Made by a program: the position numbers and the translations under genes
Shown: in pieces, positions 1 through 64,000 of the stretch
How positions within the stretch are numbered: position 1 is the first letter of the stretch
Layout of the letters: each line of letters opens with the position of its first letter
Source: an uncultured Bacilli bacterium
GTDB taxonomy: Bacteria > Bacillota_I > Bacilli_A > RF39 > UBA660
Assembly (NCBI GenBank): GCA_947586205.1
Contig: CANPXO010000001.1
Coordinates: forward strand, 4,164 to 68,163
DNA length: 64,000 nt
Reading direction: 5' to 3'
Notes under the pieces: model-generated
Database searches by the model: none
Told to the model about the DNA's origin: nothing
What the model saw: only the letters and a program-made list of their open reading frames with translations

Positions 1-5
1 GCGCG

Positions 6-227
6 GTGATATCTCCAGAACTCACTCCTAATGAAGCCAACAGTGTGGGAAACTGGCTTGTCCTTGTCGGAGATTACCTTCTTGCTTATGCTGGACAACT
101 CGCTTTAATCCAAGGAAGAATGGAAACGAATCAAAACCAAAATAGTCAAATGCAAATGGATTCTTTAATCGAAATTTTAAAGAAAATGGAATGTGAAATC
201 GAAAAGTTAAAAAAGAAATGTTCTTAA
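6..227 (+). CDS. Hypothetical protein, probably the C-terminal part of a gene truncated by the window edge
   Basis: The ORF runs to the window start. Its composition looks coding (hydrophobic segment followed by a K/E-rich tail). No family was recognised. The overlapping minus-strand ORF 28..249 looks spurious. Confidence 0.3.
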   Translation: MISPELTPNEANSVGNWLVLVGDYLLAYAGQLALIQGRMETNQNQNSQMQMDSLIEILKKMECEIEKLKKKCS

Positions 228-229
228 AA

Positions 230-1090
230 TTATTTTCTTCGATTTTCACTCACTAACGAAAGTTCTTCCGTGAGTTGTTTAATTCTTTCAATAATTCTTC
301 TTGCTTTTAATTTATCTAATTCTTTCCCAGCTAAATGAATTTCTAGTTCTTCCAAAGTTAAATTGGATGTAAAAAATGTTGGTAAATGAGAGTTCATTCT
401 CGATTGTAAAATCGTTCCCAATACTTCATCACGGCTCCATTCACTCACTTTTTCAGCTCCAATATCATCAATACATAAAACATCTACCGTTTGATAATAG
501 TTCATCTTCGCATCATAAAATTCCCAATCTTTTAAATCTTTTAAAACTTCAGGAAAATAAATGAGCTCGGTAGTCACATTTTTCTTCTCTTCTAATTCAT
601 TTAATAAAGCACCAATCAAGAATGTTTTTCCAGAACCAAAACTTCCACTTAAGTAAAGTCCTTTTTGAGGTTTTGAAAAATCAAAGTTTTCAAAGTATTC
701 AATAATCCATTTAATCACTTTTGCTCTTTTTTTATCACTGCCATCAATATCTTTCATTCGTGCTTCTTTATTTTTTTCAAGTTCACTTTTTCTTACTTCA
801 TTTTCTTTCACCTTATAACGGCATGGAACATAGGAAAAAGTGAATAATCCTTCTTCTTTTTTAGGCATACTCACATGTCCTAGATAGGCATTCTTACATT
901 CAAAAAGACCTTTACATTTTTTACAATGTTCAAGTTCTTCTACGGTATCTTGTAATTTGGTTACTTTTTTCATCGTTTCTTCTTTCGTAAGTCCGACAGA
1001 CTTTACTAATTCTCGAAAATCTTCATTGTGACATGCTTCTTTTAAATTTTTTTCTAATGCTTCTATATTTTTATTTCCACTTACAAACAT
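230..1090 (-). CDS. dnaI: Primosomal protein DnaI (helicase loader, AAA+)
   Basis: Walker A motif GSFGSGKT. N-terminal Cys-rich zinc-binding region (CKKCKGLFEC...C). Lies immediately downstream of a DnaB/DnaD-like gene, as in Firmicute dnaB-dnaI operons. AGGAGG RBS 6 nt upstream of the ATG. Confidence 0.85.
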   Translation of the reverse strand: MFVSGNKNIEALEKNLKEACHNEDFRELVKSVGLTKEETMKKVTKLQDTVEELEHCKKCKGLFECKNAYLGHVSMPKKEEGLFTFSYVPCRYKVKENEVRKSELEKNKEARMKDIDGSDKKRAKVIKWIIEYFENFDFSKPQKGLYLSGSFGSGKTFLIGALLNELEEKKNVTTELIYFPEVLKDLKDWEFYDAKMNYYQTVDVLCIDDIGAEKVSEWSRDEVLGTILQSRMNSHLPTFFTSNLTLEELEIHLAGKELDKLKARRIIERIKQLTEELSLVSENRRK

Positions 1091-1099
1091 AAGGTCCTC

Positions 1100-2380
1100 C
1101 TAATCTTTATATTTACTTAACATACTTTCAAGTTCATTCGATTCTTCCTCTGTCATACCCTCTTTTTCAATCTTTTCATTAAACCAAACCGGTACATCAT
1201 TAGAGACAGGTTTATTACTGACTTTATTTAATTTATTCATCATTTTTTTATGTTCTTTTTCAGCCAAAGCCATCGCATCTTTTGCTGTTTGAACACCGAT
1301 TCGTTTCCACTGACCAGCAATCGTTTCCACAAATGAACTATTTAATTTATTATTATTTTTTTTTAGAACATAATCAATTAAGACATTACACACAGCTGGT
1401 TGTAAACCAACATCGACTAATAAATATTCCACAAGTCTTAAATCTCTATTTGTAGGACTTCCCGTATGATATTTACTCCTTAAAAAATCATATGGTGTTG
1501 TATTTTCAAAGACTTCAATAATTTTTCCTCTTTTCGATGTATCCCCGACTGGGTCTTTTAAATAATCAGGTTGAGACCGATAAATAAGAGTTGGTAATTT
1601 TCCATGATGATTATATTGATAATATTTTCTAGTCTGAATTCGTAACTCTTCTTTGTCAATGGCACCTTTTTCATTCATACAAAGTCTTATAATTTCACAC
1701 ATTTTTAAGGTATCTAAATCATAGACTAAGGCTAAGTTATTAATAAGCTCTTTCATTTTTTTAGTGAGTGTTTTTTCTGTCACCATTCCCCTTGGTAAAC
1801 TAGAAACCAGTAAATCAAAATCGACTTGGTCTTGCATCGTAATCGGTAAAACTTCTCTTCCAATCGCTTCAAAAGAAACAGAATCACTGGATGACTTAAA
1901 GAGTTCATCAAAAGGTGTCGTAATTTCCACATAGTCTTTGAAAGAAAACGGTAAAACGGAAAATTCTTGTTTTAATAAGTCGTATTCTTTAGCCCCAATA
2001 TTATTGTATAAAACAACATTAAAAATAGGATTTGCAAAGAACTCTTTTGGAGTCATCGGCGAATATAATTCATAGACATAGTTACTTGGCTCTCCTGCCT
2101 CATAATAAGTTTTTAATAATCCCACAGCTTCCAGTGTTTTACGAGCCATTTTAATAGATTCTAAATTCATTTTTAAAAGAGTCATAAGATGATGATGAGA
2201 GTAATCGGTACTTACAGAATTATAACGGTCTAAGTCTCTCCATAAAGTCATGTATAAACTGACTGCATTAGAACCAATAATGGGTTCATAAAGACTTACT
2301 AAATATTTACAATCTAATTCTGTAAGAAGTGTTTTATTAAGTACAATATATTTATCTGCTGGTAATAACGAGATGTCCAT
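1100..2380 (-). CDS. dnaB: Replication initiation and membrane attachment protein DnaB (Bacillus-type, DnaD-domain; not the helicase)
   Basis: Length and composition fit Firmicute DnaB, and it sits upstream of dnaI. The track ORF extends to 2461 through non-ATG codons. An internal ATG (MDISLLP...) at 2380 has an AGAAAGAGGTGAG RBS and a TTGAGA-17-TATAAT promoter upstream on the minus strand, so the start was adjusted. Confidence 0.7.
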   Translation of the reverse strand: MDISLLPADKYIVLNKTLLTELDCKYLVSLYEPIIGSNAVSLYMTLWRDLDRYNSVSTDYSHHHLMTLLKMNLESIKMARKTLEAVGLLKTYYEAGEPSNYVYELYSPMTPKEFFANPIFNVVLYNNIGAKEYDLLKQEFSVLPFSFKDYVEITTPFDELFKSSSDSVSFEAIGREVLPITMQDQVDFDLLVSSLPRGMVTEKTLTKKMKELINNLALVYDLDTLKMCEIIRLCMNEKGAIDKEELRIQTRKYYQYNHHGKLPTLIYRSQPDYLKDPVGDTSKRGKIIEVFENTTPYDFLRSKYHTGSPTNRDLRLVEYLLVDVGLQPAVCNVLIDYVLKKNNNKLNSSFVETIAGQWKRIGVQTAKDAMALAEKEHKKMMNKLNKVSNKPVSNDVPVWFNEKIEKEGMTEEESNELESMLSKYKD

Positions 2381-2471
2381 AACTCTCACCTCTTTCTTAA
2401 ACTCTATTATAAAAGAAATCATTTGATTTCTCAAGAAGAAACAAAAAGTTTTTAAAATCACTTTTTCCTAC

Positions 2472-2500
2472 TTGAATTTTTATTTTATTTTTGATATACT
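2472..2500 (+). promoter_or_regulatory. Antisense-RNA promoter of unit A (TTGAAT-17-TATACT with TGn extended -10)
   Basis: -35 TTGAAT at 2472-2477, a 17-nt spacer, and ttGaTATACT at 2495-2500. It converges on the 3' end of small ORF A. The same promoter recurs at 2841-2869 and 3217-3245, and on the minus strand at 14733-14761 and 15107-15135. Confidence 0.55.
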
Positions 2501-2506
2501 GTATAC

Positions 2507-2620
2507 AGATGAAGGAAACTTCATATAATAAAAAAAGGAAGCATTCAGTTTTCCATTACTGAATGCCTACCTATAAAAATGGGTTGACATTTACGTTATG
2601 TAAGTGTCTATTTCTTTATT
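2507..2620 (+). ncRNA. Putative cis-antisense RNA A (type I antitoxin-like), overlapping the 3' UTR and terminator of small ORF A
   Basis: The TSS is inferred ~7 nt after the -10. The RNA ends at hairpin GACAUUUAC..GUAAGUGUC (2585-2607, one G-U wobble) followed by a U-rich run. It is fully complementary to the last codons, stop codon and terminator of the convergent small ORF. Confidence 0.4.
2525..2566 (-). terminator. Intrinsic terminator of small-ORF A mRNA
   Basis: On the minus strand, hairpin GCAUUCAGU..ACUGAAUGC is followed by CUUCCUUUUUUUAUU. Confidence 0.5.
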
Positions 2621-2703
2621 ATGGAAAGAATTAATATAATTTCCAATAAAATAGTGATGACATACCTTAAGACTTGTAAATGATAACTCTGCTTTTTTGT
2701 CAT
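2608..2703 (-). CDS. Small hydrophobic peptide A (31 aa, MTKKQSYHLQVLRYVITILLEIILILSIIKK); putative type I toxin-like membrane peptide
   Basis: Not in the ORF track because it is too short. SD AGAAGAAAGGGG lies upstream. The 5' leader (about 2745-2756) contains CTTTCTTCTCTC, complementary to the SD. It has a polar N-terminus, a single TM helix and a C-terminal KK, like BsrG/TxpA/Fst. Confidence 0.45.
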   Translation of the reverse strand: MTKKQSYHLQVLRYVITILLEIILILSIIKK

Positions 2704-2788
2704 ATCAATCACACCCCTTTCTTCTTTAGATTTTGTTATAGAGAGAAGAAAGTGGTAGACACCCAGTAACTAAATACTTCCTATGAAC

Positions 2789-2817
2789 ATAATAGCATAC
2801 TTTTATAATATTAGCAA
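2789..2817 (-). promoter_or_regulatory. Promoter of small ORF A (TTGCTA-17-TATTAT)
   Basis: Read on the minus strand: TTGCTA atattataaaagtatgc TATTAT. It recurs at 3165-3193 (-), 14413-14441 (+) and 14785-14813 (+) with a TAATAT -10. Confidence 0.5.
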
Positions 2818-2875
2818 GCAAAAATATTATTTTTTGCCACTTGAATTTTTATTTTATTTTTGGTATACTGTATAC

Positions 2876-2992
2876 AGATGAAGGAAACTTCATATAATAA
2901 AAAAGGAAGCATTTCAGTTTGCTATGCTGAATGCCTACCTATGAAAATTGGATAGACATTTACAATTTACTTGTAAGTGTCATTTCTTTATC
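2876..2992 (+). ncRNA. Putative cis-antisense RNA B
   Basis: Promoter TTGAAT (2841-2846), 17-nt spacer, tgGTATACT (2864-2869). Terminator hairpin GACATTTAC..GTAAGTGTC at 2955-2981 followed by a T-rich run. Confidence 0.4.
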
Positions 2993-3081
2993 ATGGAAAG
3001 AATAAATATTACTTGCCATAATATTGTGATAATGTAATCAAATATTTGAAGTACAAATTTCTTGTTTTGACTCATATTCAT
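2980..3081 (-). CDS. Small hydrophobic peptide B (33 aa, MNMSQNKKFVLQIFDYIITILWQVIFILSMIKK); putative type I toxin-like
   Basis: SD AAGGAGAAAGGGG lies upstream and the leader carries CTTTCTCCTCTC (anti-SD). It is a paralog of peptides A, C' and D'. Confidence 0.45.
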   Translation of the reverse strand: MNMSQNKKFVLQIFDYIITILWQVIFILSMIKK

Positions 3082-3251
3082 CACACCCCTTTCTCCTTAA
3101 AAAAATTATTTTATAGAGAGGAGAAAGTGGTAGACACTCAGCAACTAAAATGCTTCCTACAAACATATTAGCATACTTTTATAATATTAGCAAGCAAAAA
3201 TATTATTTTTTGCCACTTGCATTTTTATTTTATTTTTGATATACTGTATAC

Positions 3252-3366
3252 AGATGAAGGAAACTTCATAAAATAAAAAAAAGGAAGTATTCAGTTTTCC
3301 ATTACTGAATGCCTACTTTAGAAAGTTGAAGACATTTACAATTGCTTGTAAGTGTCATTTTTTTGT
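3252..3366 (+). ncRNA. Orphan antisense-RNA unit C (promoter and terminator present, cognate small ORF absent)
   Basis: Promoter TTGCAT (3217-3222), 17-nt spacer, TATACT (3240-3245). Terminator hairpin 3331-3356 followed by T7. The expected small-ORF position is taken by the 3' end of the thioredoxin-like gene, so the unit is degenerate or truncated. Confidence 0.3.
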
Positions 3367-3399
3367 CATAAAGAAAAAGAAAAGCAATATTTACTTTTC

Positions 3400-4116
3400 T
3401 TAACATGCATCCGTACAAACATCTAAACTTATTGAATTTAATAATTCTTTTAAAGTGTTTTTAAGTTTTTCTCGATCACTTTCTGACAATGTTTCATACC
3501 CAGTTTCTTGAGCATCTACTGTTCCCTCATGTATTGCTTTAATCTTCCCACCTTGAACTGCCACGATTGTGGGAGCATAGAGTCTTTTTTCATTGGTCTC
3601 AATACTTTTTCCTTTGGAATCATATAATGTATAATCACTTAAATAATCTTTTAATAAATCTAATATTTTATAATAGTCAGCACTCCCCTCTTTTTGAGTC
3701 ATCACTTTATTATTCTCATCTAAGGCAAGTGTAGAACGAATGTCTTTAATATTTAAATAATAAATCTCCCCAATACTTTCTTCTTTAGCAGCTTCCTCTA
3801 AAATAGGTAGTATCGTTCGGCACCAAGGACAAGTTGGAAAACCAAAATAAATAATTCCTGAACCACTTTCCAAAATTTTTACAATTTCTTCTTCTGTTTT
3901 ATATACAAAAGGATTGTCATCATCAAGTTCTACAATAGGATATTCCTTTTTATTATTTTCATTTACTTGACCGTTCAAAGAACCATATTCTTCCTTTATT
4001 TTTACTGCATCTTTCTCTTCCGTTTCTCTATTTTGAAAAGCAAAGAAGGCGCATACACAAGCAATCACTACAATCACACCTAGTAAACCTACTAACACCC
4101 AGTTTTCTTTCTTCAC
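3400..4116 (-). CDS. Membrane-anchored thioredoxin-fold protein (CPWC active-site-like motif)
   Basis: N-terminal TM helix and an FPTCPWC motif. It starts at GTG (the track shows M). The thioredoxin-like fold is inferred from the motif and length. Confidence 0.55.
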   Translation of the reverse strand: MKKENWVLVGLLGVIVVIACVCAFFAFQNRETEEKDAVKIKEEYGSLNGQVNENNKKEYPIVELDDDNPFVYKTEEEIVKILESGSGIIYFGFPTCPWCRTILPILEEAAKEESIGEIYYLNIKDIRSTLALDENNKVMTQKEGSADYYKILDLLKDYLSDYTLYDSKGKSIETNEKRLYAPTIVAVQGGKIKAIHEGTVDAQETGYETLSESDREKLKNTLKELLNSISLDVCTDAC

Positions 4117-4182
4117 TTTTATTCACTTCTTTCTATTAATATTATAACGAAAAGACATAGAAAAAACAAGATTTCTCTTGTT

Positions 4183-4854
4183 TTAGACAGCATTTTTTAA
4201 TTCTTCGATGTATTTATTTACTTTTGTAGCCCAAGTTGTACTTTCTGCATACTTTGTATTTATTTGTTCTGGTGTTACAAGCCCTTTTTGAATATAATTT
4301 TTAGAAAGGTTTTTGATCATTGCTTCGATTCCAGCATCTAAGCTTTCAAATGTATCATAATACCCACCATTACATCTTCCAGGTCCTTTCATTCCACCAA
4401 CATTGTTACATTTAGTTACTAACGCACTACAATTCCATTTACAACCTGTTTCTAGTAAAGTAATCGATACAGCTAAGTAAGGGTCTACTCCGTATTCCAC
4501 AGAATATTCGGCAAAACTACTTCCATATCCTTCTAGATCACTATGTAAACTTAAATTTAGTTTATTTGTAAGCTCAGTCATCGTCATTCCATCATAAACG
4601 ATAGGTTCTGGTGTGGTAGCTTTCAAACTAATCACTTCAATTTGTTGTTCTATATTTTCAACTTTTTCTTGGCTGTTTAATTCATTTTTTTGATTTTTCA
4701 TTAAAATCGTTTCATATAAGAAATTTCCTGATGTCGTAATTCCACTTTCAAATGTCACGAGTATGACATCTTCTAAACGATTCACTAAAAATTCTAAACA
4801 TCCAATAACGGTTAAAGCTAATGCAATTAACTTTACCGAGGGTAATTTTTTCAT
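4183..4854 (-). CDS. Mannosyl-glycoprotein endo-beta-N-acetylglucosaminidase-family protein (glucosaminidase domain), secreted or membrane-anchored
   Basis: Signal/TM segment at the N-terminus. The C-terminal region resembles the LytD/FlgJ glucosaminidase domain (..YGVDPYLAVSITLLETG..NN..G..). Confidence 0.5.
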   Translation of the reverse strand: MKKLPSVKLIALALTVIGCLEFLVNRLEDVILVTFESGITTSGNFLYETILMKNQKNELNSQEKVENIEQQIEVISLKATTPEPIVYDGMTMTELTNKLNLSLHSDLEGYGSSFAEYSVEYGVDPYLAVSITLLETGCKWNCSALVTKCNNVGGMKGPGRCNGGYYDTFESLDAGIEAMIKNLSKNYIQKGLVTPEQINTKYAESTTWATKVNKYIEELKNAV

Positions 4855-5018
4855 TAATAATCCATCCTTCTTTTTTTCCGGAAAGCATCACTATCATACC
4901 ATAGTCTATGTGTCTTTGTCAAATATTTTCTTTCAAAAACACGTACATTTGTTTTTAAAATAAGCAAAAAAGCCCGTTAAAATAAGGGATTATATGTACA
5001 TCATATTTTTTATATATT

Positions 5019-5540
5019 TTATCCAAAAAAGAGGAATGTGATAAGAAAAGCAGCTAAAATTCCCATAAAATCGGCAAATAATCCTGCTTGTAAAGCATGT
5101 TTGGTTTTGGTAACCCGAATGGAGCCAAAATAGAGAGCTAAAACATAAATCGTTGTATCTGTACATCCTTGTAAATTAGATGCCAGTCTTCCTACAAAAG
5201 AATCAGGTCCATACATTTGAAAAATATTCGTCATAATGGCTAATGAGGCTGTTCCAGAAATTGGTCTTACAAAAGCCATTGGTAAAATACTAAGAGGAAT
5301 TCCAAAACGACTTAATGCAGGTGTTAAAAAGGAAAAAACAAATTCTAGAAACTTACTATTTAAAAAGATATTCGTAACAAAAACCATGGCAATTACAGCA
5401 GGTGCAATTTTAAAAGTGGTAATCAGTCCTTCTTTTGCTCCGACTAAAAAAGATTCATAAATGTTTACTTTCTTTCTAAAAGCATATAGTACAATTCCTA
5501 GAACAAACACAGGAACAATGTAATTAGAGAGTTGAAACAC
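5019..5540 (-). CDS. spmB: Spore maturation protein B
   Basis: A polytopic membrane protein of the nucleoside-recognition/Gate family. It directly follows spmA and dacB, in the same order as the B. subtilis dacB-spmA-spmB operon. Confidence 0.7.
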   Translation of the reverse strand: MFQLSNYIVPVFVLGIVLYAFRKKVNIYESFLVGAKEGLITTFKIAPAVIAMVFVTNIFLNSKFLEFVFSFLTPALSRFGIPLSILPMAFVRPISGTASLAIMTNIFQMYGPDSFVGRLASNLQGCTDTTIYVLALYFGSIRVTKTKHALQAGLFADFMGILAAFLITFLFFG

Positions 5541-6126
5541 GTTTTTTCCTCCTCTTTATATAATCAAAAATAAGCCCTGCAATGTTTGATGAGAAAGTAG
5601 CCAGAATACTTGTTAAAATAATTTCCGAAGGATTTGCACTTCCATACATCATTCGAAGAGCAATCACGGTCGTTGGTACAATGGTGACTCCTCCTGTATT
5701 TAATACTAAAAAAGTTACCATAGCTTCTGTTGCTGTATCTTTATGAGGATTATCTTCTTGTAAGCATTCCATCGCTTTTAAGCCAAACGGAGTCGCGGCA
5801 CTTCCAAGACCTAAGGCATTCGCAGCTATATTAGAAGCAATATATCCTAAAGCAGGATGATTCTTTGGTAAACTTGGAAATAACTTACTTAATAAAGGAC
5901 ACACTAATTTGGAAAACTTTTCTAAGATTTTGGAGTCTTCGGCAATTTTCATGACTCCTGTCCATAAAACAAGTAAGGGGATCATATCCAAAAGCAGTTT
6001 GATTCCATCCGTTCCCCCTTTTAAAATTTGATTATTTAAACTTTCAATATTTCCTGTAAAAATCGTAAATAAAGACCCTACGACGAGGAAAAAGACCCAA
6101 ATATATGTTACCATCGAAACAACCAC
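5524..6126 (-). CDS. spmA: Spore maturation protein A
   Basis: Typical SpmA sequence (..GTDGIKLLLDMIPLLVLWTGVMKIAE..). It overlaps the dacB stop and the spmB start. Confidence 0.7.
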   Translation of the reverse strand: MVVSMVTYIWVFFLVVGSLFTIFTGNIESLNNQILKGGTDGIKLLLDMIPLLVLWTGVMKIAEDSKILEKFSKLVCPLLSKLFPSLPKNHPALGYIASNIAANALGLGSAATPFGLKAMECLQEDNPHKDTATEAMVTFLVLNTGGVTIVPTTVIALRMMYGSANPSEIILTSILATFSSNIAGLIFDYIKRRKKRVSTL

Positions 6127-7184
6127 CTTAGAAATCTTTGAAAGAAGTTTTCTTTTTTCTCTTCTTTTGCCTCTTCTCTTTGATAAATTTTCACACTTCC
6201 AAGCAAAGAATCTTTTAAATACACTTCGGCTACCCCAACTTCTGTACTTTTTTCATCCGGATTTACTTTATAATCAATACGAATATTATCTTTCTCGTCA
6301 CTCTTAAGCAAGGCATAAAAGCTCTCTTCTAAATAATACTGCTCAGGATGATTTACATCTATCACTACACTCTCTTTATCCAGTAATAAAACTCTTTCAT
6401 AAGTTTCAAAAACACTTTCACATAAGTCTTTATGGTCCTCAAAATCATTTCCATCATTTAAAGTCACAACAATGCAAGTTTTATCATCTTTCTTAGAAGC
6501 TGTCACTAAAGTTCTTCGAGCTTTTTCAGTAAATCCTGTTTTTCCGCCAATGTTATATTCATAAGTTCGTAAAAGTTTATTTTTGTTTTGCCACACATAA
6601 GTCTTCCCTGTTGTCCGAGCCGTATAACTTTTGGTTTTGATAATTTCTCTAAATGTTTCACTATTTAAAGCATAACGCATGAGTTTTGCCATATCGATAG
6701 CAGTTGAAGTATTTCCACTTCCATCTTGTTCTTCGAGTCCATGTGGATTTAAAAATTTCGTATGACTCATTCCCAGTTCATAGGCTTTCTCATTCATAAG
6801 TCTTACAAACTCTTCTAGACTTCCTGAAACATGAAAAGCAATTTCAATCGCCGCATCATTTCCACTTCGAAGCATAAGTCCATAAAGTAAATCTCTTAAC
6901 GTCATTTCTTCATCAATACTAATATAAATCGCACTTCCATAGGCTTTTAAAACTTCTTCTCCCACTTTTCTTACACTATCTAAATCTTTGTTTTCTAAAG
7001 CTATAATCGCAGTCATAATTTTGGTTGTACTAGCAATTAATTTTTCTTTTTCTCCATTATGACTCATTAAAATACGTCCTGAATCATAGTCCATCACGGC
7101 ATAACTTTTCGCAGAAATGGCCGAGACTTTGAAAGGAAGAAGAAACAATAGAAAAAAAAGGCATACTTTTTTCATGAAAACCAC
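6108..7184 (-). CDS. dacB: D-alanyl-D-alanine carboxypeptidase (sporulation-type PBP5*)
   Basis: Signal peptide, SxxK motif (ASTTKIMTA), SGN motif (RSGNDAA) and KTG-like motif (GKTG). The operon context with spmAB supports the call. Confidence 0.8.
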   Translation of the reverse strand: MVFMKKVCLFFLLFLLPFKVSAISAKSYAVMDYDSGRILMSHNGEKEKLIASTTKIMTAIIALENKDLDSVRKVGEEVLKAYGSAIYISIDEEMTLRDLLYGLMLRSGNDAAIEIAFHVSGSLEEFVRLMNEKAYELGMSHTKFLNPHGLEEQDGSGNTSTAIDMAKLMRYALNSETFREIIKTKSYTARTTGKTYVWQNKNKLLRTYEYNIGGKTGFTEKARRTLVTASKKDDKTCIVVTLNDGNDFEDHKDLCESVFETYERVLLLDKESVVIDVNHPEQYYLEESFYALLKSDEKDNIRIDYKVNPDEKSTEVGVAEVYLKDSLLGSVKIYQREEAKEEKKENFFQRFLRWLFRW

Positions 7185-7228
7185 CTAGTGAAATATATGA
7201 AAAAAGAAACCAATCTATGAGTTTTCTT

Positions 7229-7756
7229 TTATTTTATCGTTCCTTTCATTACTTTTTTGGTATCACTAATGACAATAAAAGCATCGGGGTCATTTTGCTG
7301 AATTAAACTTTCTAATTTTTTTAAATTTTTCGTACTCACTTCAATGAATATCATGAGTTTTGGAACACTGTTAAAACCACTTTCTAAATGAAGAATGTTA
7401 ATGGGGTATCCTCGCATTTTTAAAGAATTAATAAGATCTTTTTTCTCTTCATCAATGATGATTTGAACTCCTACTTCTCCCTTAATAAAATGTTTCGATA
7501 ATAAACTTCCAATCAAAGTTCCCGTTGCAAAACCTAAAGAATAAGAAATCGGAATCCACACACTTTGAATCGGAATCGTAAGAGCTTCTCTAGCAACCAA
7601 AAACCAAATCATAATCTCGGCAAAAGCCAAAATTGCACCTAATACGCATCTTCCCTTTAATAAAATATTTTGTCTAAACGTCGCGATTGTGACATCTAAA
7701 ATACGGGCAAAAAAAATCTTAATACAAACAAATAGTAGTTCCATAAAATCCCTCAC
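7229..7756 (-). CDS. UPF0316/DUF2179-family membrane protein
   Basis: Three N-terminal TM segments plus a C-terminal DUF2179-like domain. The size (~175 aa) is typical of the family. Confidence 0.45.
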   Translation of the reverse strand: MRDFMELLFVCIKIFFARILDVTIATFRQNILLKGRCVLGAILAFAEIMIWFLVAREALTIPIQSVWIPISYSLGFATGTLIGSLLSKHFIKGEVGVQIIIDEEKKDLINSLKMRGYPINILHLESGFNSVPKLMIFIEVSTKNLKKLESLIQQNDPDAFIVISDTKKVMKGTIK

Positions 7757-7808
7757 TCATAGTTTGGAACGTTTCCTTCTTTCTATACAAAAAGGCAAGA
7801 AAAAAGTC

Positions 7809-8087
7809 TTAGAAATTTCCTAAGACAATCACAAAAACAACAATGGCAATGATGATAAGAAGTCCAAAGAGAATAATCCATAGATAGAAATTGGAATCAG
7901 ACCCTTCTCTTTTTTCATAATACACTTTTTTGCCGTTATATTTCTCAGTAATCATTTCTTCATGAAAACGATTTTCTTTTTTCATTTGTTTATAAGTAGC
8001 CATTTGGTCTTGACTAAGCATCGCTCCACAAAAAGGACAAATTCCTCGGTCTGTTCCAATTGCTTTTCCACATCTTTTACAATTCAT
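7809..8087 (-). CDS. Zinc-ribbon membrane protein (hypothetical)
   Basis: CKRCGK..CPFCG zinc-ribbon and a C-terminal TM helix. The start was adjusted to an internal ATG (MNCKR) that has a GAGG RBS. It overlaps the trmL stop by 11 nt. Confidence 0.4.
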   Translation of the reverse strand: MNCKRCGKAIGTDRGICPFCGAMLSQDQMATYKQMKKENRFHEEMITEKYNGKKVYYEKREGSDSNFYLWIILFGLLIIIAIVVFVIVLGNF

Positions 8088-8607
8088 GATAATCCTCAAT
8101 AAAATGATTTCCTTTATGACCAGTGTCTCCTGGTTCATCTTTTAGTAAATCAATATAGTCCTGTTGTCTTAAGGCTTCATATAAAACAATGGCAACAGAA
8201 TTCGATAAATTTAAAGCTCGAACTTTATCTGTCATGGGAATTCTTGCGCAAGATTCTAAATGTGGTTTTAAAATACTCCTTGGAATACCCGTACTTTCTT
8301 TTCCAAAAATAAGATAAATATTTTCTTCTGTATTGGAATAATCAAACTCAGAATGTGGCTTATGACCATATCTTGTATAAAAATAATAGGTTCCCTGATT
8401 CTTTTTTTCAAATTCTTCCCAGTTTGGATATACTGTATAGTCACAATGCTCAATGTAATTTACTCCACTTCGTTTAATATACTTTTCCTCTAAAGAAAAA
8501 CCAAGAGGTTCAATTAAATGAAGACGAGTATGTGTCGCGACACAAGTACGCATGATATTTCCAGTGTTCCCTGGAATTTCTGGTTCAAATAAAACAACGT
8601 TTAACAT
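8077..8607 (-). CDS. trmL: tRNA (cytidine/uridine-2'-O)-methyltransferase TrmL (SpoU family)
   Basis: N-terminal sequence MLNVVLFEPEIPGNTGNIMRTC.. and a 176-aa SpoU-class SPOUT fold. Confidence 0.75.
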   Translation of the reverse strand: MLNVVLFEPEIPGNTGNIMRTCVATHTRLHLIEPLGFSLEEKYIKRSGVNYIEHCDYTVYPNWEEFEKKNQGTYYFYTRYGHKPHSEFDYSNTEENIYLIFGKESTGIPRSILKPHLESCARIPMTDKVRALNLSNSVAIVLYEALRQQDYIDLLKDEPGDTGHKGNHFIEDYHEL

Positions 8608-8641
8608 ATAACCCTCCTAAAAGAAAAAAAGATTTCTCTTT

Positions 8642-9433
8642 TTATTTTGTAATTTCATAAATATCAAGTAACTTTTGGAAATCTCCTACTTCTAACATTT
8701 TTTCATCTTCACGTAGTGCAACTTCTTCGAGCTTTCCATCTCGGTAATATAGAATAGCTGGAGTGTGTTTTAGTCCTTCTGTAAGTAATAGATTTTGACT
8801 CGCTGTACTAGATGCGTCAGTAACTGATCCACAACTATCATTTAAAGAATATACATAAAAGTCATCAATATGATTTTCACGAATGAGTCTTGCTAAATCT
8901 TTTTCTAAATGAAATTCTTCCTCGCTGAAAGAAGTCACAAGAATAAATGCTTGACTTCCTAAAATCGCATTAGAAATTCCATCACAAGTAAGAGAAGCTG
9001 CATATTCTTTTTCAACTAAATAACTTTTATCTTTCCATTTCTCGCTGTAAGAAGCCCCACTTTCTTCGGCTTTTATAAATGCAACAATTACCCCTACTGC
9101 TAAAACAAGAAAGGATACCACAACCATGATGATTGTTTTCAAATGACTACTTTCGTTCCAAACCGCTTTTGTCTCTTTTTTAGGTTCTTCGTAAGATACT
9201 CCTTTTGTTTCTTTTAATTCTTCAGGAAAACTTGTTTTCTCTTCGATTATTTTTTCTTCAAAGATATCCTTTTCTACTTTCACTGATTGTTTTGGAGTCA
9301 CTGTTTTCTTTGGTGTTGTTTTCTTTGCCATTCTTTTTTTCGTAGTAGTCGTCTTTTTTACTCCCGTTTTATTTGTCGTACTTGTCTTTGTATTCGTTTT
9401 CTTAGTCGTTGTTTTTTTCTTTTTCTCATCCAT
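8642..9433 (-). CDS. Hypothetical membrane protein with a Lys/Thr-rich low-complexity N-terminus
   Basis: K/T-rich 70-aa N-terminus, a single TM helix and a ~130-aa C-terminal domain of unknown family. Confidence 0.35.
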   Translation of the reverse strand: MDEKKKKTTTKKTNTKTSTTNKTGVKKTTTTKKRMAKKTTPKKTVTPKQSVKVEKDIFEEKIIEEKTSFPEELKETKGVSYEEPKKETKAVWNESSHLKTIIMVVVSFLVLAVGVIVAFIKAEESGASYSEKWKDKSYLVEKEYAASLTCDGISNAILGSQAFILVTSFSEEEFHLEKDLARLIRENHIDDFYVYSLNDSCGSVTDASSTASQNLLLTEGLKHTPAILYYRDGKLEEVALREDEKMLEVGDFQKLLDIYEITK

Positions 9434-9514
9434 ATAAATCCCTTATCTTTCCTTAATAAAAAGATACCACAAAAAGAAGAGGAATACAAGAAAAAAAGAC
9501 ACTTTTTCGTGCCT

Positions 9515-10072
9515 TTAATATCCCTTATTTTTATAATATTTATATAATTCTTTAAAACGATTAAAATGAACAACTTCTCTTTGTCTTAAGAATAGAAGTG
9601 GTGCGAGAACATCTTCATCATCCGTTTCATCAATTAAGTTTTCATAAATCGCTCTTGCTTTTTGTTCAGCAGCCATGTCTTCCGATAAATCCGCTAAAGT
9701 ATCTCCTGTTACAGCAAAGTATGTGACAGTAAAAGGATTTCCAAAAGAGTCAGTTGGATATACCCCACGCCCATGTTCAGTATAAAGACTTTCGAGTCCA
9801 TTTGCTTTTAATTCTTCTACGGTTGCATCTTTCACTAATTGACTCACCATTGTACAAATCATTTCACAATGACCAAGTTCCTCTGTTGCTATATCATTTA
9901 ATAAAGCTTTTCCCTTTTCATCTGGCATCGAAAACTTTTGACTAAAGTAACGAAGAGACGCCGCAAGCTCTCCATTCGAACCCCCAAATTGAGTTAATAA
10001 ATTTTTTGCCATTTTCAAATCTTTTTTCTGAATATTAATTGGATAATTTAAATGTTTGACATACTTAAACAT
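9515..10072 (-). CDS. cotJC: Spore coat protein CotJC (manganese-catalase/ferritin-like)
   Basis: The Mn-catalase-like sequence MFKYVKHLNYP...ELGHCEM... The start was adjusted to an internal ATG with an AGGAGGG RBS. At 186 aa it matches CotJC size. It follows a cotJA/JB-like ORF. Confidence 0.75.
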   Translation of the reverse strand: MFKYVKHLNYPINIQKKDLKMAKNLLTQFGGSNGELAASLRYFSQKFSMPDEKGKALLNDIATEELGHCEMICTMVSQLVKDATVEELKANGLESLYTEHGRGVYPTDSFGNPFTVTYFAVTGDTLADLSEDMAAEQKARAIYENLIDETDDEDVLAPLLFLRQREVVHFNRFKELYKYYKNKGY

Positions 10073-10511
10073 ATTTAGTCCCTCCTGTCTTATCCCATGG
10101 CCAAGGATTTTTAATCCAGTTAAAGGTATTTCCTGTGGTATCTGTAACAATAAGTGGACCATATTTTTCTGTGTAAGACCCTTCTACATCACATTTTTCT
10201 TTCGTATATTTTTTAAATAACATGAAAGCATTTTGGTCTTCTGGATGTAAATCTAAGTATAAATTTAAATCAACAATTGCAAAAGCATAAGCCATTAATT
10301 TTAAAAGCATCGTTTCTCTTTCATTTTCCCCTTTTAATTTGTAGTACGTTAAATTTTTGTAAGGCTTGTATTCATCACGAAATAAATTTCCTCTTAAGAA
10401 TCCTTCTTCTGGTGTTAAAAACTTATCGGTTCTCATTTCTTTTGAAAAGTCGCTTCCTGGAATTTTAAAAAAGCCAATTTCATAATTAAAATCTGTGTTA
10501 TCGAATAACAT
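10065..10511 (-). CDS. cotJB: CotJA-CotJB in-frame fusion (spore coat-associated proteins JA and JB)
   Basis: The N-terminal half carries a CotJA-like motif (TPEEGFLRGNLFRDEYKPY). The C-terminal half is CotJB (AFAIVDLNLYLDLHPEDQ...NPWPW). The start was set at the second ATG, which has a GGAGGG SD 6 nt upstream. The reading frame is continuous between the JA and JB parts. Confidence 0.65.
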   Translation of the reverse strand: MLFDNTDFNYEIGFFKIPGSDFSKEMRTDKFLTPEEGFLRGNLFRDEYKPYKNLTYYKLKGENERETMLLKLMAYAFAIVDLNLYLDLHPEDQNAFMLFKKYTKEKCDVEGSYTEKYGPLIVTDTTGNTFNWIKNPWPWDKTGGTKYV

Positions 10512-10597
10512 ATTTTTCCCTCCCATAGGTATTTTACTTAAATACTCTATTTGTGATTAGGATAAACGTCTAAAAAAAACAGTTTTATTTCACTGTT

Positions 10598-11911
10598 TCA
10601 TTTTTTCATACTTTCTTGTCTCGCATCTTTTAGAAGATTCACCACATCTTGTTCACATAAAAATCCCATAAGACGATTTAATTCATTTTTAATGTTTTCT
10701 ACACTGATTTGATTTGTTTCTTTTAATCTTAAATAGATTTTCCAAACTTCATCCATAAAGTAATCAGAACTTTTTCCATCAATAAAATCATAAAAATCAA
10801 CGCGACAGTAATCCCGGTAATAAGCCCAGACAGAATTTTCATCACATACCTCATCAATCATTGATAAAATAATATTATATTTATCAGTTAAAGAAAAGGC
10901 ATCTAACCCTGCTTGTACTCGGTATATACTTTTATCAATTTCTATTAATGGCAGATTCCAACTGTCAGCCATCTCTTTCGCTTTTTTGTATCCATAACAA
11001 GCCTCTTTTAATCCATAATCCATAATATAGATTCCAATCGGTTGCACCGTATCCTTTATTAATAATTCATTATAAATACTGTCAGCCATAATATGTCCTG
11101 TCATTTTCTTAGATAACTTTTTGTTTTTTTCAATAATTAATTTTAAAGGAAACACAAAATGATAAGTTTGCATACTTCTTAGAATAAATTCATCATCTGC
11201 TTTTAAAGGGTCTTTTTCTTCACCATCATTTTCAATCCATGAATAAATGTCTTCGGGATATGCTGAGATTACATCCTCATAAGGATATATAAAACCAATA
11301 CTGCCATACTTGGAAGCATATGTTCCGAATTGTTCTTCTGTAATATAACTTACAGACTTTTCTTCTTTACGATAATTTTTATCATCTTTTAATATTTTAG
11401 AGCCTCCTGTGCTATATACTAAAAAACGAGGAGGTTTCTTCTTATTTACATAATCTTCAATGGATGTTATTTCTAATTTATTGTATTTATGCACGATAGA
11501 ATTATAGAATTCTAAAATATCTTTAAGTCTTTCCATATGGCTACTATGATTCACATATTCTAAAAGATACTTGATGTTTTCTTCATCTTCCCGAGTATCA
11601 TAATGATTCACTAAAAATTCGATACTTTCTTTTAAATATCCTACATACTTTTTAAAATCTAGTTTAAGCCATTTTTGCTCCAATATTTTTTGCATTTCAT
11701 GAATGAGTACATCATAATTTTCAAAAAAATCTATGACATCTTGTACACTCATTATTTCTTTATCTATAATATTGGATACTTTTTGCTTGTAATCTTCTTG
11801 TTGGTCTTCTGGTAAATTCTTGATGTATTTTAGTAAATTTTTGGTTGCATATTCTATTCTTCCATTTACATAATAAGAACTATTGATTTTTGATTCATTT
11901 AAATATTTCAT
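10598..11911 (-). CDS. Hypothetical cytoplasmic protein (437 aa)
   Basis: A long ORF with coding-like composition and no recognisable motif. Confidence 0.3.
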   Translation of the reverse strand: MKYLNESKINSSYYVNGRIEYATKNLLKYIKNLPEDQQEDYKQKVSNIIDKEIMSVQDVIDFFENYDVLIHEMQKILEQKWLKLDFKKYVGYLKESIEFLVNHYDTREDEENIKYLLEYVNHSSHMERLKDILEFYNSIVHKYNKLEITSIEDYVNKKKPPRFLVYSTGGSKILKDDKNYRKEEKSVSYITEEQFGTYASKYGSIGFIYPYEDVISAYPEDIYSWIENDGEEKDPLKADDEFILRSMQTYHFVFPLKLIIEKNKKLSKKMTGHIMADSIYNELLIKDTVQPIGIYIMDYGLKEACYGYKKAKEMADSWNLPLIEIDKSIYRVQAGLDAFSLTDKYNIILSMIDEVCDENSVWAYYRDYCRVDFYDFIDGKSSDYFMDEVWKIYLRLKETNQISVENIKNELNRLMGFLCEQDVVNLLKDARQESMKK

Positions 11912-11923
11912 ACTCTTTCTCCT

Positions 11924-14278
11924 CTAATACTCAATAGGAATTGTCGGATCTAATTTTGAGAATATCTTACTCATATAATGGTTTGCTTTTTTATAAATAT
12001 AAAGAGAATCTATGGATAGAACAAAGCCAATTAATGCACTTGCTGGTGTGATTGGAATTAAATTAAAGAAATCATATTGGAATAACACACAGTAGATGAA
12101 GCCTAAAAGTAATCCCATAAATAACACGATTCGAAGTAAAGTAAATGGTGTACAAATTTTATAAAGATAAATAAATCCTGTAATCGCGGTTAAGAACACA
12201 GCAATCGAACTTTGCATTTCATAAGATAAATGGAACGTATAAGTAAATAATGTGACGAGTAGAACATTAAAGACAATCGTTAAAGCAACAGGAAGGCTTC
12301 GACTGACAACTTTTAAAAGAAAGTTTCCTTTCACTAAATCATGGTTCGGTTCTAAGGCTAAAATGAAAGATGGAGTTCCAATCGTAAATGTGGTAATTAA
12401 AGTAAGTTGTATAGGAATAAAGAAATATTTTGCAGATAGTACAACACTTAAAAGAATGAGTAAAACGGTATAAATCGTTTTTACTAAAAGTAAAGATGCA
12501 CTTCTTTCAATATTGTTAATGGTTCTTCTTCCCTCGGCAACAATTTTTGGTAAAGAATCAAAGTTATCATCTAATAATATGAGTTGAGAAACATTTCTCG
12601 CGGCATCACTTCCACTAGCCACTGAGATTGCACAGTCAGATTGTTTTAAGGCAAGGACATCATTTACTCCGTCTCCAGTCATAGCAACCGTTCTTCCACT
12701 CTTTTGCAATGTTTCAATAATTATCTTTTTTTGTTCGGGTTTGACACGACCAAAAACTTGATACTCTAAAACAGTATTCTTTAATTCTTCCTCACTTAAA
12801 TCTCCTACATCAATACCTTTCATGTTTTTGAGTCCCACACGTTCAGCAATATTCAAAACCGTTTTTACTTGGTCTCCGGAAATAATCTTCACAGCAACCC
12901 CTTGAGACTTAAAATAATCTAAAGTATTTTTTGCTTCTTCACGAATGACATCTTCTATCAGAATGTATCCTAAAATTTCAATATCACTTGGTGTTTTACT
13001 AATTTGCTTTTGACTAGACCCCACAAGTAAAACACGGTAATTTTCTTGTTTTTTTATAATATCACTTGGAATTAATTTTTTATCGGATATCAAAAACTCC
13101 AGTGCACCAACATAAATGGTTCCATGACTTTTAAACTCCATTCCACTAAACTTTCGCTCGGAAGAAAAAGGAATTTCTTCGACAACCGTATCTATCACTT
13201 CTTGTTGAAATTCTTGTTGTAAAGCCTCCATCGTCGCATTGGCATCTTTCACATTTTGACAAAATAAGGAAACGATTTCCCTTAAATGTTCTTTTGTTTC
13301 TTTTTTATAAGGAACGGTATCTACAACTTTCATAGTTCCTTTGGTAAGTGTTCCTGTTTTATCTAAACAAATGACATCGACTCTTGCTAACGTTTCAATA
13401 CAATAAAGTTGTTGTACCAAAACTTTGTATTTTGATAAACGAATGACACTGACTGCCATCACTGAACTTGTAAGTAAAACAAGACCTTCAGGTATCATTC
13501 CAATTAGAGCTGCAACCGTCGTAAAAATCGCATCTGTGACGATTCCATTACTCGCATGAAGCTGACTAAAGAACATAATAATTCCAATGGGAATAATACA
13601 AACAGATAACACTTTCAAAAGTTTTTCAAAAGAATCCATAATAATCGAATTGATTTTTTTATTGTATTTCGCCTCTCTAGATATTTTCGATACGTAGTTT
13701 TCATTTCCAATATGCACAATTTTAGCAAGACATGTCCCACTTACTAAGAAAGAACCGGAAAGTAAGAAATCTCCTTTTTTCTTTACAATAGAATCTGGTT
13801 CTCCAGTAATTAAAGATTCGTTGACTTCTACTTCTCCTTCTAAAACTATGGAATCACAAACCACTTGATGCCCTCTTTGAAGTTCAATTACATCATCTAA
13901 AACTAATTCTTCTAATTTTTTAGATACCTTCTTACCATCACGAAGAACAATAATATCTGATTCAGAAACCATGGAAAGTTTATCAATAATTTTTTTAGAA
14001 ATAATTTCTTCAATAATACTAATAATCGAATTGATAATGATAACACCCATAAATAAACAATTCTTTAACCCTTGAAATAACTGATGACTGAATAAGCCAG
14101 AAAGAAAAACAGCAAGCCCTAAAGCTAAATTTAAAAAGTTAAAATAAGTAAAAAAGTTACTTGCAATAATTTGTTTAATAGATTTTGTCTTAGGTTGGTC
14201 ATCAAAGTTGACAAGTCCTTTTTGAATTCTTTCTTCTACTTCACTCTGACTCAAACCTTTTTCTTCGTATTTTTCCAT
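11924..14278 (-). CDS. Cation-transporting P-type ATPase (type II-like)
   Basis: DKTGTLT phosphorylation motif, PEGL, GDGVND hinge motif and multiple TM segments. Confidence 0.8.
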   Translation of the reverse strand: MEKYEEKGLSQSEVEERIQKGLVNFDDQPKTKSIKQIIASNFFTYFNFLNLALGLAVFLSGLFSHQLFQGLKNCLFMGVIIINSIISIIEEIISKKIIDKLSMVSESDIIVLRDGKKVSKKLEELVLDDVIELQRGHQVVCDSIVLEGEVEVNESLITGEPDSIVKKKGDFLLSGSFLVSGTCLAKIVHIGNENYVSKISREAKYNKKINSIIMDSFEKLLKVLSVCIIPIGIIMFFSQLHASNGIVTDAIFTTVAALIGMIPEGLVLLTSSVMAVSVIRLSKYKVLVQQLYCIETLARVDVICLDKTGTLTKGTMKVVDTVPYKKETKEHLREIVSLFCQNVKDANATMEALQQEFQQEVIDTVVEEIPFSSERKFSGMEFKSHGTIYVGALEFLISDKKLIPSDIIKKQENYRVLLVGSSQKQISKTPSDIEILGYILIEDVIREEAKNTLDYFKSQGVAVKIISGDQVKTVLNIAERVGLKNMKGIDVGDLSEEELKNTVLEYQVFGRVKPEQKKIIIETLQKSGRTVAMTGDGVNDVLALKQSDCAISVASGSDAARNVSQLILLDDNFDSLPKIVAEGRRTINNIERSASLLLVKTIYTVLLILLSVVLSAKYFFIPIQLTLITTFTIGTPSFILALEPNHDLVKGNFLLKVVSRSLPVALTIVFNVLLVTLFTYTFHLSYEMQSSIAVFLTAITGFIYLYKICTPFTLLRIVLFMGLLLGFIYCVLFQYDFFNLIPITPASALIGFVLSIDSLYIYKKANHYMSKIFSKLDPTIPIEY

Positions 14279-14412
14279 AATTCCACGTCCTCATTAAAAA
14301 AATTATAACAAAAAAAAGACAAAAAAAGAAGTTTTATTCTTCAAGTGTTAAAGTGGTTGTCACCTAGCCTAACAATCAATTTTATTTTCAGTAGATAATT
14401 ATCATTTTTTGC

Positions 14413-14441
14413 TTGCTAATATTATAAAAGTGTGCTAATAT
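14413..14441 (+). promoter_or_regulatory. Promoter of small ORF C' (TTGCTA-17-TAATAT, TGn extended -10)
   Basis: TTGCTA 14413-14418, 17-nt spacer, tgcTAATAT 14436-14441. Confidence 0.5.
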
Positions 14442-14524
14442 GTTTGTGGGAAGCATTTTAGTTGCTGAGTGTCTACCACTTTCTCCTCTCTATAAAATCA
14501 ATTTTTTAAGGAGAAAGGGGTGTG

Positions 14525-14626
14525 ATGTATATGACCAAAAGGCAAATTTATCATTTAAAAGTCTTGAAGTGTATAATCACAATTCTGTGGCAAGTAATAT
14601 TTATTCTTGCCATAATAAAAAAATGA
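14525..14626 (+). CDS. Small hydrophobic peptide C' (33 aa, MYMTKRQIYHLKVLKCIITILWQVIFILAIIKK); putative type I toxin-like
   Basis: SD AAGGAGAAAGGGG at 14507-14519. The leader anti-SD CCACTTTCTCCTCTC at 14476-14490 gives an SD-sequestering stem-loop with a 14-nt loop. The sequence is a single TM helix plus a KK tail. Confidence 0.45.
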   Translation: MYMTKRQIYHLKVLKCIITILWQVIFILAIIKK

Positions 14627-14726
14627 CACTTACGTAATTGTAAATGTCTATACTCTTTATAGGTAGGCATTCAGCATAGCTAAACTGAAATGCTTCCTTT
14701 TTTATTTTATGAAGTTTCCTTCATCT
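14615..14726 (-). ncRNA. Putative cis-antisense RNA C'
   Basis: Minus-strand promoter TTGAAT (RC at 14756-14761), 17-nt spacer, TATACT (RC at 14733-14738). Terminator hairpin (RC at 14625-14648) followed by a U7 run. It overlaps the stop codon and terminator of ORF C'. Confidence 0.4.
14667..14710 (+). terminator. Intrinsic terminator of small-ORF C' mRNA
   Basis: Hairpin GCATTCAGCATAGCTAAACTGAAATGC followed by TTCCTTTTTTATTTT. Confidence 0.5.
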
Positions 14727-14895
14727 GTATACAGTATATCAAAAATAAAATAAAAATTCAAGTGGCAAAAAATAATATTTATGCTTGCTAATATTATAAA
14801 TGTATGTTAATATGTTTGTAGGAAGCATTTTAGTTGCTGAGTGTCTACCACTTTCTCCTCTCTATAACCAAAATTTTTAAGGAGAAAGGGGCGTG

Positions 14896-14997
14896 ATGTA
14901 TATGAGTCAAAACAGGAAATTTATACTTCAAATATTTGATTACATTATCACTATTTTATGGCAAGTAATATTTATTCTTTCCATAATGAAAAAATGA
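14896..14997 (+). CDS. Small hydrophobic peptide D' (33 aa, MYMSQNRKFILQIFDYIITILWQVIFILSIMKK); putative type I toxin-like
   Basis: Promoter TTGCTA (14785-14790), 17-nt spacer, TAATAT (14808-14813). Leader anti-SD and SD as in C'. Confidence 0.45.
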   Translation: MYMSQNRKFILQIFDYIITILWQVIFILSIMKK

Positions 14998-15100
14998 CAC
15001 TTACAAGTAAATTGTAAATGTCTCCAATCTTTTTCGGTAGGCATTCAGCATAGCTAAACTGAAATGCTTCCTTTTTTATTTTATGAAGTTTCCTTCATCT
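14986..15100 (-). ncRNA. Putative cis-antisense RNA D'
   Basis: Minus-strand promoter TTGATT (RC at 15130-15135), 17-nt spacer, TATACT (RC at 15107-15112). Terminator hairpin RC at 14996-15023 followed by a U-run. Confidence 0.4.
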
Positions 15101-15153
15101 GTATACAGTATAACAAAAATAAGATAAAAAATCAAGTAGGAAAATATAATATT

Positions 15154-17745
15154 TTATACTCCTAATGCTACTCCTTTTTTCTTTAGTATTATTTTTCTAA
15201 TAAAATCAACAGGAATCACGGTAAATGATAAAATTAACACAAAGAATAATTCAAAAGGTGTGAGTCCAAAGGTTCTAAATACGGTTCCTCCTTTATAAAT
15301 GAGAATCATCTGTACAGAAGCTATAAACAAAATTGTAAGGACAAAAACAATATTTTCACTTAAATGGGCAAATAAATTAAGACGATGGGTTCTTGCATTA
15401 AAAGCATTCCCGATTCCAATAAAAATAAACAAAGCAAAATAAGCCGTCATTAAATATTTAAAATCTTCGCCTGTTCTTACTAAAGTTCGAATCCACGGGT
15501 GTTTCAAGAAAAACAAACATAATAAAGCGGAATAAAGACCTGTGAAAATAATCTCCGAATACATATAACGATTCATAATCGGTTCATTTTTATCTTTAGG
15601 AGGCTCCATCATTGTATCTTTTAAAGCAGGTTCATAAGAAAAAGCAAGTCCTGCAAAGGTATCCATAATCATATTAATCCATAACATTTGAATAATGGTA
15701 ATCGGGGTATTCACTCCTACAAAAGGGCCAATAATGGATAAGAATAAAGCTACAAAGTTACAAGTACACTGATAAATAATAAACTTTCGAATGCTTTTGA
15801 AAATCGTTCTTCCATAAAGAATCGCCTGACTAATCGATAAAATATTATCATCTAATATGACAATGTCACTCGCTTCTTTCGCGACTTCGGTTCCACTTCC
15901 CATGGCAAAACCAACATTGGCTTTTTTAAGAGCTGGAGCATCATTCACACCATCCCCTGTCATTCCGACAATAAGCTCTTTTCTCTCAGCAATTTTAACA
16001 AGTTTACTTTTGTCTTGAGGAAGAGCCCTAGCAATGACTTTAATTCTTGGTAAAAGAGTTTCGAGTTCATACTCGGAATAATGATTTAATTCTTCACTCG
16101 TTAAAACTAAATCCGAAGGGCTTTTGATAATTCCGACTTCTTTTGCAATCGACTCTGCCGTTTCTTTCGCATCTCCTGTAATCATCACGACTTGAATACC
16201 CGCATTTTGAATCAAAGAAACGCCGTCCAAAGACTCTTTCCGTAAATCATCTTTAATGGCAACGATTCCTAGAAATGTTAAGTATTCTAATGTTTCACTT
16301 CTTCCTACTGCTAAAGTAATGACACGACTTCCTTTTTTGGTGAGTCTTTCAATTTCCCTTTCGATTTCTTCATGACTTGTAAATGGTTTTTCTTCCCCAC
16401 TTTCTAACATCATCCGATTACATTTTGGAATAATCTTTTCACTAGCTCCTTTAAAATATGTTTTTTCTACGCCATTTTCTTTCACTGTAACAGAGGAATA
16501 CTTGTATTTACTATCAAAAGGAGTGGAATGAATGATTTCTTTCTCGATATTTTTTGGTTCAAAAAACTGAAGCAAAGCCCGGTCCGTCGAATTCCCACCT
16601 ATCACTTTTCCCTCGCTGTAAAAACTTTGATTGTTCCAAACCATAGCTTTTTCAATACTGAAACCAAGCTCCCTCTTCTTTTGTAAATCACTTTCAGTAT
16701 GAAAATGAAATAATTCCCCACTTACTATATCTACAACTTCTAATTTTCCTTTTGTTAAAGTTCCTGTTTTATCTGTGAATAAAATATTTAGGGAACCCGC
16801 GGTTTCAATTCCCACAAGCTTTCTTACTAAAACATTATTTTTAAGCATTCTTTTCATGTTACTTGATAAGACTAAAGTAATCATCATCGGAAGTCCTTCT
16901 GGAACTGCAACAACAATAATGGTAACAGATAAAGTTAAAGCATAAATAAGATAATCGGCCATGACCCTAAAATTCATTAAAGTATCACAAATACGACTCC
17001 ATTCAAAATTATTATTGATGACAATCACCGAGAAAAGATAAGAAATGGTTACCAAAAATGCTCCAACATAACCAATGCGACTAATCGTTTTAGCAAACCC
17101 ACGAAGTCGAAGTTTTAAAGGACTCACTGGTTCCTTTTCTTGAACTTCTTTCGCTAAAGCTCCATACACCGTTTGGTCCCCTACACTTTGAACTTCTAAA
17201 GTTCCCGTTCCTTCATAAATGACTGAACCTCGAAGAAGCTTATTGTTGGAAGTTCCAGCAATTTTTTTATTTTCTTTTGTTTCTCCATTGAGTCTTGATT
17301 CATCGACACTTAAACTTCCTTCCACCAAAATTCCATCTGCTGGGACGGCATCTCCACTTGATAGAAGAACGATATCTCCAACCACCACTTCATCCATTTT
17401 AACTTCGATGATTTTCCCATCTCTTTTAACTTTAACCAAAATGCTTTCAGATTCTTCTTGTAATTTCTTAAATGCTTGTTCACTTCCATATTCACTGATG
17501 GATGAGATAAAAGATGCAAGAAAAATGGCGATTAAGATGCCTAAAGTTTCAAAATAATCAAAATCTCGAAACAAAAAAACAACTTTAATAGCTAAAGCAA
17601 TGAGTAAGATTTTGATAATCGGATCTCCTAAAGATTCTAATAACAGTTTCCAAAAACTATTTCTTTTTATTTCGGTTAAAGCATTGGTTCCGTACTTCTT
17701 TCTTTGTACTTCTACTTCTTTATTCGTGAGTCCATTGAATTTCAT
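15154..17745 (-). CDS. Calcium-translocating P-type ATPase (PMCA/SERCA-like, P-type IIA/IIB)
   Basis: DKTGTLT, VPEGLP, TGDGVNDAPAL and 10 predicted TM segments, in an 863-aa protein. Confidence 0.8.
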   Translation of the reverse strand: MKFNGLTNKEVEVQRKKYGTNALTEIKRNSFWKLLLESLGDPIIKILLIALAIKVVFLFRDFDYFETLGILIAIFLASFISSISEYGSEQAFKKLQEESESILVKVKRDGKIIEVKMDEVVVGDIVLLSSGDAVPADGILVEGSLSVDESRLNGETKENKKIAGTSNNKLLRGSVIYEGTGTLEVQSVGDQTVYGALAKEVQEKEPVSPLKLRLRGFAKTISRIGYVGAFLVTISYLFSVIVINNNFEWSRICDTLMNFRVMADYLIYALTLSVTIIVVAVPEGLPMMITLVLSSNMKRMLKNNVLVRKLVGIETAGSLNILFTDKTGTLTKGKLEVVDIVSGELFHFHTESDLQKKRELGFSIEKAMVWNNQSFYSEGKVIGGNSTDRALLQFFEPKNIEKEIIHSTPFDSKYKYSSVTVKENGVEKTYFKGASEKIIPKCNRMMLESGEEKPFTSHEEIEREIERLTKKGSRVITLAVGRSETLEYLTFLGIVAIKDDLRKESLDGVSLIQNAGIQVVMITGDAKETAESIAKEVGIIKSPSDLVLTSEELNHYSEYELETLLPRIKVIARALPQDKSKLVKIAERKELIVGMTGDGVNDAPALKKANVGFAMGSGTEVAKEASDIVILDDNILSISQAILYGRTIFKSIRKFIIYQCTCNFVALFLSIIGPFVGVNTPITIIQMLWINMIMDTFAGLAFSYEPALKDTMMEPPKDKNEPIMNRYMYSEIIFTGLYSALLCLFFLKHPWIRTLVRTGEDFKYLMTAYFALFIFIGIGNAFNARTHRLNLFAHLSENIVFVLTILFIASVQMILIYKGGTVFRTFGLTPFELFFVLILSFTVIPVDFIRKIILKKKGVALGV

Positions 17746-17829
17746 AAAGTCGTATCACCTAAAAAAGTATATGAATTTCACGAAAAAAAGATGTAAAAAA
17801 AGTAAGGACTTTTCCTTACTATGAAGTAT

Positions 17830-18330
17830 TTATTTTAAGCTATCTACATCAAAAACATATTCAATAGAACTTACAACATTATTTTGAAGAATCACTTTTA
17901 ATGTTGTATTTCCTTTGACATATTCATACATTGTTCCTGTTTCTTTGTAATCTTCGCCATAAAGTTCTTTCATTTTATCTAAAGTATCTCCAAACGCGAG
18001 TCCTTCACTTGTCTCTACTGTATTATCTAAAAAGTAAATAGATAATACATATTCTTTTCCATCTTTTAAGAATGTTTGAATTTCATAATGATCATAAGTA
18101 TAGACTCTATCTTTTCCATCAAATGCACAACTAGAGAGTTCTGAAAAAGCAAGTTCTGTTCCAAATTTTTCTCTTGAAAATTCTCCTCCAGGTACAATTT
18201 CCATATTCGATACCTTTAAACTGTACACACTTGTATTATTATTTTCATTTCCTGTGGCAGATTGAGTCTCTCCACACCCAGTTAAACACAAAGTAACTAA
18301 CCCAATTCCGAGTATTCTTTTTAAATTCAT
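17830..18330 (-). CDS. Hypothetical lipoprotein
   Basis: Lipobox LTGCG after a signal peptide. Confidence 0.45.
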   Translation of the reverse strand: MNLKRILGIGLVTLCLTGCGETQSATGNENNNTSVYSLKVSNMEIVPGGEFSREKFGTELAFSELSSCAFDGKDRVYTYDHYEIQTFLKDGKEYVLSIYFLDNTVETSEGLAFGDTLDKMKELYGEDYKETGTMYEYVKGNTTLKVILQNNVVSSIEYVFDVDSLK

Positions 18331-18333
18331 TTT

Positions 18334-19341
18334 TTATTCCTCAACTTTCTTTCTATATTCTAATACTTTTTTATTATAAACCTCATTCACATTTTTGTCT
18401 AGACGATAATCCGTAAGTGTATAATTCTCTTTTAAAATTTTAGCAAAATATTTTGATAATTTTGTTGCTCCCGATAAATTAAGATGCAGTCCTCCATCAT
18501 AGGTATCAGTATTAAAATCTAAGCCAATCTCTTCTTTCACCTTAGTAAAATTATAGTAATCTAAATCATGAGACTTCGCATACTCCACAACTTGACTTTC
18601 ATATTCATCATACCAATAAGGATATAAACTTGGTGCTTTCATGAGAACTAGTTTGATACCATGTTCTTTACATAATTCATAAATTTTTTCTAAATATTCC
18701 ATATTTTCTTTCGAAAACTCATAGGTTGGGAGAATCTTTTTGGTAGGAAGAGCCCCAGCTGGCCGAACCTCTTTATTAATTAAAAAACCATTAAATGTAT
18801 TTCTTTTATCCATAAAGAAATATTTAAAATCTTCTCCACTTAATTCACTAAAACGAGAGTGATAACGAAGTATTGGAAAAACATAAGACCAAAAATTTTC
18901 TTCTTTTGTCATAGAAGCCCTTATTAAATCCACTTTTTCTTGAGACCATTTCATTTGATCAATCATCAAACGGTTATACCCTTCACTTTTTTCTTCTTCT
19001 CCATAACGTAGAGAATTCACATTAAAAACAACAATCTTTGGAATTTCATATCTTAAAGTTTCTTTTAGTAAATAATAGGATTGATGAATGAGTTGTTGAG
19101 AGTTTCCTCTTACATAAGCCGTGATCCCTTCTTCTTCATAAAGCACCATGGGAGAGATATTTGCATAAACCTCGCAATCACCTAAAAAGATAATTTCATG
19201 ATTTTTTTCTTCTTCATAGAAGGCCGCGGTCATACTTCCTTCGACTAAGGAATCCCCATATTTTGGAGAAACAAGACGATTTAAGCCCAGAAAAACAATA
19301 AGTGTAAGTAAAATGATGATGAAACTTCGAATCCATTTCAT
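18334..19341 (-). CDS. DltD/AlgJ-like membrane-anchored protein (partner of the MBOAT acyltransferase)
   Basis: An N-terminal signal anchor. It lies immediately downstream of an MBOAT gene in an AlgI/AlgJ- or DltB/DltD-like arrangement. Confidence 0.45.
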   Translation of the reverse strand: MKWIRSFIIILLTLIVFLGLNRLVSPKYGDSLVEGSMTAAFYEEEKNHEIIFLGDCEVYANISPMVLYEEEGITAYVRGNSQQLIHQSYYLLKETLRYEIPKIVVFNVNSLRYGEEEKSEGYNRLMIDQMKWSQEKVDLIRASMTKEENFWSYVFPILRYHSRFSELSGEDFKYFFMDKRNTFNGFLINKEVRPAGALPTKKILPTYEFSKENMEYLEKIYELCKEHGIKLVLMKAPSLYPYWYDEYESQVVEYAKSHDLDYYNFTKVKEEIGLDFNTDTYDGGLHLNLSGATKLSKYFAKILKENYTLTDYRLDKNVNEVYNKKVLEYRKKVEE

Positions 19342-19355
19342 AAAGACTCTCCTTT

Positions 19356-20627
19356 CTAAAATTTGCTGTAAATAAAATCAGTCACTTCAAACCCAATTCC
19401 ATAAACTCCAAAAAGTAAAATGACTAAAACAAGAACACAAGGAACAAGAGTTTTCCATTCAATAGAAGAACGTTTCCAAAAGCTTATCCATTTCTCACTT
19501 TGAAAGTCATAGAGGAATAAAATAAACACACTTACTAGAAGAACAATCCAGTTTCCAATATCTAAAGTAAGAGATAAAATATTTTGAAATAAAGCTAAGT
19601 AATTTCCAGTTGTAAAGATACTTAAAAACATTTTAGATGCAGTAAGTGCACTACTAGGATATAAGAAGAACACCCATACCAAAGACACCAAAACAAAAGT
19701 GATCAAACGATTTAAGATTTTAGACTTTGTAGAAAAAAATCTTGAAAAAGCAACAAATATGCCATGGCAAACACCCCATAAAAGATAACTTGTTCCATGC
19801 CATAAACCAGAAACTAAAAATGTTATAAAGACATTTATTTTTTGTCTTATTTTACCACACCGATTTCCTCCTAAAGAAATATAGATATAGTCTCTTAACC
19901 ATGTACTTAATGCGATATGCCAACGATTCCAAAATTCTTTCACACTTTCAGACTGAAATGGTGAACGAAAATTTTCTTTTAGATGAATTCCAAAACAATT
20001 CGATAAACCTAAAACCATATCAATTCCCCCACTAAAATCAGCATAAAGTTGAATCGAATATAAGAAACAGGCGAAGATTACATAGGACCCTTGATAAAGA
20101 GTTGTATCGCTTGTAATAAGTGATGTTACCATCGCGATTCGGTTCGCAATCACTAGTTTCTTAAAAAGTCCCCATAAAATTCTAACTAATCCATCATAAA
20201 TTTCTTGTTTTGTTCCTATTTTATTAGAAACCAAATCTTCTTTCACATCAGAGAGTCTTGAAATAGGTCCAATGAATAAATAAGGAAAATAAAAAACGTA
20301 AAGGAGATAGGTGAAAAGATTTTTTTCTCTTTCTATTTTTCCACGATATACATCTACGACATAAGAAATGACTTGCAAAGTATAATAAGAGATTCCAAGA
20401 GGCGCGATGATACTGGTAAAATGAAAGACTTCTTGAAATTTTAAAGTCAGTAAAATTCCTACATTAAATACAAGAAAAAGAAGAAGCCACATTCTTTTAT
20501 GATTTCCTTTAAAACACTTAGTAACATAAAAGCTTGAAAGCGCACTAAAAAGAAGGAAAAAAATTCCAGTCGACCCAAAATAAATATAAATCAGTATACT
20601 AAAAAGGAATAAAAATATTTTTTTCAT
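19356..20627 (-). CDS. Membrane-bound O-acyltransferase (MBOAT; AlgI/DltB family)
   Basis: A polytopic membrane protein with the conserved motif FWNRWHIALSTWLRDYIYISLGGNR, and a second conserved His in WHGTSYLLWGVCHG. Confidence 0.75.
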   Translation of the reverse strand: MKKIFLFLFSILIYIYFGSTGIFFLLFSALSSFYVTKCFKGNHKRMWLLLFLVFNVGILLTLKFQEVFHFTSIIAPLGISYYTLQVISYVVDVYRGKIEREKNLFTYLLYVFYFPYLFIGPISRLSDVKEDLVSNKIGTKQEIYDGLVRILWGLFKKLVIANRIAMVTSLITSDTTLYQGSYVIFACFLYSIQLYADFSGGIDMVLGLSNCFGIHLKENFRSPFQSESVKEFWNRWHIALSTWLRDYIYISLGGNRCGKIRQKINVFITFLVSGLWHGTSYLLWGVCHGIFVAFSRFFSTKSKILNRLITFVLVSLVWVFFLYPSSALTASKMFLSIFTTGNYLALFQNILSLTLDIGNWIVLLVSVFILFLYDFQSEKWISFWKRSSIEWKTLVPCVLVLVILLFGVYGIGFEVTDFIYSKF

Positions 20628-20741
20628 AACATTCTCCTTTATTTATTTTATTATACTATAGAGATTTTTAAAAAACAAGAAACCAAAAAAATAAAGAGTT
20701 TTTAATTTAAACTCTTTATTTCATTCCTATAAGGATTATTC

Positions 20742-22334
20742 TTATTCATAAATAGCTTTGTAAACATTCATTTTAACACCATAAACGGTTTCGTTCTCTG
20801 TTACTTCCCATCCTTTAAATTTCTTACCATTGACATAAGTAGGCACATATTGTATCCAACTACTATCTACTCCACCACGACGACCTATAATAGCTTCATT
20901 AACAAGAGCATTAGACCCTGGTGCTTTAAAGATATTGAATTCAGATTCAAATTTAGCAAACCAAATCCATCCATAATCATCACAATGATCAAGACCAGTA
21001 GGACAAGTAATTTTTTGTCCATTTTCTTTCGTATCTACTTGAATGGCATTATCTGCTTGTTTCGCTGCAGATTGTAAAACTTGTGATTTAAATTCTGTTT
21101 GAACAGATGATTTTGCTTGTTCTTTTTCTTTTAAACTTTCTGTAGACTCTCTTGCAGCTCTTTCCTGAGCTTCTTTTTCTGCTTGTTCTTGTGCAGCTCT
21201 TTCAGCTGCTTCTCTTTCAGCTCTTGCCTTAGCAGCAGCTTCCGCTTTTTCAGCTTCTAGTTTAGCAAGTTCTTCTTTTTCTTTTTGCTCACTTCTAGCA
21301 GCTGCTTCTAGTGCCCATTGAGGTAAAGTATTGTTTTCAGTTTTAGTTTCTTCTTCGGTGGCTTTCTTTGTTGCCTCAGTAGCTTTACGAGCCTCTTCTG
21401 CTTTTTGAGCTGCTGCCTTTCTCTCTGCTTCTTCTTGAGCTAATCTTTCTTTTTCAAGTCTTCTTGCCTCTGCAACAGCTTCTCTTTCTGCCGCTGCTTT
21501 TTTAGCTTCTTCTTGAGCTTTTTTGGCTTCTTCAGCCTTACGATTTTCTTCTTCTTGAGCAAGTCTTGCTTCTTCGGCTTTTTTATTAGCTTCTTCTGCT
21601 AATCTTTTTGCTTCTTCATCATTTTTAGCTTCTTCAGCAGCTTTTCTTGCTTCCTCAAGTTTTCTAGTCTCTTCTTCTGCTACCTTTCTTGCTTCCTCAG
21701 CTTTACGAGCTTCCTCTTCTGCTTTTTTTGCAGCTTCCACTCTTTTAGCCTCTTCTTCTGCTGCTTTTCTTACTTCTTCCGCTTTACGTGCTTGTTCTTC
21801 AGCTTTTTCTTTTGCTTCGGCAGCTTTTTGAGCTTCTTCCTCAGCAAGTTTTTTAGCTTCTTCAGCCTTTTTAGCAGCTTCGTCAGCTAATCTTTTTTCT
21901 TCAGCCGCTCTTTCTGCTTCTGCTTCAGCAGCTTTTACTTTTTCTTCGGCTGCTTTTCTATCTGCATCTGTCTTTGCAGATTCCATTTGTTCTTTAGCTT
22001 TATTTTTGGCTTCCTCGGCTTTTTTTACCGTTTCCTCTGCATTCTTTACAGCATTTTGAGCAGTTTCTAAATTTTTTACAGCCGTCTCCTTAGCCTCAGT
22101 CTTCTTATTGAATTCTTCATTTGCTGCGTCGACTTTTGCATTTGCTTCACGAACGTCCTCTTCTGCTTCTATTAAAGCAGCTGATTTCTCAACAGGAAGA
22201 ACTTGGTTTTCATAAAAGCCATAAATATTATTGTTATTTGCATTTAAAGCTTGAGTGACTCCAAGAGCACACACTCCAACCGTAGCAGTACCTAAAACAA
22301 TTCCACCAATCATTTTTACTGATAACTTTTTCAT
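20742..22334 (-). CDS. Secreted protein with a long charged E/A/K/R-rich single-alpha-helix-like region and a Cys-containing C-terminal domain (paralog 1)
   Basis: Signal peptide, a ~300-aa (AEEAKKAEEEARKAEE)n region and a distinct C-terminal ~130 aa. It is about 90% DNA-identical to the neighbour over the 5' end and promoter. The start was set at the ATG (MKKLSV) that has a GGGAG RBS. Confidence 0.6.
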   Translation of the reverse strand: MKKLSVKMIGGIVLGTATVGVCALGVTQALNANNNNIYGFYENQVLPVEKSAALIEAEEDVREANAKVDAANEEFNKKTEAKETAVKNLETAQNAVKNAEETVKKAEEAKNKAKEQMESAKTDADRKAAEEKVKAAEAEAERAAEEKRLADEAAKKAEEAKKLAEEEAQKAAEAKEKAEEQARKAEEVRKAAEEEAKRVEAAKKAEEEARKAEEARKVAEEETRKLEEARKAAEEAKNDEEAKRLAEEANKKAEEARLAQEEENRKAEEAKKAQEEAKKAAAEREAVAEARRLEKERLAQEEAERKAAAQKAEEARKATEATKKATEEETKTENNTLPQWALEAAARSEQKEKEELAKLEAEKAEAAAKARAEREAAERAAQEQAEKEAQERAARESTESLKEKEQAKSSVQTEFKSQVLQSAAKQADNAIQVDTKENGQKITCPTGLDHCDDYGWIWFAKFESEFNIFKAPGSNALVNEAIIGRRGGVDSSWIQYVPTYVNGKKFKGWEVTENETVYGVKMNVYKAIYE

Positions 22335-22554
22335 AAGCATCTCCCTTTCAAACTCATTTTTATAACGTGATTACATAATATTATATGAAAAATGTCAAGT
22401 ACAAGTGTAAAGCCAAAATGTAAAGCTTGACTCCACAAAGAAATGAAATTTTCATATATCATATTTCATTTACTCTTAGAATACTCCACAAATAAAAAAG
22501 AGCTCTTTTAAAATTTAAACGAACCCTTTATTTAATTTATACAATTTCTATGAA

Positions 22555-24420
22555 TTAAAAATCATGTTGATTTACGTGTTTGTTTGGTCCACAAACCCAG
22601 TAATAGTAATCGTTTCCATCCTTGTCTTTCGCCCACTCTATGTCACAACCATAATTTTCCCTGTATTTTTTTTCTAATTCAAGAACTGCATCATTACTTA
22701 AATCTAATTCATTAGCAGTAGGAACTTTAGTACTATTAGCATTTGCTAAAACAATTTCAAAACTTCTAGTCTTATTATTTCCTAATACTGTACCTTTTAA
22801 ATAACATATATAACCAGCGCCATTAATACCAATATCAATCATTACTGTATCAGTAGCAACAGTATCACCATAATAAGTAGAAAGCCATTCATTAAATTGT
22901 TTATTTGAAACAGCTACACGATAGAACTTAATATTTGAACCCATACCATTATAAGCCTCGCCTTTTAAACTACTCTCTGTAAGAGATGTAGCACTTGCAA
23001 GGAATCTTAATTTTTTAACTAATTCTAATTCAATAACTCCTACTGTTCTTTTTCCACTAAATTGCATAGTCCAACCTGCCATACCTTTAATGCTACTTGC
23101 GTCTGGAATAGTCCAAAGAGATGGAGACATTGATCTAAATAAAGATACTTGTTTAGCATTAACATTTGAGGTATTCGTATATGAATATAACACACCCTTA
23201 TCAGAACCATTATAATAAACAATTAATTCTGTTCCACTATTATTATCATACATTTTTGTCCATTGTTCCTTAACATTACGAACTGTTAAACTATTAGCTC
23301 CTGCAGTTTTCGTTACTGCATTTTTAATCGTTGTAACCGCATCTTCACTTGGACTAGGATCTTCAACAACGCTAGGAGTACTATTAGACTGAGTAACACT
23401 TGGTGTTTGTTCTTCAACAATTGGTTTTGTTTCCGCTACACTCTGAGTTGTTGCTTTTTTTGAAGCTTCTGCCTCTGCAGCTTTACGAGCTTGTTCTGCT
23501 GCTTGTCTTTCAGCTTCCTCTTTAGCTAATCTTTCTTTTTCAAGTCTTCTTGCTTCTGCAACAGCTTCTCTTTCTGCTGTTGCTTTTTGAGCTTCTTCTT
23601 GAGCTTTTTTGGCTTCTTCTGCCTTACGATTTTCTTCTTCTTGAGCAAGTCTTGCTTCTTCTGCTTTTCTATTAGCCTCTTCTGCTAATCTTTTTGCTTC
23701 TTCAACATTTTTAGCTTCTTCAGCAGCTTTTCTTGCTTCCTCAAGTTTTTGAGCCTCTTCTTCTGCTACCTTTCTTGCTTCCTCAGCCTTACGAGCTTCC
23801 TCTTCAGCTTTTTTTGCAGCTTCTACTCTTTGAGCCTCTTCTTCGGCAGCTTTTCTTACTTCTTCCGCTTTACGTGCTTGTTCTTCAGCAACCTTTTTAG
23901 CTTCCTCAGCTTTTTGAGCTTCTTCCTCTGCAAGTTTTTTAGCTGCTTCTGCCTTTTGAGCAGCTTCGTCAGCTAATCTTTTTTCTTCAGCCGCTCTTTC
24001 TGCTTCCGATTCAGCAGCTTTTACTTTTTCTTCAGCTGCTTTTCTTTCTTCATCTGTTTTTGCAGATTTTACTTGTTCTTCAGCTTTCTTTTTAGCATCC
24101 TCGGCTTTTTTAACTGTTTCTTCTGCATTTTTTACAGCATTTTTAGCAGTTTCTAAATTTTTAACCGCGGTTTCTTTCGCTTCTGTTTTCTTATTGAATT
24201 CTTCATTCGCTGCATCAACTTTTGCATTAGCTTCACGAACATCTTCTTCTGCTTCTATTAAAGCATTTGATTTTTCAACTGGAAGAACTTCATTCTCATA
24301 AAAGCCATAAAGATTATTGTGATTCGCATTTAAAAATTGACTTGCTCCAAGAGCACACGCTCCAACAGCAGCAGTACCTATAACAATTCCACCAATCATT
24401 TTTACTGATAACTTTTTCAT
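22555..24420 (-). CDS. Secreted EAK-rich charged-helix protein, paralog 2, with a larger, different C-terminal domain
   Basis: The N-terminal 330 aa are near-identical to paralog 1. The C-terminal ~290 aa are unrelated to paralog 1. The start was adjusted from a TTG to the ATG with a GAGGGAGAGAG RBS. Confidence 0.6.
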   Translation of the reverse strand: MKKLSVKMIGGIVIGTAAVGACALGASQFLNANHNNLYGFYENEVLPVEKSNALIEAEEDVREANAKVDAANEEFNKKTEAKETAVKNLETAKNAVKNAEETVKKAEDAKKKAEEQVKSAKTDEERKAAEEKVKAAESEAERAAEEKRLADEAAQKAEAAKKLAEEEAQKAEEAKKVAEEQARKAEEVRKAAEEEAQRVEAAKKAEEEARKAEEARKVAEEEAQKLEEARKAAEEAKNVEEAKRLAEEANRKAEEARLAQEEENRKAEEAKKAQEEAQKATAEREAVAEARRLEKERLAKEEAERQAAEQARKAAEAEASKKATTQSVAETKPIVEEQTPSVTQSNSTPSVVEDPSPSEDAVTTIKNAVTKTAGANSLTVRNVKEQWTKMYDNNSGTELIVYYNGSDKGVLYSYTNTSNVNAKQVSLFRSMSPSLWTIPDASSIKGMAGWTMQFSGKRTVGVIELELVKKLRFLASATSLTESSLKGEAYNGMGSNIKFYRVAVSNKQFNEWLSTYYGDTVATDTVMIDIGINGAGYICYLKGTVLGNNKTRSFEIVLANANSTKVPTANELDLSNDAVLELEKKYRENYGCDIEWAKDKDGNDYYYWVCGPNKHVNQHDF

Positions 24421-24584
24421 AAACTCTCTCCCTCTCAAATTTATTTATAACGTGATTATACAACATTATATGCAAAATGTCAAGTGTAAGTGTAAAGCTG
24501 AAATGTAAAGATTGACTCTACAAAGAAATGAAATTTTCATAGATCATGTTTCATTTATTTTTAGAATACTACAAAATGGAAAAC

Positions 24585-25346
24585 TTATTCATCTATGTTT
24601 CTTTTAAATCCTTTTTGATATAGCTTTCTTTTTACTTGAAATTCCAATTCTTCCCCCGCATACTTTCTAGATAATTTCTTTCTTAATTTTTCTTCTTCTT
24701 TTTTCATAAGTTCTACACTATTTTCTAAATGAATATCTTCGACTAGAGAAGAACTCATCTCATGAGGATACCCCACGGTATATAAATATTGACTAAGCTT
24801 TCTTTTAAAGACCATCTCACTATTCTTTTTATTACTCTGTATTCTTTTCTGAATAATTTTCTTTATTTTTTCTTCCCAAACCTCCCTCGGAACTTCATCA
24901 AGTCTTTTTTCTATCGTTTCTTTTTCGATTCCCAAATCGATTAAAGCTCTTTCCATTTTTAAAGGTCCCTCATTCGTAAACTTTACATTATCATTTACAT
25001 AATAGTTTACATACTTTTCATCATCAAGAAAATGATTTTCTTTTAATGCTTGAATAACTCTTTCTACAATCTCTTTAGAAACTTCATCTTTTTTTAAATA
25101 GTTTCTCATTTCTTTCTCAGTCCGCATTTTTTTCTCTAAATAACCACAACACTTTTGATAACTGACTTCCATGTCATTTTCTTTTTGAATTTCTTCAATC
25201 TCTTTTTCAGTAAGCATTTTTTTCAAGAAAACTTCATGATGAATCATCACATTTTCAAGAAGTATTAGACTTTCTTTCGTATCTAAAACAACTTCATACA
25301 TTGATTTTTTCTTTTTGATAATTTTTAAAATTTTCATGTGAACCAC
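24585..25346 (-). CDS. recX: Regulatory protein RecX
   Basis: A ~250-aa protein with three-helix repeat modules, and motifs like Firmicute RecX (..YQKGF...). Confidence 0.55.
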   Translation of the reverse strand: MVHMKILKIIKKKKSMYEVVLDTKESLILLENVMIHHEVFLKKMLTEKEIEEIQKENDMEVSYQKCCGYLEKKMRTEKEMRNYLKKDEVSKEIVERVIQALKENHFLDDEKYVNYYVNDNVKFTNEGPLKMERALIDLGIEKETIEKRLDEVPREVWEEKIKKIIQKRIQSNKKNSEMVFKRKLSQYLYTVGYPHEMSSSLVEDIHLENSVELMKKEEEKLRKKLSRKYAGEELEFQVKRKLYQKGFKRNIDE

Positions 25347-25386
25347 CTATTCCATTATAAAATGATTTGATAAAAAAAGCCACTCT

Positions 25387-26535
25387 TTACGGTAGCTCAA
25401 TTTCAACATCACTTAAAGGATACGTCACACAAGGATGAATATATTTTAAATCTACATCTTTTTTTCTTAATGCCGATGTATCGGTTTTTACAGTTCCACT
25501 TAATAGCTTACTACGACAGTATCCACAAACACCAACAGTACAATGAACTGGAGCACTAAAACGTCCTTCTTCCATACTTTGCACTAAAGTCTCACTGGAT
25601 TTACAAGGAATCACAGTCACATTCCCTTTTTGATGAATCGTAAGTTCATATATCTCTTCTTCATCAGTTTCTAAAGGGTCTCTAAATTCTTCATGACGAA
25701 TAAACTTATTAGGAATATCTAATTTAATAAAAATCTCATTTAATGCTTGATACATCGCAACCGGTCCTGATACAAAGAAAGTTTTTCCTTCCAGATTTAA
25801 GCTTCTTAATAATTCTTCATCCATAAGTCCATACGGATAATCGTCTCTTTTTTCTTCACTTAATAAATAAGTGACTTTAAAATTTTTATTCTTTTTTGCT
25901 AGTTCATCAAATTCTTTTTTCCATAAAATATCGTTCACTGTCTTTGTTCCATACACAAGTGCAATACTTGAAACTTTCTTTGATTTTAATAAATCAAAAA
26001 TCATCGACCGAACCCCAGTGATTCCACTTCCTCCCGCAAGACAAATAATATCACTAGAATCTCGGATCATACTATAATGGAAATGCCCAAAAGGTCCATA
26101 AACTGTAAACTTGTCATTTTCTTTACAATCATAACACATATAATGTGAAACAATTCCATTCTTTTCTTCTTGAATCGTAATCCGATATTCTTTTAAGGAA
26201 TCTGTATCTGAACTAATCGTATAAGGTCTTTTATAAATTCTTCCATTGGTATGAACTTCTAAAGTAATATAAGAACCTGCTTGGAAAGGTGGCATAGATT
26301 CACCATCTTCTCTTTTGATCCAAAAAGATTTGGTATTCTCATTTTCTTCAACAATTTTAGTCACAACTACTTCCATTTGGGAAGGATGAAAAACAGAAAC
26401 GAATTCATTCACCGCATAACTATACTTGGGTAAATCTTTAGAAGAATGTTTGGTAATATCTCTTCGACCTAAAGCTAAATCATTAAATTTCGCAAATACT
26501 TTCTTTTGATCTTTTTCCATAACAATATCTTTCAT
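25387..26535 (-). CDS. FNR-like oxidoreductase with a C-terminal plant-type [2Fe-2S] ferredoxin domain (PDR/VanB-type reductase) and a ~100-aa N-terminal extension
   Basis: RPYTISS (RxY[ST] FAD site), LAGGSGITG (NAD(P) site) and a C-terminal CTVGVCGYC...C (C-x4-C-x2-C...C). Confidence 0.65.
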   Translation of the reverse strand: MKDIVMEKDQKKVFAKFNDLALGRRDITKHSSKDLPKYSYAVNEFVSVFHPSQMEVVVTKIVEENENTKSFWIKREDGESMPPFQAGSYITLEVHTNGRIYKRPYTISSDTDSLKEYRITIQEEKNGIVSHYMCYDCKENDKFTVYGPFGHFHYSMIRDSSDIICLAGGSGITGVRSMIFDLLKSKKVSSIALVYGTKTVNDILWKKEFDELAKKNKNFKVTYLLSEEKRDDYPYGLMDEELLRSLNLEGKTFFVSGPVAMYQALNEIFIKLDIPNKFIRHEEFRDPLETDEEEIYELTIHQKGNVTVIPCKSSETLVQSMEEGRFSAPVHCTVGVCGYCRSKLLSGTVKTDTSALRKKDVDLKYIHPCVTYPLSDVEIELP

Positions 26536-26539
26536 TTTA

Positions 26540-28048
26540 TCACTCTCCTAAAGTTTTCATGGCTACATCTTCACCATTCAAATATGTAGAACTAAAATCT
26601 GACAATCGTGATCCAAATCCCCCACAGAATCGGAGTCCTTTAATTCTCGTCTCTTCTTCTTCACTAAAGATTCTTGGTAAAAGATTATCATATCCTTTGG
26701 CCATATAACCATAGATAGCTCCACTAGGATGTCCTGTATATCTTGCAAAAGTAAGTGGTGTGGCTATTTCTATTTCTTCAATATATTTACGAATGGAAAT
26801 ACCAGTCGTTTCTTCAAAACAGCGAATGAGATAATCTCCAAATTGTTCTTTGACATCAAAATAGTTTTCTTTACTTACTAACTTATCAAATCCATCTCCA
26901 AAAATAAGAGAAGTTAAAGTAAGAATACATGTTCCATCAGGAGAAGCTTTGGCATTTATCACATTAGGAACAAACCCAACTACATTTCCATGAAAAACTT
27001 CTTGCATTTTTTTATATTCCACTTTACTATTTAAATTATTAGAAAGAAAATAAGTAGAATGATGAAGTCCTATATCTTCCAAAGAAGCATTAAGTCCCAA
27101 GTAAACAGTAATTTCTCGTGCCCCTAAAATCCTTTCATTTTCTAATTGACAATTTTCTACAGGAACATTTTCTTTTTGAATCATTTTCCCATAAACGACC
27201 TTAGGACTAAGGTTAGCAATCACATGAGAAGTCGCGAAAGTTTGATCTTTTGTTTGTACACCAGTCACTTCCCCATCTTCCACATCAATTTTTTCAACTT
27301 CCGATAAATAATAAATCGTTCCTCCAGCACTTTTAAATTCATTTTCCAAAGCTCTAGACAATTCATGAGAAGTATATTTAGGAATCGCTGGTCCATAAAG
27401 AACATAAGAATATACAATACTTGCATAATGAACAAAACTAACATCATCAATGGCACTTCCAAAATAAACCCAGTAAGTAGATAAGATTTCAATTGCTTTT
27501 TTAGGCATTTTGATTTTTTCTAACACAGCATCGACTTTATAAGGAGCAAGCTGAACAAAATTAGGAAACTTTTGATATAAGTCTTTTTCATCTATAGTAC
27601 CCTTCTCTGAATGTAAATAAGACAAAGCATCTTTAATGTCTTCGCATAATCCAAAAAATGTGGTCATCGCATCGCGACTTCCAGGCACATATTCTTCCAT
27701 TTTTTCAATAAAATGATCTACTCCAACAGGCATGGTATATTCATCTTTTGTTAATTTATCAATCACATGAAAAGTTTCCTGAGCTTGCATCATTTCTATT
27801 TTAGAATCAATCCCTAATCTTTCAAACAGTGAATCAATCTCACCATTATTTCCTACGCCACCATAACCACATAATTCATGAGTTCTTACATCAAATTCAA
27901 ATCTTCCTCTTCGAAAAGAAGTAGCAAGCCCTCCTGGTGCAAGTCCCTTTTCTAAAATGAGTACTTTTTTTCCCTTTTTTTGTAATGTTAAAGCTGAGAC
28001 AAGTCCACCATTTCCAGCTCCTATGACAATACAATCAAATTTTTCCAT
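26540..28048 (-). CDS. FAD-dependent oxidoreductase (phytoene-desaturase/amine-oxidase-like family)
   Basis: N-terminal dinucleotide-binding motif DCIVIGAGNGGLVSALTL...LILEKGLAPGG. The 502-aa size is typical of CrtI-like enzymes. Confidence 0.65.
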   Translation of the reverse strand: MEKFDCIVIGAGNGGLVSALTLQKKGKKVLILEKGLAPGGLATSFRRGRFEFDVRTHELCGYGGVGNNGEIDSLFERLGIDSKIEMMQAQETFHVIDKLTKDEYTMPVGVDHFIEKMEEYVPGSRDAMTTFFGLCEDIKDALSYLHSEKGTIDEKDLYQKFPNFVQLAPYKVDAVLEKIKMPKKAIEILSTYWVYFGSAIDDVSFVHYASIVYSYVLYGPAIPKYTSHELSRALENEFKSAGGTIYYLSEVEKIDVEDGEVTGVQTKDQTFATSHVIANLSPKVVYGKMIQKENVPVENCQLENERILGAREITVYLGLNASLEDIGLHHSTYFLSNNLNSKVEYKKMQEVFHGNVVGFVPNVINAKASPDGTCILTLTSLIFGDGFDKLVSKENYFDVKEQFGDYLIRCFEETTGISIRKYIEEIEIATPLTFARYTGHPSGAIYGYMAKGYDNLLPRIFSEEEETRIKGLRFCGGFGSRLSDFSSTYLNGEDVAMKTLGE

Positions 28049-28127
28049 TTCCAGTCACCCTTATTCTATTTCAAGTATATCAAAAACAGCCAAAAATCAC
28101 AAGATTTTTGTTGTCATTCGTAAGTAT

Positions 28128-28150
28128 CAAAAAGAGAAAGATGCACTCTT
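28128..28150 (-). terminator. Intrinsic terminator downstream of the Rpn-like gene
   Basis: Hairpin AGAGAAAGAGTGCATCTTTCTCT followed by TTTTG on the minus strand. Confidence 0.4.
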
Positions 28151-28156
28151 TCTCTT

Positions 28157-28969
28157 CTAGCACATAGATGCACGTAGTTCTTGGATACGACTTATATCCA
28201 TCATAGAAATATCTGATATTAATTCATCAGGTAATCCTTTTTGAATCATACGTTCCACGATTGCTTGTTTCTCTCGTTTTTCTCCAGCTTCTTCTAAACG
28301 TGCATCATTGATGAGTTTGTCCCACGCATCATGATCAAAAAACTTTGGATCTAACTCCGTATCCATTCGACTTGGAATATCAATACACATATTTGTGAGC
28401 ACCTCATTTCCTTTACTTATTTTTTCTCGTTCTTTCTGTGTTTCTGCTTTCAAAAATTTTAGAAGTCTAATGTAATCATCACTTCTATTACGATTATAAT
28501 CCACTTTTTCTAAACAGTCAAGTCTAATAATAATCATACTGACATATTTATTTAATGGTTTTAATGTTAAGCTTTGTTCACAGGTACTTTCCATTTCTTC
28601 ACTGACATGTCTTGCAATGTTGATTTGGATAAGTTGTTTCTTTGGATGATACTGTTCTTGCTTCACTAACTTATTATTTGAAAGTGTAATTACATAAGCT
28701 GTACTTTTCCGAAATGCTTTTTCATCAAGCAGATTATACATTTCGATGTTATAAAGAACATCATCTGTTTCATAGACAATGTCACATCGATTGGTCTTCG
28801 ATTCGATGTTGTCTCGTTCTAATGTGCTTTCAAATGTAAGCTTACCATGTAAGCTATTTTCTTCCAAATCAAGTAAAACTTCCAACATGTACTCTACGTA
28901 CATTTTGTTTTCCTGTCTACCAAAGAAATCGAGAAATAAACGATCTTCTGTTAAAGTGTGTTCTTCCAT
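28157..28969 (-). CDS. Rpn-family (YhgA-like, PD-(D/E)XK) recombination-promoting nuclease/putative transposase, divergent paralog
   Basis: A C-terminal helical tail (..IVERMIQKGLPDELISDISMMDISRIQEL) like that of Rpn proteins. It has the same length and architecture as the clear Rpn at 42666..43475. Confidence 0.45.
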   Translation of the reverse strand: MEEHTLTEDRLFLDFFGRQENKMYVEYMLEVLLDLEENSLHGKLTFESTLERDNIESKTNRCDIVYETDDVLYNIEMYNLLDEKAFRKSTAYVITLSNNKLVKQEQYHPKKQLIQINIARHVSEEMESTCEQSLTLKPLNKYVSMIIIRLDCLEKVDYNRNRSDDYIRLLKFLKAETQKEREKISKGNEVLTNMCIDIPSRMDTELDPKFFDHDAWDKLINDARLEEAGEKREKQAIVERMIQKGLPDELISDISMMDISRIQELRASMC

Positions 28970-29153
28970 GAAGTACTTCCTCCTCTCACTTAAATTTTTA
29001 GAGGTTAGAACAATACCCTCTATTTATATATACCGAAAAAATGTCTGATTTCCTTCTTTTTCTAAAAATGCGTTCGACAAAATTCGACAAATGCCCATTT
29101 TATGGGCTTTTGTAGCATGAAAAAAAACTTAAGTTTTTTTAAGTTTTTCGTTT

Positions 29154-29657
29154 TTAAATTACTAAGCTTCCCTTTAATTTCATAAAAATTTCTAAATGAA
29201 GATATTCGTCTTCTAAAATTCTCTTAATGGTTTCTTTCACATAAATATCATCGATAACACTTAAAGCCATTTGATAATTTTTAATTGCTTGTTTTTCTTC
29301 TTCAATATTAATTTCTAAAATCGTTTTCAAATCGGTATCATAATAAATAAAATCTGAATTCCAATAAGTTTTTTGGTTATGACTTGTCTCACAAAACACC
29401 GGTGTACAACCTAAAAGTTCAATCGTCTTACCTAAAATTTTTAAATGATGCATTTCCACAATGGAAATTTGTTTTAAAATATATGCAATTTCTTCATTAG
29501 GAATCACAAAAGTTTCAAAACTATATTGGAGAACCGCGGTCAGTTCTCCTTCATTTGAAGCGTACAAATAACTAAGAATTTCTGCAACTTCTTTCGATTT
29601 TCTTTCTACTTTAATTTTTGGATAAGGTTTATCTACTAGACAATTCAAAATCATCAC
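29154..29657 (-). CDS. Ferritin-like (diiron-carboxylate) domain protein
   Basis: Paired E..H motifs (VEMHHL, EDEYLHLE) spaced as in ferritin-like four-helix bundles. Confidence 0.4.
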   Translation of the reverse strand: MMILNCLVDKPYPKIKVERKSKEVAEILSYLYASNEGELTAVLQYSFETFVIPNEEIAYILKQISIVEMHHLKILGKTIELLGCTPVFCETSHNQKTYWNSDFIYYDTDLKTILEINIEEEKQAIKNYQMALSVIDDIYVKETIKRILEDEYLHLEIFMKLKGSLVI

Positions 29658-29683
29658 CTAGTAGAAGTGTATGTAAAAAAAAC

Positions 29684-30586
29684 TTATACAGAACTTTTTT
29701 TCTTTAATTTGGCTACAAAAAATCCTTCATAATAATCACTTGGAAGCACGCATAACGTTCCTTTAATCTTGGTCGGTAAAAGAGGTACATCTTGTAAAGT
29801 AAGGGGAACAACTTCACAGTTACAGTGATTTAAAGCATACTGAATGACACTTTCATTTTCTTCTTCTAAAATCGAACAAGTCGAATACACCATCGTTTCA
29901 TTTGGTTTTAACAAAGACAAAGCTTTGCATAAAAGATTTTTCTGAGTCTCAGTGATCTTTGTTATACTTTTATTAGTAAGCATCGAACTTTTTTCAATTT
30001 CTTCATAGGTAAGAGTTCCAGTCCCCGAACAAGGAGCATCCAGTAAAATCTTATCAAATCGAAAAAAAGAATCTAAATTCCTGGCATCTTCTTTTAAAAC
30101 AGTACAACATTTCACTCCCTGTTTTTGAGTATTGTATTTAAGCCGTTCAAACCGTGCTGTATTTTTTTCACAGGCTGTAATACGACATAAGTTTTTCCCT
30201 TCCATCGCCATCTGAGTTGTTTTAGAACCTGGTGCCGCGGTCATATCTAATATAGTTTCATCTGGGTTTACTTCCAAAAACAAGACAGGTAACATCGAAC
30301 TTAAACTTTGTAAGTAAATCATCCCGTCTTTGTATTCCTCTAACTCATAAAAGTCTTCCTCACCCTTATTAAGGGAAACAAAGGCAACCAAATACCAGGA
30401 AACACTTTCTAATTCAAATCCTAATTCTTGTAAATGACTTACAATAGAGTTTACATCTCCTTTTAAAGTATTGACTCGAAACGTTGTATAACGTTTTACT
30501 TTAAAACCATCAAAAATTTTCTTACAAAACTCTTCCCCATATTGGCTTATTAATTTTTCTTTTAAAAATTCTTCTTTCATACTCAT
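29684..30586 (-). CDS. RNA cytosine-C5 methyltransferase (NOL1/NOP2/Sun family; RsmB/RsmF-like)
   Basis: SAM motif MTAAPGSKTT, and the catalytic motifs LLDAPCSGTG and YSTCS. Confidence 0.75.
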   Translation of the reverse strand: MSMKEEFLKEKLISQYGEEFCKKIFDGFKVKRYTTFRVNTLKGDVNSIVSHLQELGFELESVSWYLVAFVSLNKGEEDFYELEEYKDGMIYLQSLSSMLPVLFLEVNPDETILDMTAAPGSKTTQMAMEGKNLCRITACEKNTARFERLKYNTQKQGVKCCTVLKEDARNLDSFFRFDKILLDAPCSGTGTLTYEEIEKSSMLTNKSITKITETQKNLLCKALSLLKPNETMVYSTCSILEEENESVIQYALNHCNCEVVPLTLQDVPLLPTKIKGTLCVLPSDYYEGFFVAKLKKKSSV

Positions 30587-30588
30587 CT

Positions 30589-31287
30589 TTACTTCTTACT
30601 TTTGACAAGTTGATAAACTTCTTCATGAATATCATCAATAGAACGAATCTGATTATCTTTCACACAAGACACCGTATCAAAGTGATAAAGATGAGCAAGT
30701 TCTAAATAAGCTTTTTCTCCCACTTTTAAATAAGTTTCGTTTTGTTCGGCTTCATCTGGCTTCTCAGCTCGTTTCTTTTTTAGTTCACAAGCATATTCAT
30801 AAGGCATATATAAGAATATGGTTTGTGTGGGTCTTGGAAGTTCTAAAATATCATACTCTAACTGTTCAATTTTCTGATAGATTTTCTTTCGTTCTTCTTC
30901 CTTTAATAAAAGACCTCCTCGGTGAGCCATATTACTCGTGACATAACGATCAAGGATCACAGTAGCCCCTTCTTCTAAATACTTATGGATAACTGGCAAG
31001 TGATAACGACGATCAGCAGCATAATAACACAAAGCAGTAAGTGCATCGATATTGCCTCCACCCTCTGGGAAAAAACTATGATTCTCTTTCAGTAACTCCT
31101 CACACATCTGTGGCTTTCCGAGAACACAAGCCCCGATAATCTCTCCCGTTGGGGAATCATACATCGGAAATGACAAAGTCTCCACAACTTCTCCTTCTCT
31201 TTTTAATCTTTCTACTAATTTTTTTGTCTGTGTTTCTTTTCCCGAACAATCGGTTCCTTCAATCACAATTAATTTTCCTTTTGACAT
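30589..31287 (-). CDS. tmk: Thymidylate kinase-family protein
   Basis: P-loop IEGTDCSGKETQ and a DRY motif (ILDRYVTSN). The start is set at MSKGK. It may be a paralog of the housekeeping tmk. Confidence 0.6.
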   Translation of the reverse strand: MSKGKLIVIEGTDCSGKETQTKKLVERLKREGEVVETLSFPMYDSPTGEIIGACVLGKPQMCEELLKENHSFFPEGGGNIDALTALCYYAADRRYHLPVIHKYLEEGATVILDRYVTSNMAHRGGLLLKEEERKKIYQKIEQLEYDILELPRPTQTIFLYMPYEYACELKKKRAEKPDEAEQNETYLKVGEKAYLELAHLYHFDTVSCVKDNQIRSIDDIHEEVYQLVKSKK

Positions 31288-31372
31288 ACACACCACCTAA
31301 GTTCATTGTATCATAGAATTTCTCATTATGAAACTTGAATTTTTTACATATAATGACCTAGGAGTGAAAAAA

Positions 31373-32293
31373 ATGAAACCAGATTATGAATTTGGAAATA
31401 AATTTTATCAATATTATGATAAGATTGGTATCCAAGGGACCAAATATAAAATTTTAGCCCCTGAACAAAGTCAGGACGTTCAACCCGGTTTAGAAACATT
31501 AATGTTTCCACAGCCTATCTTTGATAATCCAAACTATATTGGAAGTGGTAAACTAAAAGGAAAAGTCGCGATTATTACAGGAGGAGACTCAGGCCTTGGA
31601 AGAGCCGCGGCCATCGCATTCGTAAAAGAAGGCGCGAAAGTAGTCATTCCTTATTTAAATGAGCATGAAGATGCAAAAAACACTGAAGAATACATTAAAA
31701 AGCTAGGTGGCGAGTGTCTCCTTCTCTCTGGCGATATTACGGACAAAAGTTTTTCCAAAAAAATTGTGGAATGTACTTTAGAAAGATTTGGATGCATTAA
31801 TATCTTAGTCAACAATGCGGGAGTTCAATATCAAGCGGATTCTCTAGAAGAAATTAGTGAAGAACAATTTGATCAAACTATGAAAGTAAACATTTATGGC
31901 ATGTTTTATTTAACAAAAGAAGTTTTACCTCACCTTCACTCTGGAGACTCCATCATCAATCTTTCTAGTGTGACTACATTCTATGGTGAACCACAGCTTA
32001 TTGATTATGTCACAACAAAAGGAGCCATTGTAGGTTTTACCAGAGCTTTAGCAAGAAATCTTGCATTAAAGAATATTCGTGTGAATGCCATTGCCCCAGG
32101 ATTTTTCTGGACCCCATTACAACCTGCTTGTTGGGTAGCGGAAAAAATACCATCTTTAGGTGCCGATGCGGCGATGGCAAGAGGTGCCATGCCTTACGAA
32201 CTTGCTCCCACATTTGTCTTTTTAGCAAGTGATGATTCTAGTTACGTAACAGGTCAAGTACTCCATAATAATGGAGGACAAATCATGGGTTAA
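31373..32293 (+). CDS. SDR-family oxidoreductase, general stress protein 39 (YhxC/YdaD)-like
   Basis: GKVAIITGGDSGLGRAAA, NNAG, and the S...Y..K catalytic residues (YxxxK realised as T..K: VTTKGA). It resembles B. subtilis YhxC along the whole length. The start was adjusted to MKPDYEF, which has an AGGAGTG RBS. Confidence 0.75.
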   Translation: MKPDYEFGNKFYQYYDKIGIQGTKYKILAPEQSQDVQPGLETLMFPQPIFDNPNYIGSGKLKGKVAIITGGDSGLGRAAAIAFVKEGAKVVIPYLNEHEDAKNTEEYIKKLGGECLLLSGDITDKSFSKKIVECTLERFGCINILVNNAGVQYQADSLEEISEEQFDQTMKVNIYGMFYLTKEVLPHLHSGDSIINLSSVTTFYGEPQLIDYVTTKGAIVGFTRALARNLALKNIRVNAIAPGFFWTPLQPACWVAEKIPSLGADAAMARGAMPYELAPTFVFLASDDSSYVTGQVLHNNGGQIMG

Positions 32294-32328
32294 AAAAGAA
32301 GATAGTTTTCTGGGCTATCTTCTTTTAT

Positions 32329-32568
32329 CTAAAACACGCCTGTTTCTTTCTTAAAATAATCAAGAAGTTCTGAATAGATTTCTTTATCTTCCTTATCATC
32401 TAAAATATAAACTTCCCCATCACTTTCTGTGACAATAAGAACTTCGTCTTGAATAACTTTATCACCTACAACAGGACAAAGTAAATAGTAAGTTTCTCCT
32501 TTCACAACTGTCTCATCATAAACTAAATATTGTACTCCATCAACTTCAATTAAATCTTCTTTTTTCAT
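32329..32568 (-). CDS. DUF1292-family small protein
   Basis: A 79-aa acidic protein with the Y..L....G..YYLL motif typical of Firmicute DUF1292 proteins. Confidence 0.45.
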   Translation of the reverse strand: MKKEDLIEVDGVQYLVYDETVVKGETYYLLCPVVGDKVIQDEVLIVTESDGEVYILDDKEDKEIYSELLDYFKKETGVF

Positions 32569-35054
32569 CGACTGAACCCCTTTTCTTGATTAATATTTTG
32601 AGCAGATACATAAAATGTTATATTATCATCTACTTGTTTAGAATTTGTTTCATATAATCCATCCGCAACAGAACTAAGTGAAGTATTTAAAGAAACTGCA
32701 GCACTTAACACTTGATAGCCATCATTGACATATCTTTTAATTTCTTCATTTGATTTAGCAATAACTGTCTTACTTGAATCATTTGGATTTATAAATGCCA
32801 CTTTTAAGACCACCATTTCGGTATCTGGAGAATAATTTCCTTTAAAAACTCTTTGACTTCCAGTACTTACATTCACCGTATTAACGTCTTTTTCTACTAA
32901 AAAATCTGTATAAGTATTGGCCCCAAAGTCAATGGTAACTACATCCCCAATATGTGGTCCCGTATAAGAATCATAAAATTCCTCTTCTGGTAGTGATTGC
33001 ATTGGTTCAGATATTTCTTCTACTTCTTCTTTTACATTCTCTTGTTCTAGTTGATGATTTATTTCACTAAGCTTTTGGTGCATCGATAACATTTTTTCAA
33101 TTTGTTCATTTGCAAGAGTTGGAGTTCCAACAGTTTCTACTTTAATCGTAGATTCATTTGGATTCTTATTTGAATTTTTAATATTTGAGAACCATTTTAT
33201 GCCACCTGCTCCAATCATCGCCAAAGAAGTAATACCAATAGCAGCATACATTACATTTCTTTTATTCACTCTTTCCCATAAATCATGAGCTTTTTCCCGA
33301 ATCACTCGGAATGGTTTTCCTCCTACTGTCTTTTTCCCTTTTAAATTTTCTATTTCTTTTTCTAATTCTTCTTTTTCATGTGTTAAATGTTCAATTTGTT
33401 CTTGAGACTTTTCATGAACTAATTTTAATTCTTCATTTTCTTTTAAAAGTCTTTCTTTTTCCACTTTTAAATCTTCAATCTGTTTTTCTAATTCTTCTTT
33501 TTCATTTAAAGTTTTTACATTCTCTTCTTGAGGTACTTCTTTTTCAACTGGGCTAACTGGCAAGACTACAGGAAATGGAGAAGTGACAAAATCATCAATA
33601 GTTAAATCATCTTTATCTTCAGGTATTTCAAAAATATTTGTATACTGATTATTTTCTTCTAAAGATTCCTCTAAAGCAAAAGGTAAATCAGAATTAGGAA
33701 TAAAGTTTTCTACTTGAAATAGATCTTTTGCATGATTATTAACAAAATGATAGATATTTAAAAGATTTTCTTTTTCTTCTGGATGATTCATATAGTCTTG
33801 TTTTTTCTTTTCATAAAGATAAATAGCTTCAAAAAAGGAAGATAACTTACTATAGAACTCGACATCTAAAGCACTGATATTTAATTTTTCAAATTCAGTT
33901 TGATAATCTCTTAAGTTGTCTAAAAGAATTTCTTTTTCATTCTCAAATTCTTCTGGTTTAGTAATTTCTAATTCTCCCATATAATTTCCATTACTAAGCA
34001 AACCCTCATACAAATTTTGATAAGGATATTCTTCTTCTTGAGTAGACTCTCTTGCTTTCTGAATATAGTAAAGCATCTTTTTAAAGTTTTCAATTTTTTC
34101 ATCAAAATAACTAAATGTTTTTAAAACCCATTTATTAGTTAAAAAAGTATCTAAATGATCTAACCAAGAATCATATTCTAATGTTTTATCATCTAAATCA
34201 AGTTGTGAAAGTTGTTCTCCCAAAGAATAAGTAAGTCCATTATCATATCCATCAGAATAAACCGTCGAAACATCTTCTTCATTTTGAGTTGGATTTTCTA
34301 CAGACTCATCCTTTCTTTCTATTATTTTAGGTAACGTATTTTCTTGATGATAAAACTGATATAAATACTTTTCGTATTCTTCATTTGTTTCTCCACCCAC
34401 ACGCATTCTTGGAATTGCATCTTTCTCTTCTAATAAATCTGTAACCCCATAAGTAGCTTGATACAATATATTTAATTTATCTTGAATACTATGTAAAATA
34501 GCAATTGTTTCTTCCAATTTCGAAACATTGGTTTTTCCATCCAAAACCATCTTTTTCTTTTGTTGATCATAAACTGTGATTAACTGAATCATTCTAGCAT
34601 ATTCTACAGCTTTTTCATCATTCAAATAATTTCTGCCATTCACGTTGGCTTGATTTTTTGATCTTATTTGTTTTTCAATTTTTGCTAACTGTTTATAGTA
34701 ACTATTTCTTTCTTGTTTCCAATCTTCTAGTTCCTTTAGTAAATCTCTCTTTTCTTGTTCATCTGTTGTTTCTTCTATTTTTTTGATTAAATCTTCTATA
34801 ATTTCTTTGATGTCTTCAAGGTCAGATAAAAAGAGTAACAAATTCTCTTGGATAGCAACTCTTCCTTCCATTTTGGCATTTTCTTTTCCACAAATTCCTA
34901 AACAAAACTGTACAAAATGAACATCTTTTTCTTTTAATTTCTTAATGAGCTCATTATTCTTAATAACCTTGAATGACTCCATTCCATAATTCAAATTTCC
35001 ATCCATTTTTTCCACCCACTCATCTAATATAAAGATTATAACACATATTATCAC
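32565..35054 (-). CDS. Large coiled-coil protein with one TM helix and a ~230-aa extracellular C-terminal domain (hypothetical)
   Basis: About 560 aa of heptad-rich, E/K-rich sequence, then a TM helix (AIGITSLAMIGAGGI), then a C-terminal domain. The start is uncertain. Confidence 0.4.
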   Translation of the reverse strand: MIICVIIFILDEWVEKMDGNLNYGMESFKVIKNNELIKKLKEKDVHFVQFCLGICGKENAKMEGRVAIQENLLLFLSDLEDIKEIIEDLIKKIEETTDEQEKRDLLKELEDWKQERNSYYKQLAKIEKQIRSKNQANVNGRNYLNDEKAVEYARMIQLITVYDQQKKKMVLDGKTNVSKLEETIAILHSIQDKLNILYQATYGVTDLLEEKDAIPRMRVGGETNEEYEKYLYQFYHQENTLPKIIERKDESVENPTQNEEDVSTVYSDGYDNGLTYSLGEQLSQLDLDDKTLEYDSWLDHLDTFLTNKWVLKTFSYFDEKIENFKKMLYYIQKARESTQEEEYPYQNLYEGLLSNGNYMGELEITKPEEFENEKEILLDNLRDYQTEFEKLNISALDVEFYSKLSSFFEAIYLYEKKKQDYMNHPEEKENLLNIYHFVNNHAKDLFQVENFIPNSDLPFALEESLEENNQYTNIFEIPEDKDDLTIDDFVTSPFPVVLPVSPVEKEVPQEENVKTLNEKEELEKQIEDLKVEKERLLKENEELKLVHEKSQEQIEHLTHEKEELEKEIENLKGKKTVGGKPFRVIREKAHDLWERVNKRNVMYAAIGITSLAMIGAGGIKWFSNIKNSNKNPNESTIKVETVGTPTLANEQIEKMLSMHQKLSEINHQLEQENVKEEVEEISEPMQSLPEEEFYDSYTGPHIGDVVTIDFGANTYTDFLVEKDVNTVNVSTGSQRVFKGNYSPDTEMVVLKVAFINPNDSSKTVIAKSNEEIKRYVNDGYQVLSAAVSLNTSLSSVADGLYETNSKQVDDNITFYVSAQNINQEKGFSR

Positions 35055-35210
35055 AAAAAAAAAGGAGATTTTTTAATCTCCTAAACGCATTCTACGTAAG
35101 TGTCAGATAAACAACGAATCGCACATACACAATTTAAATCAATGGTAAAGAATGAATTCGTTGCTACATATGGATTCAAGCTTGTCGGGTCTGGATTAGC
35201 TTCTAGAACT
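35028..35210. repeat. 183-bp direct repeat, copy 1 (identical to 35556..35738), holding a promoterless 3' remnant of the CotZ-like gene plus its terminator
   Basis: It matches copy 2 base-for-base, including the hairpin GGAGATTTTTTAATCTCC and A9/T9 run. The remnant encodes ..VLEANPDPTSLNPYVATNSFFTIDLNCVCAIRCLSDTYVECV*, preceded by in-frame stops. Confidence 0.7.
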
Positions 35211-35213
35211 CCC
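35088..35213 (-). pseudogene. 3' gene fragment (last ~41 codons) of a CotY/CotZ-family coat protein gene
   Basis: Identical to the 3' end of 35608..36036 up to residue L102. Upstream in-frame TGA codons mean there is no start. Confidence 0.55.
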
Positions 35214-35589
35214 GGAGTTTGACAGTTGGTGATTCATCAAATGTTTGTTTAGCCCTTTTGTAATAAGGCTTTTCTTATGTCAAGTTCTTGCATTTTTTTT
35301 GTTGTACATTCGTTGTACTTTGAATTTTTTTAGATTTTTATCTTTTATTAAAATCAATATTGTGATATAATTATCGCATAAAGTAAAGGGATATATAAAA
35401 TATCATCTAAAGTCGCATAATTATTGATACAATTAATATAAAGTATTTCAAAAAAATTAATTTTTTTTAAAATTAGCAATAATGTACAACATTAAAAAAA
35501 CGTGTTAGCCCTTTAGTTACTTGGGCTGGCTCATTTTTACTGTCAAAGTCAAGATATAAAGATTATAACACATATTATCACAAAAAAAA

Positions 35590-35607
35590 AGGAGATTTTT
35601 TAATCTC
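35590..35607 (-). terminator. Strong intrinsic terminator of the CotZ-like gene
   Basis: GGAGAUUAAAAAAUCUCC followed by U9 on the minus strand, immediately after the stop codon. Confidence 0.65.
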
Positions 35608-36036
35608 CTAAACGCATTCTACGTAAGTGTCAGATAAACAACGAATCGCACATACACAATTTAAATCAATGGTAAAGAATGAATTCGTTGCTACATATGG
35701 ATTCAAGCTTGTCGGGTCTGGATTAGCTTCTAGAACTCGGCAAGTACAGCAACAATTATCTACTTTTTCTACTCTAAATACGGATGATGTTGTTCCACCT
35801 ACGACTGGGTCTTTACTTGTTGGCATACTAAATGCAACTCCATTCGATCCACAAGTGTAAAGCTCAATTGGTCTAGTATTACAAATAAGGCAATTAGGTC
35901 CTCCACCAAGAACTGGTCTATCGCATGAATCCAAACATGAATCTGGACAAGCATTTTGTTGAAGTACTAAAATGACATTCAAAATTTCGGAAATGCAAGT
36001 TGAGCAGTTTGAATTACATGTTTCATTATTACACAT
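35608..36036 (-). CDS. cotZ: Cysteine-rich spore coat protein of the CotY/CotZ/ExsY family
   Basis: 142 aa with 23 Cys. The motifs FRVEKV, DNCCCTC and FFTIDLNCVCAIRCLSD align with B. subtilis CotY (FRVEKL, CDCCA, CIEVDLGCFCAIQCLSP). Confidence 0.65.
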   Translation of the reverse strand: MCNNETCNSNCSTCISEILNVILVLQQNACPDSCLDSCDRPVLGGGPNCLICNTRPIELYTCGSNGVAFSMPTSKDPVVGGTTSSVFRVEKVDNCCCTCRVLEANPDPTSLNPYVATNSFFTIDLNCVCAIRCLSDTYVECV

Positions 36037-36141
36037 ACATATTCCCCTTTCCTATATTCTCATTAATAATTTATGTGAATTTTCAAAATTAGTGCAATTC
36101 TCTAAAAAATAGTGTATAATTTATTTAAGAGGGTGATCAAT

Positions 36142-36459
36142 GTGAGCGATTGGATTATTTATTTAATCATTATACTCGTCTTACTTATTATTTCTTTAGT
36201 TGTTGCCAAACTCATGAAGAAAGATTTTCATTTAGAAGCGAATAAACTCCTTGGTTATTTAGGTGGAAAAGACAACATCATTAATGCGGAATGTAACTTA
36301 TCTCGTTTTAAAGTGATTTTAAAAGATGTTTCGATTGTCGACAAAGATGGGATTACAAAGTTAGGTGCCAAAGGAATTGTGGAAATTGATAATCAATTAA
36401 AAATCATTTTTGGAAGAGATGCCAAACAATTAAAGAAATATATTGATGAATTACTATAG
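36142..36459 (+). CDS. Membrane-anchored orphan PTS EIIB (glucose-family) domain protein
   Basis: An N-terminal TM helix, then LGYLGGKDNIINAECNLSRFKVILKD..VDKDGITKLGAKGIV. This matches the EIIB signature LGG.ENI....HC.TRLR...D, including the phospho-Cys. The start was set at the GTG with an AAGAGGGTGA RBS. A TATAAT -10 lies at 36115-36120. Confidence 0.55.
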   Translation: MSDWIIYLIIILVLLIISLVVAKLMKKDFHLEANKLLGYLGGKDNIINAECNLSRFKVILKDVSIVDKDGITKLGAKGIVEIDNQLKIIFGRDAKQLKKYIDELL

Positions 36460-36464
36460 AATTT

Positions 36465-36755
36465 CTATAGTTTTTTTATGTCTAGAATACTTGGTATCGA
36501 TATTTTTTCTCCATCCATTGTCAGTAAATAACTTCCACTTTTTCCCACAATTTCAGTTTCAAACACATCACTTTTTGTTGTAATCTCTACTTTACTTTTA
36601 TAAACAAAATCTTTACTTCCAAAAATCGAATCAATTTCTTTTAAAATATTTTTGGTTCCTCCTCGATCTTCTAATAACTTACTATAAAACATTTCTTTAT
36701 TATTATGTAAATCTTTTTCCATTGGATTTGCATAAACTTTTGGTAATTCTTTCAA
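36465..36755 (-). CDS. Hypothetical small protein (96 aa)
   Basis: The ORF looks coding. No family was recognised. Confidence 0.3.
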   Translation of the reverse strand: MKELPKVYANPMEKDLHNNKEMFYSKLLEDRGGTKNILKEIDSIFGSKDFVYKSKVEITTKSDVFETEIVGKSGSYLLTMDGEKISIPSILDIKKL

Positions 36756-36789
36756 AATTCTTCACCTCACTCTTATTTTATGATTAAAA

Positions 36790-37941
36790 GTGAAAATCAT
36801 GAAGCATACTAAAAACATGAAAAAGAAAATGATAGGAAAAATTTTATTTTTTTGGATCCCTTTTCTAATGCTTTTAAGTATTAGTCTTTTACTCATGTAT
36901 CATGCTCGTTTTATCACGAATACCTATGCTCATCATTTTGAAAAACAACTTCTATGGTTTAGTATTGGTTTTCTTTTATTATTTTTATTTAAATGGATTC
37001 CTATTAAAAAGATATTTTCCCTAAGTATCCCCATCTACCTCATCAATCTTCTTTTCCTTATTTTAGTATTAATCATTGGAACCAATGTAAATGGGGCAAA
37101 AGCATGGATAGACTTTCATTATTTTAGTTTTCAACCAAGTGAACTCATGAAGTTTTCTCTTGCTTTATTCTTAGCCGATTTTTGTTCTCATAAAAAATGT
37201 CAAAACTATAAAGAAGAATTTATTCTTTTATTAGAAGTATTTATTCTCACCATTATTCCCTCTATTTTAGTTTTTCTAGAACCAGACACAGGATCCATAC
37301 TATTCTATTTTTGTATAGCACTCGCCATTCTTTGGAACAAAGTTCATAAAAGATGGTTTGTCATCATAGGCCTTCTTGCTATTTCTTTATTTGGAACATT
37401 CTTTTATTTATTCTTTTTTCAAAAAGATTTGTTAATCTCTTTCATTGGAACAAGTATTTTCTATCGTGTCGATCGTCTTTTAAATCTAGGAAGTGGAATG
37501 CAAATTGAAAATGCTTTAATTGCTTTAGGAAGTGCCCCATTCATGAGATGGAATCTCACTGAAACAGGAATCTATATTCCTGAAGCTCCTACTGATTTTG
37601 TTTTTGCTTTAACATCTAATGTCTTTGGAATTATAGGAAATCTTTTCATTATTTTCTTATTTTTGATACTAGACTTTTATTTACTAACCTTTATGAAAAA
37701 AGAAAAAGATCAAACCAAAAAACTATTTTCTATTTCTTTTTTAAGCATCTTTATTTCCAGTCAAATCATCAGTATTGCCATGAATCTCGGATTATTTCCA
37801 ATCATCGGTATTCCTTTACCATTTGTCAGTTATGGTGGTTCTTCTACCATCGTCTTATTCTTATTCTTAAGCATTTTCTTTTCTAAAAATAGAAAAGGAA
37901 AAAAGAAAAAACAAGTTACTATTGAAGTTTTAGTTATATAA
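36790..37941 (+). CDS. SEDS-family protein (FtsW/RodA/SpoVE)
   Basis: A polytopic membrane protein with the conserved PLPFVSYGGSS motif. The sporulation-gene neighbourhood suggests a SpoVE-like role. Confidence 0.7.
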   Translation: MKIMKHTKNMKKKMIGKILFFWIPFLMLLSISLLLMYHARFITNTYAHHFEKQLLWFSIGFLLLFLFKWIPIKKIFSLSIPIYLINLLFLILVLIIGTNVNGAKAWIDFHYFSFQPSELMKFSLALFLADFCSHKKCQNYKEEFILLLEVFILTIIPSILVFLEPDTGSILFYFCIALAILWNKVHKRWFVIIGLLAISLFGTFFYLFFFQKDLLISFIGTSIFYRVDRLLNLGSGMQIENALIALGSAPFMRWNLTETGIYIPEAPTDFVFALTSNVFGIIGNLFIIFLFLILDFYLLTFMKKEKDQTKKLFSISFLSIFISSQIISIAMNLGLFPIIGIPLPFVSYGGSSTIVLFLFLSIFFSKNRKGKKKKQVTIEVLVI

Positions 37942-37964
37942 AAAATGTAGACATAACATCTACA

Positions 37965-38189
37965 TTAATATGGTTGATAATAACTATAAGAATAATTTCC
38001 ATAAGGGGCATTTGGATAAGGTCGAGGTCCATATCCAGGTCCAGGTCCATATGGTGCAACATTATAAATTGGTCTAGGTCTTGTAAGTCCAACAGCAGCT
38101 CCACCAATTAAAGCTCCTCCTAAAAAAGGTAATAAAAATTGACGATCTCCAACAAATTGATTATTCATAGGATATTGATAATTATACAT
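37965..38189 (-). CDS. Small Gly/Pro/Tyr-rich protein (spore coat-like low-complexity protein)
   Basis: 74 aa with one hydrophobic segment, then a GPGPGYGPRPYPNAPYGNYSYSYYQPY tail. GAGAGGAG RBS present. Confidence 0.4.
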   Translation of the reverse strand: MYNYQYPMNNQFVGDRQFLLPFLGGALIGGAAVGLTRPRPIYNVAPYGPGPGYGPRPYPNAPYGNYSYSYYQPY

Positions 38190-38250
38190 ACATTCTACTC
38201 CTCTCAGTATAAAATATGTAAAAACTTACAAAGCTTAAGTTACAAACGCC

Positions 38251-38610
38251 TAGTTATTGAACACCATTGGTCTCCATTGGTCAGCTCTGTCTCCATTGGA
38301 CAGCTCTGGTCACCATTGAACACCTCTGAACACTATTGAACACCTCTGAACACTATTGAACACCTCTGGTCACCATTGAACACCTTTGGTCACCATTGAA
38401 CACCTTTGAACTCCATTGAACACCTCTGGTCACCATTGAACACCTCTGGTCACCATTGAACACCTTTGGTCACCATTGAACACCTTTGAACTCCATTGAA
38501 CACCTCTGGTCTCCATTGAACACCTCTGGTCACCATTGAACACCTTTGAACTCCATTGAACACCTCTGGTCACCATTGAACACCTTTGAACACTATCGAA
38601 CACCTCTAAA
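38251..38610. repeat. Tandem array of ~18 copies of a 20-bp unit (CCATTGAACACCTCTGGTCA and variants)
   Basis: Read directly from the sequence: perfect 20-bp periodicity, with alternating TGAACA and TGGTCA/TGAACT hexamers every 10 bp. It is non-coding, since the period is not a multiple of 3 and stops are present. It lies between the stop of 38618..40066 and the start of 37965..38189. Confidence 0.85.
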
Positions 38611-38617
38611 CAGCAAT

Positions 38618-40066
38618 TTATTTAATTATATATTTTCCATAACCATCATTTTTAGTAGTACCTGTCCAAACAATAAGTTTCTTATCAATTAATCTATTTA
38701 ATAAAGCTACGGCTGTTGTTTTTCTTCTTCCTATTAATTCACTTATTTCTTCTCTAGTCGCCCCATTGTTATTAATGATGTACTCTATTGCTTGCTGTTC
38801 AGGATAACTTAATTCATCCCATACATTTTTAACACGTTCATTATTCACAGCCTTGTTTACCTTTGAACGTTTTTCAATATTATTTTCTAAAATTAATAAT
38901 ACTGAATTTCTATCAGGTTCTGAATATATAGGTTGTTCCAAATGAAAACGTTTCATTTCTTGATATATTCTTTTAACCCCTTCATTTAATTCTCTAACAA
39001 TCCCTAATTCTACTAATGCTCTTGCAATTTGTGGATTTCTTGAATATCTTTTTACTTGCATTGTATCTAAAGTAACAAAACCACCAAGCCTTCCTGGAGA
39101 AGATATTTCCATTCTACTATTATAGATTTTAACAATAATTTGTTCTCCAATATTAGAATAATCTCGATGAGTGACAGCATTGACAATTCCTTCATACCAA
39201 GCGAATTCTGGATATTCCGGATTTTTTTCAAAAACACCGTCCTGATTTAAATAACTAAATTCACGTAATTGAGAATTAATAAATTCTTTGGCTTCAGTTA
39301 AAATCTTATAAAGATTTTTATCAAACGTTTTTTCCTTAACAACATTCATGGAAGTTCCTGTTTGAAAATCATCACCTTCAAATTTAATAACTCTTAAACG
39401 AGCACAAGGAAAATAAACAGAAGGATTTTTACCAAAAAGTAACATACCCGCATTTGTAAATTTAACTTCTCCTTTTGCTTCAACTAAATATCCTCGAGCT
39501 TGTAATACAGAAATATCATCATTATCTGTTTCAAGTTTTTTCTTATATAAATCTAAAACTTCATGATCGATATCATCTAAGCTTGAATTCCAAACAACTT
39601 GATTTTCAAAATTCATCTCATTTCTGTCATATTCTAAGCTTTTAATTTGATCATGTGTTAATTTTATAGAAGAGTCCCCCTGACGAATATAGACTTCATC
39701 TTTTAAATTTCTTATAACTCGATTCATAGATGGTTCTATATGAAACAAAAGTATTTTGTCATCCTCCCCTTTTACATTTTTGACATCTACGATTTCACAA
39801 TTATAGACTGGAGTAGGTTTTAAATAAGAACCAACAATTTTTTGGGCATCATTAAGTTTATTCATCCCATAATGATTAAATCCTTCAATATCTCCATTAT
39901 CATGAATACCCAATGCTAAAATACCCCCTTGTGCATTTGCAAATGCCATGACTTCATTAGCAAATGTTTTTAAATCAATTTTCGCAGACTTTCTATCAAA
40001 ATATAAGTTCTCTGGTTCTCTTAAATATTCTAAAGTAACCTTTTTATTTATCTTAGATAAATTCAT
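38618..40066 (-). CDS. Schlafen-like AlbA_2 domain protein with a C-terminal winged-helix HTH (often annotated RecG-C-terminal-like/putative transcriptional regulator)
   Basis: N-terminal LYFDRKSAKIDLKTFANEVMAFANAQGGILALGI (AlbA_2 signature). C-terminal ..GATREEISELIGRRKTTAVALLNRLIDKKLIV (HTH). Confidence 0.6.
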   Translation of the reverse strand: MNLSKINKKVTLEYLREPENLYFDRKSAKIDLKTFANEVMAFANAQGGILALGIHDNGDIEGFNHYGMNKLNDAQKIVGSYLKPTPVYNCEIVDVKNVKGEDDKILLFHIEPSMNRVIRNLKDEVYIRQGDSSIKLTHDQIKSLEYDRNEMNFENQVVWNSSLDDIDHEVLDLYKKKLETDNDDISVLQARGYLVEAKGEVKFTNAGMLLFGKNPSVYFPCARLRVIKFEGDDFQTGTSMNVVKEKTFDKNLYKILTEAKEFINSQLREFSYLNQDGVFEKNPEYPEFAWYEGIVNAVTHRDYSNIGEQIIVKIYNSRMEISSPGRLGGFVTLDTMQVKRYSRNPQIARALVELGIVRELNEGVKRIYQEMKRFHLEQPIYSEPDRNSVLLILENNIEKRSKVNKAVNNERVKNVWDELSYPEQQAIEYIINNNGATREEISELIGRRKTTAVALLNRLIDKKLIVWTGTTKNDGYGKYIIK

Positions 40067-40165
40067 TTTTCATCACCTCAACAACATAATACCACATATA
40101 TTTTCATGTGTAAATATCACTATGATATGCTTTACTTTCAAAAAAAATAATGAACTTTCCATTCA

Positions 40166-40672
40166 TTATTTTGAAGTACTCTTCTTTTTGGTTGACTTAC
40201 TTGATTTTTTAGTCGTTCCGGTTTTTCCTGTTTTTTTCTTAGATTTAGTAGTACTCTTCTTTTCTTCTTTATTTGTTTCTTCTTCTAATTCATCTAAGAA
40301 TTCATGAAGTAATGTACTTGCACTTTCTTTCACTTCTTTAGCCGCTCTTTCAACAACAGGAGCTCCCTTTTCCTTAGCAAGTTTCATTAAATCATCACAT
40401 TTATCTTTTACAAAATCTACTTTTTCTTCTGCTACTTCTTTTATTGTCACTGCATCCATTTGAGACAATTCTTTCTTTATTTCATTCACTTTCTTTAAAA
40501 GATTTTCTTTCGTCTCTTCTATATCAATATCTTTGATTGTATCTACTAATAAAGAAAAAGATTTTTTTAAATCATTTCTTGTCTCATTACCCTCTTTAGG
40601 CGCAAGTAAAATTCCGAGTCCAACCCCTACAAAAGTTCCTGTTAAAAAAGAACGGAATTTACTTTGACTCAT
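40166..40672 (-). CDS. ytxH: YtxH-like protein (PF12732-like)
   Basis: N-terminal FLTGTFVGVGLGILLAPKEGNETRNDL followed by a long helical region, then a K/S/T-rich tail. Confidence 0.55.
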   Translation of the reverse strand: MSQSKFRSFLTGTFVGVGLGILLAPKEGNETRNDLKKSFSLLVDTIKDIDIEETKENLLKKVNEIKKELSQMDAVTIKEVAEEKVDFVKDKCDDLMKLAKEKGAPVVERAAKEVKESASTLLHEFLDELEEETNKEEKKSTTKSKKKTGKTGTTKKSSKSTKKKSTSK

Positions 40673-40974
40673 TATTCCTCATCCTTTTTTGAAATTACTT
40701 TTTTACTTTTCTTTTTAGATGAGAATAGATTTGCAACGGTAGCAGTAATTCCTTCCACAACTTTATCTGTGACTAAGACAATCTTATCTGTTGTGGTATC
40801 AATAATATGAAATAAACCATCCAACGCTCTTACTTTTTCATTCACATTATCCACAACTTTTTCTACTTTATCTAATGCAATTAAACATTTAATAGCAAGT
40901 ACAATTCCTATAATTAAGACAATAATTAATAATACATAAATCACAATTGGTAAAAAATCTAATAAAAAACTCAT
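40672..40974 (-). CDS. ytxG: DUF948-family membrane protein (YtxG-like)
   Basis: A 100-aa protein with an N-terminal TM helix and then a coiled-coil region. It is directly upstream of the ytxH-like gene, as in B. subtilis ytxGHJ. Confidence 0.5.
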   Translation of the reverse strand: MSFLLDFLPIVIYVLLIIVLIIGIVLAIKCLIALDKVEKVVDNVNEKVRALDGLFHIIDTTTDKIVLVTDKVVEGITATVANLFSSKKKSKKVISKKDEE

Positions 40975-40976
40975 TC

Positions 40977-41906
40977 TTATTCCTCCTCCTTATTTTCATA
41001 CATAGAATCAATTAAGTGATATAAATCATTTTCGAGTGTCTCATCATCTTCTATTTTTTCTTCTTCTGTTTTGTCATGATATTCATCTAAAACATCCATA
41101 CTTAATTTTTCTTCTAATTCTGGATCATTTTGAATCACTACATCATCAGAATCTATCGTATCAAAAAGTTCTTTTTCTTCTGGTTCTACTTCTTTTTCAA
41201 CTGGTACATCAATGGTATCAAAAGACGACCCTTCTAAAAGTTCATCAATGCTTTTTTCTTTTGGTTTTTCTTGAACAGTCTTTTCTTCTTTTTCATGAAC
41301 CACTTCTAATTGTCTTGTTTGCATTAATGTTCTTTCAATATCATCTTCTAAAGTACCAAATGCTTTTTTTCTTACATCGTCTACATCAAATGTCTTTTTT
41401 TCTTCTTTTTTTACAATGATATCTTCTTTTTTATAATTCTTATCAAGAACCCCATATACTGGTGAAATGACTGGTGAAGGTTTAAACTTTCTTGATTCAA
41501 TTCCTGTTGATTTTGATTCATAAGCTCTTCCTTTAATTTCTTCTGCTTTATTCTTTTTTAATTTAGGCTTTTCAGAATCAAATAGATTAAATCCCATTGT
41601 CTTTTTAGGTGGTTCTTCAGACTGTTTAGGTTCAGGCTCTGGTTCAAAAGTATGTTTCATTTCTTCAAACTCTTGGTCATCAAACATTGGAAAATCAAAT
41701 GTTTTCTCAGCCTTAAATAAATCTCGATCACCAGTTAAATCTTCATCTAAATTGCTTTCAAAGACATTTTTCTTTCTTTCTACTTTCTTCTCTTCAACAA
41801 CAGGAGGAGAGACTTTCTTTGGTGGTTCCTCAATAGGAACTTCCACTTCTTCTTCCTCAAATAACACTGATTTTAACTTATTAAACAATCCCATGATTAT
41901 CCTCAC
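40977..41906 (-). CDS. Acidic Glu-rich low-complexity protein (hypothetical)
   Basis: 309 aa, very E/D/K-rich, with no TM segment. Confidence 0.3.
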   Translation of the reverse strand: MRIIMGLFNKLKSVLFEEEEVEVPIEEPPKKVSPPVVEEKKVERKKNVFESNLDEDLTGDRDLFKAEKTFDFPMFDDQEFEEMKHTFEPEPEPKQSEEPPKKTMGFNLFDSEKPKLKKNKAEEIKGRAYESKSTGIESRKFKPSPVISPVYGVLDKNYKKEDIIVKKEEKKTFDVDDVRKKAFGTLEDDIERTLMQTRQLEVVHEKEEKTVQEKPKEKSIDELLEGSSFDTIDVPVEKEVEPEEKELFDTIDSDDVVIQNDPELEEKLSMDVLDEYHDKTEEEKIEDDETLENDLYHLIDSMYENKEEE

Positions 41907-41915
41907 TCTCTTATG

Positions 41916-42569
41916 CTAACGAATAAAGTCTGGATCTACGGTACTATCAGTTTCTTCGTAAGTTCCATATTCTTCTACAATTTGTAAGTATCCACTTTCT
42001 GTGTCGGCACTTTCAAAAATGTTATGTTCCACTTCATTCGCTTCTAACACATTCTCACCCATCAAGCTTGTTAATACTTCATCTTGATAAGTAATAGAAG
42101 AAAGAATTGACATTGAATAGGCAATCGCACTTTCGATATCTTCTTTTTCTACTATCACTTCTATTTTAGCATAATTATACATGATTTCAACAAAATATTT
42201 TTCATTTTCTGTTTTTTTTATTTCAATATAACCAAAATGATTTGCTTTTTCTAATTTTTTAGAATAAAAAACATCTTCTTTTTCTTCATATGTTTTTTGA
42301 ATTCGATTATAATAACTTACTCGATCCACATACATGTAATATAGGTCATCATTAACACTTAATATTTCATTGCTTCCTTCATGATTTACAAGTTTAATTC
42401 CCTTTGGTAAATAGAATTTATAACCAGCTCGGTAAGTATTTGCAATATCAGCTTGAGAATTCATTGTCATAGATAATATATTTTCATAACTATCACTTTC
42501 AATACTACTACATCCACATGTTAAAAACAGGATAAAAAAGAATAAAAAAAATTTTTTCATCAATATCAC
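41916..42569 (-). CDS. Hypothetical lipoprotein
   Basis: A signal peptide with lipobox LTCGCSS. Confidence 0.45.
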   Translation of the reverse strand: MILMKKFFLFFFILFLTCGCSSIESDSYENILSMTMNSQADIANTYRAGYKFYLPKGIKLVNHEGSNEILSVNDDLYYMYVDRVSYYNRIQKTYEEKEDVFYSKKLEKANHFGYIEIKKTENEKYFVEIMYNYAKIEVIVEKEDIESAIAYSMSILSSITYQDEVLTSLMGENVLEANEVEHNIFESADTESGYLQIVEEYGTYEETDSTVDPDFIR

Positions 42570-42647
42570 CTATTCATATCAATAGTATACCAAAAAAATA
42601 AAAGATTGGAAAGAAGAAAAAATGGAAAAATGAATTCTAAATTTATC

Positions 42648-42665
42648 GAAAACAAAAAAGGCTTT
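42648..42665 (-). terminator. Intrinsic terminator of the Rpn gene
   Basis: AGGCUUAAAAAGCCU followed by UUUUUU immediately after the stop. Confidence 0.55.
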
Positions 42666-43475
42666 TTAAGCCTCTTTTAATTTTTCAATGTCCTCGATAG
42701 ACAAACCTGTGACTTCAGAAATATAAGCCACATCTGACTTTTCAAGCATCGATTTGGCAATTTCAATGTTTCTTTCTTCGCGTCCTTCAGTATGTTCTGA
42801 ATTCAGCATCATTCGCATGTCTTCTTCATCACTTGCAAATCTCACAAAATCTTCATTTTGATTTAACTCTATGACTTTGTCTCTGAACTTATCCATGAAT
42901 TCATCTTCCCCTCTTGGAAGTGCATTTAATTCAGCTTCATTCATATCAAATATGGATAAATACCGAAATAGGGTTCTTGCATCTTCATCATTTTCATTAT
43001 ACCACTTCCGACCCATCTCGTCCATAGAAAATTCCAAAACAGATACATTATCAAGGTACTTTTTTTGGGAAGAGGACTGAAAACTGTGATCTTCCATAAG
43101 GGTATCTGAAGCTTTGCCATAGGTGAAATCCACGAGTAAATAATATTTTTTGCTTTTATATTCCTCGCCTTTTTTAGCATCTTTGTTAATAGTAACCGAA
43201 AAGAAATTAAAGTTCCTGAAATGTAACCAATCAGTATATTTAAAATTCATTTCCATTTGCACAACGATGCTTTCATCTACTTCCAAAATCAAATCAGCAG
43301 TTTTGCCTTTTTCATAGGCATATCTTTTGATAAGCTCTGGGTTACGAATTTTAATGTTTTCCACTTTTTGATGTAAGATAAGTTCAAGTAGTCGTTTGGT
43401 TAAATCTAAATTTTCTTCATCACCAAAGACTGCTTTAAAAACTTTGTCGTAACGAGCACTTAGAAATTTTTTCAT
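42666..43475 (-). CDS. Rpn-family (YhgA-like, PD-(D/E)XK, transposase_31) recombination-promoting nuclease
   Basis: N-terminal ..DKVFKAVFGDEEN..LLELIL..., a catalytic D..E.Q.E-like core, and a C-terminal ..ISEVTGLSIEDIEKLKEA tail. AGGAGG RBS present. Confidence 0.65.
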   Translation of the reverse strand: MKKFLSARYDKVFKAVFGDEENLDLTKRLLELILHQKVENIKIRNPELIKRYAYEKGKTADLILEVDESIVVQMEMNFKYTDWLHFRNFNFFSVTINKDAKKGEEYKSKKYYLLVDFTYGKASDTLMEDHSFQSSSQKKYLDNVSVLEFSMDEMGRKWYNENDEDARTLFRYLSIFDMNEAELNALPRGEDEFMDKFRDKVIELNQNEDFVRFASDEEDMRMMLNSEHTEGREERNIEIAKSMLEKSDVAYISEVTGLSIEDIEKLKEA

Positions 43476-43802
43476 TTAAGGTTTCCTCCTTTCGCCAACC
43501 ATTAAAGCAGAAAAAAGGAGGCTTTGCAAACGCCAAAAACGGGTAAAACCCTGCAGATTTTGAAAATCTGCTTAGCAAATTTTGAAAATTTGTAGCCATT
43601 TTGACCAAAAATGGGCAAAAATGTCTAATTTGGCCGTTTTTTTTGACAAGTTTTGTCGAATCCTGTCGAATGGTGTCAAAAACCAAGAAAATATTCACAT
43701 TAACGCACAAATTTATATGATTTTGTTGACTTTAAACTTATTTAATAATCAAGACAAAAAACGCCATTTTTGTCTGAATTATCAATTTTGATTTTATAAA
43801 CA

Positions 43803-43835
43803 AAAAAAGAACTTACGCATTTAAGCAATAAGTTC
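43803..43835 (-). terminator. Intrinsic terminator of the 1181-aa surface protein gene
   Basis: A perfect 9-bp stem AAGAACUUA...UAAGUUCUU followed by U7 on the minus strand. Confidence 0.6.
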
Positions 43836-43851
43836 TTTAAAAGTGTCAAGT

Positions 43852-46800
43852 TTATTCTGTTAAAGATGCAACAGCTTGAACTGTAATGTGTAAAACAATA
43901 ACACCTTTACCAGGAATAGCAAGTTTACGTGTAAGTGTTCTTGGCGCACTGTCTGGAGTAACAGCACCACCAGCTTCTACATATGGACTAAAGTAAGCAC
44001 CATAAGTTGCATCACTTTCACATTCAGTTACACCTATGCCAGTCTCATCTAATCTATAAATAGTTGTACCGCTTCCTTTTATTTCAGTGCCATCACTTAT
44101 ATGGAAATAAAATGCTGTATTATTCTGAGTATATTGAAGATTGATATCATATTCTCCATCAATTTCATGTCCGGCTGAATCTTTAGTTTTTTCAACCTTT
44201 ATTTTTGAAGTTTCAGCTTTATTTGTAGTAACTCCATTACTAGTATCTATTGTTAATTTTTTTGATTCAACACTATCACTAAATAATTTTACATCAAAAT
44301 TTTGTTCACCAATAGATACCAAAGAATTTGTACCAGGTAAAGCGGAAATATTCATATAGACAACAGATACTAAAATTTTATGATTTTCATCAATAGTCCA
44401 AATTGGAGCTTCTAGGAATGCACCTTTTCCAACACTAAATAAAGTCATTTGGTCTTTTTTATAAGAAATTCCATTAATAGTTAAAGTATTAGGTGTATCT
44501 GTACCTTTATATTCTCCAATTTCCATATAAAATGCTTGTTTTTCAGTATCATCAAATTTGTCATATGGAAGAATACATTGACTTCCCTCTTTTACACAGT
44601 CTTCATTAGCCTCATACTTATTATAGAATTGAGTATCGAATGCTGTTGATTCAGTTTGAATGTTACTTGTAGAATCTACTACAGTTTCAACATCTAGATT
44701 AATAGTATATACTAATTTACCATCTACAGCATTTTCATCAGTAACACCATCTGCTAAAGTTAATGTAACTTCAATTGAGCGACCTTTCAAAGCAGTGATA
44801 TTTCCATTACCAATAATTTTTTGATAATAATCAGTAATTGCTTTTTTAGTAGTAGCTTTAACTTGTTCATCAACTGCATTTAATTTAATAGAGGCAATTG
44901 TGTCTTTTTCATCAGCTGTTATATCATCAATAGAAACTTCACTATAAAACTTAGTTGCTAATAATGCTTCAAGTTGGTCCATCATACCAGTTCCTTCAAT
45001 TTCACTTAAAGAAGCTGTTGCATCACTTAATAAAATATTATATGTTGTAACTTTTCCATCTTCATTAGCTACTGGTACAAGTGTAAAGAAATCTTGACCA
45101 TTTATTTTACCCATTGCACTTCCAACACCAATTTCAGTATTAGCTGTAGCAGTAAGTTGAATAGTATATGTAGCTTCTCTACCAGCCTCATTAGTAACAT
45201 ATAAATTATCAGTAATTAATTTAATTGTTAATTCTGTTCCAGCTAAACCTTTTCCTTTAGTTTCATCCATAATTTCTTTAATAGCTTTAGTTAATTCTGA
45301 TGAATTAGTAATCTCCTCTGAATCATGATTTACATTATATGTAAAATCTTTATTATTAATAACAATTTTATCATATTTTTTAGATGCCAATAATGAATTA
45401 ATAAATTTAGCTAATGCTACATTATTACTAGCAGTCACATTATTCTCAAGTACAACATCAATTACTCCGTTAGCATAAGTTGCTTTTTCATAAGCAGAAT
45501 CTTTTGCTAACTCAGTTGCTAAGTTACTCATATCAACATCACTATTATGTGAAACTGTAAATTTAATCGTGTAAGAATTATGTCCACTAACATCTTTTAA
45601 AACATCTTTTAAATCAAATGTGATATTAAAATTCTTACCAGCAATATTAGCAGCTATAGGAGTTCGTTCATCACTAGAAGTCATCATAGTTGCTATTATT
45701 TGGTTAAATGCAGTTGTAATAGCACCACTTTCTTGATATGAAGTTGCACCTGCTGATGCATCACTACTTGTAAATTCATGTTTTCCATTTGTAGTTTGAT
45801 TATAAATAAATGAGATTTTATCAAAATCACCAGTGGTAATAGCCTTATATAAACCACCAGTAATACCAGTTGATTTAATATCTGTAATAGCATTAAATGA
45901 ATCTAGTTTAAGATTAATCGTTGCAGTTCCATCTTCATTATAGATTGCATCATAGAATTTATTATTTGTATTTTTTAAAGAACTAATAAATTCTCTTACT
46001 ACTTTTTCAGTATCAATTGCATATTCTAATTGACTTAAGTCAATTTCATATTCTTCAGATGATAGATAATCATTTTTATTACCATCAGCATCGATTTTGA
46101 TTTTTAAAGTATTGTCTGTTGATGCGTCATCTTTTAATTTTAATATTAATGTTAAAGTGCCATCAGTTAAATCAGAATATTTTCCATGGAATACTTTATC
46201 ATTAATTGTGTAAGTAATATCAATATCCTCAGTGACATATTTTGGTTTAACATTTAAAGTTATAAAATAACCTGTTGACTTTCCTTCACCAAAAGAATCC
46301 TTAGTTAAAGTTTGTTTAACTACTGTTCCAGTCATTTTTTTACCTGTTGCATCTAATGCATAAGTCTCTTTGGCATTTCTATGATATCCAAATCTTTCTT
46401 CATTATCTTTTTGATCTGCTTCTGGAATTTCATTTGTAAAAGCAGCTTCAGAAACTTCTTGAATAGTTGCTTTAGACCAATCGATGACATATTTAGTTGG
46501 CTCGTAAACCTCACCAGCACCATCTAAATCAACTTCAATTGTAATTTTTTTCTCTGTATCTTTTTCAGGATTTAAAGATGCTAAGAATTTTAATGTTGTT
46601 ACACCATCAGCAGTAAATCTATCTGTATTATCTGTGAAGCTTGCATAAGTAAATGTTTTCTCATTTAATCCAGTTATTTTAATAGTTGTATCATTGCGAT
46701 ACCCTGTAACTTTTAAATCAAATGCTAAATAATATCCGGTTTTTTCCTCTTCAGAGAATACGTTTTCATTAATTTCATTATCTATCTTAATTAAACCAGT

Positions 46801-47331
46801 TACTATACCATCATCACTAATTTCAAGAGTTGAATCATTTCCTTCAAATCCATAATCACTTCCATATGCTGTATCTTTTTCAACAGTATATTTAGCTTCT
46901 TCTGCAATATACTCATAATTGATATATTGAATATCAATCTTTTCTTGATTAAACTTACCTTCACCAACATAATTGGTTTCAGCAGTTAATCCAGTTATCT
47001 CACCAAAATCTGATGCTTTTACAGTTTTAAATTTATAAGCAACCATGTCTTTATAAACGTTATCTGTTTTTACATCTTTTTGATAACGATAACCAGGTAC
47101 TAATTCATTAGCATTAACAGTTCTTGATGAAATCATAATATCTTGTGTATCTAGTAAATAGCTATTTGTAAAAGCATAATTACCAAAAACATAGACATCT
47201 GTTGCTGTAGGACTTATTTCTTTTACTTTCTCAGCAAATTCCTGTAAAGTCATTTCCTTTGCAGAAACAGATGCAGAAAGTCCAAGAAAAGCTACAGCAG
47301 CTAATGAACATAATTTGCCATATTTTTTCAT
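43852..47331 (-). CDS. Large secreted surface protein (hypothetical; ~1160 aa after start adjustment)
   Basis: Signal peptide MKKYGKLCSLAAVAFLGLSASVSA. The sequence is long and T/N/S/D-rich, as expected for an extracellular protein. The start was set at the internal ATG to avoid overlap with the upstream gene. Confidence 0.5.
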   Translation of the reverse strand: MKKYGKLCSLAAVAFLGLSASVSAKEMTLQEFAEKVKEISPTATDVYVFGNYAFTNSYLLDTQDIMISSRTVNANELVPGYRYQKDVKTDNVYKDMVAYKFKTVKASDFGEITGLTAETNYVGEGKFNQEKIDIQYINYEYIAEEAKYTVEKDTAYGSDYGFEGNDSTLEISDDGIVTGLIKIDNEINENVFSEEEKTGYYLAFDLKVTGYRNDTTIKITGLNEKTFTYASFTDNTDRFTADGVTTLKFLASLNPEKDTEKKITIEVDLDGAGEVYEPTKYVIDWSKATIQEVSEAAFTNEIPEADQKDNEERFGYHRNAKETYALDATGKKMTGTVVKQTLTKDSFGEGKSTGYFITLNVKPKYVTEDIDITYTINDKVFHGKYSDLTDGTLTLILKLKDDASTDNTLKIKIDADGNKNDYLSSEEYEIDLSQLEYAIDTEKVVREFISSLKNTNNKFYDAIYNEDGTATINLKLDSFNAITDIKSTGITGGLYKAITTGDFDKISFIYNQTTNGKHEFTSSDASAGATSYQESGAITTAFNQIIATMMTSSDERTPIAANIAGKNFNITFDLKDVLKDVSGHNSYTIKFTVSHNSDVDMSNLATELAKDSAYEKATYANGVIDVVLENNVTASNNVALAKFINSLLASKKYDKIVINNKDFTYNVNHDSEEITNSSELTKAIKEIMDETKGKGLAGTELTIKLITDNLYVTNEAGREATYTIQLTATANTEIGVGSAMGKINGQDFFTLVPVANEDGKVTTYNILLSDATASLSEIEGTGMMDQLEALLATKFYSEVSIDDITADEKDTIASIKLNAVDEQVKATTKKAITDYYQKIIGNGNITALKGRSIEVTLTLADGVTDENAVDGKLVYTINLDVETVVDSTSNIQTESTAFDTQFYNKYEANEDCVKEGSQCILPYDKFDDTEKQAFYMEIGEYKGTDTPNTLTINGISYKKDQMTLFSVGKGAFLEAPIWTIDENHKILVSVVYMNISALPGTNSLVSIGEQNFDVKLFSDSVESKKLTIDTSNGVTTNKAETSKIKVEKTKDSAGHEIDGEYDINLQYTQNNTAFYFHISDGTEIKGSGTTIYRLDETGIGVTECESDATYGAYFSPYVEAGGAVTPDSAPRTLTRKLAIPGKGVIVLHITVQAVASLTE

Positions 47332-47359
47332 AAATATAAACTTCCTTTCTTTATTATTT

Positions 47360-48991
47360 TTATTCATATTTAACAATTGCATCAACTTTTGTTCCATCTT
47401 TTAACATAATTTGTGCTTTTGTTATTTTTACATCGTTTACAACCACATAGGAAACATCAACATAATCTCCGTTAGCAATTGGTGTACCACTGAAATAAAT
47501 TCCTTGATAATCAGTAATAGTTGTTTTTGTTCCTTTTTTAACAGATGTAACAATGTATTGTTTTACAGCTCCAGTTCCAGCTTGAGTATATGGTTTCAAT
47601 GTTACAACATACTCATCTTTAACTGTAATTTTAATAGTGCCTTTAACACCACTACCATCATTTGCAGTCGCAGTAATAACAGCTTCTCCTTCACCAACAG
47701 CTTCAATTTCTCCAGTTGTAAGATTTACTTTAACAGCAGTTGGATTACTTGATGACCAAGTAACGCTTTTGTCTGTCACATCAGTTGGTGTAATATTAGC
47801 CTTTAATGTTTGTTTGGTACCTGTTTTCATTGATGTGCCATTTGGTGCTGTTACATTAATACCAGTTACTTTAACGATTTTATTCGTTACGGTAATTGTA
47901 ACACTTCCAGTCACTTTAGAACCATCACTAGCAGTTGCCGTAATCGTTACGGTTCCAGCTTTTTTAGCTGTCGCAACTCCATTTGCATCTACTGTAGCAA
48001 TATTATTATCACTTGAAGACCAAGTATATGCCTTATTAGAAGCCTCATCTGGAGTCACTTTAGCAGTAACTTTAGCTGTTTCACCAACAACAATAGACTT
48101 TTTGTCTGTAGTTACTTCAATTTTAGTAACTTTTACTTCTTTAACAACAGGTTGATCTGCTTGTTGTTCTGCTTCTTTTACTGTAACAGTATAACTAGCA
48201 GTCTTTCCACCATCTTCAGTTGTAACTGTAATTGTTACGGTTCCAGCTTTTTTACCAGTAACATTTCCATTACTATCTACTGTTGCAACATTTCTATTAC
48301 TTGATTTCCAAGTAACTTTCTTATTTGTTGCATTCTTTGGTGTTACAGTAGCAGTTAATTTAATTGTTTTTCCTACTTCTACTTCTTTTGCACCACTGAT
48401 AGTTACTTTTATTACACTAACATCAGATGCAGGTCTTACAGTAACTGTAATACTCTTGCTATACTTACCATCTTCTGTAGATACAGTGATTGTAACTTCA
48501 CCTTCTTTTAATGCTTTGATATTCCCGTCACTATCTACTGTTGCAATAGATTCATCACTAGATTTCCATACAAGTTTAGCATCTTTAAGTCCTTCTGATA
48601 AAGTAACATTTACTTTTCTTGAACTTCCTACTGTTAAACTTAATGTACTTACATCTAATTCTAGATCTTCTACTTCTTCTGGTTCTGAATCTGAACTCCA
48701 TCTAGCTTTCAAAGTTATATCTCTCGTAATTTTTGTACTAAAGCTAAACTTTACATCATCTAGATACCATCCAGCAAAGGTATAGCCTTCTTTTGTAGGC
48801 GCTGTTGGTTCACTAATTGTGTCATCTTTCTTTACCTTAATTGGACTTACTGTAGTACCACCATTTGAATCAAATGTAACAGTATACTCTTTCACTCCAC
48901 ATCCTTTAATTAGGAAAAAGATAACAATTGCTAAAACAACTAGAACTCCAACAACTATCGCTATTTTCATTCCTTGAGAATCTTTTTTCAT
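47360..48991 (-). CDS. N-terminally anchored surface protein with one Listeria-Bacteroides (Flg_new) repeat and five Big_2 Ig-like domains
   Basis: A TM anchor, then YTVTFDSNGG...EGYTFAGWY (the Flg_new hallmark), then repeated ..TVDSNGNVT.KKAGTVTITVT.. Big_2 modules. Confidence 0.65.
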   Translation of the reverse strand: MKKDSQGMKIAIVVGVLVVLAIVIFFLIKGCGVKEYTVTFDSNGGTTVSPIKVKKDDTISEPTAPTKEGYTFAGWYLDDVKFSFSTKITRDITLKARWSSDSEPEEVEDLELDVSTLSLTVGSSRKVNVTLSEGLKDAKLVWKSSDESIATVDSDGNIKALKEGEVTITVSTEDGKYSKSITVTVRPASDVSVIKVTISGAKEVEVGKTIKLTATVTPKNATNKKVTWKSSNRNVATVDSNGNVTGKKAGTVTITVTTEDGGKTASYTVTVKEAEQQADQPVVKEVKVTKIEVTTDKKSIVVGETAKVTAKVTPDEASNKAYTWSSSDNNIATVDANGVATAKKAGTVTITATASDGSKVTGSVTITVTNKIVKVTGINVTAPNGTSMKTGTKQTLKANITPTDVTDKSVTWSSSNPTAVKVNLTTGEIEAVGEGEAVITATANDGSGVKGTIKITVKDEYVVTLKPYTQAGTGAVKQYIVTSVKKGTKTTITDYQGIYFSGTPIANGDYVDVSYVVVNDVKITKAQIMLKDGTKVDAIVKYE

Positions 48992-49335
48992 AATTTTTAC
49001 TCCTTTCTTATTTTTTCATTTTTCATATATCAAATATTTTCCTTTTTCCAAAGCATTAAAAAATAAGAAAAATATTTTTAATATGCATACTTCATTTTCT
49101 AAATATTTTTCTTACCTCACCTCTCTTAAAACTTAAGCGAAAGTCCTGTATTTACATACTCTTCCCACGCTTTACAAGCCTATTATAGCATAAAGTTTTC
49201 AAAAAAACTAGACATTTCGTGTCGTCTTTTTAAATTTTATGTAAAGAAGCATGTTTTATGAAAAAAAGCCGATATAAACTAAAAAAGTGAGATTGCTCTC
49301 ACTCTTAAATGTTACTAGAAATACTAGCATTAAAA

Positions 49336-52300
49336 TTAGTTAGATGTCCCCGTAGCTTCAATGGTTATATCCGTTGTAGCATATTGAGAATCAAAATCAA
49401 AGTTCCAATCAGTAACTGTATAAGTTTTTCCATTATAAGTTACTTTATTATCTTTATCTGATATTTTTGGAATTGGAGAATCATTAGGAACTTTTATAGT
49501 ATAGACTGTATCTTCTCCTATTTTGTATGTAATTGTGTGTGGATTTGCTATGTTTTCATCAGTTGCAAAGAAGAAGTATGTATTTTTATTAATATTTGTA
49601 CTTGCCATTGAACCATAATGAGGAGTACAAGCAAGTCCATTACATCCAAATTTGTCAGCAATACCCAATTCTCTATTATTGGTAATTGGTATTGGTTCAG
49701 ACATCTGTAGTGCTTCAACTGTGATACCATTTTTTAAAGAATGATAAAATTGACTTCCGGAAAATGGATTAGGAACTTGTTGAGCAACTACTCGATAAGC
49801 CATAGTAAACATACCATTTTCATTATCACTTGCTTTCCATGTCTTACCATCTCCTTCTGAATTTAATGGTAAAGATGCCATAGAGAAATTACCAATATGA
49901 ACTTTATTTTCTTGTGACCATAACTCTGCATAAGTATCACTAGGATCTTGATCTAAAGAATTTAATTTAATAGGTGTCGTCGTCTTAACAATTAAACTTG
50001 GAACATATACAATTAAATCGTTTTCTGGAATTTCAATATAAAATGCTTTCTTATTTTTATTTACTATTACATTTGATGTTTGTTTTGGAGAGCTTGTTAA
50101 AGAATTAACATTCTCATAAAGCCCAAAAGAAATAGAATCTATATATGGTTTTTCCCACCATATAGCATACAAAGTGGTATTTCCAGTATAAGTATGTTTC
50201 GTACCTGGATCAGCATAAGTATATTCGTCAACAAATGAAGCATCGACTTCTTTTTTAGTATAACCTACTATACTTGATAAATCATCATCAACCGTACTAT
50301 TTTTTGTACTCCAACCACCAAATACATATTCATTACCACGTGCAGTTTTATCAATAGTTGGTAATTTTTCTTCATCAAACGTAAGATTTAAAGTTAATTC
50401 TTGATTTTTTGAAGTAGTCAAATCTTTTGTAATAACATATTTCTGTTCTTTTAATTCTATCTTATCCATACAATTTTGGCTATCTATTTGACAAGTTTTT
50501 AAATTAGGTATTAAATATTTAGGTTCATTATTATTAGATTTCAAATTTTCATAATATGTTACAACATTTACAACATCTTGTAATTCGCACTCTTCTCCAA
50601 CAGTACATGTTACAGTTTTATCAACACCAGTTCCATTTTTCTTATATTTTACAGTATAAGTAATTTTTTCGACAGGTGCGAATAAAATAGTATATTGAGT
50701 TGGTAAGTTTTTATCTGTATCTACATACAAATTAATTTTTACTGTTATTTTATATCTTTCACTATCATTGCCATCTGCATATAATTTAGATACTGGATAA
50801 TTGTAATTGCCTGTTTGCCCAAACTGATTAATGTCTGAGTTAAAATCAAACGTGAAAGTACTCAAGTTAGTTCTATCGTATGTGCCTTTTGTACCATTTT
50901 TAAACTCTACCTCAATATTTTTTACAAATTCATTTTCAAAGAATTTATGAATAGCTGTGTTCACACCCATTTGGAAAATTGCTTCATAAGCAGTCGCATC
51001 TGGATCTTTATATCTAAATGTAATTGTACCACTATCTCTTGAATCCATATCTAAATCAGGTTTAGTTTTATTAAATACACTTAAGGCTTCTGTACCACTT
51101 TCATCAATCTTCTCTTTTTGTATTAATGCTTGAAAATTAATTGTATAATCTAATTCATTTTTCTTGTCTTTAGTAGTTGCCTTTTCTGGGTCTAAAATCA
51201 CTCTAATTTTTGCATTTTTATCATGAATTTTAGACATAGGATTAATAATTCCTACAACTTTATTTAATGCTCCTGTAAGAGCTTGAGAAGAAAACAAAAA
51301 TTCCTCTTCTCCATCAAATTGAATATAAATTTCCTTAAAATTATCCTGTTCTAAAATACTTTGAATTTTTCCTGCAAATGGCATTAATTTTGGAACAAAT
51401 GCTGTAAATTTTTGCTTTGCACCACTAATATATGCGGTAACTTTATTATTTTCTTCATAAACTTTAGAAACAAATGAACTATCTACACCATCCATTACTA
51501 ATTTATCAAATTCTGTTAATGTTAACACTTCTAACCAATGAGCAGTAATTTCTTCATCTTGAGAAATAGTATAATCATTAAGTTCACTTTCTTCAATGTC
51601 ACCCTCATCATCTTCAAAATCTTTAAAATAATAATCTTCTGTATCAGTTAATTTTTCTAGAGTTTTCTTTTCTGTTTCAAACACAGCATATAGATTGATT
51701 TCTTCTCCATCTTCTTTTGGAATAACAAGGTCATTTTTATCATATTCAATATCACTAGAACCACTACTTGTTGCCCAACCAGCAAATTCATTATTAAACT
51801 CAATCTTTTGTTCACTGCTTTCATCTGCTGCCTCTGAATGTTTAATTGTTAAAGTATAAGGATCTTTACTATAAGTAATATCATCTAAAGTGATACCTTC
51901 CTCATAAGTTTTCTCTTTGACTTGTTCACTTCCACCATTTTCATCATGATATTTTACAGTAAATGAATTACCAGCACTTTCTAAAGTAACCTCATTTTTA
52001 CCATCATCAATTTTATAAGTAAATGTTTCTGTTTTATCGTTATTAGTAAGCGCAGCCTTTAATAATTCATGACTGATTAAATGATATCCATCTTTGGCAT
52101 TTGAGGTAATGTTTACTTCTTCTTCATAGTAATACTTATCACTTTCATGATATTCTTTTTCATCAACAGTAAAATTTTTAATACCATCTGTAGCTATGAC
52201 TGTTAAAGTATACTGTTTTCTTACATAATAGTATTTTAAAACAGTTGTACCATTCCCATCAATAGTTGGTAATTCATCGATAACTTTACCATTTTCACTT

Positions 52301-55300
52301 TCTTTTAATACTGGATCTTCAAAACCTTTTTTATTTTTTTCAGGTTCAAATACAACCTGAGTATCTGTCGTACCATTTTGATTAAGAGTAGTATCTGCTT
52401 CTTCTTTATAATGTCCTTCTGTATCCATATAATAGTACTCTACTTTATATGGTGTATCTTCTTTGGCAGTAAAGCTCTTATCACTTAATGTGAGAGACAT
52501 TTCTCCAAAACTTCCTTTTGGTATTTTTGTAACAAGTTCTTCTGTTCCATTTTTTACCCAACCATTAAAGGTATATCCAGGTTTTGTTGGTACTGGCAAC
52601 GTTTTTTCTTCATCTTCAATTGTATAAGTTGTATTATTACAATCATTACAAGTGACACCTTGTACTCCAGATGTATCATATTTAATATTATAATTAACAA
52701 CGTTCCATTCTGTTGTTATCTCTTCACTTTTTTCTACTTTAAATCCTTTATAATTTTCTTGAGGAATTTCTTCATTATTTAATTTAAAGCCCTTAAATTC
52801 ATAGCCATTCATATTTGGTACCTCTAAATCATAAGTCTCAGCTTCAAATACAGCATATAAATCTAAAGTTACATTATTATCATTTGGAACATAATTTTCT
52901 AGACTATCACAATCTTGGTATGATACTTCTTGATTATTTTGTTTTGTTGACCAACCTTTAAAACGATTTTGGATAGTGATGATTTCACTTTTCCCTTTTT
53001 CCTTATAGTCTTTTATAGTTAAAGTATAATCATCTTTTGTAATAGTATTTTCTTTAAGAGAATAACTACTTCCATATACAAAAGTATCTGAAACCATTTC
53101 TGAATTTGTTCCATCTTCTTTATGATAGTTTACCGTAAACTGATTGCCTTCACTTTCAATAGTAACTGTGTTGTCTCCATCCACAATTTCATAAGTTATA
53201 GTGCTTTCTTTTAAATGATATCCATTTTTAGCAGTAGCTGTTACAGTAACTTGAGATTCAAAATAATACTCAGTTTCTTCTAAATATTCCTTTCCATTTA
53301 CTTTAAAGTTTTCTACTCCATCCGTTTTAACTACGTTTAATGTAAATTTCTTTCTTTCATAGTAATATTTTAAAACTGTTTTTCCATTTCCATTAATAGT
53401 TGGAGTATTTGTAATTACTTCTCCTGTAGCACTTTCTTTTAAAACTGGATTTTTAAAACCTTTTTCTTTTACTTCAGGAGTAAATGTAATTTCACTATCA
53501 GTAACCCCATGCTCCTCTTTCGTTGCATTTGGTTCTGTTGGATATTGTCCATCTTTATCCATATAATAGTATTCTATTTTATATGGAGTATTTTCGTTTG
53601 CTGTAAAACTTTTCTCACTTAAAGATAATGTTAATTCTCCAAAACTTTCTTTTGGTATTTCTTTAATGAGTTCATCTGTTCCGTTTTTTACCCAACCATT
53701 AAAAGTATATCCAGGTCTTATTGGTGTTGGTAAAGAAACGATATCACTTTCAATATTGTATTTTTTAGTTGTACAATCCGTACAAGTTACATCTTTAATT
53801 CCATTGGTATCAAACGTAATAGAATAATCAACTAATTCCCATTCCGTAGTAATTTCTTCATCTTTTTCTACTTTAAAGTTCTTATAATCTTCTTTGGAAA
53901 TTTCTTTGCCATTTAACATGAATCCTTTAAATTCATAACCATTTATACTTGGTTCTTTTAATTCATAATTTTCTGTTTCAAATACTGCATATAAATTTAA
54001 GGTATCATTATCTTTACTAGGGATATAAGTTTCTAATTTATCTACATCATTATAAATTTTCTTACCACTTTTTGATGTAGCCCATCCACTAAAATTATTT
54101 TTAATAGAAACTGTTTCATCTTTATCTTTTCCATTATAATCTTTTATAGTAAATGTATATGGTTCTTTTGTGATGACATTTTCTTTAAGTGCATATGTTT
54201 CTCCATACACAAAAGAATCTGATTCCATATTTGAAGGAGTTCCATCTTCATTATAATAATTTACTGTGAACTCATTTCCTGCACTTTCAATAGAAATAGC
54301 ATTTTCTCCCTCAGTAACTACATAGTTATACACACCATCATCTAATAGATGATAACCTTCTTTGGCGAAAGCACGCACATTTATTTCTTCTTCAAAGTAA
54401 TACTTTTCTTTTTGAGGATAAGTTACATTGACTTCATCTTCATTATAAGAAATCACAACAGGATATTGTTTTCTCTCATAATAATATTTTAAAACTGTTT
54501 TACCATTTCCATCAATGGTTGGTAATTTTTCTCCATCTAATTTTGGAGATTCAAAACCATTTTTATTCTGAGGAACATAAGTAGGTAATTCATCTGTAGT
54601 TCCTTTTGTGATTTCTTTATCAACTGTTTCTTTCAGACTATATTTTCCTGTAGTATCCATATAATAAAGTTCTACTGTATAAGGAGTATCTTCTTTTGCT
54701 TTAAAGATAGCTTCCACAGTAATATCCTCAAAATAAGTATTAGGTTCTATTTCTGTTCCTTCTATTTCTTTTCCATTGATTTTCCATCCAATAAAGTCAT
54801 AACCATTCTTAGTTGGTGTACCAAAAGATAATTTTGTTTGAATCGTATATTTATCTTTTAAAGGAATATTCGTTTTTCCACCATTAAGTTCATAAGTAAT
54901 TTGATATTCTTTTAACTTTGTTGTGACTTTTAATCTTTCATCTTTTAAACCTATTTCATAATCAAAAGAAGTTTCTTGTTTTTGATTAGACCATTTGTCT
55001 AATTCATAACCAGAGTTTAAAAGAACACTCACCTTTACTTTTGATTGATAATAATATTTTCCGCTGCCAGATGTTTCCTTTACTCCACTATCTCCTGTTA
55101 CTTCTAAAGTAAATTGTTTTCTTTCGTAGTAATATCTGACTAAGATCGTATCGTTTTCAGAAAGAGTAATTTCCTCTTCTATTGGACTCATAAATCCAAT
55201 AAAATCTTTTACTCCAGGAGATACTTTACTTCCACTTTCTCCTACTTTTGTTTCAGAAATATTTGGTGTGTTAGGGTAAATTCCATTGGTATCCATAAGA

Positions 55301-55854
55301 TAATGTTCCACAATATATTGAGCTTTATGAGAAACTTCTTTATTCACCGTAGGTTTAGAATTTATTTTTTCCCATTTTGCTTCTATATTAAGATTTCCTG
55401 TAATCTTACTATTAAAATCATATTTTTCTTCTCCATTGTACCAACCAAGAAATTTATACCCTTTTCTTGTTGGAGTACTTGGTTCTTCTAAAGTATCTTC
55501 AAACTCGATTTCTTTTGTTTGAATACTACTTCCATCTCCTAAATCGATTGTAATGGTATATTTATTCTTAGTAAATCTAGCTTCTAAAACCATATTTTCA
55601 TCAATTGGTGTATCAAGAGAGAATAACTCTCCATCTACATACCAACCAGCAAAAGTATAACCATCTTTAACAGGGTTTTGAACTCCACTTAAAGTATCAC
55701 CTTTGTGTAAATTTGCTTGATAGAAGACTCCACTATCAACCTTTAATTCCACTTTATATTCTTTACTACATGATAGGAATAATAGCAAAATTATAATTCC
55801 TATTGCTAGTACAAAACCTATCATCATTACTATTTTTTTATTCTTCATATACAA
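49336..55854 (-). CDS. Giant (2172 aa) N-terminally anchored surface protein with multiple Flg_new repeats and three ~340-aa tandem modules
   Basis: An N-terminal signal anchor, with recurring GYTFAGWY, GYDFIGWK, GYEFKGF and GYTFNGWV motifs. There are three near-identical long internal repeats, at about 52.2-55.4 kb in the DNA. Confidence 0.65.
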   Translation of the reverse strand: MYMKNKKIVMMIGFVLAIGIIILLLFLSCSKEYKVELKVDSGVFYQANLHKGDTLSGVQNPVKDGYTFAGWYVDGELFSLDTPIDENMVLEARFTKNKYTITIDLGDGSSIQTKEIEFEDTLEEPSTPTRKGYKFLGWYNGEEKYDFNSKITGNLNIEAKWEKINSKPTVNKEVSHKAQYIVEHYLMDTNGIYPNTPNISETKVGESGSKVSPGVKDFIGFMSPIEEEITLSENDTILVRYYYERKQFTLEVTGDSGVKETSGSGKYYYQSKVKVSVLLNSGYELDKWSNQKQETSFDYEIGLKDERLKVTTKLKEYQITYELNGGKTNIPLKDKYTIQTKLSFGTPTKNGYDFIGWKINGKEIEGTEIEPNTYFEDITVEAIFKAKEDTPYTVELYYMDTTGKYSLKETVDKEITKGTTDELPTYVPQNKNGFESPKLDGEKLPTIDGNGKTVLKYYYERKQYPVVISYNEDEVNVTYPQKEKYYFEEEINVRAFAKEGYHLLDDGVYNYVVTEGENAISIESAGNEFTVNYYNEDGTPSNMESDSFVYGETYALKENVITKEPYTFTIKDYNGKDKDETVSIKNNFSGWATSKSGKKIYNDVDKLETYIPSKDNDTLNLYAVFETENYELKEPSINGYEFKGFMLNGKEISKEDYKNFKVEKDEEITTEWELVDYSITFDTNGIKDVTCTDCTTKKYNIESDIVSLPTPIRPGYTFNGWVKNGTDELIKEIPKESFGELTLSLSEKSFTANENTPYKIEYYYMDKDGQYPTEPNATKEEHGVTDSEITFTPEVKEKGFKNPVLKESATGEVITNTPTINGNGKTVLKYYYERKKFTLNVVKTDGVENFKVNGKEYLEETEYYFESQVTVTATAKNGYHLKESTITYEIVDGDNTVTIESEGNQFTVNYHKEDGTNSEMVSDTFVYGSSYSLKENTITKDDYTLTIKDYKEKGKSEIITIQNRFKGWSTKQNNQEVSYQDCDSLENYVPNDNNVTLDLYAVFEAETYDLEVPNMNGYEFKGFKLNNEEIPQENYKGFKVEKSEEITTEWNVVNYNIKYDTSGVQGVTCNDCNNTTYTIEDEEKTLPVPTKPGYTFNGWVKNGTEELVTKIPKGSFGEMSLTLSDKSFTAKEDTPYKVEYYYMDTEGHYKEEADTTLNQNGTTDTQVVFEPEKNKKGFEDPVLKESENGKVIDELPTIDGNGTTVLKYYYVRKQYTLTVIATDGIKNFTVDEKEYHESDKYYYEEEVNITSNAKDGYHLISHELLKAALTNNDKTETFTYKIDDGKNEVTLESAGNSFTVKYHDENGGSEQVKEKTYEEGITLDDITYSKDPYTLTIKHSEAADESSEQKIEFNNEFAGWATSSGSSDIEYDKNDLVIPKEDGEEINLYAVFETEKKTLEKLTDTEDYYFKDFEDDEGDIEESELNDYTISQDEEITAHWLEVLTLTEFDKLVMDGVDSSFVSKVYEENNKVTAYISGAKQKFTAFVPKLMPFAGKIQSILEQDNFKEIYIQFDGEEEFLFSSQALTGALNKVVGIINPMSKIHDKNAKIRVILDPEKATTKDKKNELDYTINFQALIQKEKIDESGTEALSVFNKTKPDLDMDSRDSGTITFRYKDPDATAYEAIFQMGVNTAIHKFFENEFVKNIEVEFKNGTKGTYDRTNLSTFTFDFNSDINQFGQTGNYNYPVSKLYADGNDSERYKITVKINLYVDTDKNLPTQYTILFAPVEKITYTVKYKKNGTGVDKTVTCTVGEECELQDVVNVVTYYENLKSNNNEPKYLIPNLKTCQIDSQNCMDKIELKEQKYVITKDLTTSKNQELTLNLTFDEEKLPTIDKTARGNEYVFGGWSTKNSTVDDDLSSIVGYTKKEVDASFVDEYTYADPGTKHTYTGNTTLYAIWWEKPYIDSISFGLYENVNSLTSSPKQTSNVIVNKNKKAFYIEIPENDLIVYVPSLIVKTTTPIKLNSLDQDPSDTYAELWSQENKVHIGNFSMASLPLNSEGDGKTWKASDNENGMFTMAYRVVAQQVPNPFSGSQFYHSLKNGITVEALQMSEPIPITNNRELGIADKFGCNGLACTPHYGSMASTNINKNTYFFFATDENIANPHTITYKIGEDTVYTIKVPNDSPIPKISDKDNKVTYNGKTYTVTDWNFDFDSQYATTDITIEATGTSN

Positions 55855-55864
55855 ACCTCACCTT

Positions 55865-58800
55865 TTATTGTTTACTTTCAAATTCTTCTGGTCGAACTAC
55901 TTCTACATGATAAATGTTATTTACACCATCTTCATAGACATAGCCCTCACCTAAATCAATACGCATATACATTGGTCTATCTATTGTGGTTCCATTTTTA
56001 ACGTTAAATAAACCAATATCACCTAAACCTAAAGCTTCAAGCATACTTACTGCAAATGGAAGTAAAGCTCCCATTCCTCCATCAATCATTTGTTTATCCA
56101 CTGTTCCTAAAGCTTCTACAAAATAATTTTTTGAATTTTCTTCATCTGAATAAACAGAAATGATTGCCTGTAATACTTCTGGATGGTTAAAGAAAGCATT
56201 CATACAATTATTTAATCCAGTTCCACCCGTAAGTATTGTAGAGCCTACCGCTTCTTCTTCGATTTCTTTCTTATAAGTAGCATATACTGTATTACCAATT
56301 CTTTTTGCCTTATATGGCTTATTTACGCTTTTATTTATTTCTGTAATTCCCGAATCAGCAATTGCGTCTAATGTTGCCTGAGTAACAACTTTCTCTGTAT
56401 TTTTTGTAAGAGTATACTCAACATGATAAGTAGCAACGGTAGTTCCATTCTTTTCTTTCGCATATTCTTCATCAAAATTTACTATAATCATTAGTTTTTT
56501 CTTCCATAAAGAGCCTAAATGTTTTTCTTCTACCGTATTTTTTGAGGTGATTGAATTCAAAAATGTTGCTATTTTTTCTTTGATATTATCTTCTTTTGAT
56601 AGAGTGATAGAATTACTTGCAATAGTTCTAAGTAATGAAGATGGACTATCTTCCAAAGAGATTTCAATATTTTTTACATCATTACTTTGTAAAATAGTAC
56701 TTAATCTCTTCACATCATTTTCATTTACCAAAGCATTCGTTACATCTAATATGTCAATGCTATAAGAATTGTCTTTCACTTCCGTTGGTTTTAAATCTTT
56801 TCTACCCTCTGTTATTAGCTTTTCTTTAATATATTTATTGGAATCAATAATTTTTAAATATTCAGCTGTTAATGTTGTGTCTTTTGTTAATGTTATAGAA
56901 CCACCTAATGAATAATTAGAATTACCATCCGTAAAATCTTTAAAATCATATGTATAATAATCTTCAGTTGCCTTTTTAGTAGGTTCTTGTTCTTCTATTT
57001 TAACAGTAGGATCAGTCCACTGTGCGACTAAAGTAATCTCTTTTCCCTTTTCAGAAGTTAAATTACCTAAATCTTGATCAACTTGATAAGTCTCACCATC
57101 TAATTGCCAACCAGTAAAAGTTGCATTACCAGTTTCTTTCTTTTGGTTTTCACCATTATCATAATTATAAGTTAACTCGAATGATTTCACAAACTCACCC
57201 ATAGCTTTTGTCTCGACATCATAAGTTGCTGTCACTTTTTCTTGACTGTTTCCATTATGATTGCCACCATTACCATCAAAGATAATCGTATATGTAATTG
57301 GAGTCCAATGAGCTTTTAAAGTTAAATTTTCATTTACATCATTTAAATTTTCAATTCTTGTTTGATCATCTTTATACCAACCTGCAAAATCATAACCCGT
57401 TCTTTCTACACTTTTTAAAGTAGTAGTGGTTTCATCGATTTTCCATTCAGCATCTAAAGTAACAGTACCATCTTTTTCACTTGTTAAATTTGTTACGTTA
57501 CTTTCATTAGAATATTTATTGTTGTTATATATCCAATTTTCAAAATTATAACTTACAGTTTGTTGTTCTTGTATGTTAGTTTCATCATTTTTATCATATG
57601 TAATGGTATATTTTCTTTCAAAAATATTATTCTCTAATTTGCATTCTTGATCATAAGTACAAGAAGTTGAAGACATATTAGCTTCTCTATTAGTATTGCC
57701 ATTTCCATTATATTTTATTGTATATTGATTTGCTTTCCAAACTGCATATAGAGTGACCTCTCCATTATTGGCATCTGTTAAATTATTGGCTTTTGTAATA
57801 CAATCTGTACAATTTTCAACAGATTCTTCGTGCTTATGTAAACTCCAACCTAAGAATGTGTAACCATCTCTTTGATAAGCTTGCTTAGTTAATTCTTTTT
57901 CCTCATCGTAGATACATTCGGTATTTTCTACCATTCCAGTTGGTTCACTACTACCAAGTCCTTTATTACTATCATATTTTATATGATAATGATTAGCTTC
58001 CCAACGAGCCTTTAACGTTAAATCTTTAGAAATATTATCTAGTGATGTAACAAGATTGTCATTGTCATACCACCCAACAAAATGATATCCAGTTTTAGTT
58101 ACTTCTTTTAAAGTAGTAGTATTTTTATCAACAATCCACTCTACTTTTAATGTAACTACTTGATTTTCTACTGCAGTTAAATTTCGAACTTCATCACCAT
58201 CTTCAAATGTTTCAGAGTTATATGTCCAATTTTTAAAATTATATTTGACAACTTGAGTAGTATTTTCATTTTCATAAGTAACATTGTACTCTTTCTTAAA
58301 TGCATTTGATGTTAATTTGCATGGTTCATCATAAGTACACGTAATATCATCCATAGAACCTGTAGTAGGTGTATTTCCATCAAAATGAATTTTATATGTA
58401 ATTGGAGTCCAATGAGCTTTTATTGTTATTGCATAATCAGGCATCGTATCAGAATCAAAGTTCCATGCTTCAGATAAATCTTCTTTATACCAGCCATCAA
58501 ATTTATAACCTTCTCTTGTTGGCTGTTCTTCTAACTCTTTAATATGGGAACCAACTTCTTGATTTAAAATTGCTTTTTCAGCTTTACCATCTTTAAAGAC
58601 TCCACCATTGGCATCAAAGATCACAGTATCTTTATGAATTTCCCATTTAGCATATAAAGAAACATCTTCATCAGGCATCACATCTTTTTCAAAATTCCAT
58701 TGTTCCTCTGTATCTTTCTTATACCAACCTAAAAAGTCATATCCATCTTTTACTGGGTCTTCTGGTTTAGAAATCGTCTTGCCATAATATTCTTTTTGTT

Positions 58801-60418
58801 TTTCAATCACCGAATCACTTTGACTATCAAAGGTAACCTGATGTTCATTACGTTTAATTTTTGCTTCTAAAGATTGATGCTCTGAAGCAGTCATCGTATA
58901 AGTAAATGAACTATCCTTTGTTCCATTCGACCATTCTTCTAAATGGAACCCTTTTTCTAAATCAATACTAATGTTTACAGTTTCACCATAATAATAATTT
59001 GTAGTTTTAGATATTTGTTTTACTCCTTCTAAATCATCCTTATCAACTGTATTTATATAAGAAATTTTAAGTTCATATTTTTTTCTTTCATAACGATACT
59101 CTACAACAGTTGTTCCATCACCTTTGATAGAAGTAGTTATTTTATCAGGAGATTTAAAACCATCATATGAATACGTTTCAGGTATTATAACGGAATCTGT
59201 TGTTCCAGTAAATTCTTCTGTATCTTTCAAAGTATAATGTATGCCATCTAAATCCATAAGATAATGCTTTACAACATAAGGAGTATTTTCATTTGCTTTA
59301 AAAATAGCAGTAAGTTTTAAGTCACCATAAGTTCCTTTTTTAATAATACCGTCAAAATCTTTTTCGTTTACTTTCCATCCAACAAAAGTATATCCCGCTT
59401 TTGTTGGAGAAGATACTTTATAATCTTCATCTAGAATTGTATAACTTTCTTTTTTATCTTTTAATTCTCCACCATTTAAATCATAGTGAATTGTATATCT
59501 ATCTAAGATTGTACTAACTTTTAATGTTTCAGATTGATCATTTACTGTATATATAAAATCTGTAGTTTTCTTACCATTTGACCAACCATTAAAAGTATAT
59601 CCATTCTTTATTTTCACACTTATATGGATTTCGCTACCATAATAGTATTCACCTGTTCCATTAATAGAGTCGATTCCTTGATCGCCTTCAATATTAACAT
59701 GATATTTATTTCTTTCATAATAATATTTTACAAGACTCGTACCGTCAGCATTTACTGTAATGCTTTCTTTTTTTGGAGATGTAAATCCTTTCATCGTTTT
59801 TGGGTTAGGACTTACAATACTATTAATCTTGCCATTAAAAGTTTCAGAATCATACTTCGTATAAGTTCCATCTAAATTCATTAGATAATGTTCCACTTTA
59901 TAAGTAGCCGTTGTTTTTTTTGTCCATTTTGCTTGAATCACCATATCTTCCGTAATTTTTGTATTAAAGTCATATTTTGTATCATTGACATACCATCCAT
60001 CAAAGGTATATCCCTTTTTACTAGGAATACTTGGCTCTTCAACAACTTCATAATAATTCACTTTTTTTGTTACATTTTCTTCTTCATTATCAAGATTAAA
60101 TGTAACTGTATAGCTATTGATAGTAAAATGTGCTTCTAAAACCATATTAGATTCGATTTTAGTGTTTGCATCAAATTTCTTTTCATTGATATACCAACCA
60201 TCAAAAGTATATCCTTCTTTTGTTGGATTATCTGGTAATTCAATTGTACTTTTATCACTCACTTTATTTAATTCTTGATATACATTATCATTTACATAAA
60301 ATGTTACCGTATATGTTTTCTTTTGAAACATGATAAAAACAATAACTAAAATAATAGCTATCAGAACGATAAAACATAATAGTAATTGATACTTTTTATT
60401 TTCTAACTTTTCTTTCAT
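55865..60418 (-). CDS. Giant (1517 aa) N-terminally anchored surface protein with Flg_new repeats and a distinct C-terminal domain
   Basis: A TM anchor and repeated EGYTFDGWY modules. The C-terminal ~300 aa are unrelated to the repeats. Confidence 0.6.
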   Translation of the reverse strand: MKEKLENKKYQLLLCFIVLIAIILVIVFIMFQKKTYTVTFYVNDNVYQELNKVSDKSTIELPDNPTKEGYTFDGWYINEKKFDANTKIESNMVLEAHFTINSYTVTFNLDNEEENVTKKVNYYEVVEEPSIPSKKGYTFDGWYVNDTKYDFNTKITEDMVIQAKWTKKTTATYKVEHYLMNLDGTYTKYDSETFNGKINSIVSPNPKTMKGFTSPKKESITVNADGTSLVKYYYERNKYHVNIEGDQGIDSINGTGEYYYGSEIHISVKIKNGYTFNGWSNGKKTTDFIYTVNDQSETLKVSTILDRYTIHYDLNGGELKDKKESYTILDEDYKVSSPTKAGYTFVGWKVNEKDFDGIIKKGTYGDLKLTAIFKANENTPYVVKHYLMDLDGIHYTLKDTEEFTGTTDSVIIPETYSYDGFKSPDKITTSIKGDGTTVVEYRYERKKYELKISYINTVDKDDLEGVKQISKTTNYYYGETVNISIDLEKGFHLEEWSNGTKDSSFTYTMTASEHQSLEAKIKRNEHQVTFDSQSDSVIEKQKEYYGKTISKPEDPVKDGYDFLGWYKKDTEEQWNFEKDVMPDEDVSLYAKWEIHKDTVIFDANGGVFKDGKAEKAILNQEVGSHIKELEEQPTREGYKFDGWYKEDLSEAWNFDSDTMPDYAITIKAHWTPITYKIHFDGNTPTTGSMDDITCTYDEPCKLTSNAFKKEYNVTYENENTTQVVKYNFKNWTYNSETFEDGDEVRNLTAVENQVVTLKVEWIVDKNTTTLKEVTKTGYHFVGWYDNDNLVTSLDNISKDLTLKARWEANHYHIKYDSNKGLGSSEPTGMVENTECIYDEEKELTKQAYQRDGYTFLGWSLHKHEESVENCTDCITKANNLTDANNGEVTLYAVWKANQYTIKYNGNGNTNREANMSSTSCTYDQECKLENNIFERKYTITYDKNDETNIQEQQTVSYNFENWIYNNNKYSNESNVTNLTSEKDGTVTLDAEWKIDETTTTLKSVERTGYDFAGWYKDDQTRIENLNDVNENLTLKAHWTPITYTIIFDGNGGNHNGNSQEKVTATYDVETKAMGEFVKSFELTYNYDNGENQKKETGNATFTGWQLDGETYQVDQDLGNLTSEKGKEITLVAQWTDPTVKIEEQEPTKKATEDYYTYDFKDFTDGNSNYSLGGSITLTKDTTLTAEYLKIIDSNKYIKEKLITEGRKDLKPTEVKDNSYSIDILDVTNALVNENDVKRLSTILQSNDVKNIEISLEDSPSSLLRTIASNSITLSKEDNIKEKIATFLNSITSKNTVEEKHLGSLWKKKLMIIVNFDEEYAKEKNGTTVATYHVEYTLTKNTEKVVTQATLDAIADSGITEINKSVNKPYKAKRIGNTVYATYKKEIEEEAVGSTILTGGTGLNNCMNAFFNHPEVLQAIISVYSDEENSKNYFVEALGTVDKQMIDGGMGALLPFAVSMLEALGLGDIGLFNVKNGTTIDRPMYMRIDLGEGYVYEDGVNNIYHVEVVRPEEFESKQ

Positions 60419-60509
60419 ATCCCCCTAAACCTCTACTTCCTTCTTTCATTTAAATAAATATAGGCAAAACGCTTTCCAGAACAAATAGGAAAGCGTTTAA
60501 CCATGCTTT

Positions 60510-62714
60510 TTATTCTGCTGTTTCTTCAACAAATGTTAATATATATTCTATAGTTTCTGTTACATGACCAATTTTGTAAGTTACTTTTGCTTTTGCTTCT
60601 TTACCTGCAACACTTTTATATGTTAAATCTTTAGCTTGTTGTGATGAGCCATTTTGAGACATAGCTAGAAGAATCTCTGCTGCTAAAGCTTTAGTTGTCA
60701 TTTCAGCACTTGTTTCTCCAGTTGATTTAATTTTAACTTCTCCCTCTTCAACTGTTACTGTATATTTCTTTGTTACGTCTCCAACAGTCCATTCAAATTC
60801 ACTAGCACCAACGATAAATTGTTCAAACATTTCGATGATGTCTTCTTTACCTGCATAATCAGTTAACTTCTTACTTTCATTTTCATTAGTAAATGTATAA
60901 GTTAAAGTTTTGTTTGCATATGTAACACTTTTGAAATCTCCTAATTTTCCTTGTTCATTTAATCCTTCAGCATATCCTGTTAAAGTCTCATCTGTATCTT
61001 TTTCAAGATCATAATCAAATTTCAAATTATATGTAAGTTCTTTATCGCCAAATGTAAATGTTGCAACTGCTGATGTTCCAGCTACATCACCATTTTTTAA
61101 TGCAATGGCTGTTTGAGCAAGCTTAGCATCACCGCATTCATCTTCAGTTTTACCAGCCATACGGCAAAGTAATCTAGCTGCCAATTTCATAACGTCCAAA
61201 TCACCGCTTAAGGTTTCAGTATATTCAGTTTCAATGTCATTTACTTTATATTTTACAGAAGTTGCTCCATCAGACCATTTTTGGAATAATTGAACAATAC
61301 CTGTTGTTGCAAAATCTTTTAATGAAATATCGAAACCAGAATTTGTAAATACAACAGTATTGCTAGTAGAATCATAAGTAATATCACTGAATCCTTTTCC
61401 AGTTATTTTATCTTTTAAAACCTCTGAATAAGTATCAAGCAAATAATCTTTTGCTTCTTCTACATTATAATTAAATTTTAATGTATAAGTGACTTCCGTA
61501 CCATCTGCATAAGTAACTGTTGCTGTAGCACTCTTGTTTGCGACAGATCCTACTGTTAAATCACTATCACCACCAGCTAATGCGATTAACACTTCAGCAG
61601 CAAATTTCTTGATTTGTGCATCTTCTTCATTACCTTTTAAATCAAATTCTTCAGAACTTGTACCAGCTGTCCATTCTATATGAGTAGCTCCTGAATAATT
61701 TTTCTTAAATAGGTCTATAATACCACTATCTGCAAATGCACTTAATTGTGCTTTAGTATCATAGATATCAAATGTTAATGTATGATTTGATGAATCATAA
61801 GTAACTTCACTAAATCCATATTTTGGATTTTCACTTTTTACATCTTGCTGAATCTTGTCGTTTAATGTTTCAGAAGCACTTGTTAAAACTTTATCCTTTT
61901 CTTCTTCAAAGTCATAAACAAAACTTAAAGTATAAGTTACGTGATATTCAACACCATCTGCATCTTTGTAAACAACTTCAGCATCAGCACTCTTATTTGC
62001 TACAGATGCATAATTTAAAGTTTTTAATCCTTCAGTACCTGCCATTTTATTTAAAACCTTTACAGCAAGTTCTGTTATTTTAGCTTCTTCATTATTTTTA
62101 AATTCATCTGCTTTCACTGTTTCATTATTAAAAGTCACACTTTGAAAACCATACTTTTCATCAAGCATTGATTTTATCAAACTCATAACTTGATTTTTAT
62201 AATCAGCTAATCCTTTTCCAGGATCACTAATATAGAATGTTGCTGTATTATTTTCATAAGTAATTTTTTCAAATCCATGTTCTTTTGCACCTGTATTTAA
62301 TTGTGAAATCGCACTATTAATTGCAGGTTCAACATCTTCAAAAACTAAATCGTTATATTCAATGTTATTTAATCCAGCTGCAAATATTTTTGAATCTTTA
62401 AACACCTCTTCTACAGTTCCGAGAGGTTTAGTAGCTGAGCTACCTTTTTGATCAAATTCATACACTGTTCCACCAACGATGTAGTAAACATATGCTGGAC
62501 GTTCACCGGTTACTTGAGTGTATTTACTTGCTGCATCTGATACATCTAAACCGTTAATTTCATATTTATTTAATTGGAATACCCAATTTCCTACAATGTA
62601 AATATTGTTATATTCAGAAGTATTGCCTTTTAGACTCATCTCTTTAGCACTAGTATTAACAGTTCCAATAGAAAATAGTCCAACACAAGCAGCAGCTAAT
62701 AACCATTTTTTCAT
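60510..62714 (-). CDS. Secreted protein (734 aa) built from four repeated ~150-aa modules
   Basis: Signal peptide MKKWLLAAACVGLFSIGTVNTSA, with recurring ..GFS.VTYD....T..F.. and ..VANKSA.A.VTY.DG.E..YTL.F.Y modules. Confidence 0.5.
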   Translation of the reverse strand: MKKWLLAAACVGLFSIGTVNTSAKEMSLKGNTSEYNNIYIVGNWVFQLNKYEINGLDVSDAASKYTQVTGERPAYVYYIVGGTVYEFDQKGSSATKPLGTVEEVFKDSKIFAAGLNNIEYNDLVFEDVEPAINSAISQLNTGAKEHGFEKITYENNTATFYISDPGKGLADYKNQVMSLIKSMLDEKYGFQSVTFNNETVKADEFKNNEEAKITELAVKVLNKMAGTEGLKTLNYASVANKSADAEVVYKDADGVEYHVTYTLSFVYDFEEEKDKVLTSASETLNDKIQQDVKSENPKYGFSEVTYDSSNHTLTFDIYDTKAQLSAFADSGIIDLFKKNYSGATHIEWTAGTSSEEFDLKGNEEDAQIKKFAAEVLIALAGGDSDLTVGSVANKSATATVTYADGTEVTYTLKFNYNVEEAKDYLLDTYSEVLKDKITGKGFSDITYDSTSNTVVFTNSGFDISLKDFATTGIVQLFQKWSDGATSVKYKVNDIETEYTETLSGDLDVMKLAARLLCRMAGKTEDECGDAKLAQTAIALKNGDVAGTSAVATFTFGDKELTYNLKFDYDLEKDTDETLTGYAEGLNEQGKLGDFKSVTYANKTLTYTFTNENESKKLTDYAGKEDIIEMFEQFIVGASEFEWTVGDVTKKYTVTVEEGEVKIKSTGETSAEMTTKALAAEILLAMSQNGSSQQAKDLTYKSVAGKEAKAKVTYKIGHVTETIEYILTFVEETAE

Positions 62715-62739
62715 TTTATTTCTTTCCTTTCTCTAATAT

Positions 62740-64000
62740 TTATTGTGCAGACTTTACTGCATACGTTGTATTTGGATCACTGTTGAATAGCATATTATAA
62801 ATATGTCCTTGTTGATGTCTACCATATTGAACACCAACTCCATTAACGTAGTCTAATCTTCCATCATCTGTAAAATAATAATCAGTTGCATTAGGATTTA
62901 CATTAATGATTGTGACAATTCCCTTTGTTGTCGTATAAGTATAAGTTGATGCTGGGATTGTATGTGTAACATCTTTTGTTTCTTTTAAACTTCCACAAGT
63001 AATTGTATAAGTAACTTTTACAGTCGTCGCACTTACTGGACGATAAACTTTGGTAGCTACTCCACTAACTAATGTAGTTTTATTATCACTAGTATTTGCA
63101 TTATTAGCAACAATTGTACATCCGGTAGCAGTGTAATTAACATTGTCATTAGCTTTTTGAATTGTTTTTGGATTCATTAAAGCTTTTGCTTTTTCCATGT
63201 TAATTTCATCTTGTGATTTTACAATCACTGAAATTGTTGCAGTTTTACCATTTTTTGATTTTACTGTAATTGTTATTGTTTTACCATTACTTGATTTTAA
63301 AGCTTTGATATTCCCTTGTTGGTCTACAGATACAACACTTGAATCACTTGATTCCCATGTAAGTGTTTTATCAGTTGCATTTGCTGGTTCTACAGTAGCT
63401 TCTGCTTTTTTACTCTCTCCAACAGTCATATTTAATGATGTAGGACTCACAGTTACTTTAGATACTTCAATAGGTTTTACAGTGACTTCTACAGATGCAC
63501 TTTTTCCACCAGCAGTTGCTGTTACTTTAGCACTTCCTATACCTACAGCTTTAATATTTCCATTTTTATCTACTGTAACAACACTTGGATTACTTGATGT
63601 CCATGTTACAGTCTTATCTGTAGCATTTGAAGGATTAACAGTAGCATTCACTTTTGCACTACTACCAATAGTTAAATCTAATTTTGCTTTATCTAATGTA
63701 ACACTTGTAACGTCCACTCTAGGTGGATTTGTAATTGTAATTGTAACAGTTGCTGTAAATTCACCATCGGCAGTTTTTACAGTAATCGTAACTGTTCCAG
63801 CTTTCTTCGCTGTAACAACACCTCTACTATTTACACTTGCAACACTTGTATTACTGCTAGACCAAATAAGTCCTTTATTTGATGCATTTGTAGGATTTAT
63901 AGTAACATAATTTGCTAATCTCAATGTACTTCCTGTATACATAGATAATGTTTTTTTGCTAAATTGAACTCCTGTTACAGCAATTTTTTCTTCACTTACT
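62740..64000 (-). CDS. Big_2-domain surface protein, partial (its 5' end lies beyond the window)
   Basis: The reading frame stays open upstream of the track's ATG right to the window edge (..VSEEKIAVTGVQFSKKTLSMYTGS..). It has three Big_2 repeats plus a C-terminal domain. Confidence 0.55.
   Translation of the reverse strand, partial: VSEEKIAVTGVQFSKKTLSMYTGSTLRLANYVTINPTNASNKGLIWSSSNTSVASVNSRGVVTAKKAGTVTITVKTADGEFTATVTITITNPPRVDVTSVTLDKAKLDLTIGSSAKVNATVNPSNATDKTVTWTSSNPSVVTVDKNGNIKAVGIGSAKVTATAGGKSASVEVTVKPIEVSKVTVSPTSLNMTVGESKKAEATVEPANATDKTLTWESSDSSVVSVDQQGNIKALKSSNGKTITITVKSKNGKTATISVIVKSQDEINMEKAKALMNPKTIQKANDNVNYTATGCTIVANNANTSDNKTTLVSGVATKVYRPVSATTVKVTYTITCGSLKETKDVTHTIPASTYTYTTTKGIVTIINVNPNATDYYFTDDGRLDYVNGVGVQYGRHQQGHIYNMLFNSDPNTTYAVKSAQ

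Follow-up and report, generated by a model that had tools for sequence, protein, structure and literature searches.

Among the closest known type I toxin-antitoxin systems are txpA/RatA of the Bacillus subtilis skin element, SprG/SprF of Staphylococcus aureus, and bsrG/SR4 and bsrE/SR5 of B. subtilis (the BsrE-G-H/as-BsrE-G-H group). In bsrG/SR4 and bsrE/SR5, the toxin is a 30-38-aa peptide that spans the membrane once and is basic at its C-terminus (KKK in BsrG). Its gene is faced by a convergent antisense RNA that covers the 3' end of the mRNA and the end of the ORF, and toxin ORFs replace one another at loci that are conserved in other respects (PMC3834814, PMC6562991). All of these traits recur in the units described here. 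In the bsrG mRNA, helix P1 joins nt 1-35 to nt 232-262, and SL1 contains the Shine-Dalgarno sequence (SD); binding of SR4 releases nt 1-33 and lengthens the SD helix (PMC3834814). More generally, the B. subtilis antitoxins pair with the 3' end of their target along 100-140 bp, which leads to cleavage by RNase III (PMC6562991). Hydrophobicity and repetition in tandem count among the known hallmarks of type I systems (PMC8594479), and tandem repetition is an accepted criterion in searches for such loci (PMC8594479, PMC3919570).

The window, that is the whole stretch of 64,000 nucleotides analysed here, comes from an uncultured MAG. An earlier note on this DNA had proposed a tandem array of BsrG/TxpA-like modules at 2461-3370, with two complete units and a degenerate one. 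A repeat search found three direct-repeat copies there, spaced by 369/376 bp, and the alignment agrees: two units of ~370 bp are complete and the third consists of the antisense gene alone. In addition, we found a second array of two full units that the earlier note had not linked to the first.

2461..3370, minus strand: array 1; read in the toxin sense it runs from unit 3 (reduced to its antisense gene) through unit 2 (peptide of type B) to unit 1 (peptide of type A), from direct repeats, alignment and nhmmer matches
2461-2840: unit 1 (alignment)
2830-3216: unit 2 (alignment)
3206-3370: unit 3 (alignment)
14384..15150, plus strand: array 2; unit 4 (type A) followed by unit 5 (type B), from nhmmer matches and alignment

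Two conserved stretches of 23 and 27 nt occur five and four times in the window and never in shuffled sequence. Simple motif scans returned 4 terminator-like sites where 0.4 were expected, and 17 promoter-like sites where 7.8 were expected.

Array 1 is flanked by a PedC-like thioredoxin gene on one side and by the dnaB promoter on the other, as the earlier note had it for dnaB; the product of this gene is the Firmicute DnaB_2 (PF07261) replication-initiation protein and not the DnaB helicase. Array 2 lies between two P-type ATPase genes. The PedC-like (PF20207) thioredoxin-fold gene directly adjoining array 1 could suggest that the units encode bacteriocin or signalling-peptide precursors serviced by this thiol-disulfide oxidoreductase. 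The peptides resemble membrane helices and carry no leader, double-glycine motif or conserved cysteines, however, and the other two arrays have unrelated neighbours (P-type ATPases; RNase J). Moreover, the thioredoxin gene adjoins dnaB in relatives that have no array, which led us to reject a functional link with it, and the bacteriocin explanation appears extremely improbable.

The toxin genes of the four complete units in the window have the following elements, the ends of the toxin mRNAs and of the antisense RNAs listed further below being predictions from consensus motifs only:

3165..3193, minus strand: unit 2 toxin promoter, TTGCTA, 17-nt spacer, TGcTAATAT (extended -10), predicted transcription start ~3158, read from sequence
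2899..3158, minus strand: unit 2 predicted toxin mRNA, ~260 nt, from folding and pair counts
3158-3129, minus strand: long helix of the unit 2 mRNA, 5' arm
3127-3120, minus strand: anti-SD of the unit 2 mRNA, CTTTCTCC
3096-3086, minus strand: SD of the unit 2 mRNA, GGAGAAAGGGG
2980..3075, minus strand: peptide ORF T2 (type B), MSQNKKFVLQIFDYIITILWQVIFILSMIKK, 31 aa and stop
2939-2904, minus strand: long helix of the unit 2 mRNA, 3' arm, doubling as the terminator hairpin
2904-2899, minus strand: U-tract of the unit 2 mRNA
2789..2817, minus strand: unit 1 toxin promoter, TTGCTA-17-TGcTATTAT, from the motif scan
2530..2782, minus strand: unit 1 predicted toxin mRNA, ~253 nt, terminator at 2568-2539
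2608..2703, minus strand: peptide ORF T1 (type A), MTKKQSYHLQVLRYVITILLEIILILSIIKK, 31 aa and stop
14448..14703, plus strand: unit 4 predicted toxin mRNA, promoter at 14413-14441, ORF at 14531-14626 encoding MTKRQIYHLKVLKCIITILWQVIFILAIIKK
14820..15077, plus strand: unit 5 predicted toxin mRNA, promoter at 14785-14813, ORF at 14902-14997 encoding MSQNRKFILQIFDYIITILWQVIFILSIMKK

A unit typically has a predicted toxin mRNA of ~255 nt, transcribed from a strong extended -10 promoter. The TTGCTA-17 promoters with a TG extension described earlier are thus present in units 1 and 2, and the alignment finds a promoter of the unit 2 type in all full units. The strong SD reported for both units was likewise recovered (AAGGAGAAAGGGG in unit 2 and AAGAAGAAAGGGG in unit 1), as were the intrinsic terminators, that of unit 2 being bulged, and so absent from the simple scan, but folding nonetheless. 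The peptides had been given as 31-33 residues long; both have 31 aa when read from the start codon common to all copies, an ATG 10 nt after GGGG. An alternative start giving 33/34 aa was rejected, as only this ATG is common to all copies.

Each peptide begins with a basic N-terminus, continues with one transmembrane helix and ends in KK. Over all types they measure 31-38 aa and are basic at both ends, with a net charge of +2 to +6. The single helix and C-terminal KK had been noted earlier; the best 19-aa Kyte-Doolittle windows score 2.0-2.6, and the reading frame is conserved. In encoding hydrophobic peptides of <60 aa, each with a transmembrane helix predicted, the units are like type I systems. 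The type A and B ORFs have 31 codons in all eight distinct sequences (nine units) despite a nucleotide divergence of up to 29%. Types C and D, found at the same position in other copies, are two unrelated ORF sequences that again encode a basic N-terminus, a hydrophobic helix and a basic C-terminus; types B and D have the motif FVxxIFxY in common.

These data bear on whether the ORF is translated at all. The repeats could be non-coding, either a convergent pair of small RNAs or a structured intergenic repeat with an incidental short ORF. In line with this, the control segments are more conserved than the ORF (mean identity falls from 89% in the leader through 86% in the 3' UTR to 81% in the ORF), and gene finders do not call the ORF. 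Against it, 9/9 A/B units preserve the reading frame, a length of 31 codons, the SD and its spacing to the start, the SD is very strong and specifically masked, and the unrelated types C and D encode the same basic/hydrophobic/basic plan. Substitutions are biased towards synonymous and conservative changes: pN/pS is mostly 0.1-0.7 in pairwise ORF comparisons, with a synonymous excess reaching P = 0.009-0.04 in several pairs, and near 0.7-1.0 in some pairs with few changes to count. We regard this as a moderate coding signal at the sequence level and a non-coding repeat as very unlikely.

The predicted fold of the toxin mRNA was compared across 13 full units, drawn from the window, the sister-species loci L009/L010 and a third locus, L026. 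The unit 2 mRNA has a minimum free energy of -87.8 kcal/mol (z = -8.86), and none of the shuffled sequences folded as well. The same fold is predicted in 13/13 units, and in every one of them the 3' end of the mRNA (last ~36 nt) is paired to 17-30 of the 30 nt with which the mRNA begins. In the pair count for this long helix, 96.5% of cells are paired, against 38-47% in slid controls, and four pairs have changed on both sides; the duplex of the 5' arm with the 3' end reaches -33 to -45 kcal/mol, compared with -12 +/- 3 for shuffles. The 3' arm of this helix is made of the stretch that earlier folds as the intrinsic terminator. An upstream anti-SD is predicted to pair 7-10 nucleotides of the SD in all 13 units, in a helix of 8-10 bp, as the earlier note had anticipated for the leader. 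Compensatory changes are present in both mRNA helices, that in the SD helix being GGAG/CTCC to GAAG/CTTC, and type D builds its SD helix from an unrelated pair, GAGGAGGTGA/TCAYCTAYC. The helices of types C and D are reported from per-sequence folds, since matching indels in both arms shift the register and make column-wise pair counts unreliable. The toxin mRNA is therefore predicted to be closed and translationally silent, and in these folds translation is restrained by sequestration of the SD, as in type I systems.

This long 5'-3' helix resembles helix P1 of bsrG, and the likeness to bsrG/SR4 is thus closer than the earlier note had seen: as there, the SD is predicted to be held in the first stem-loop, and the antitoxin target includes the 3' arm of the helix, such that binding would free the 5' arm. 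The two differ in that the 3' arm is here the terminator hairpin itself, making the two structures mutually exclusive, whereas the bsrG terminator comes after P1. Locking of a toxin mRNA by 5'-3' pairing, with folding that keeps translation off, is also known from the Gram-negative hok/sok and AapA/IsoA systems (PMC8594479, PMC6733600). There the antisense RNA is directed at the 5' or translation-initiation region and 3' trimming is needed for activation, whereas the present antisense RNA lies over the 3' arm of the lock and at the 3' end only; their peptides and RNAs are unrelated to the present units.

Opposite each toxin gene lies an antisense gene with its own promoter and terminator:

2841..2869, plus strand: unit 2 antisense promoter, TTGAAT-17-TGgTATACT, from the motif scan
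2876..2989, plus strand: unit 2 predicted antisense (antitoxin) RNA, ~114 nt
2878-2893, plus strand: SL1 of the unit 2 antisense RNA, a 5' GAAA-tetraloop hairpin
plus strand: SL2 of the unit 2 antisense RNA, complement of the toxin terminator
2955-2981, plus strand: SL3 of the unit 2 antisense RNA, its terminator, with the U-tract at 2982-2991 over the stop, Lys and Lys codons
2472..2500, plus strand: unit 1 antisense promoter, TTGAAT-17-TGaTATACT, from the motif scan
2507..2617, plus strand: unit 1 predicted antisense RNA, ~111 nt, terminator at 2586-2608
3217..3364, plus strand: unit 3 orphan antisense gene, promoter TTGCAT-17-TGaTATACT at 3217-3245, RNA 3252-3364, terminator at 3331-3356
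14617..14761, minus strand: unit 4 antisense gene, promoter 14761-14733, RNA 14726 to 14617
14989..15135, minus strand: unit 5 antisense gene, promoter 15135-15107, RNA 15100 to 14989

The convergent promoters announced by the earlier note for units 1 and 2 were both found; they lie ~25 bp past the toxin terminator, and the predicted antisense RNA is ~110 nt long. The last unit of array 1 does keep its antisense gene without an ORF, just ~10 C-terminal peptide codons being left on the opposite strand. The antisense promoter is kept in 13 antisense copies with few base changes in the -35 hexamer and spacer. Together with SL1 it is nearly identical in these copies, even where the ORF and SL3 differ wholly. 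SL1 is a 5' GNRA hairpin with no complementarity to the mRNA, which we call protective. The middle hairpin is complementary to the toxin terminator and similar in sequence to the 5' end of the mRNA itself; an AU-rich linker and the RNA's own terminator follow. The toxin stop codon falls within the stem of this terminator, and the Lys-Lys codons template its U-tract; in type D another terminator sequence occupies this position, again over the stop codon of the type D ORF. Folding energies favour the antisense strand over the other strand for both SL1 (-6.1 versus -3.7 kcal/mol) and SL3 (-11.3 versus -7.9 kcal/mol), the G-U pairs of the antisense hairpins being A-C mismatches on the latter.

Antisense RNA and mRNA overlap perfectly along 84-89 nt at the 3' end of the mRNA, a stretch that includes the final three codons and the stop; this bears out the earlier placement of the antisense 3' end over the stop codon. 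At the sequence level, 13 copies thus have the antisense gene expected of a type I system, with a separate promoter and terminator and complementarity to the mRNA. In the bsrG/SR4-bsrE/SR5 group the overlap is longer, about 100-140 bp (PMC6562991), and the antisense RNA has 163-180 nt and four hairpins, compared with ~110 nt and three hairpins here. The Fst/RNAII system (par of pAD1) is similar in being Gram-positive and convergently transcribed, in its peptide of ~30 aa and in the masking of the SD by 5' structures, but the par RNAs interact through 5' direct repeats with complementarity to the start region and share a bidirectional terminator, whereas the present antisense RNA has its own terminator and its complementarity to the start region does not exceed chance. 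The duplex with that region has -12.6 to -23.1 kcal/mol, no better than shuffles (about -20 +/- 4), and a par-like pairing was rejected on this ground.

Every element of the architecture read in the earlier note was thus recovered, and the comparison between copies adds further support. Taken together, these features make it likely that the units are type I toxin-antitoxin modules built on the Gram-positive "3'-overlap" plan, a reading drawn from sequence, predicted folds and comparison. By analogy with bsrG/SR4, the antisense RNA would nucleate at the linker or at the SL3 loop, zip into the 84-89-bp duplex and push out the 5' arm of the mRNA. The duplex would then be a substrate for RNase III and the freed 5' end would be open to a 5' exonuclease, the SD remaining masked, or becoming more so. 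If the short antisense RNA were lost, the stable closed mRNA would persist, some peptide would be made and membrane damage would follow. Besides the moderate coding signal and the narrow distribution described below, two observations count against the toxin-antitoxin reading: the SD is predicted to be masked in free and antisense-bound mRNA alike, and the libraries scanned hold no known type I toxin or antitoxin family with sequence similarity to the units.

The distribution of the units bears on how they spread. Array DNA was found in just two uncultured, closely related species of rabbit-gut Bacilli, each genome carrying seven or more full copies spread over three unrelated loci; the third locus (L026) has RNase J as a neighbour and contains a frameshifted type C. 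Since the family is seen in only two closely related species, all copies are recent paralogues, and gene conversion between repeats could account for part of the conservation or covariation. Relatives have empty sites in the form of 62-72-bp gaps (L013, L015-18, L029). All sites lie in the chromosome, and their surroundings contain no phage or plasmid genes; the bsrG/SR4-bsrE/SR5 group differs here, being found as single copies on prophages, whereas the present units form tandem arrays at ordinary intergenic sites. Type I modules tandemly duplicated as long direct repeats are known from ldr/rdl, ibs/sib and zor/orz of E. coli, which differ in having the antisense RNA at the 5' side or across the ORF, belong to another phylum and show no homology. 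The present arrays probably grow and reshuffle by recombination between the near-identical RNA-control segments, which would swap peptide "cassettes" and leave orphan antitoxin genes at array ends.

The same anatomy would also fit a gene for a non-toxic small membrane protein under cis-antisense control, with an ordinary role (for example as a membrane protein modulator) and an antisense RNA that tunes its level, without any addiction or toxin system. Many small hydrophobic proteins of bacteria are non-toxic, the peptides are unlike any known toxin, and the chromosomal sites away from phage and plasmid genes are also in keeping with such a role. A selfish mobile module nevertheless fits better with the high copy number at unrelated loci and with the empty sites in relatives. 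The orphan antisense genes and decayed ORFs (the frameshifted type C, L026) are as expected for toxin loss under antitoxin cover. Furthermore, the double lock (5'-3' helix and SD masking) combined with a dedicated antisense RNA from a strong promoter is typical of products that are kept off (PMC6562991, PMC3834814). A non-toxic membrane protein thus seems unlikely, and we retain the toxin-antitoxin reading.

Homology searches returned no match to type I toxin families in the libraries scanned, which bears on the label "BsrG/TxpA-like" used in the earlier note: it holds for the design but not for the sequence. Neither the peptides nor the RNAs resemble those of bsrG/SR4 and bsrE/SR5 in sequence, and hhalign gave the peptide profile a probability of 1.1% against BsrG. 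BsrE and BsrH, tested only indirectly through the Pfam and NCBIfam libraries, showed no homology, and no Fst model from these libraries matched the peptides. For txpA/RatA, no Pfam, NCBIfam or Rfam model matched the peptide or the RNA and no sequence similarity was found, TxpA (59 aa) and RatA (222 nt) also being larger. All peptide types were without a match in Pfam and NCBIfam (at E <= 10), PHROGs and PADLOC. Rfam 15 had none at gathering score over the whole window, with only chance-level matches (mir-633, PGK) at E <= 10.

As the earlier note had foreseen, standard annotation misses the peptides: exact look-ups with five start-codon variants did not find them in a collection of 15 billion proteins, nor are they among the gene calls of same-species contigs. 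A profile HMM of the four window peptides gave one spurious match, to a repetitive 1873-aa protein, among 1.84 billion representatives. In viral contigs and JGI metagenomes, DNA-pattern scans found nothing, and peptide-pattern scans yielded 568 and 600 pattern matches of which tblastn confirmed none. Plasmids and phages (blastn, distant mode) and plasmids (tblastn) gave no match either. A 27-mer scan of a genome collection found a single species representative, with an exact pattern that would miss diverged relatives.

The units therefore probably form a new type I toxin-antitoxin family, and their sequences suggest that the bsrG/SR4 design is used outside Bacillus prophage families; the resemblance may be due to convergence, or to a homology beyond recognition. 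The family opens no new class of mechanism. Tentatively, we consider a more specific possibility, that of an unrecognised type I family in which the terminator would be re-used as the 3' arm of a 30-bp 5'-3' clamp. The antitoxin, mimicking the 5' end of the mRNA, would displace this strand and open the clamp, exposing a long duplex and a free 5' end to RNases, and the shared control RNA would allow type A-D cassettes to be swapped and orphan or neighbouring antitoxins to cross-protect. If this were true, the C-terminal Lys-Lys of the peptide would be fixed by the U-tract of the antitoxin terminator.

Type I systems are badly under-annotated because their peptides are tiny and diverge fast, and the present arrays, with none of their many copies in the protein collection, are a clean example. 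They also offer a compact model of mutual constraint among antisense RNA, terminator and coding sequence, in which the paralogues supply natural compensatory mutations for both mRNA helices, as well as a search template that relies on RNA architecture and not on peptide similarity for finding further such systems. Finally, a weak similarity (E = 9e-4) was observed in L013 near a tRNA gene, with no ORF on the other strand.

The stretch 2461-3370 contains three direct-repeat copies at spacings of 369 and 376 bp, two full and one truncated, in agreement with the array of two complete units and one degenerate unit proposed in the earlier note. Each full unit combines a predicted toxin mRNA with a convergent antisense RNA gene, and the order claimed there (promoter, leader, strong SD, ORF, terminator, convergent antisense promoter) can be read in both. 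The last unit had been described as keeping the antisense gene without the peptide ORF; it indeed retains the plus-strand gene, together with just ~10 C-terminal codons. A consensus scan found 4 terminator-like sites versus 0.4 expected and 17 promoter-like sites versus 7.8 expected. The original observation is confirmed and its interpretation supported: judging from sequence and predicted folds, the units are quite likely type I toxin-antitoxin modules and would represent a probable new family, unannotated and multicopy, whose RNA architecture is well supported.

Features of the first array and its surroundings
2461-2840, minus-strand sense, unit 1, full (from alignment)
2830-3216, minus-strand sense, unit 2, full (from alignment)
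3206-3370, minus-strand sense, unit 3, truncated (from alignment)
Each full unit, minus strand, toxin promoter TTGCTA-17-TGcTA(A/T)TAT
Each full unit, minus strand, leader of ~82 nt
Each full unit, minus strand, strong SD, G(G/A)AGAAAGGGG, with the ATG 10 nt 3' of it
Each full unit, minus strand, ORF of 31 codons
Each full unit, minus strand, toxin 3' UTR of ~85 nt, then hairpin and T-run (terminator)
2608-2703, minus strand, T1 peptide (type A), MTKKQSYHLQVLRYVITILLEIILILSIIKK
2980-3075, minus strand, T2 peptide (type B), MSQNKKFVLQIFDYIITILWQVIFILSMIKK
~25 bp past the toxin terminator, plus strand, antisense promoter TTGAAT-17-TGnTATACT
2586-2608, 2955-2981 and 3331-3356, plus strand, antisense terminators (hairpin and T-run), ~110 nt downstream of the antisense promoter
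3400-4116, minus strand, upstream neighbour, membrane-anchored PedC-like thioredoxin-fold protein with a CPWC motif
Downstream neighbours, DnaB_2 (PF07261) replication-initiation protein and DnaI-like loader

The PedC-like gene was considered as a part of the module and rejected, since it also adjoins dnaB in relatives without the array. Just downstream of unit 1, the last one in the toxin sense, there is a likely dnaB promoter (TTGAGA-17-TATAAT, 2406-2434, minus strand). In repeat family D1 (2403-2470), the first 65 nt show a 65% alignment with the toxin-promoter region of other units, so the array boundary may fall within an older, decayed unit.

The coding signal of the peptide ORF is moderate. 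Of the 31-33 codons given previously, the 31-codon version holds, and the 33-aa version is not retained, its upstream ATG being absent from the other copies. All eight distinct type A and B sequences (nine units) have 31 codons despite nucleotide divergence of up to 29%. Among these few, closely related copies, with D-type pairs carrying too few changes to inform, Nei-Gojobori pN/pS is 0.1-0.7 for most pairs, several comparisons show an excess of synonymous changes (P = 0.009-0.04), and replacements are mainly conservative (I/V/L/M/F, K/R). The four peptide types all have basic N- and C-termini, and in each a window of 19 hydrophobic residues scores 2.0-2.6; FVxxIFxY is common to types B and D (pairwise E = 8e-5). 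The source annotation of two contigs of the same species (L002, 6254-6394; L007, 3913-4053; equivalent to window 3038-3178, minus strand) lacks the 31-aa ORF and instead contains a 46-aa gene, which corresponds to the toxin leader in another frame overlapping the ORF start and is almost certainly spurious.

The mRNA predicted for unit 2 folds at -87.8 kcal/mol (z = -8.86). In each of the 13 full units, the predicted fold joins the first 30 nt (17-30 of them paired) to the final ~36 nt ahead of the U-tract as a 5'-3' helix, or clamp, and places the SD in a helix with an anti-SD upstream of it, which bears out the proposed SD-sequestering leader. In the clamp, 96.5% of cells are standard pairs versus 38-47% in slid controls, four pairs are changed on both sides, and the covariation score was matched by 0 of 500 shuffles, in a sample of recent paralogues from two sister species where gene conversion among repeats could account for part of the apparent covariation. 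In unit 1 each arm has lost one nucleotide at matching positions, and type D keeps the helix with other sequence (GTT/AAC to GAA/TTC, GCA/TGC to GGT/ACC). The 5' arm and the 3' end form a predicted duplex of -33 to -45 kcal/mol, where shuffled arms give -12 +/- 3. The SD helix changes from GGAG/CTCC to GAAG/CTTC, a mismatch is mended by one change in L010_A1, deletions on the two sides match in type C (TTT/AAA to TT/AA), and type D uses an unrelated pair (GAGGAGGTGA/TCAYCTAYC). Because the terminator hairpin sequence is also the 3' arm of the clamp, the two structures are mutually exclusive, and the clamp is predicted to be far more stable.

The antisense RNA (z = -3.5) has three hairpins in 13 of 13 copies and a perfect overlap of 84-89 nt with the mRNA; its complementarity to the toxin start region does not exceed the level of chance. 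SL1 (ATGAAG-GAAA-CTTCAT) and SL3 reach -6.1 and -11.3 kcal/mol on the antisense strand versus -3.7 and -7.9 on the toxin strand, since G-U pairs in the former become A-C mismatches in the latter. The position of SL1 is the 5' end of the antisense RNA, where its role is probably to stabilise the antitoxin. In type D, SL3 has a wholly different sequence at the same position, over its own stop codon. As previously stated, the antisense terminator overlies the ORF stop, the plus-strand stem ending within that codon. The U-tract (ATTTCTTT; 2982-2991, 2609-2618 and equivalents) complements the last codons of the peptide, Ile-Lys-Lys or, in type D, Gln-Lys. The same nucleotides therefore specify both the C-terminal KK and the terminator, so that the terminator and the basic C-terminus, which is conserved, constrain each other. 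BsrG likewise ends in KKK and, by analogy, may have a comparable coupling.

This anatomy, in sequence and predicted folds, closely matches bsrG/SR4. There, nt 1-35 of the bsrG mRNA pair with nt 232-262 (helix P1), the SD lies within SL1, and SR4 pairs with the 3' part of the mRNA, including the 3' arm of P1; binding frees nt 1-33, lengthens the SD helix from 4 to 8 bp and yields a duplex cut by RNase III (PMC3834814, PMC6562991). Here, when the 3' 92 nt are blocked, the SD helix persists in the predicted folds, and gains three pairs in unit 2. Direct support comes from sequence, predicted folds and comparison, from which we infer by analogy that the antisense RNA would nucleate at a single-stranded linker or the SL3 loop and invade the clamp, giving a duplex of nearly 90 bp that is a likely RNase III substrate. 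The mRNA 5' end would be left unpaired and open to 5' exonuclease, with the SD still masked.

The label "BsrG/TxpA-like" holds for the design and fails for family membership. None of the peptide types is matched by a model in Pfam, NCBIfam, PHROGs or PADLOC, Rfam gave no match, hhalign against BsrG (sequence from PMC4342826) gave a probability of 1.1%, a profile search against 1.84 billion proteins returned nothing real, and searches of plasmids, phages, viral sequences and JGI metagenomes gave no match either. Without such matches, the module, which appears to work like bsrG/SR4, cannot be shown to belong to that or any other named family. Both its 3'-overlap organisation, of the Gram-positive kind, and its tandem repetition count among the recognised hallmarks of type I systems (PMC8594479). 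Identity between units is mosaic (leader 95% and ORF 76% in one pair, 3' UTR 96% and ORF 73% in another), which points to recombination swapping peptide cassettes, and exchange of this sort has been reported for bsrG/SR4 loci carrying BsrE/H (PMC6562991).

Conserved stretches of 23 and 27 nt, present in 5 and 4 copies in the window and absent from shuffles, revealed a second array; nhmmer profiles found no additional copies within the window. An exact 27-mer scan over 185,579 species representatives matched one genome, the MAG 'uncultured Bacilli bacterium Lapin-026__bin92' (~91% identity to the window), and a third locus is present in the window's own species.

Further arrays
14384-15150, plus-strand sense (opposite to the first array), two full units of the same family, peptides MTKRQIYHLKVLKCIITILWQVIFILAIIKK and MSQNRKFILQIFDYIITILWQVIFILSIMKK
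11924-14278 and 15154-17745, both minus strand, P-type ATPase genes flanking the second array
L009 (Lapin-026__bin92), array at the syntenic thioredoxin-dnaB site
L010 (Lapin-026__bin92), 1130-2790, array directly downstream of the RNase J gene
L009/L010 arrays, type C peptide MKEILKEVFKFINILLCEIILLSILNKIDTYKKL and type D peptide MDKRRTFVIKIFQYLVALATLFTICFLSFLYVMLQKGT
L026 (window's own species), 5650-6920, directly downstream of the RNase J gene, comprising one type D unit, one type C unit with a frameshift, a new variant of type B (MSQKRRFIIQVFDYIVNILWEIITILSIIKK) and an orphan antisense gene

The type C ORF of L026 (6326-6382) has lost one base compared with L010, and the resulting frameshift leaves it 18 aa long. 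In L010 itself the ORF reads through the usual stop and enters the antisense terminator. Type C may be a decaying toxin copy with the antisense gene retained. In relatives with flanking proteins 61-90% identical, the thioredoxin-dnaB and RNase J sites are empty, with gaps of just 62-72 bp; the RNase J site is empty even in L029, a 90%-identity relative. RNase J1 is one of the enzymes degrading type I toxin-antitoxin RNAs in B. subtilis, and the adjacency of arrays to the RNase J gene is curious and probably a coincidence. Several metagenome assemblies of the window species (L003/L006, L004/L008, L022-L025) break exactly within arrays; MAGs will often lack such repeats or contain them in pieces, and counts of their copies will be too low. 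Finally, a more distant relative (L013, thioredoxin-like protein 69% identical) has at 140-260 a weak match to the antisense model (nhmmer E = 9e-4), with no ORF on the opposite strand. It lies beside an apparent tRNA-like sequence at the contig start (judged by eye), is followed by a hairpin and T-run, and may be a decayed relative.

What the first reader, a model, noticed from the sequence alone, without database searches (positions are those of the whole stretch)
2704..2760. Compensatory covariation between the SD and the leader anti-SD supports a conserved RBS-sequestering stem
In unit A the SD is AGAAGAAAGGGG and the leader element is CCACTTTCTTCTCTC. In units B, C' and D' the SD is AGGAGAAAGGGG and the leader element is CCACTTTCTCCTCTC. 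The G-to-A change in the SD is matched by a C-to-T change at the pairing position of the leader. This preserves an 8-9-bp SD/anti-SD helix (coordinates for the other copies: 3086-3150 and 14476-14523). Such covariation is the classical signature of a functional RNA structure. It is also how type I toxin mRNAs (tisB, hok, bsrG) are kept translationally silent until they are processed.
Basis: seen in the sequence. Interest (0 to 1): 0.7.

Follow-up and report, generated by a model that had tools for sequence, protein, structure and literature searches.

The report
Ribosome-site hairpin in new toxin mRNAs
The matched base changes are real and mark a conserved hairpin that hides the ribosome-binding site of a small membrane-toxin mRNA, part of an undescribed but mechanistically familiar RNA-controlled toxin-antitoxin family in uncultured gut bacteria.

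Summary
All four units carry a 13-position inverted repeat, ACCACUUUCU[U/C]CU / AG[A/G]AGAAAGGGGU, and the U-A versus C-G difference sits at one pairing position. On its own this is weak: it is one pair and probably one evolutionary event (15 of 500 shuffles match it). The stem itself is well supported. Every homologue recovered from other MAGs and metagenomes keeps a hairpin that pairs the Shine-Dalgarno (SD) sequence with a pyrimidine tract just upstream. This holds for at least 6 different arm sequences, including wobble pairs and matched indels.

The first ~30 nt of each toxin mRNA pair with its own terminator region in a 29-bp helix (99% of cells paired, 5 covarying pairs). The SD hairpin starts where that helix ends and shares the bases ACC with it. 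A convergent antisense RNA covers the 3' UTR.

This layout matches the one shown experimentally for Bacillus subtilis bsrG/SR4. The 31-aa toxins and both RNAs match nothing in Pfam, NCBIfam, Rfam or PDB, or in the plasmid or phage collections. Verdict: a new type I toxin-antitoxin family using a known regulatory logic, of moderate interest.

The parts
2530..2782 (-). Unit A toxin mRNA (predicted, about 253 nt), from the predicted transcription start to the terminator U-run.
   Evidence: Promoter TTGCTA-17-TATTAT at 2789-2817 with TG. Terminator at 2539-2568. Coordinates. Fold.
2754..2782 (-). Unit A, 5' strand of the long end-to-end helix (called P1 here). Its last bases, ACC, are shared with the SD hairpin.
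2744..2756 (-). Unit A anti-SD arm, ACCACUUUCUUCU.
2713..2725 (-). Unit A SD arm, AGAAGAAAGGGGU. AGAAAGGGG is the best match to the 16S 3' end, 10 nt before the ATG.
2608..2703 (-). Unit A toxin ORF, 31 aa: MTKKQSYHLQVLRYVITILLEIILILSIIKK.
2537..2571 (-). Unit A, 3' strand of P1. It is also the intrinsic terminator hairpin of the toxin mRNA.
2507..2618 (+). Unit A antitoxin RNA (predicted, about 110 nt). Promoter TTGAAT-17-TATACT at 2472-2500; 5' hairpin with GAAA loop; terminator at 2586-2608. It is antisense to the toxin 3' UTR and the last codons.
2899..3158 (-). Unit B toxin mRNA (promoter 3165-3193). P1 5' strand 3129-3158; anti-SD 3119-3131; SD 3085-3097; ORF 2980-3075 (MSQNKKFVLQIFDYIITILWQVIFILSMIKK); P1 3' strand and terminator 2905-2939.
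2876..2991 (+). Unit B antitoxin RNA (predicted). Promoter 2841-2869; terminator 2955-2981.
3217..3366 (+). Orphan antitoxin-type module. It has the promoter, the 5' hairpin and a terminator (3331-3356), opposite a toxin-type 3' UTR, but no toxin ORF. It abuts the stop codon of the 238-aa ORF at 3400-4116(-).
14448..14703 (+). Unit C' toxin mRNA (promoter 14413-14441). P1 5' strand 14448-14477; anti-SD 14475-14487; SD 14509-14521; ORF 14531-14626 (MTKRQIYHLKVLKCIITILWQVIFILAIIKK); P1 3' strand and terminator 14662-14697.
14615..14726 (-). Unit C' antitoxin RNA (predicted). Promoter 14733-14761; terminator complement 14625-14648.
14820..15077 (+). Unit D' toxin mRNA (promoter 14785-14813). P1 5' strand 14820-14849; anti-SD 14847-14859; SD 14880-14892; ORF 14902-14997 (MSQNRKFILQIFDYIITILWQVIFILSIMKK); P1 3' strand and terminator 15036-15071.
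14988..15100 (-). Unit D' antitoxin RNA (predicted). Promoter about 15107-15135, read from the sequence; terminator complement 14996-15022.

Best explanation
Each unit is a chromosomal type I toxin-antitoxin module of an uncultured gut Bacilli bacterium. The toxin mRNA is about 255 nt and encodes a 31-aa membrane peptide. It folds so that translation is braked from within the molecule.

1. As soon as the Shine-Dalgarno region (AG[A/G]AGAAAGGGG) is transcribed, it pairs with the pyrimidine tract ACCACUUUCU[U/C]CU about 20 nt upstream.
2. In the finished transcript, the first 29-30 nt, starting at the predicted 5' end, pair with the terminator region in a long helix (P1). This helix closes the molecule.
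3. P1 and the SD hairpin both need the bases ACC. A roughly 110-nt antisense RNA is transcribed convergently across the 3' UTR. When it occupies the 3' strand of P1, ACC is released and the SD hairpin gains three pairs over the 3' part of the SD. The RNA duplex probably also marks the mRNA for RNase III.

What is shown here: the sequences, the hairpin in every homologue, P1 with covariation, and the promoter and terminator signals. What is inferred: that the hairpin lowers translation, that the antisense RNA is made and acts as antitoxin, that the peptide is toxic, and the antisense-induced extension of the stem. That last step rests on analogy with bsrG/SR4.
For: - The SD/anti-SD arms are present in all four window units.
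- The paired U-A/C-G change has no mismatched intermediates in 7 distinct close copies.
- Thirteen distinct leaders from five contigs of three MAGs and five metagenome contigs (L015 duplicates L012) all give the SD hairpin as their minimum-free-energy (MFE) fold. Their z-scores are -2.0 to -4.6.
- The arms differ between lineages: CUUUCU[C/U]CU/AG[G/A]AGAAAG, CUU[C/U]UCCU/AGGAGAAG, ACCU[C/U]CU/AGGAGGU, ACCUCU/GGAGGU, ACCUUC-UCCU/AGGG-GGAGGU and UCA[C/U]CU/AGGUGA.
- Changes that leave a G.U pair are tolerated only on the toxin-sense strand, which points to RNA rather than DNA.
- P1 is found in every complete copy, by RNAalifold and by pair counting. It has 29 pairs with 99.1% of cells paired, against 34-48% when the partners are slid. 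Five pairs show double changes, and 0 of 500 shuffles reach the observed score.
- The whole-mRNA fold z-score is -10 for unit B and -6 for unit A.
- Unrelated toxin types that share only the antitoxin 5' module also show P1 plus an SD hairpin (L007, L008, L004b, L005d).
- Blocking the 3' UTR in silico adds about 3 pairs to the SD helix in 8 of 12 copies (L016 4 to 7, L011 8 to 11, wB 13 to 16; L010a gains 7). It lowers the unpaired probability of the SD core in 9 of 12 copies.
- Convergent promoters with extended -10 boxes are predicted, and 4 terminators are found against 0.2 expected.
- Toxin leader MFE is -12 to -19 kcal/mol, against -6.7 +/- 3.6 for 29 ordinary genes of the window.
- bsrG/SR4 was shown experimentally to have this layout. 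P1 joins nt 1-35 to nt 232-262. The SD AGGGG sits in a 4-bp stem right after P1. SR4 binds the 3' end, frees nt 1-33 and extends the SD stem to 8 bp (PMC3834814).
- SD/anti-SD stems and 5'-3' interactions are recognised key determinants of type I toxin mRNAs (PMC8594479).
Against: - There are no expression, toxicity or structure-probing data. All promoters, RNA ends and folds are predictions.
- The SD arm is also constrained by ribosome binding, so it varies little. Most of the support therefore comes from one-sided changes and matched indels, not from double substitutions.
- The predicted effect of antitoxin binding on SD accessibility is modest and inconsistent. Unit A goes the other way (0.01 to 0.32), and wC and L005b barely change.
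- In an isolated 60-nt context, the unpaired probability of the SD is 0.03-0.37, against a background of 0.50 +/- 0.24. That is lower, but not extreme for every copy.
- With so stable a hairpin, it is unclear how the toxin is ever translated.
- The 5' strand of P1 in L011-L016 was fixed by the search pattern. Only its 3' partner was free to vary in those loci.
Confidence: 0.72

Rival explanations
1. The hairpin is real, but its main job is not to block ribosomes. It would be a stability or processing element, for example a continuation of P1 that protects the 5' end, or a double-strand RNase site. On this view SD occlusion is a side effect.
For: The hairpin abuts P1 and can stack on it. P1 begins at the predicted first nucleotide, as expected for protection against 5' exonucleases. 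The SD is predicted to be mostly paired whether or not the 3' UTR is blocked, so the hairpin does not look like a clean on/off switch.
Against: The one constant across six different arm sequences is that the 3' arm is the SD itself. Arm length, loop and position all change, but the SD is always the paired partner. In bsrG, shortening the equivalent stem directly raised translation (PMC3834814).
Confidence: 0.1
2. The matched change is hitch-hiking or chance. Two linked substitutions about 30 nt apart would be inherited together in duplicated units, with no selection on pairing.
For: Only one pair covaries in the close subfamily, in two block-like haplotypes. 15 of 500 shuffles do as well, and phylogeny is not corrected for. 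L004a shows that the whole hairpin moves as a block by recombination.
Against: Distant homologues with unalignable arms still pair the SD with an upstream tract. All 13 leaders have negative z-scores. C-rich complements of the SD are improbable by chance in a 30% GC genome.
Confidence: 0.06
3. The inverted repeat acts, or arose, at the DNA level. It could be a binding site for a dimeric protein. Alternatively it could be the product of template-switch 'quasi-palindrome correction', which copies a mutation from one arm to the other.
For: The arms are an inverted repeat in DNA. Template switching can create apparent compensatory changes without RNA-level selection (established knowledge, not tested here).
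Against: The spacer between the arms varies from 3 to 27 nt in the helix registers read. Several members rely on G.U pairs (L011, L013, L005c, L005d, L014), which are mismatches in DNA and C.A on the other strand. The A.G mismatch persists in 6 of 7 close copies instead of being 'corrected'.
Confidence: 0.04
4. The pyrimidine tract is a docking site for the antitoxin or another small RNA acting in trans, as in par (Fst) or SprA1. On this view it is not an intramolecular partner of the SD.
For: In Fst/RNAII and SprA1 the antitoxin pairs outside the overlap region (PMC8594479).
Against: The best duplex between each predicted antitoxin and its toxin 5' UTR is no better than with shuffled antitoxins. 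Values run from -21 to -33 kcal/mol, against shuffled means of -22 to -28 with sd about 4.
Confidence: 0.03

Closest known systems
bsrG/SR4 of Bacillus subtilis (SPbeta prophage), TxpA/BsrG-type type I toxin-antitoxin
   Same: - A small hydrophobic toxin with a basic C-terminus.
- A G-rich SD (AGGGG in bsrG, AAAGGGG here).
- About 30 nt of the 5' end paired with the 3' region in a long helix P1.
- The SD lies in the stem of the first hairpin after P1.
- The antisense RNA is complementary to the 3' end.
- Antitoxin binding is expected to free the P1 5' strand and lengthen the SD stem. This was measured for bsrG (4 to 8 bp, PMC3834814) and is predicted here (+3 bp).
   Different: - No detectable sequence similarity of toxin or RNAs.
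- Here the 3' strand of P1 is the terminator hairpin itself, not a segment upstream of it.
- The SD stem is already 9 bp in the window copies, against 4 bp in bsrG.
- The antitoxin is about 110 nt, against about 180 nt for SR4.
- The units lie in tandem chromosomal arrays rather than on a prophage.
- Nothing here has been tested experimentally.
par (Fst RNA I / RNA II) of Enterococcus faecalis pAD1
   Same: A Gram-positive type I module with convergent transcription, a small membrane toxin, and an intramolecular 5' stem-loop that occludes the ribosome-binding site. The last point is from my own knowledge of the par literature and was not re-read here.
   Different: - No Fst-type peptide: no APxxxG motif and no Pfam hit.
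- No antitoxin pairing with the toxin 5' region.
- The antitoxin here has its own terminator, not a shared bidirectional one.
hok/Sok (plasmid R1) and aapA1/IsoA1 (Helicobacter pylori)
   Same: The full-length toxin mRNA is closed by a 5'-3' long-distance interaction. The SD is sequestered by cis-encoded anti-SD sequences, and covariation has been used to support the folds (PMC8594479, PMC6733600).
   Different: - Those are Gram-negative systems with the antitoxin acting at the 5' side.
- In them activation is by 3' trimming.
- In hok the anti-SD is supplied through the long-distance fold.
- Here the anti-SD is local, the antitoxin covers the 3' UTR, and no processing step is evident.

Membership tests
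Type I toxin-antitoxin system (generic) | Small (<60 aa) hydrophobic, membrane-type toxin ORF with its own SD. | tested here: met
   ORFs of 30-38 aa with one hydrophobic stretch and a C-terminal KK. Their length and position are conserved in all homologues.
Type I toxin-antitoxin system (generic) | Antisense RNA gene overlapping the toxin mRNA. | tested here: inconclusive
   A convergent promoter TTGAAT-17-TATACT with TG and a dedicated terminator are found in every unit. Four terminators are found against 0.2 expected. These are consensus predictions only, with no transcript data.
Type I toxin-antitoxin system (generic) | Toxicity of the peptide and its neutralisation by the RNA. | not testable with these tools
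   Needs expression experiments.
bsrG/SR4 (TxpA/BsrG-type) | Toxin homologous to BsrG/TxpA. | tested here: not met
   No Pfam or NCBIfam family even at E<=10. No PDB relative. No true homologue among 1.8 billion protein representatives. tblastn against phages and plasmids gave nothing significant.
bsrG/SR4 (TxpA/BsrG-type) | Long helix P1 between the 5' end and the 3' region of the toxin mRNA. | tested here: met
   29 pairs, 99.1% of cells paired, 5 pairs with compensatory changes, slid controls 34-48%. Also found by RNAalifold and present in all single folds.
bsrG/SR4 (TxpA/BsrG-type) | SD inside the stem of the first hairpin after P1. | tested here: met
   Also seen in the L007 and L008 types.
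bsrG/SR4 (TxpA/BsrG-type) | Antitoxin binding at the 3' end frees the P1 5' strand and extends the SD stem; RNase III-dependent decay. | tested here: inconclusive
   An in-silico block of the 3' UTR adds about 3 bp in 8 of 12 copies (L010a gains 7). It lowers SD-core accessibility in 9 of 12 copies, and unit A goes the other way. RNase III dependence cannot be tested here.
Fst/RNAII (par) | Fst-type toxin (Pfam Fst_toxin, APxxxG motif). | tested here: not met
   No Pfam hit. The motif is absent from the peptides.
Fst/RNAII (par) | Antitoxin pairs with the toxin 5' region through repeats outside the overlap. | tested here: not met
   Duplex energies are indistinguishable from those of shuffled antitoxins.
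hok/Sok and AapA/IsoA (long-distance-interaction type) | 5'-3' long-distance interaction in the full-length mRNA. | tested here: met
hok/Sok and AapA/IsoA (long-distance-interaction type) | Antitoxin targets the 5' part of the mRNA; activation by 3' processing. | tested here: not met
   The predicted antitoxin overlaps the 3' UTR and the last codons. Processing cannot be tested here.
Any Rfam toxin or antitoxin RNA family | Match to the family covariance model. | tested here: not met
   No match at gathering thresholds in the whole window. With permissive thresholds on 2400-3450, only sub-threshold matches appeared; all but one have E >= 0.88, and the exception is mir-633 at E = 0.015 and 25 bits against a gathering score of 90.

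The most novel reading that the evidence does not exclude
The window units belong to a previously undescribed superfamily of bsrG-like RNA switches in uncultured gut Bacilli. Two features stand out.

1. The toxin's 5' leader is an internal mimic of the antitoxin. The same 30 nt pair with the same 3' target, so the antitoxin must displace the leader. Doing so hands three bases (ACC) to the SD hairpin.
2. A portable antitoxin 5' module of about 45 nt (promoter, start site and a GAAA-loop hairpin) is kept almost identical in front of at least six small-ORF types, several of which show no resemblance to each other. This implies modular shuffling of toxins onto one antitoxin chassis.
Probability: 0.4. 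Interest if true: 0.55.

Novelty: new member of a known kind. Interest (0 to 1): 0.4.

Why it matters
The mechanism is textbook for type I toxin mRNAs: the ribosome-binding site is hidden in a hairpin, the mRNA ends are closed on each other, and an antisense RNA covers the 3' end. The concept is therefore not new.

The new part is the family. Neither the peptides nor the RNAs match any curated family searched. The peptides have no real counterpart in the 1.8-billion-sequence protein library searched, and gene callers did not call the toxin ORF in the one related assembly whose calls were checked (L001). The hosts are uncultured gut Bacilli known only from MAGs.

The family gives natural sequence variation that supports the P1/SD-hairpin layout, and is compatible with (but does not test) the antitoxin-driven switch, established biochemically for a single B. 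subtilis locus (bsrG/SR4). It suggests that this design is widespread. It also shows that 64-kb windows with no annotated RNA can hold five copies of a structured antisense module.

Tried and rejected
**Searches that found nothing**
- Rfam at gathering thresholds on the whole window and at permissive thresholds on 2400-3450. Only noise appeared, for example PGK RNA at 24 bits with E about 3 on both antitoxin promoters.
- Pfam and NCBIfam on the four peptides at E<=10.
- A PDB profile search.
- A profile search of 1.8 billion protein representatives. It gave one spurious hit, to a 1873-aa protein.
- blastn of the array against plasmids and phages, and tblastn of two toxins. The only hit had E=5.
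- A viral-contig scan for the antitoxin module.
- Full-text searches for peptide or leader strings.

**Calls that failed or were uninformative**
- A taxon-oriented literature search was uninformative.

**Ideas rejected**
- The antitoxin pairs directly with the SD or the leader. This was rejected by the duplex-versus-shuffle test.
- The 10-bp palindrome CTGTATACAG at the antitoxin start is an operator. It is not kept in the diverged members L011 and L015, so it was dropped.
- The matches at 41780-41794 and 55232-55243 are further units. They carry no antitoxin module and lie in ordinary coding sequence (for the second). They are chance matches.

**Analyses abandoned or found to be weak**
- A column-wise covariation count of the SD stem across all subfamilies was abandoned. 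MAFFT does not align the arms, and a hand-fitted alignment would be circular. Per-sequence folds were used instead.
- The comparison of SD accessibility with ordinary genes gave only a moderate difference.

Full report
**What is in the sequence.** The window holds four complete repeat units of about 370 bp and one partial unit. Units A (2470-2850) and B (2835-3215) lie head to tail on the minus strand. Units C' (14400-14775) and D' (14763-15145) lie head to tail on the plus strand. A 3' fragment occupies 3195-3420.

The leader element is CCACTTTCT[T/C]CTCTC, with 4 exact matches against 0.49 expected. The SD is AG[A/G]AGAAAGGGG. The repeat finder reports them independently as 12-13-nt inverted repeats, 92% complementary and 18-21 nt apart, in all four units. 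Unit A has U in the leader and A in the SD. Units B, C' and D' have C and G. The two positions face each other in a helix of 9 contiguous pairs. The helix extends to 13 positions, ACCACUUUCUYCU/AGRAGAAAGGGGU, with one A.G mismatch.

**What the units are.** Each unit has five parts:
- A promoter, TTGCTA-17-TA[A/T]TAT, with an upstream TG.
- A leader of about 80 nt.
- A 31-aa ORF, for example MSQNKKFVLQIFDYIITILWQVIFILSMIKK, with one hydrophobic span and a KK tail.
- A 3' UTR of about 80 nt that ends in an intrinsic terminator.
- On the other strand, a convergent promoter TTGAAT-17-TATACT (also with TG). It would give an RNA of about 110 nt that runs back across the 3' UTR. That RNA ends at its own terminator, which overlaps the toxin stop codon.

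Four terminators were found against 0.2 expected.

[quoted passage not shown] The neighbouring genes are chromosomal housekeeping genes: DnaB/DnaI-like, a D-Ala-D-Ala carboxypeptidase, SpmA/B-like and P-type ATPases. The closest public sequences are MAGs labelled 'uncultured Bacilli bacterium' from rabbit and mouse gut.

Seven distinct close copies were aligned: four from the window, plus L004a, L005a and L005b from another MAG. In the 13-pair helix, 10 pairs never vary. One pair is U-A in 4 copies and C-G in 3, with no mismatched combination. One position is A.G in 6 copies and C-G in 1 (L005a). One terminal pair is broken in D'.

15 of 500 shuffles reach the observed values. That is the 1-in-35 expected for a single two-state pair, and it is not corrected for relatedness. 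The hairpin is inherited as a block: L004a joins an A-type hairpin to a B-type 5' leader and a D-type coding region. The pair therefore most likely records one evolutionary event. It is consistent with a stem but does not prove one.

**The wider family settles the stem.** Two unbiased DNA patterns were used to collect homologues, and neither touched the stem:
- The antitoxin 5' module was scanned against genomes.
- The leader segment just upstream of the anti-SD was scanned against metagenomes.

Together they gave 11 further leaders. All fold into a hairpin whose 3' arm is the SD, with dinucleotide-shuffle z-scores of -2.0 to -4.6 for the 13 distinct sequences. The arms differ between lineages:

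| Lineage | Anti-SD arm / SD arm |
|---|---|
| Window type | CUUUCU[C/U]CU / AG[G/A]AGAAAG |
| L010a, L005c | CUU[C/U]UCCU / AGGAGAAG (one U-A pair fewer on both arms; one C-G to U.G change) |
| L016 | ACCUCCU / AGGAGGU |
| L011, L013 | ACCUUCU / AGGAGGU (U.G) |
| L014 | ACCUCU / GGAGGU |
| L012 | ACCUUC-UCCU / AGGG-GGAGGU |
| L004b, L005d (38-aa toxin subfamily) | UCA[C/U]CU / AGGUGA |

Compared with the L016 type, the window type carries a matched six-base insertion in both arms (ACUUUC / GAAAGG). Loops range from 3 to 27 nt in the helix registers read. The wobble pairs exist only on the toxin-sense strand, so the constraint is on that RNA and not on the DNA.

Toxin leaders are also far more structured than ordinary leaders of the same window. 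Their MFE is -12 to -19 kcal/mol, against -6.7 +/- 3.6 for 29 genes. The SD unpaired probability in a 60-nt context is only moderately below background (0.03-0.37 against 0.50 +/- 0.24).

Folding whole toxin mRNAs pairs nt 1-30 with the terminator region. The z-score is -10 for unit B and -6 for unit A, and the pairing appears in all 13 complete copies. RNAalifold recovers this helix.

Pair counting on 12 sequences gives:
- 29 pairs with 99.1% of cells paired, against 34-48% when the partners are slid by 1-3 columns.
- 5 pairs with changes on both sides, for example GGAAGCA/UGCUUCC, GGAAAUA/UGUUUCC, GGAACA/UGUUCC, GGAGUA/UACUCC and UUACUG/CAGUAA.
- 0 of 500 shuffles reaching the covariation score.

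One caveat applies. The 5' strand of L011-L016 was fixed by the search pattern, so only the 3' partner was free in those loci. However, the families found through the antitoxin module have the same end-to-end helix with unrelated sequences (L004b/L005d, L007, L008).

The helix starts at the predicted first nucleotide. Its last three bases (ACC) are also the outermost bases of the SD hairpin, where they pair with GGU or GGG of the SD. The two structures therefore compete for them.

**Mechanism.** The anti-SD lies upstream of the SD, so the hairpin can form during transcription and keep the nascent mRNA untranslated. The finished mRNA is closed by P1. The antisense RNA is perfectly complementary to the 3' strand of P1. 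The toxin leader nt 1-30 is in effect a shortened copy of the antitoxin's central hairpin, read directly from the sequences.

When the 3' UTR is made unavailable in silico, the leader refolds into its own small hairpin. The SD stem gains about three pairs in 8 of 12 copies (L016 4 to 7, L011 8 to 11, wB 13 to 16), and L010a gains seven. The unpaired probability of the SD core falls in 9 of 12 copies, but it rises in unit A. The antitoxin shows no complementarity to the 5' UTR beyond chance.

This is the sequence of events demonstrated for B. subtilis bsrG/SR4. There, P1 joins nt 1-35 to nt 232-262. The SD AGGGG sits in a 4-bp stem. SR4 binds the 3' end, nt 1-33 become single-stranded, and the SD stem grows to 8 bp. 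Shortening the stem raises translation, and decay depends on RNase III (PMC3834814).

I therefore rate the constitutive SD-hiding role of the hairpin as likely (about 0.8). I rate the antitoxin-induced tightening as plausible (about 0.4).

**Comparison with known systems.** Functionally, the module works like bsrG/SR4. It also shares the local SD-sequestering stem with par RNA I and the end-to-end closure with hok and aapA1.

It is not a member of any of those families by sequence:
- No Pfam, NCBIfam or PDB relative of the peptides.
- No homologue among 1.8 billion protein representatives.
- No Rfam match.
- Nothing significant in the plasmid or phage collections.

It differs from bsrG in four ways. 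The P1 3' strand is the terminator itself. The basal SD stem is longer. The antitoxin is shorter. The units lie in tandem chromosomal arrays.

**Verdict.** The object is a new family of a well-known kind. Interest is moderate at 0.4. A type I toxin-antitoxin specialist would not be surprised by the logic. The natural variation supporting the bsrG-type layout, and the shared antitoxin 5' module, are still worth a short follow-up.

Noticed in passing
window 2499-2524(-), 2868-2893(-), 3244-3269(-), 14709-14734(+), 15083-15108(+); also L004-L010 and L016: The stretch at the antitoxin start (toxin-sense ATGAAGTTTCCTTCATCTGTATACAG) is nearly identical next to at least six small hydrophobic ORF types in other MAGs, several of which show no resemblance to each other. 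On the antitoxin strand it is a 6-bp hairpin with a GAAA loop at the predicted 5' end. Its stem covaries in L015 (UCAAG-GAAA-CUUGA) and L011 (UGUAAGA-GAAAU-UCUUACA). It looks like a portable antitoxin chassis. Its function is unknown; a 5'-end stabiliser or a protein or RNase site are possibilities.
   Followed up: partly
window 3217-3366(+), next to ORF 3400-4116(-): An orphan module has the antitoxin promoter, 5' hairpin and terminator, opposite a toxin-type 3' UTR, but no toxin ORF. It directly follows the stop codon of a 238-aa PedC-like gene. The same arrangement is kept in L001, L002 and L004. An ordinary gene may therefore be under antisense control, or this may be a conserved array remnant.
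   Followed up: partly
L004 5975-6375(+); L005 2240-2640(-): The arrays in related MAGs contain a further subfamily with a 38-aa toxin (MDKRRTFVIKIFKYLLALATLFTICFLAFLYVMMQKGT). It has the same promoter and terminator frame but its own end-to-end helix (GGAAGGU/ACCUUCC) and its own anti-SD.
   Followed up: yes
window 3076-3081(-), 14525-14530(+), 14896-14901(+): Units B, C' and D' have a second in-frame ATG two codons upstream (giving MNM... or MYM...), only 4 nt after GGGG. Unit A has ATT there. The downstream ATG, which is conserved in every homologue, is the likely start.
   Followed up: partly
window 14683-14698(+) and 14820-14835(+): The terminator 3' arm of unit C' is also complementary to the 5' leader of the next unit, D', 121 nt away. 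In a read-through transcript, neighbouring units could pair with each other.
   Followed up: no
window 1-64000: Rfam finds no family at all at gathering thresholds in 64 kb: no tRNA, riboswitch or leader. GC skew is negative throughout, and every ORF of at least 90 aa listed in the first 17 kb lies on the minus strand.
   Followed up: no
L008 (CAYRDW010000004.1): A contig carrying the same antitoxin module and a small-ORF unit is binned in a Muribaculaceae (Bacteroidota) MAG. This is either a binning error or horizontal transfer.
   Followed up: no
window 2472-2566(+) and 2841-2932(+): There are weak full-length matches to Rfam PGK RNA (24 bits against a gathering score of 50.8, E about 3) on both antitoxin promoter and 5' regions. 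These are probably chance matches repeated because the units are repeats.
   Followed up: no

What the first reader, a model, noticed from the sequence alone, without database searches (positions are those of the whole stretch)
14400..15140. Second, inverted array of the same toxin/antisense units (2 copies) between the two P-type ATPase genes
Units C' (ORF 14525..14626) and D' (ORF 14896..14997) are the reverse-complement orientation of the 2461-3370 array. They are 80-90% identical in promoter, leader, SD, ORF, terminator and antisense gene. The peptides differ mainly in the polar N-terminus (MYMTKRQIYHLKVLKC.. versus MYMSQNRKFILQIFDY..), while the TM/KK part (ITILWQVIFIL(A/S)I(I/M)KK) is conserved. 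That pattern fits diversifying paralogs of a toxin family. The family therefore has at least 4 expressed-looking copies in 13 kb.
Basis: seen in the sequence. Interest (0 to 1): 0.7.

Follow-up and report, generated by a model that had tools for sequence, protein, structure and literature searches.

The report
Tandem toxin–antisense RNA gene pairs
Two 372-bp repeats between two ion-pump genes each encode a 31-residue membrane peptide and a convergent ~110-nt antisense RNA; they belong to an unannotated family of type I toxin-antitoxin-like modules that is common in uncultured gut Bacilli and is built like Bacillus subtilis bsrG/SR4.

Summary
Window 14398-14770 and 14763-15144 (+) are two tandem ~372-bp units, 83% identical to each other. 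They are 78-91% identical to the inverted units at 2463-3215 (-). No further copies occur in the 64 kb.

Each unit carries:
- a sigma-70 promoter with an extended -10;
- a leader whose Shine-Dalgarno sequence (SD) is sequestered by an anti-SD;
- a 31-codon ORF (conserved start 14531 / 14902) predicted to be a single helix;
- a convergent antisense gene with its own promoter, a 5' GNRA hairpin and a terminator that ends at the toxin stop codon.

The toxin mRNA's first 30 nt pair with its own terminator region. Covariation across 23 relatives supports this helix: 94% of cells paired and 16 of 24 pairs compensatory. B. subtilis bsrG mRNA has a comparable 5'-3' helix (P1).

A 26-nt antisense motif recovers at least 120 metagenomic loci carrying many different small hydrophobic ORFs. 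None of the peptides tested matches Pfam or NCBIfam; the window units match no Rfam family, plasmid or phage record, and the 26-mer has no viral-contig match.

The paralogues are under purifying selection (pN/pS below 1), and C' is a recombinant rather than a product of diversification.

Verdict: a new family within a known kind (type I TA with a 3'-overlapping antisense). Toxicity is inferred, not shown.

The parts
14413..14441 (+). Unit C' toxin promoter: TTGCTA (14413-14418), 17-nt spacer, extended -10 TGC-TAATAT (14433-14441)
   Evidence: Read from the sequence. Conserved in all four window units. In 72 of 86 relatives a comparable promoter ends 5-6 nt before the first base of the long-range helix.
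14448..14477 (+). Unit C' mRNA 5' end: 30-nt strand of the long-range 5'-3' helix. It pairs with 14662-14676 and 14684-14698.
   Evidence: MFE fold -91.1 kcal/mol, z = -10.4. Covariation: 93.9% paired, 16 of 24 pairs compensatory, 0 of 500 shuffles reach this.
14479..14517 (+). Unit C' anti-SD (CUUUCUCCU, 14479-14487) paired with AAGGAGAAAG (14509-14517). This hairpin sequesters the ribosome-binding region.
   Evidence: A C-G to U-A double change occurs in unit A and in L001/L002 units (CTTTCTTCT with AAGAAGAAAG). SD bases are paired in the MFE fold across the family.
14531..14626 (+). Unit C' toxin ORF, 31 aa plus stop: MTKRQIYHLKVLKCIITILWQVIFILAIIKK. In-frame upstream starts are possible at 14525 and 14522.
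   Evidence: pN/pS 0.30-0.42 against paralogues; single helix, residues 3-30, pLDDT 89.
14666..14708 (+). Unit C' toxin mRNA terminator: hairpin GGCATTCAG...CTGAAATGCTTCC followed by a T-run
   Evidence: The equivalent hairpin of unit A is flagged by the terminator scan. The local hairpin is paired in 84% of cells.
14616..14727 (-). Unit C' antisense RNA, about 110 nt. It has a 5' GNRA hairpin (AUGAAG-GAAA-CUUCAU, 14724->14709), a middle hairpin and a terminator hairpin (14648->14625) whose U-run lies over the toxin's KK-stop codons.
   Evidence: Fold z = -4.6. The terminator is flagged. An antisense-strand terminator is found in 83 of 86 relatives, with a median antisense length of 111 nt.
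14733..14761 (-). Unit C' antisense promoter: TTGAAT, 17-nt spacer, TG-n-TATACT
   Evidence: Family consensus is cTTGa-17-TGnTAttAT-GTATAyAG-ATGAAGGAAACTTCAT.
14785..14813 (+). Unit D' toxin promoter: TTGCTA (14785-14790), 17-nt spacer, TGT-TAATAT (14805-14813)
14820..14849 (+). Unit D' mRNA 5' strand of the long-range helix. It pairs with 15036-15050 and 15058-15072.
   Evidence: MFE fold -84.1 kcal/mol, z = -10.4; covariation.
14902..14997 (+). Unit D' toxin ORF, 31 aa plus stop: MSQNRKFILQIFDYIITILWQVIFILSIMKK. In-frame upstream starts are possible at 14896 and 14893.
   Evidence: pN/pS is 0.07 against L001 and 0.28 against unit B.
15040..15082 (+). Unit D' toxin mRNA terminator hairpin plus T-run
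14987..15101 (-). Unit D' antisense RNA, about 115 nt, with a 5' GNRA hairpin (15098->15083) and a terminator (15022->14996)
   Evidence: Fold z = -4.2. The terminator is flagged.
15107..15135 (-). Unit D' antisense promoter: TTGATT, 17-nt spacer, TG-n-TATACT. It lies about 20 nt downstream of the stop codon of the P-type ATPase gene at 15154-17745.
2463..3374 (-). The first array, for context: unit A (2463-2839), unit B (2832-3215), and an orphan (3208-3374) that keeps the antisense gene and only a remnant of the toxin 3' end.

Best explanation
Each unit is a type I toxin-antitoxin-like module with a 3'-overlapping (convergent) antisense RNA.

The toxin side. A strong promoter makes an mRNA of about 260 nt. 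It encodes a 31-residue peptide with a basic N-terminus, one membrane-length helix and a KK tail. By analogy with other type I toxins, the peptide is inferred to insert into and damage the membrane.

How the full-length mRNA is kept silent. Its first 30 nt pair with its own terminator region, closing the molecule into a long 5'-3' helix. Next to that helix, an anti-SD hairpin and downstream pairing bury the ribosome-binding site and the start codon.

The antisense side. A second promoter on the opposite strand makes an RNA of about 110 nt. It starts with a GNRA-tetraloop hairpin, is perfectly complementary to the toxin 3' UTR including the terminator, and ends at the toxin stop codon. Its inferred action is to form a roughly 90-bp duplex with the toxin 3' region. 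This would compete with the mRNA's own 5' end and trigger RNase III-type cleavage and decay.

Shown versus inferred. Shown computationally: the anatomy, its conservation, the covariation of the long helix, a coding signature, and a helical peptide. Inferred: that both RNAs are made, that the peptide is toxic, and that the antisense acts through degradation rather than translation.

The two units here are paralogues that exchange segments by recombination with the inverted array 11 kb away.
For: - Anatomy and repeats.
- Folding: mRNA MFE -91.1 and -84.1 kcal/mol, z about -10.4, with a 30-bp 5'-3' helix and a sequestered SD. The antisense RNAs fold with z = -4.6 and -4.2.
- Covariation of the 5'-3' helix in 23 diverse units: 93.9% of cells paired, 16 of 24 pairs with compensatory changes, 0 of 500 shuffles reach this, slid controls 38-47%.
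- Own 5'/3' duplex energy is -34.5 kcal/mol against -21.2 for swapped partners. The helix appears in 83 of 86 full-length MFE folds.
- In 72 of 86 units a promoter ends 5-6 nt before the first base of the helix.
- The antisense promoter and 5' hairpin are conserved. An antisense terminator is found in 83 of 86 units, with a median antisense length of 111 nt ending at the stop codon.
- Coding signature: pN/pS 0-0.76, and the A-type peptide is identical in another species. The peptide is predicted as a single helix with pLDDT 89.
- Leader type and terminator type co-segregate among the window units.
- Known parallel: bsrG mRNA nt 1-35 pair with nt 232-262 in helix P1, its SD lies in a stem, and SR4 overlaps the 3' end (PMC3834814). 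Gram-positive type I families generally place the antisense on the 3' side (PMC8594479).
Against: - There are no expression data. Transcript ends are inferred only from promoter and terminator consensus and from conservation.
- Toxicity is untested.
- The peptides match no toxin model in Pfam or NCBIfam. The RNAs match no Rfam antitoxin family.
- The 5' strand pairs with both arms of the hairpin that must first form to terminate transcription, so the long helix requires refolding after transcription. The local terminator hairpin is also supported (84% paired).
- The 23 covariation sequences are artificial joins of 5' and 3' ends aligned by MAFFT. Part of the signal could come from relatedness among them.
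- The related loci were collected through an exact 26-mer, so conservation of that motif is partly by construction.
Confidence: 0.77

Rival explanations
1. The peptides are not toxins. They are small membrane regulators of the flanking P-type ATPases, in the manner of MgtR, KdpF, sarcolipin or phospholamban, with an antisense RNA that tunes their level.
For: - The array sits between two P-type ATPase genes.
- Modules lie within 1 kb of P-type ATPase genes, mostly downstream of them, in 4 of 94 dereplicated locus groups, and those modules carry different peptide classes.
- There is a weak, sub-threshold NCBIfam hit of one family peptide to small_MgtR (E = 0.13, 12.3 bits against a cutoff of 35).
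Against: - 90 of 94 groups have no ATPase nearby. The commonest recurrent neighbour is RNase J (10 groups).
- The window's other array is next to replication genes.
- In the window the toxin genes are on the opposite strand from both ATPase genes.
- Multi-layer translational silencing (a 30-bp 5'-3' helix plus SD sequestration) and tandem amplification with orphan antisense genes are typical of toxic peptides.
Confidence: 0.08
2. The units are non-coding repeats (REP/BOX/MITE-like or regulatory RNA repeats), and the ORF is incidental.
For: - They are tandem, multi-copy and intergenic, and many metagenomic contigs end at them.
- They are highly structured RNA.
- Gene callers did not call the ORFs, and the representative protein library holds no real homologue.
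Against: - The ORF, its SD and its length are kept in 88 of 145 instances even though the sequences are unrelated at the nucleotide level.
- pN/pS is below 1, and the peptide is identical across species despite synonymous changes.
- The ORF N-terminal halves differ by about 50% at the nucleotide level, yet both stay open and hydrophobic.
- No transposase or terminal inverted repeats of a mobile element were seen, although they were not searched for systematically. There is no plasmid or phage record match and no viral-contig match to the 26-mer.
Confidence: 0.05
3. The ORFs encode leaderless bacteriocin-like or signalling peptides, and the antisense RNA is an expression brake.
For: The peptides are small, cationic and hydrophobic, and they occur as tandem paralogues.
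Against: - No immunity, transporter or modification genes are consistently adjacent.
- The architecture matches type I TA systems point by point (PMC3834814).
- The basic residues on both sides of a single TM helix, with no secretion signal, resemble known type I toxins (PMC6563280).
Confidence: 0.04

Closest known systems
bsrG/SR4 (and the related bsrE/SR5, bsrH/as-bsrH, txpA/RatA and yonT/SR6) type I TA systems of Bacillus subtilis
   Same: - Toxin mRNA and antisense RNA are convergent and overlap at their 3' ends.
- The antisense RNA is made of modular stem-loops that end in a terminator.
- The toxin mRNA is closed by a long helix between its 5' ~30-35 nt and its 3' region (bsrG P1: nt 1-35 with 232-262).
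- The SD lies in a stem next to that helix.
- The toxin is a small peptide with one TM helix (PMC3834814; PMC8594479).
   Different: - No sequence match of the toxins to any Pfam or NCBIfam model, and none of the RNAs to any Rfam family.
- Here the 5' strand pairs with the terminator hairpin itself, not with a segment upstream of it.
- The antisense is about 110 nt rather than 183 nt.
- The modules are not in prophages. They form tandem arrays with orphan antisense genes.
- One invariant antisense 5' hairpin is shared by many toxin classes.
hok/Sok (plasmid R1) and aapA1/IsoA1 (Helicobacter pylori)
   Same: The full-length toxin mRNA is locked by a 5'-3' long-distance interaction and by SD sequestration (PMC8594479; PMC5416894 and PMC9841398 are listed).
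   Different: - In those systems the antisense pairs with the 5' / translation-initiation region, and activation comes from 3' processing. Here the antisense pairs with the 3' UTR.
- No complementarity between the antisense and the leader or TIR beyond chance was found here.
- Those hosts are Gram-negative, and the toxins are unrelated.
par (Fst/RNAII) of Enterococcus faecalis and the Fst/Ldr superfamily
   Same: Convergent toxin mRNA and antisense RNA; a small membrane peptide; chromosomal copies in Firmicutes (PMC7472228, listed).
   Different: - The Fst family has a hydrophobic N-terminus and a charged C-terminal tail, and its RNA interaction uses 5' direct repeats that cover the TIR together with a shared bidirectional terminator.
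- Here the polarity of the peptide is reversed (basic N-terminus, KK end).
- Here there are two separate terminators, and no 5' complementarity.
- No peptide tested here matched any toxin model in Pfam or NCBIfam; whether those libraries hold an Fst model was not checked.
Clostridioides difficile type I TA modules (CD2517.1-RCd8, CD0956.2-RCd10 and others)
   Same: They occur in gut Firmicutes. They are convergent overlapping pairs with a long complementary region, which suggests a degradation mechanism. The toxins were unannotated and lack homology to earlier families (PMC6563280).
   Different: The C. difficile toxins are 34-59 aa with an N-terminal TM domain and a lysine-rich tail, and they sit next to CRISPR arrays or in prophages. 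The sequences are unrelated.

Membership tests
Type I toxin-antitoxin module (generic class) | Small (under 60 aa) hydrophobic peptide ORF with one predicted TM helix | tested here: met
   A 31-aa ORF. AlphaFold2 predicts a single helix, residues 3-30, pLDDT 89. The hydrophobic core IITILWQVIFIL is flanked by K/R residues.
Type I toxin-antitoxin module (generic class) | Cis-encoded antisense RNA with its own promoter and terminator, complementary to the toxin mRNA | tested here: met
   This rests on sequence only. Promoter and terminator are flagged by the scan. Both are conserved in position across the family. No transcript data are available.
Type I toxin-antitoxin module (generic class) | The peptide is toxic when expressed, and the antisense RNA neutralises it | not testable with these tools
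   This needs expression experiments.
BsrG/SR4-type (TxpA/BsrG group) of B. subtilis | 3'-overlapping convergent antisense, plus a toxin mRNA closed by a long 5'-3' helix with the SD in an adjacent stem | tested here: met
   compared with PMC3834814.
BsrG/SR4-type (TxpA/BsrG group) of B. subtilis | Sequence homology of the toxin to TxpA/BsrG/BsrE, or of the antisense to SR4/RatA | tested here: not met
   No Pfam or NCBIfam hit at E up to 10. No relevant Rfam hit at gathering score or at E up to 10. Caveat: I did not verify that every one of these toxins has a model in those libraries.
Fst/RNAII (par) family | Toxin belongs to the Fst/Ldr superfamily | tested here: not met
   No hit to any toxin model in Pfam or NCBIfam; I did not verify that an Fst model is in those libraries. 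The charge polarity is opposite (basic N-terminus, short KK tail).
Fst/RNAII (par) family | Antisense pairs with the toxin 5' region / TIR through direct repeats, and the two RNAs share a bidirectional terminator | tested here: not met
   Antisense-to-leader duplex energy is -28.4 kcal/mol against a shuffled mean of -26.0 (sd 4.5). Antisense 5' end to TIR is -5.4 against -5.7. The two terminator hairpins are separate.
hok/Sok and AapA/IsoA type | Antisense overlaps the toxin 5' / translation-initiation region | tested here: not met
   The antisense gene lies entirely 3' of codon 28 of the ORF.
Non-coding dispersed repeat (REP/BOX/MITE) | Copies are spread genome-wide with no conserved ORF | tested here: not met
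   The ORF is conserved with pN/pS below 1. An SD-preceded ORF is kept in at least 88 of 145 instances. Only 5 copies, at 2 sites, occur in the 64 kb.
Small regulators of P-type ATPases (MgtR, KdpF, regulins) | Consistent genetic linkage or co-transcription with a P-type ATPase gene, or homology to a known regulator | tested here: not met
   An ATPase gene is a neighbour in 4 of 94 dereplicated groups. In the window the toxin genes are on the opposite strand. The MgtR hit is far below cutoff (12.3 against 35 bits).

The most novel reading that the evidence does not exclude
The window units may be the visible tip of a large, entirely unannotated superfamily of type I TA modules in uncultured gut Bacilli.

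In this reading, one near-invariant antisense 'head' is combined with many unrelated toxin cassettes. The head consists of the promoter, the start site and a 5' GNRA-tetraloop hairpin (AUGAAG-GAAA-CUUCAU).

The modules are also preferentially parked downstream of RNA-decay genes (RNase J, RNase III, RNase R) and cation pumps. The invariant head would then be a functional handle rather than a passive stabiliser. It could be a recognition or protection element against RNase J. It could instead be an operator for a shared regulator, given the CTGTATACAG palindrome at the start site. Either would couple release of all the toxins to the state of the RNA-decay machinery.
Probability: 0.15. Interest if true: 0.7.

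Novelty: new member of a known kind. Interest (0 to 1): 0.5.

Why it matters
- Type I TA systems are thought to have a narrow distribution, and they are almost invisible to annotation pipelines.
- Here a 26-nt DNA motif recovers at least 120 metagenomic loci (human, rabbit, mouse and other samples). All come from uncultured Bacilli or from metagenomes. They carry roughly ten peptide classes that are absent from Pfam, NCBIfam and Rfam, and the window's own class has no real match in a library of 1.84 billion representative proteins.
- The family gives a natural covariation data set for the 5'-3' 'closed mRNA' design that was determined experimentally for bsrG.
- It also shows that this design extends to a case where the 5' end mimics the antitoxin and competes with it for the terminator region.
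- For this window, it explains an 875-bp 'empty' gap between two ATPase genes. It also suggests that the upstream ATPase transcript runs into, and is terminated by, an antitoxin gene.

Tried and rejected
- Rfam: the whole window at gathering score gave 0 hits. The array at E up to 10 gave only chance hits such as Plasmodium RUF2 and mir-513.
- Pfam and NCBIfam: 13 peptides from all classes gave nothing near any cutoff.
- PDB sequence search with the peptide profile returned only a chance hit, E = 0.9.
- The representative protein library gave one spurious repetitive 1873-aa protein.
- Plasmid and phage collections searched with blastn gave no match. The viral contigs pattern scan gave 0.
- Literature: no paper contains the motif or the peptide strings. 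No paper combines type I TA with Erysipelotrichaceae. The supplementary tables of Fozo et al. 2010 are not held.
- Trans pairing of the antisense 5' head with the toxin leader or TIR (the SprA1 and Fst mode) was no better than shuffled sequence.
- A functional link to P-type ATPases was considered. It was downgraded after the neighbour census.
- The local 5' hairpin as an alternative to the long helix is 89% paired but does not exceed the shuffles.
- Two structure-pair runs failed because my structure string was mistyped.
Full report
**1. The observation**

The sequence at 14400-15140 contains two head-to-tail copies of a unit of about 372 bp, at 14398-14770 and 14763-15144 on the + strand. 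The repeat finder reports three direct-repeat blocks that are 87-92% identical at a spacing of 371-374 bp. It also reports thirteen inverted-repeat pairs linking this region to 2447-3343, with the main arms 86-96% complementary.

A profile built from the four full units finds exactly five places in the 64-kb window. Four are full units (E 1e-110 to 1e-120) and one is a partial unit at 3208-3374. Conserved 26- to 32-mers recur 2-5 times, where dinucleotide shuffles give none. Whole-unit identities are 78-91%.

**2. Anatomy of a unit** (C' coordinates; D' is offset by about +372)

The features below were read.

- Toxin promoter: TTGCTA (14413-18), 17 nt, TGC-TAATAT (to 14441).
- Inferred mRNA start: about 14448.
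- Leader, including the anti-SD CUUUCUCCU (14479-87) and AAGGAGAAAGGGG (14509-21).
- ORF ending at 14626.
- A hairpin at 14625-14648. On the - strand this is a scan-flagged intrinsic terminator whose U-run is the complement of the toxin's Lys-Lys-stop codons.
- A second hairpin, GGCAUUCAG...CUGAAAUGCUUCC (14666-97), followed by a U-run. This is the toxin terminator.
- On the - strand, a scan-flagged promoter TTGAAT-17-TG-n-TATACT (14761->14733).

That - strand promoter would start an RNA of about 110 nt near 14727. The RNA begins with the hairpin AUGAAG-GAAA-CUUCAU and ends at about 14616. The two RNAs would therefore overlap by about 90 nt, covering the toxin 3' UTR and its last three to four codons.

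In unit A the upstream ATG is lost, and only the AAAGGGGTG box 10 nt before the conserved ATG remains.

**3. RNA structure**

The inferred full-length mRNAs fold far better than shuffled sequence: -91.1 and -84.1 kcal/mol, z about -10.4. The dominant feature is a 30-bp helix between nt 2-31 and the terminator region (15 + 15 bp with a 7-nt bulge). Immediately inside it sits a 9-bp anti-SD/SD stem. The GGGG box and both candidate start codons are paired with ORF sequence. The antisense RNAs fold into three hairpins, with z of -4.6 and -4.2.

**4. Relatives**

*Genome scan.* An exact 24-mer from the antisense start region hit six stretches, in five MAGs labelled 'uncultured Bacilli bacterium' or, in one case, Muribaculaceae, out of 185,579 species genomes.

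- L001 is syntenic with window 1202-9190 at 91% identity, but its array holds a different cassette: MDKRRTFVIKIFKYLLALATLFTICFLAFLYVMMQKGT.
- L002 carries four units plus an orphan at a third genomic site.

It hit no viral contig.

*ORFs in the related loci.* Of 145 motif instances, 88 have an SD-preceded hydrophobic ORF of 18-45 codons (nearly all 21-38) ending 55-130 nt upstream of the motif. The window's own units fail the hydrophobic-run filter only because a Gln interrupts the run. Peptide classes include:

- MKIKTFIIKVLKLIAIILLLSTLLVLAIKK (alignable with the window peptides)
- MSKKDFLIS...
- MTKKQSFVVILLLF...
- MTKREFFLYV...
- MEYLVMLAVLIILLNQKPKNKGK
- MLELLVLALIVILYTIIAIKKD

*The same organism elsewhere.* It is seen only in metagenome assemblies, and there gene callers left the gap between the two ATPase genes empty.

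**5. Family-wide tests of the model**

- Each unit's 5' region pairs with its own 3' region at -34.5 kcal/mol on average, against -21.2 for partners swapped between units. The own partner beats the median swap in 99% of units.
- On 23 diverse units (5' 42 nt joined to 3' 58 nt), RNAalifold chooses the long-range helix.
- Pair counting on that alignment gives 93.9% paired cells, 16 of 24 pairs with compensatory double changes (69 cells), 0 of 500 shuffles reaching this, and 38-47% paired when the partner is slid by 1-3 columns.
- The competing local terminator hairpin is also real: 84% paired, 5 of 10 pairs compensatory. A local 5' hairpin does not exceed the shuffles.
- 83 of 86 distinct full-length units show the long helix in their MFE fold. 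SD bases are 81% paired, with an upstream partner in 77 of 86.
- In 72 of 86 units a sigma-70-type promoter (17-nt spacer in 63, TG extension in 51) ends 5-6 nt before the first base of the helix. This locates the mRNA 5' end independently of the folding.
- The antisense strand shows the consensus cTTGa-17-TGnTAttAT-GTATAyAG-AUGAAGGAAACUUCAU-AnAAUAAAAAAGG.
- In 83 of 86 units an antisense terminator gives a median antisense length of 111 nt, ending at the toxin stop codon.
- The anti-SD stem shows a clean C-G to U-A exchange between window units C'/D'/B and A.

**6. Coding evidence and the 'diversifying paralogs' claim**

Pairwise Nei-Gojobori pN/pS is 0.07-0.76 for all comparisons that have synonymous differences. 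The A-type peptide is identical in the rabbit MAG despite a synonymous change. Within-type ratios are 0-0.28.

Segment-by-segment identities show that C' shares its leader (97%), its terminator (97-100%) and the ORF C-terminal half (87-89%) with D' and B. Its ORF N-terminal half matches A (79%) rather than D' or B (47-50%).

So two old, conserved N-terminal types exist, and C' is a recombinant of them. This is not positive diversification. Leader type and terminator type co-segregate, as the long helix requires. AlphaFold2 predicts a single helix (residues 3-30, pLDDT 89).

**7. Mechanism**

The best-supported reading is a type I TA-like module of the 3'-overlap kind. The closed, SD-masked mRNA is the stable, silent form. 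The antisense is perfectly complementary to the region that the mRNA's own 5' end occupies, so it would compete with that 5' end, form a roughly 90-bp duplex and trigger decay.

No extra complementarity between the antisense and the toxin leader or TIR was found. This argues against an Fst- or SprA1-style block at the TIR.

The steps 'both RNAs are made', 'the peptide is toxic' and 'decay is RNase III-dependent' are inferences from known systems.

**8. Comparison with known systems**

- *bsrG/SR4.* bsrG mRNA of B. subtilis was shown by probing to pair nt 1-35 with nt 232-262 (helix P1). Its SD lies in the adjacent stem-loop, and SR4 overlaps its 3' end (PMC3834814). The present modules have the same design. 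They differ in three respects: the 5' strand here pairs with the terminator hairpin itself, the antisense is shorter, and there is no sequence homology.
- *T1TAdb.* The T1TAdb paper describes the 3'-side antisense as the general Gram-positive arrangement. It treats 5'-3' long-distance interactions and anti-SD elements as key descriptors (PMC8594479).
- *Fst/par and hok/AapA.* Membership in these families fails on defining features (see Membership tests).
- *Sequence databases.* The window units have no Rfam, plasmid or phage-record match, and no peptide tested has a Pfam or NCBIfam match.
- *Protein library and literature.* A profile of the four window peptides finds no genuine relative among 1.84 billion representative proteins. 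No paper holds the sequences.

**9. Genomic context**

The array lies in the 875-bp gap between two P-type ATPase genes, both on the - strand. The toxin genes are on the + strand. The D' antisense promoter begins about 20 nt after the stop codon of the upstream ATPase gene (15154). No terminator-like site precedes the D' antisense terminator, so ATPase read-through would carry antitoxin sequence.

A census of neighbours over 94 dereplicated locus groups finds P-type ATPases in 4 groups. It finds RNase J in 10, an ABC transporter in 6, RNase III in 5, RNase R in 5, rplM-rpsI in 4 and a Xer recombinase in 4. The ATPase link is therefore not specific. The RNase enrichment is noted below but not explained. 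Only conserved genes can be recognised across species in this census, which biases it.

**10. Verdict**

I revised the 'diversification' reading and the start codon.

In kind this is a known sort of system: a type I TA with a 3'-overlapping antisense and a closed mRNA. In sequence it is a new and apparently large family restricted to uncultured gut Bacilli. Novelty: new member of a known kind. Interest: 0.5.

Noticed in passing
window 3208-3374 (-); L001 5827-5986; L002 2620-2777: Each of three arrays starts with an 'orphan'. The orphan has a complete antisense gene (promoter, 5' hairpin, both hairpins, terminator) but only about 20 nt of degenerate toxin 3' end, and no toxin promoter or ORF. 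The orphan's middle hairpin matches the A-type terminator, so it could act in trans on A-type toxin mRNAs.
   Followed up: partly
L002 1147-4449 and nine other dereplicated locus groups (for example L083, L052, L021, L038): The modules recur next to RNA-decay genes. RNase J is a neighbour in 10 of 94 groups, mostly with the module just downstream and the toxin convergent to the gene. RNase III is a neighbour in 5 groups and RNase R in 5. This could be a conserved hot spot or a functional link. Recognising only conserved genes across species biases the census.
   Followed up: partly
window 14709-14733 and 15083-15107 (also 2500-2525, 2869-2894, 3245-3270): The antisense start region, CTGTATACAG palindrome plus the AUGAAG-GAAA-CUUCAU GNRA hairpin, is identical in all five window copies. 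It is shared by modules with unrelated toxin ORFs in at least 120 metagenomic loci. I do not know why this segment is more conserved than the toxins. Ascertainment through an exact-match search contributes to the effect.
   Followed up: partly
window 14996-15154 (-): The P-type ATPase gene at 15154-17745 has no terminator-like site of its own. The first one downstream on its strand is the D' antisense terminator (15022->14996). Its 3' UTR would therefore contain the whole D' antitoxin sequence.
   Followed up: no
window 14531-14578 compared with 2656-2703: Unit C' is a mosaic. The N-terminal half of its ORF is A-type (79% identical to unit A, 47-50% to D' and B). The rest of the unit is B/D-type (87-100%). 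This indicates recombination between the two inverted arrays 11 kb apart.
   Followed up: yes
L003 5280-5550; L005 4130-4400; L004 3900-4150 and 7700-7950: The same antisense head sits next to other peptide types. These include peptides with a hydrophobic N-terminus and a charged tail (MKIWYFIGALGLDGLSSYLSSIIILTQRRQTKEEVA; ...EYLVMLAVLIILLNQKPKNKGK) and MTLREFFLHVVILLLVVLLYIMYLHQ. The L005 ORF may carry a frameshift or use a TTG start. L005 is labelled a Muribaculaceae MAG, which is probably a mis-binned contig.
   Followed up: partly
window 43483-43680: A roughly 200-nt intergenic stretch, between the genes at 42666-43475 and 43852-47397, is 82% identical to L002 5716-5915, although the surrounding DNA is not alignable. 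There is no Rfam match above chance. Its function is unknown.
   Followed up: partly
window 9515-10526: CotJB and Mn-catalase (CotJC-like) spore-coat genes lie just downstream of the first ATPase gene, according to the Pfam calls on identical contigs L127 and L128. The host is therefore probably a spore-forming Firmicute, even though the related MAGs are labelled only 'uncultured Bacilli'.
   Followed up: no
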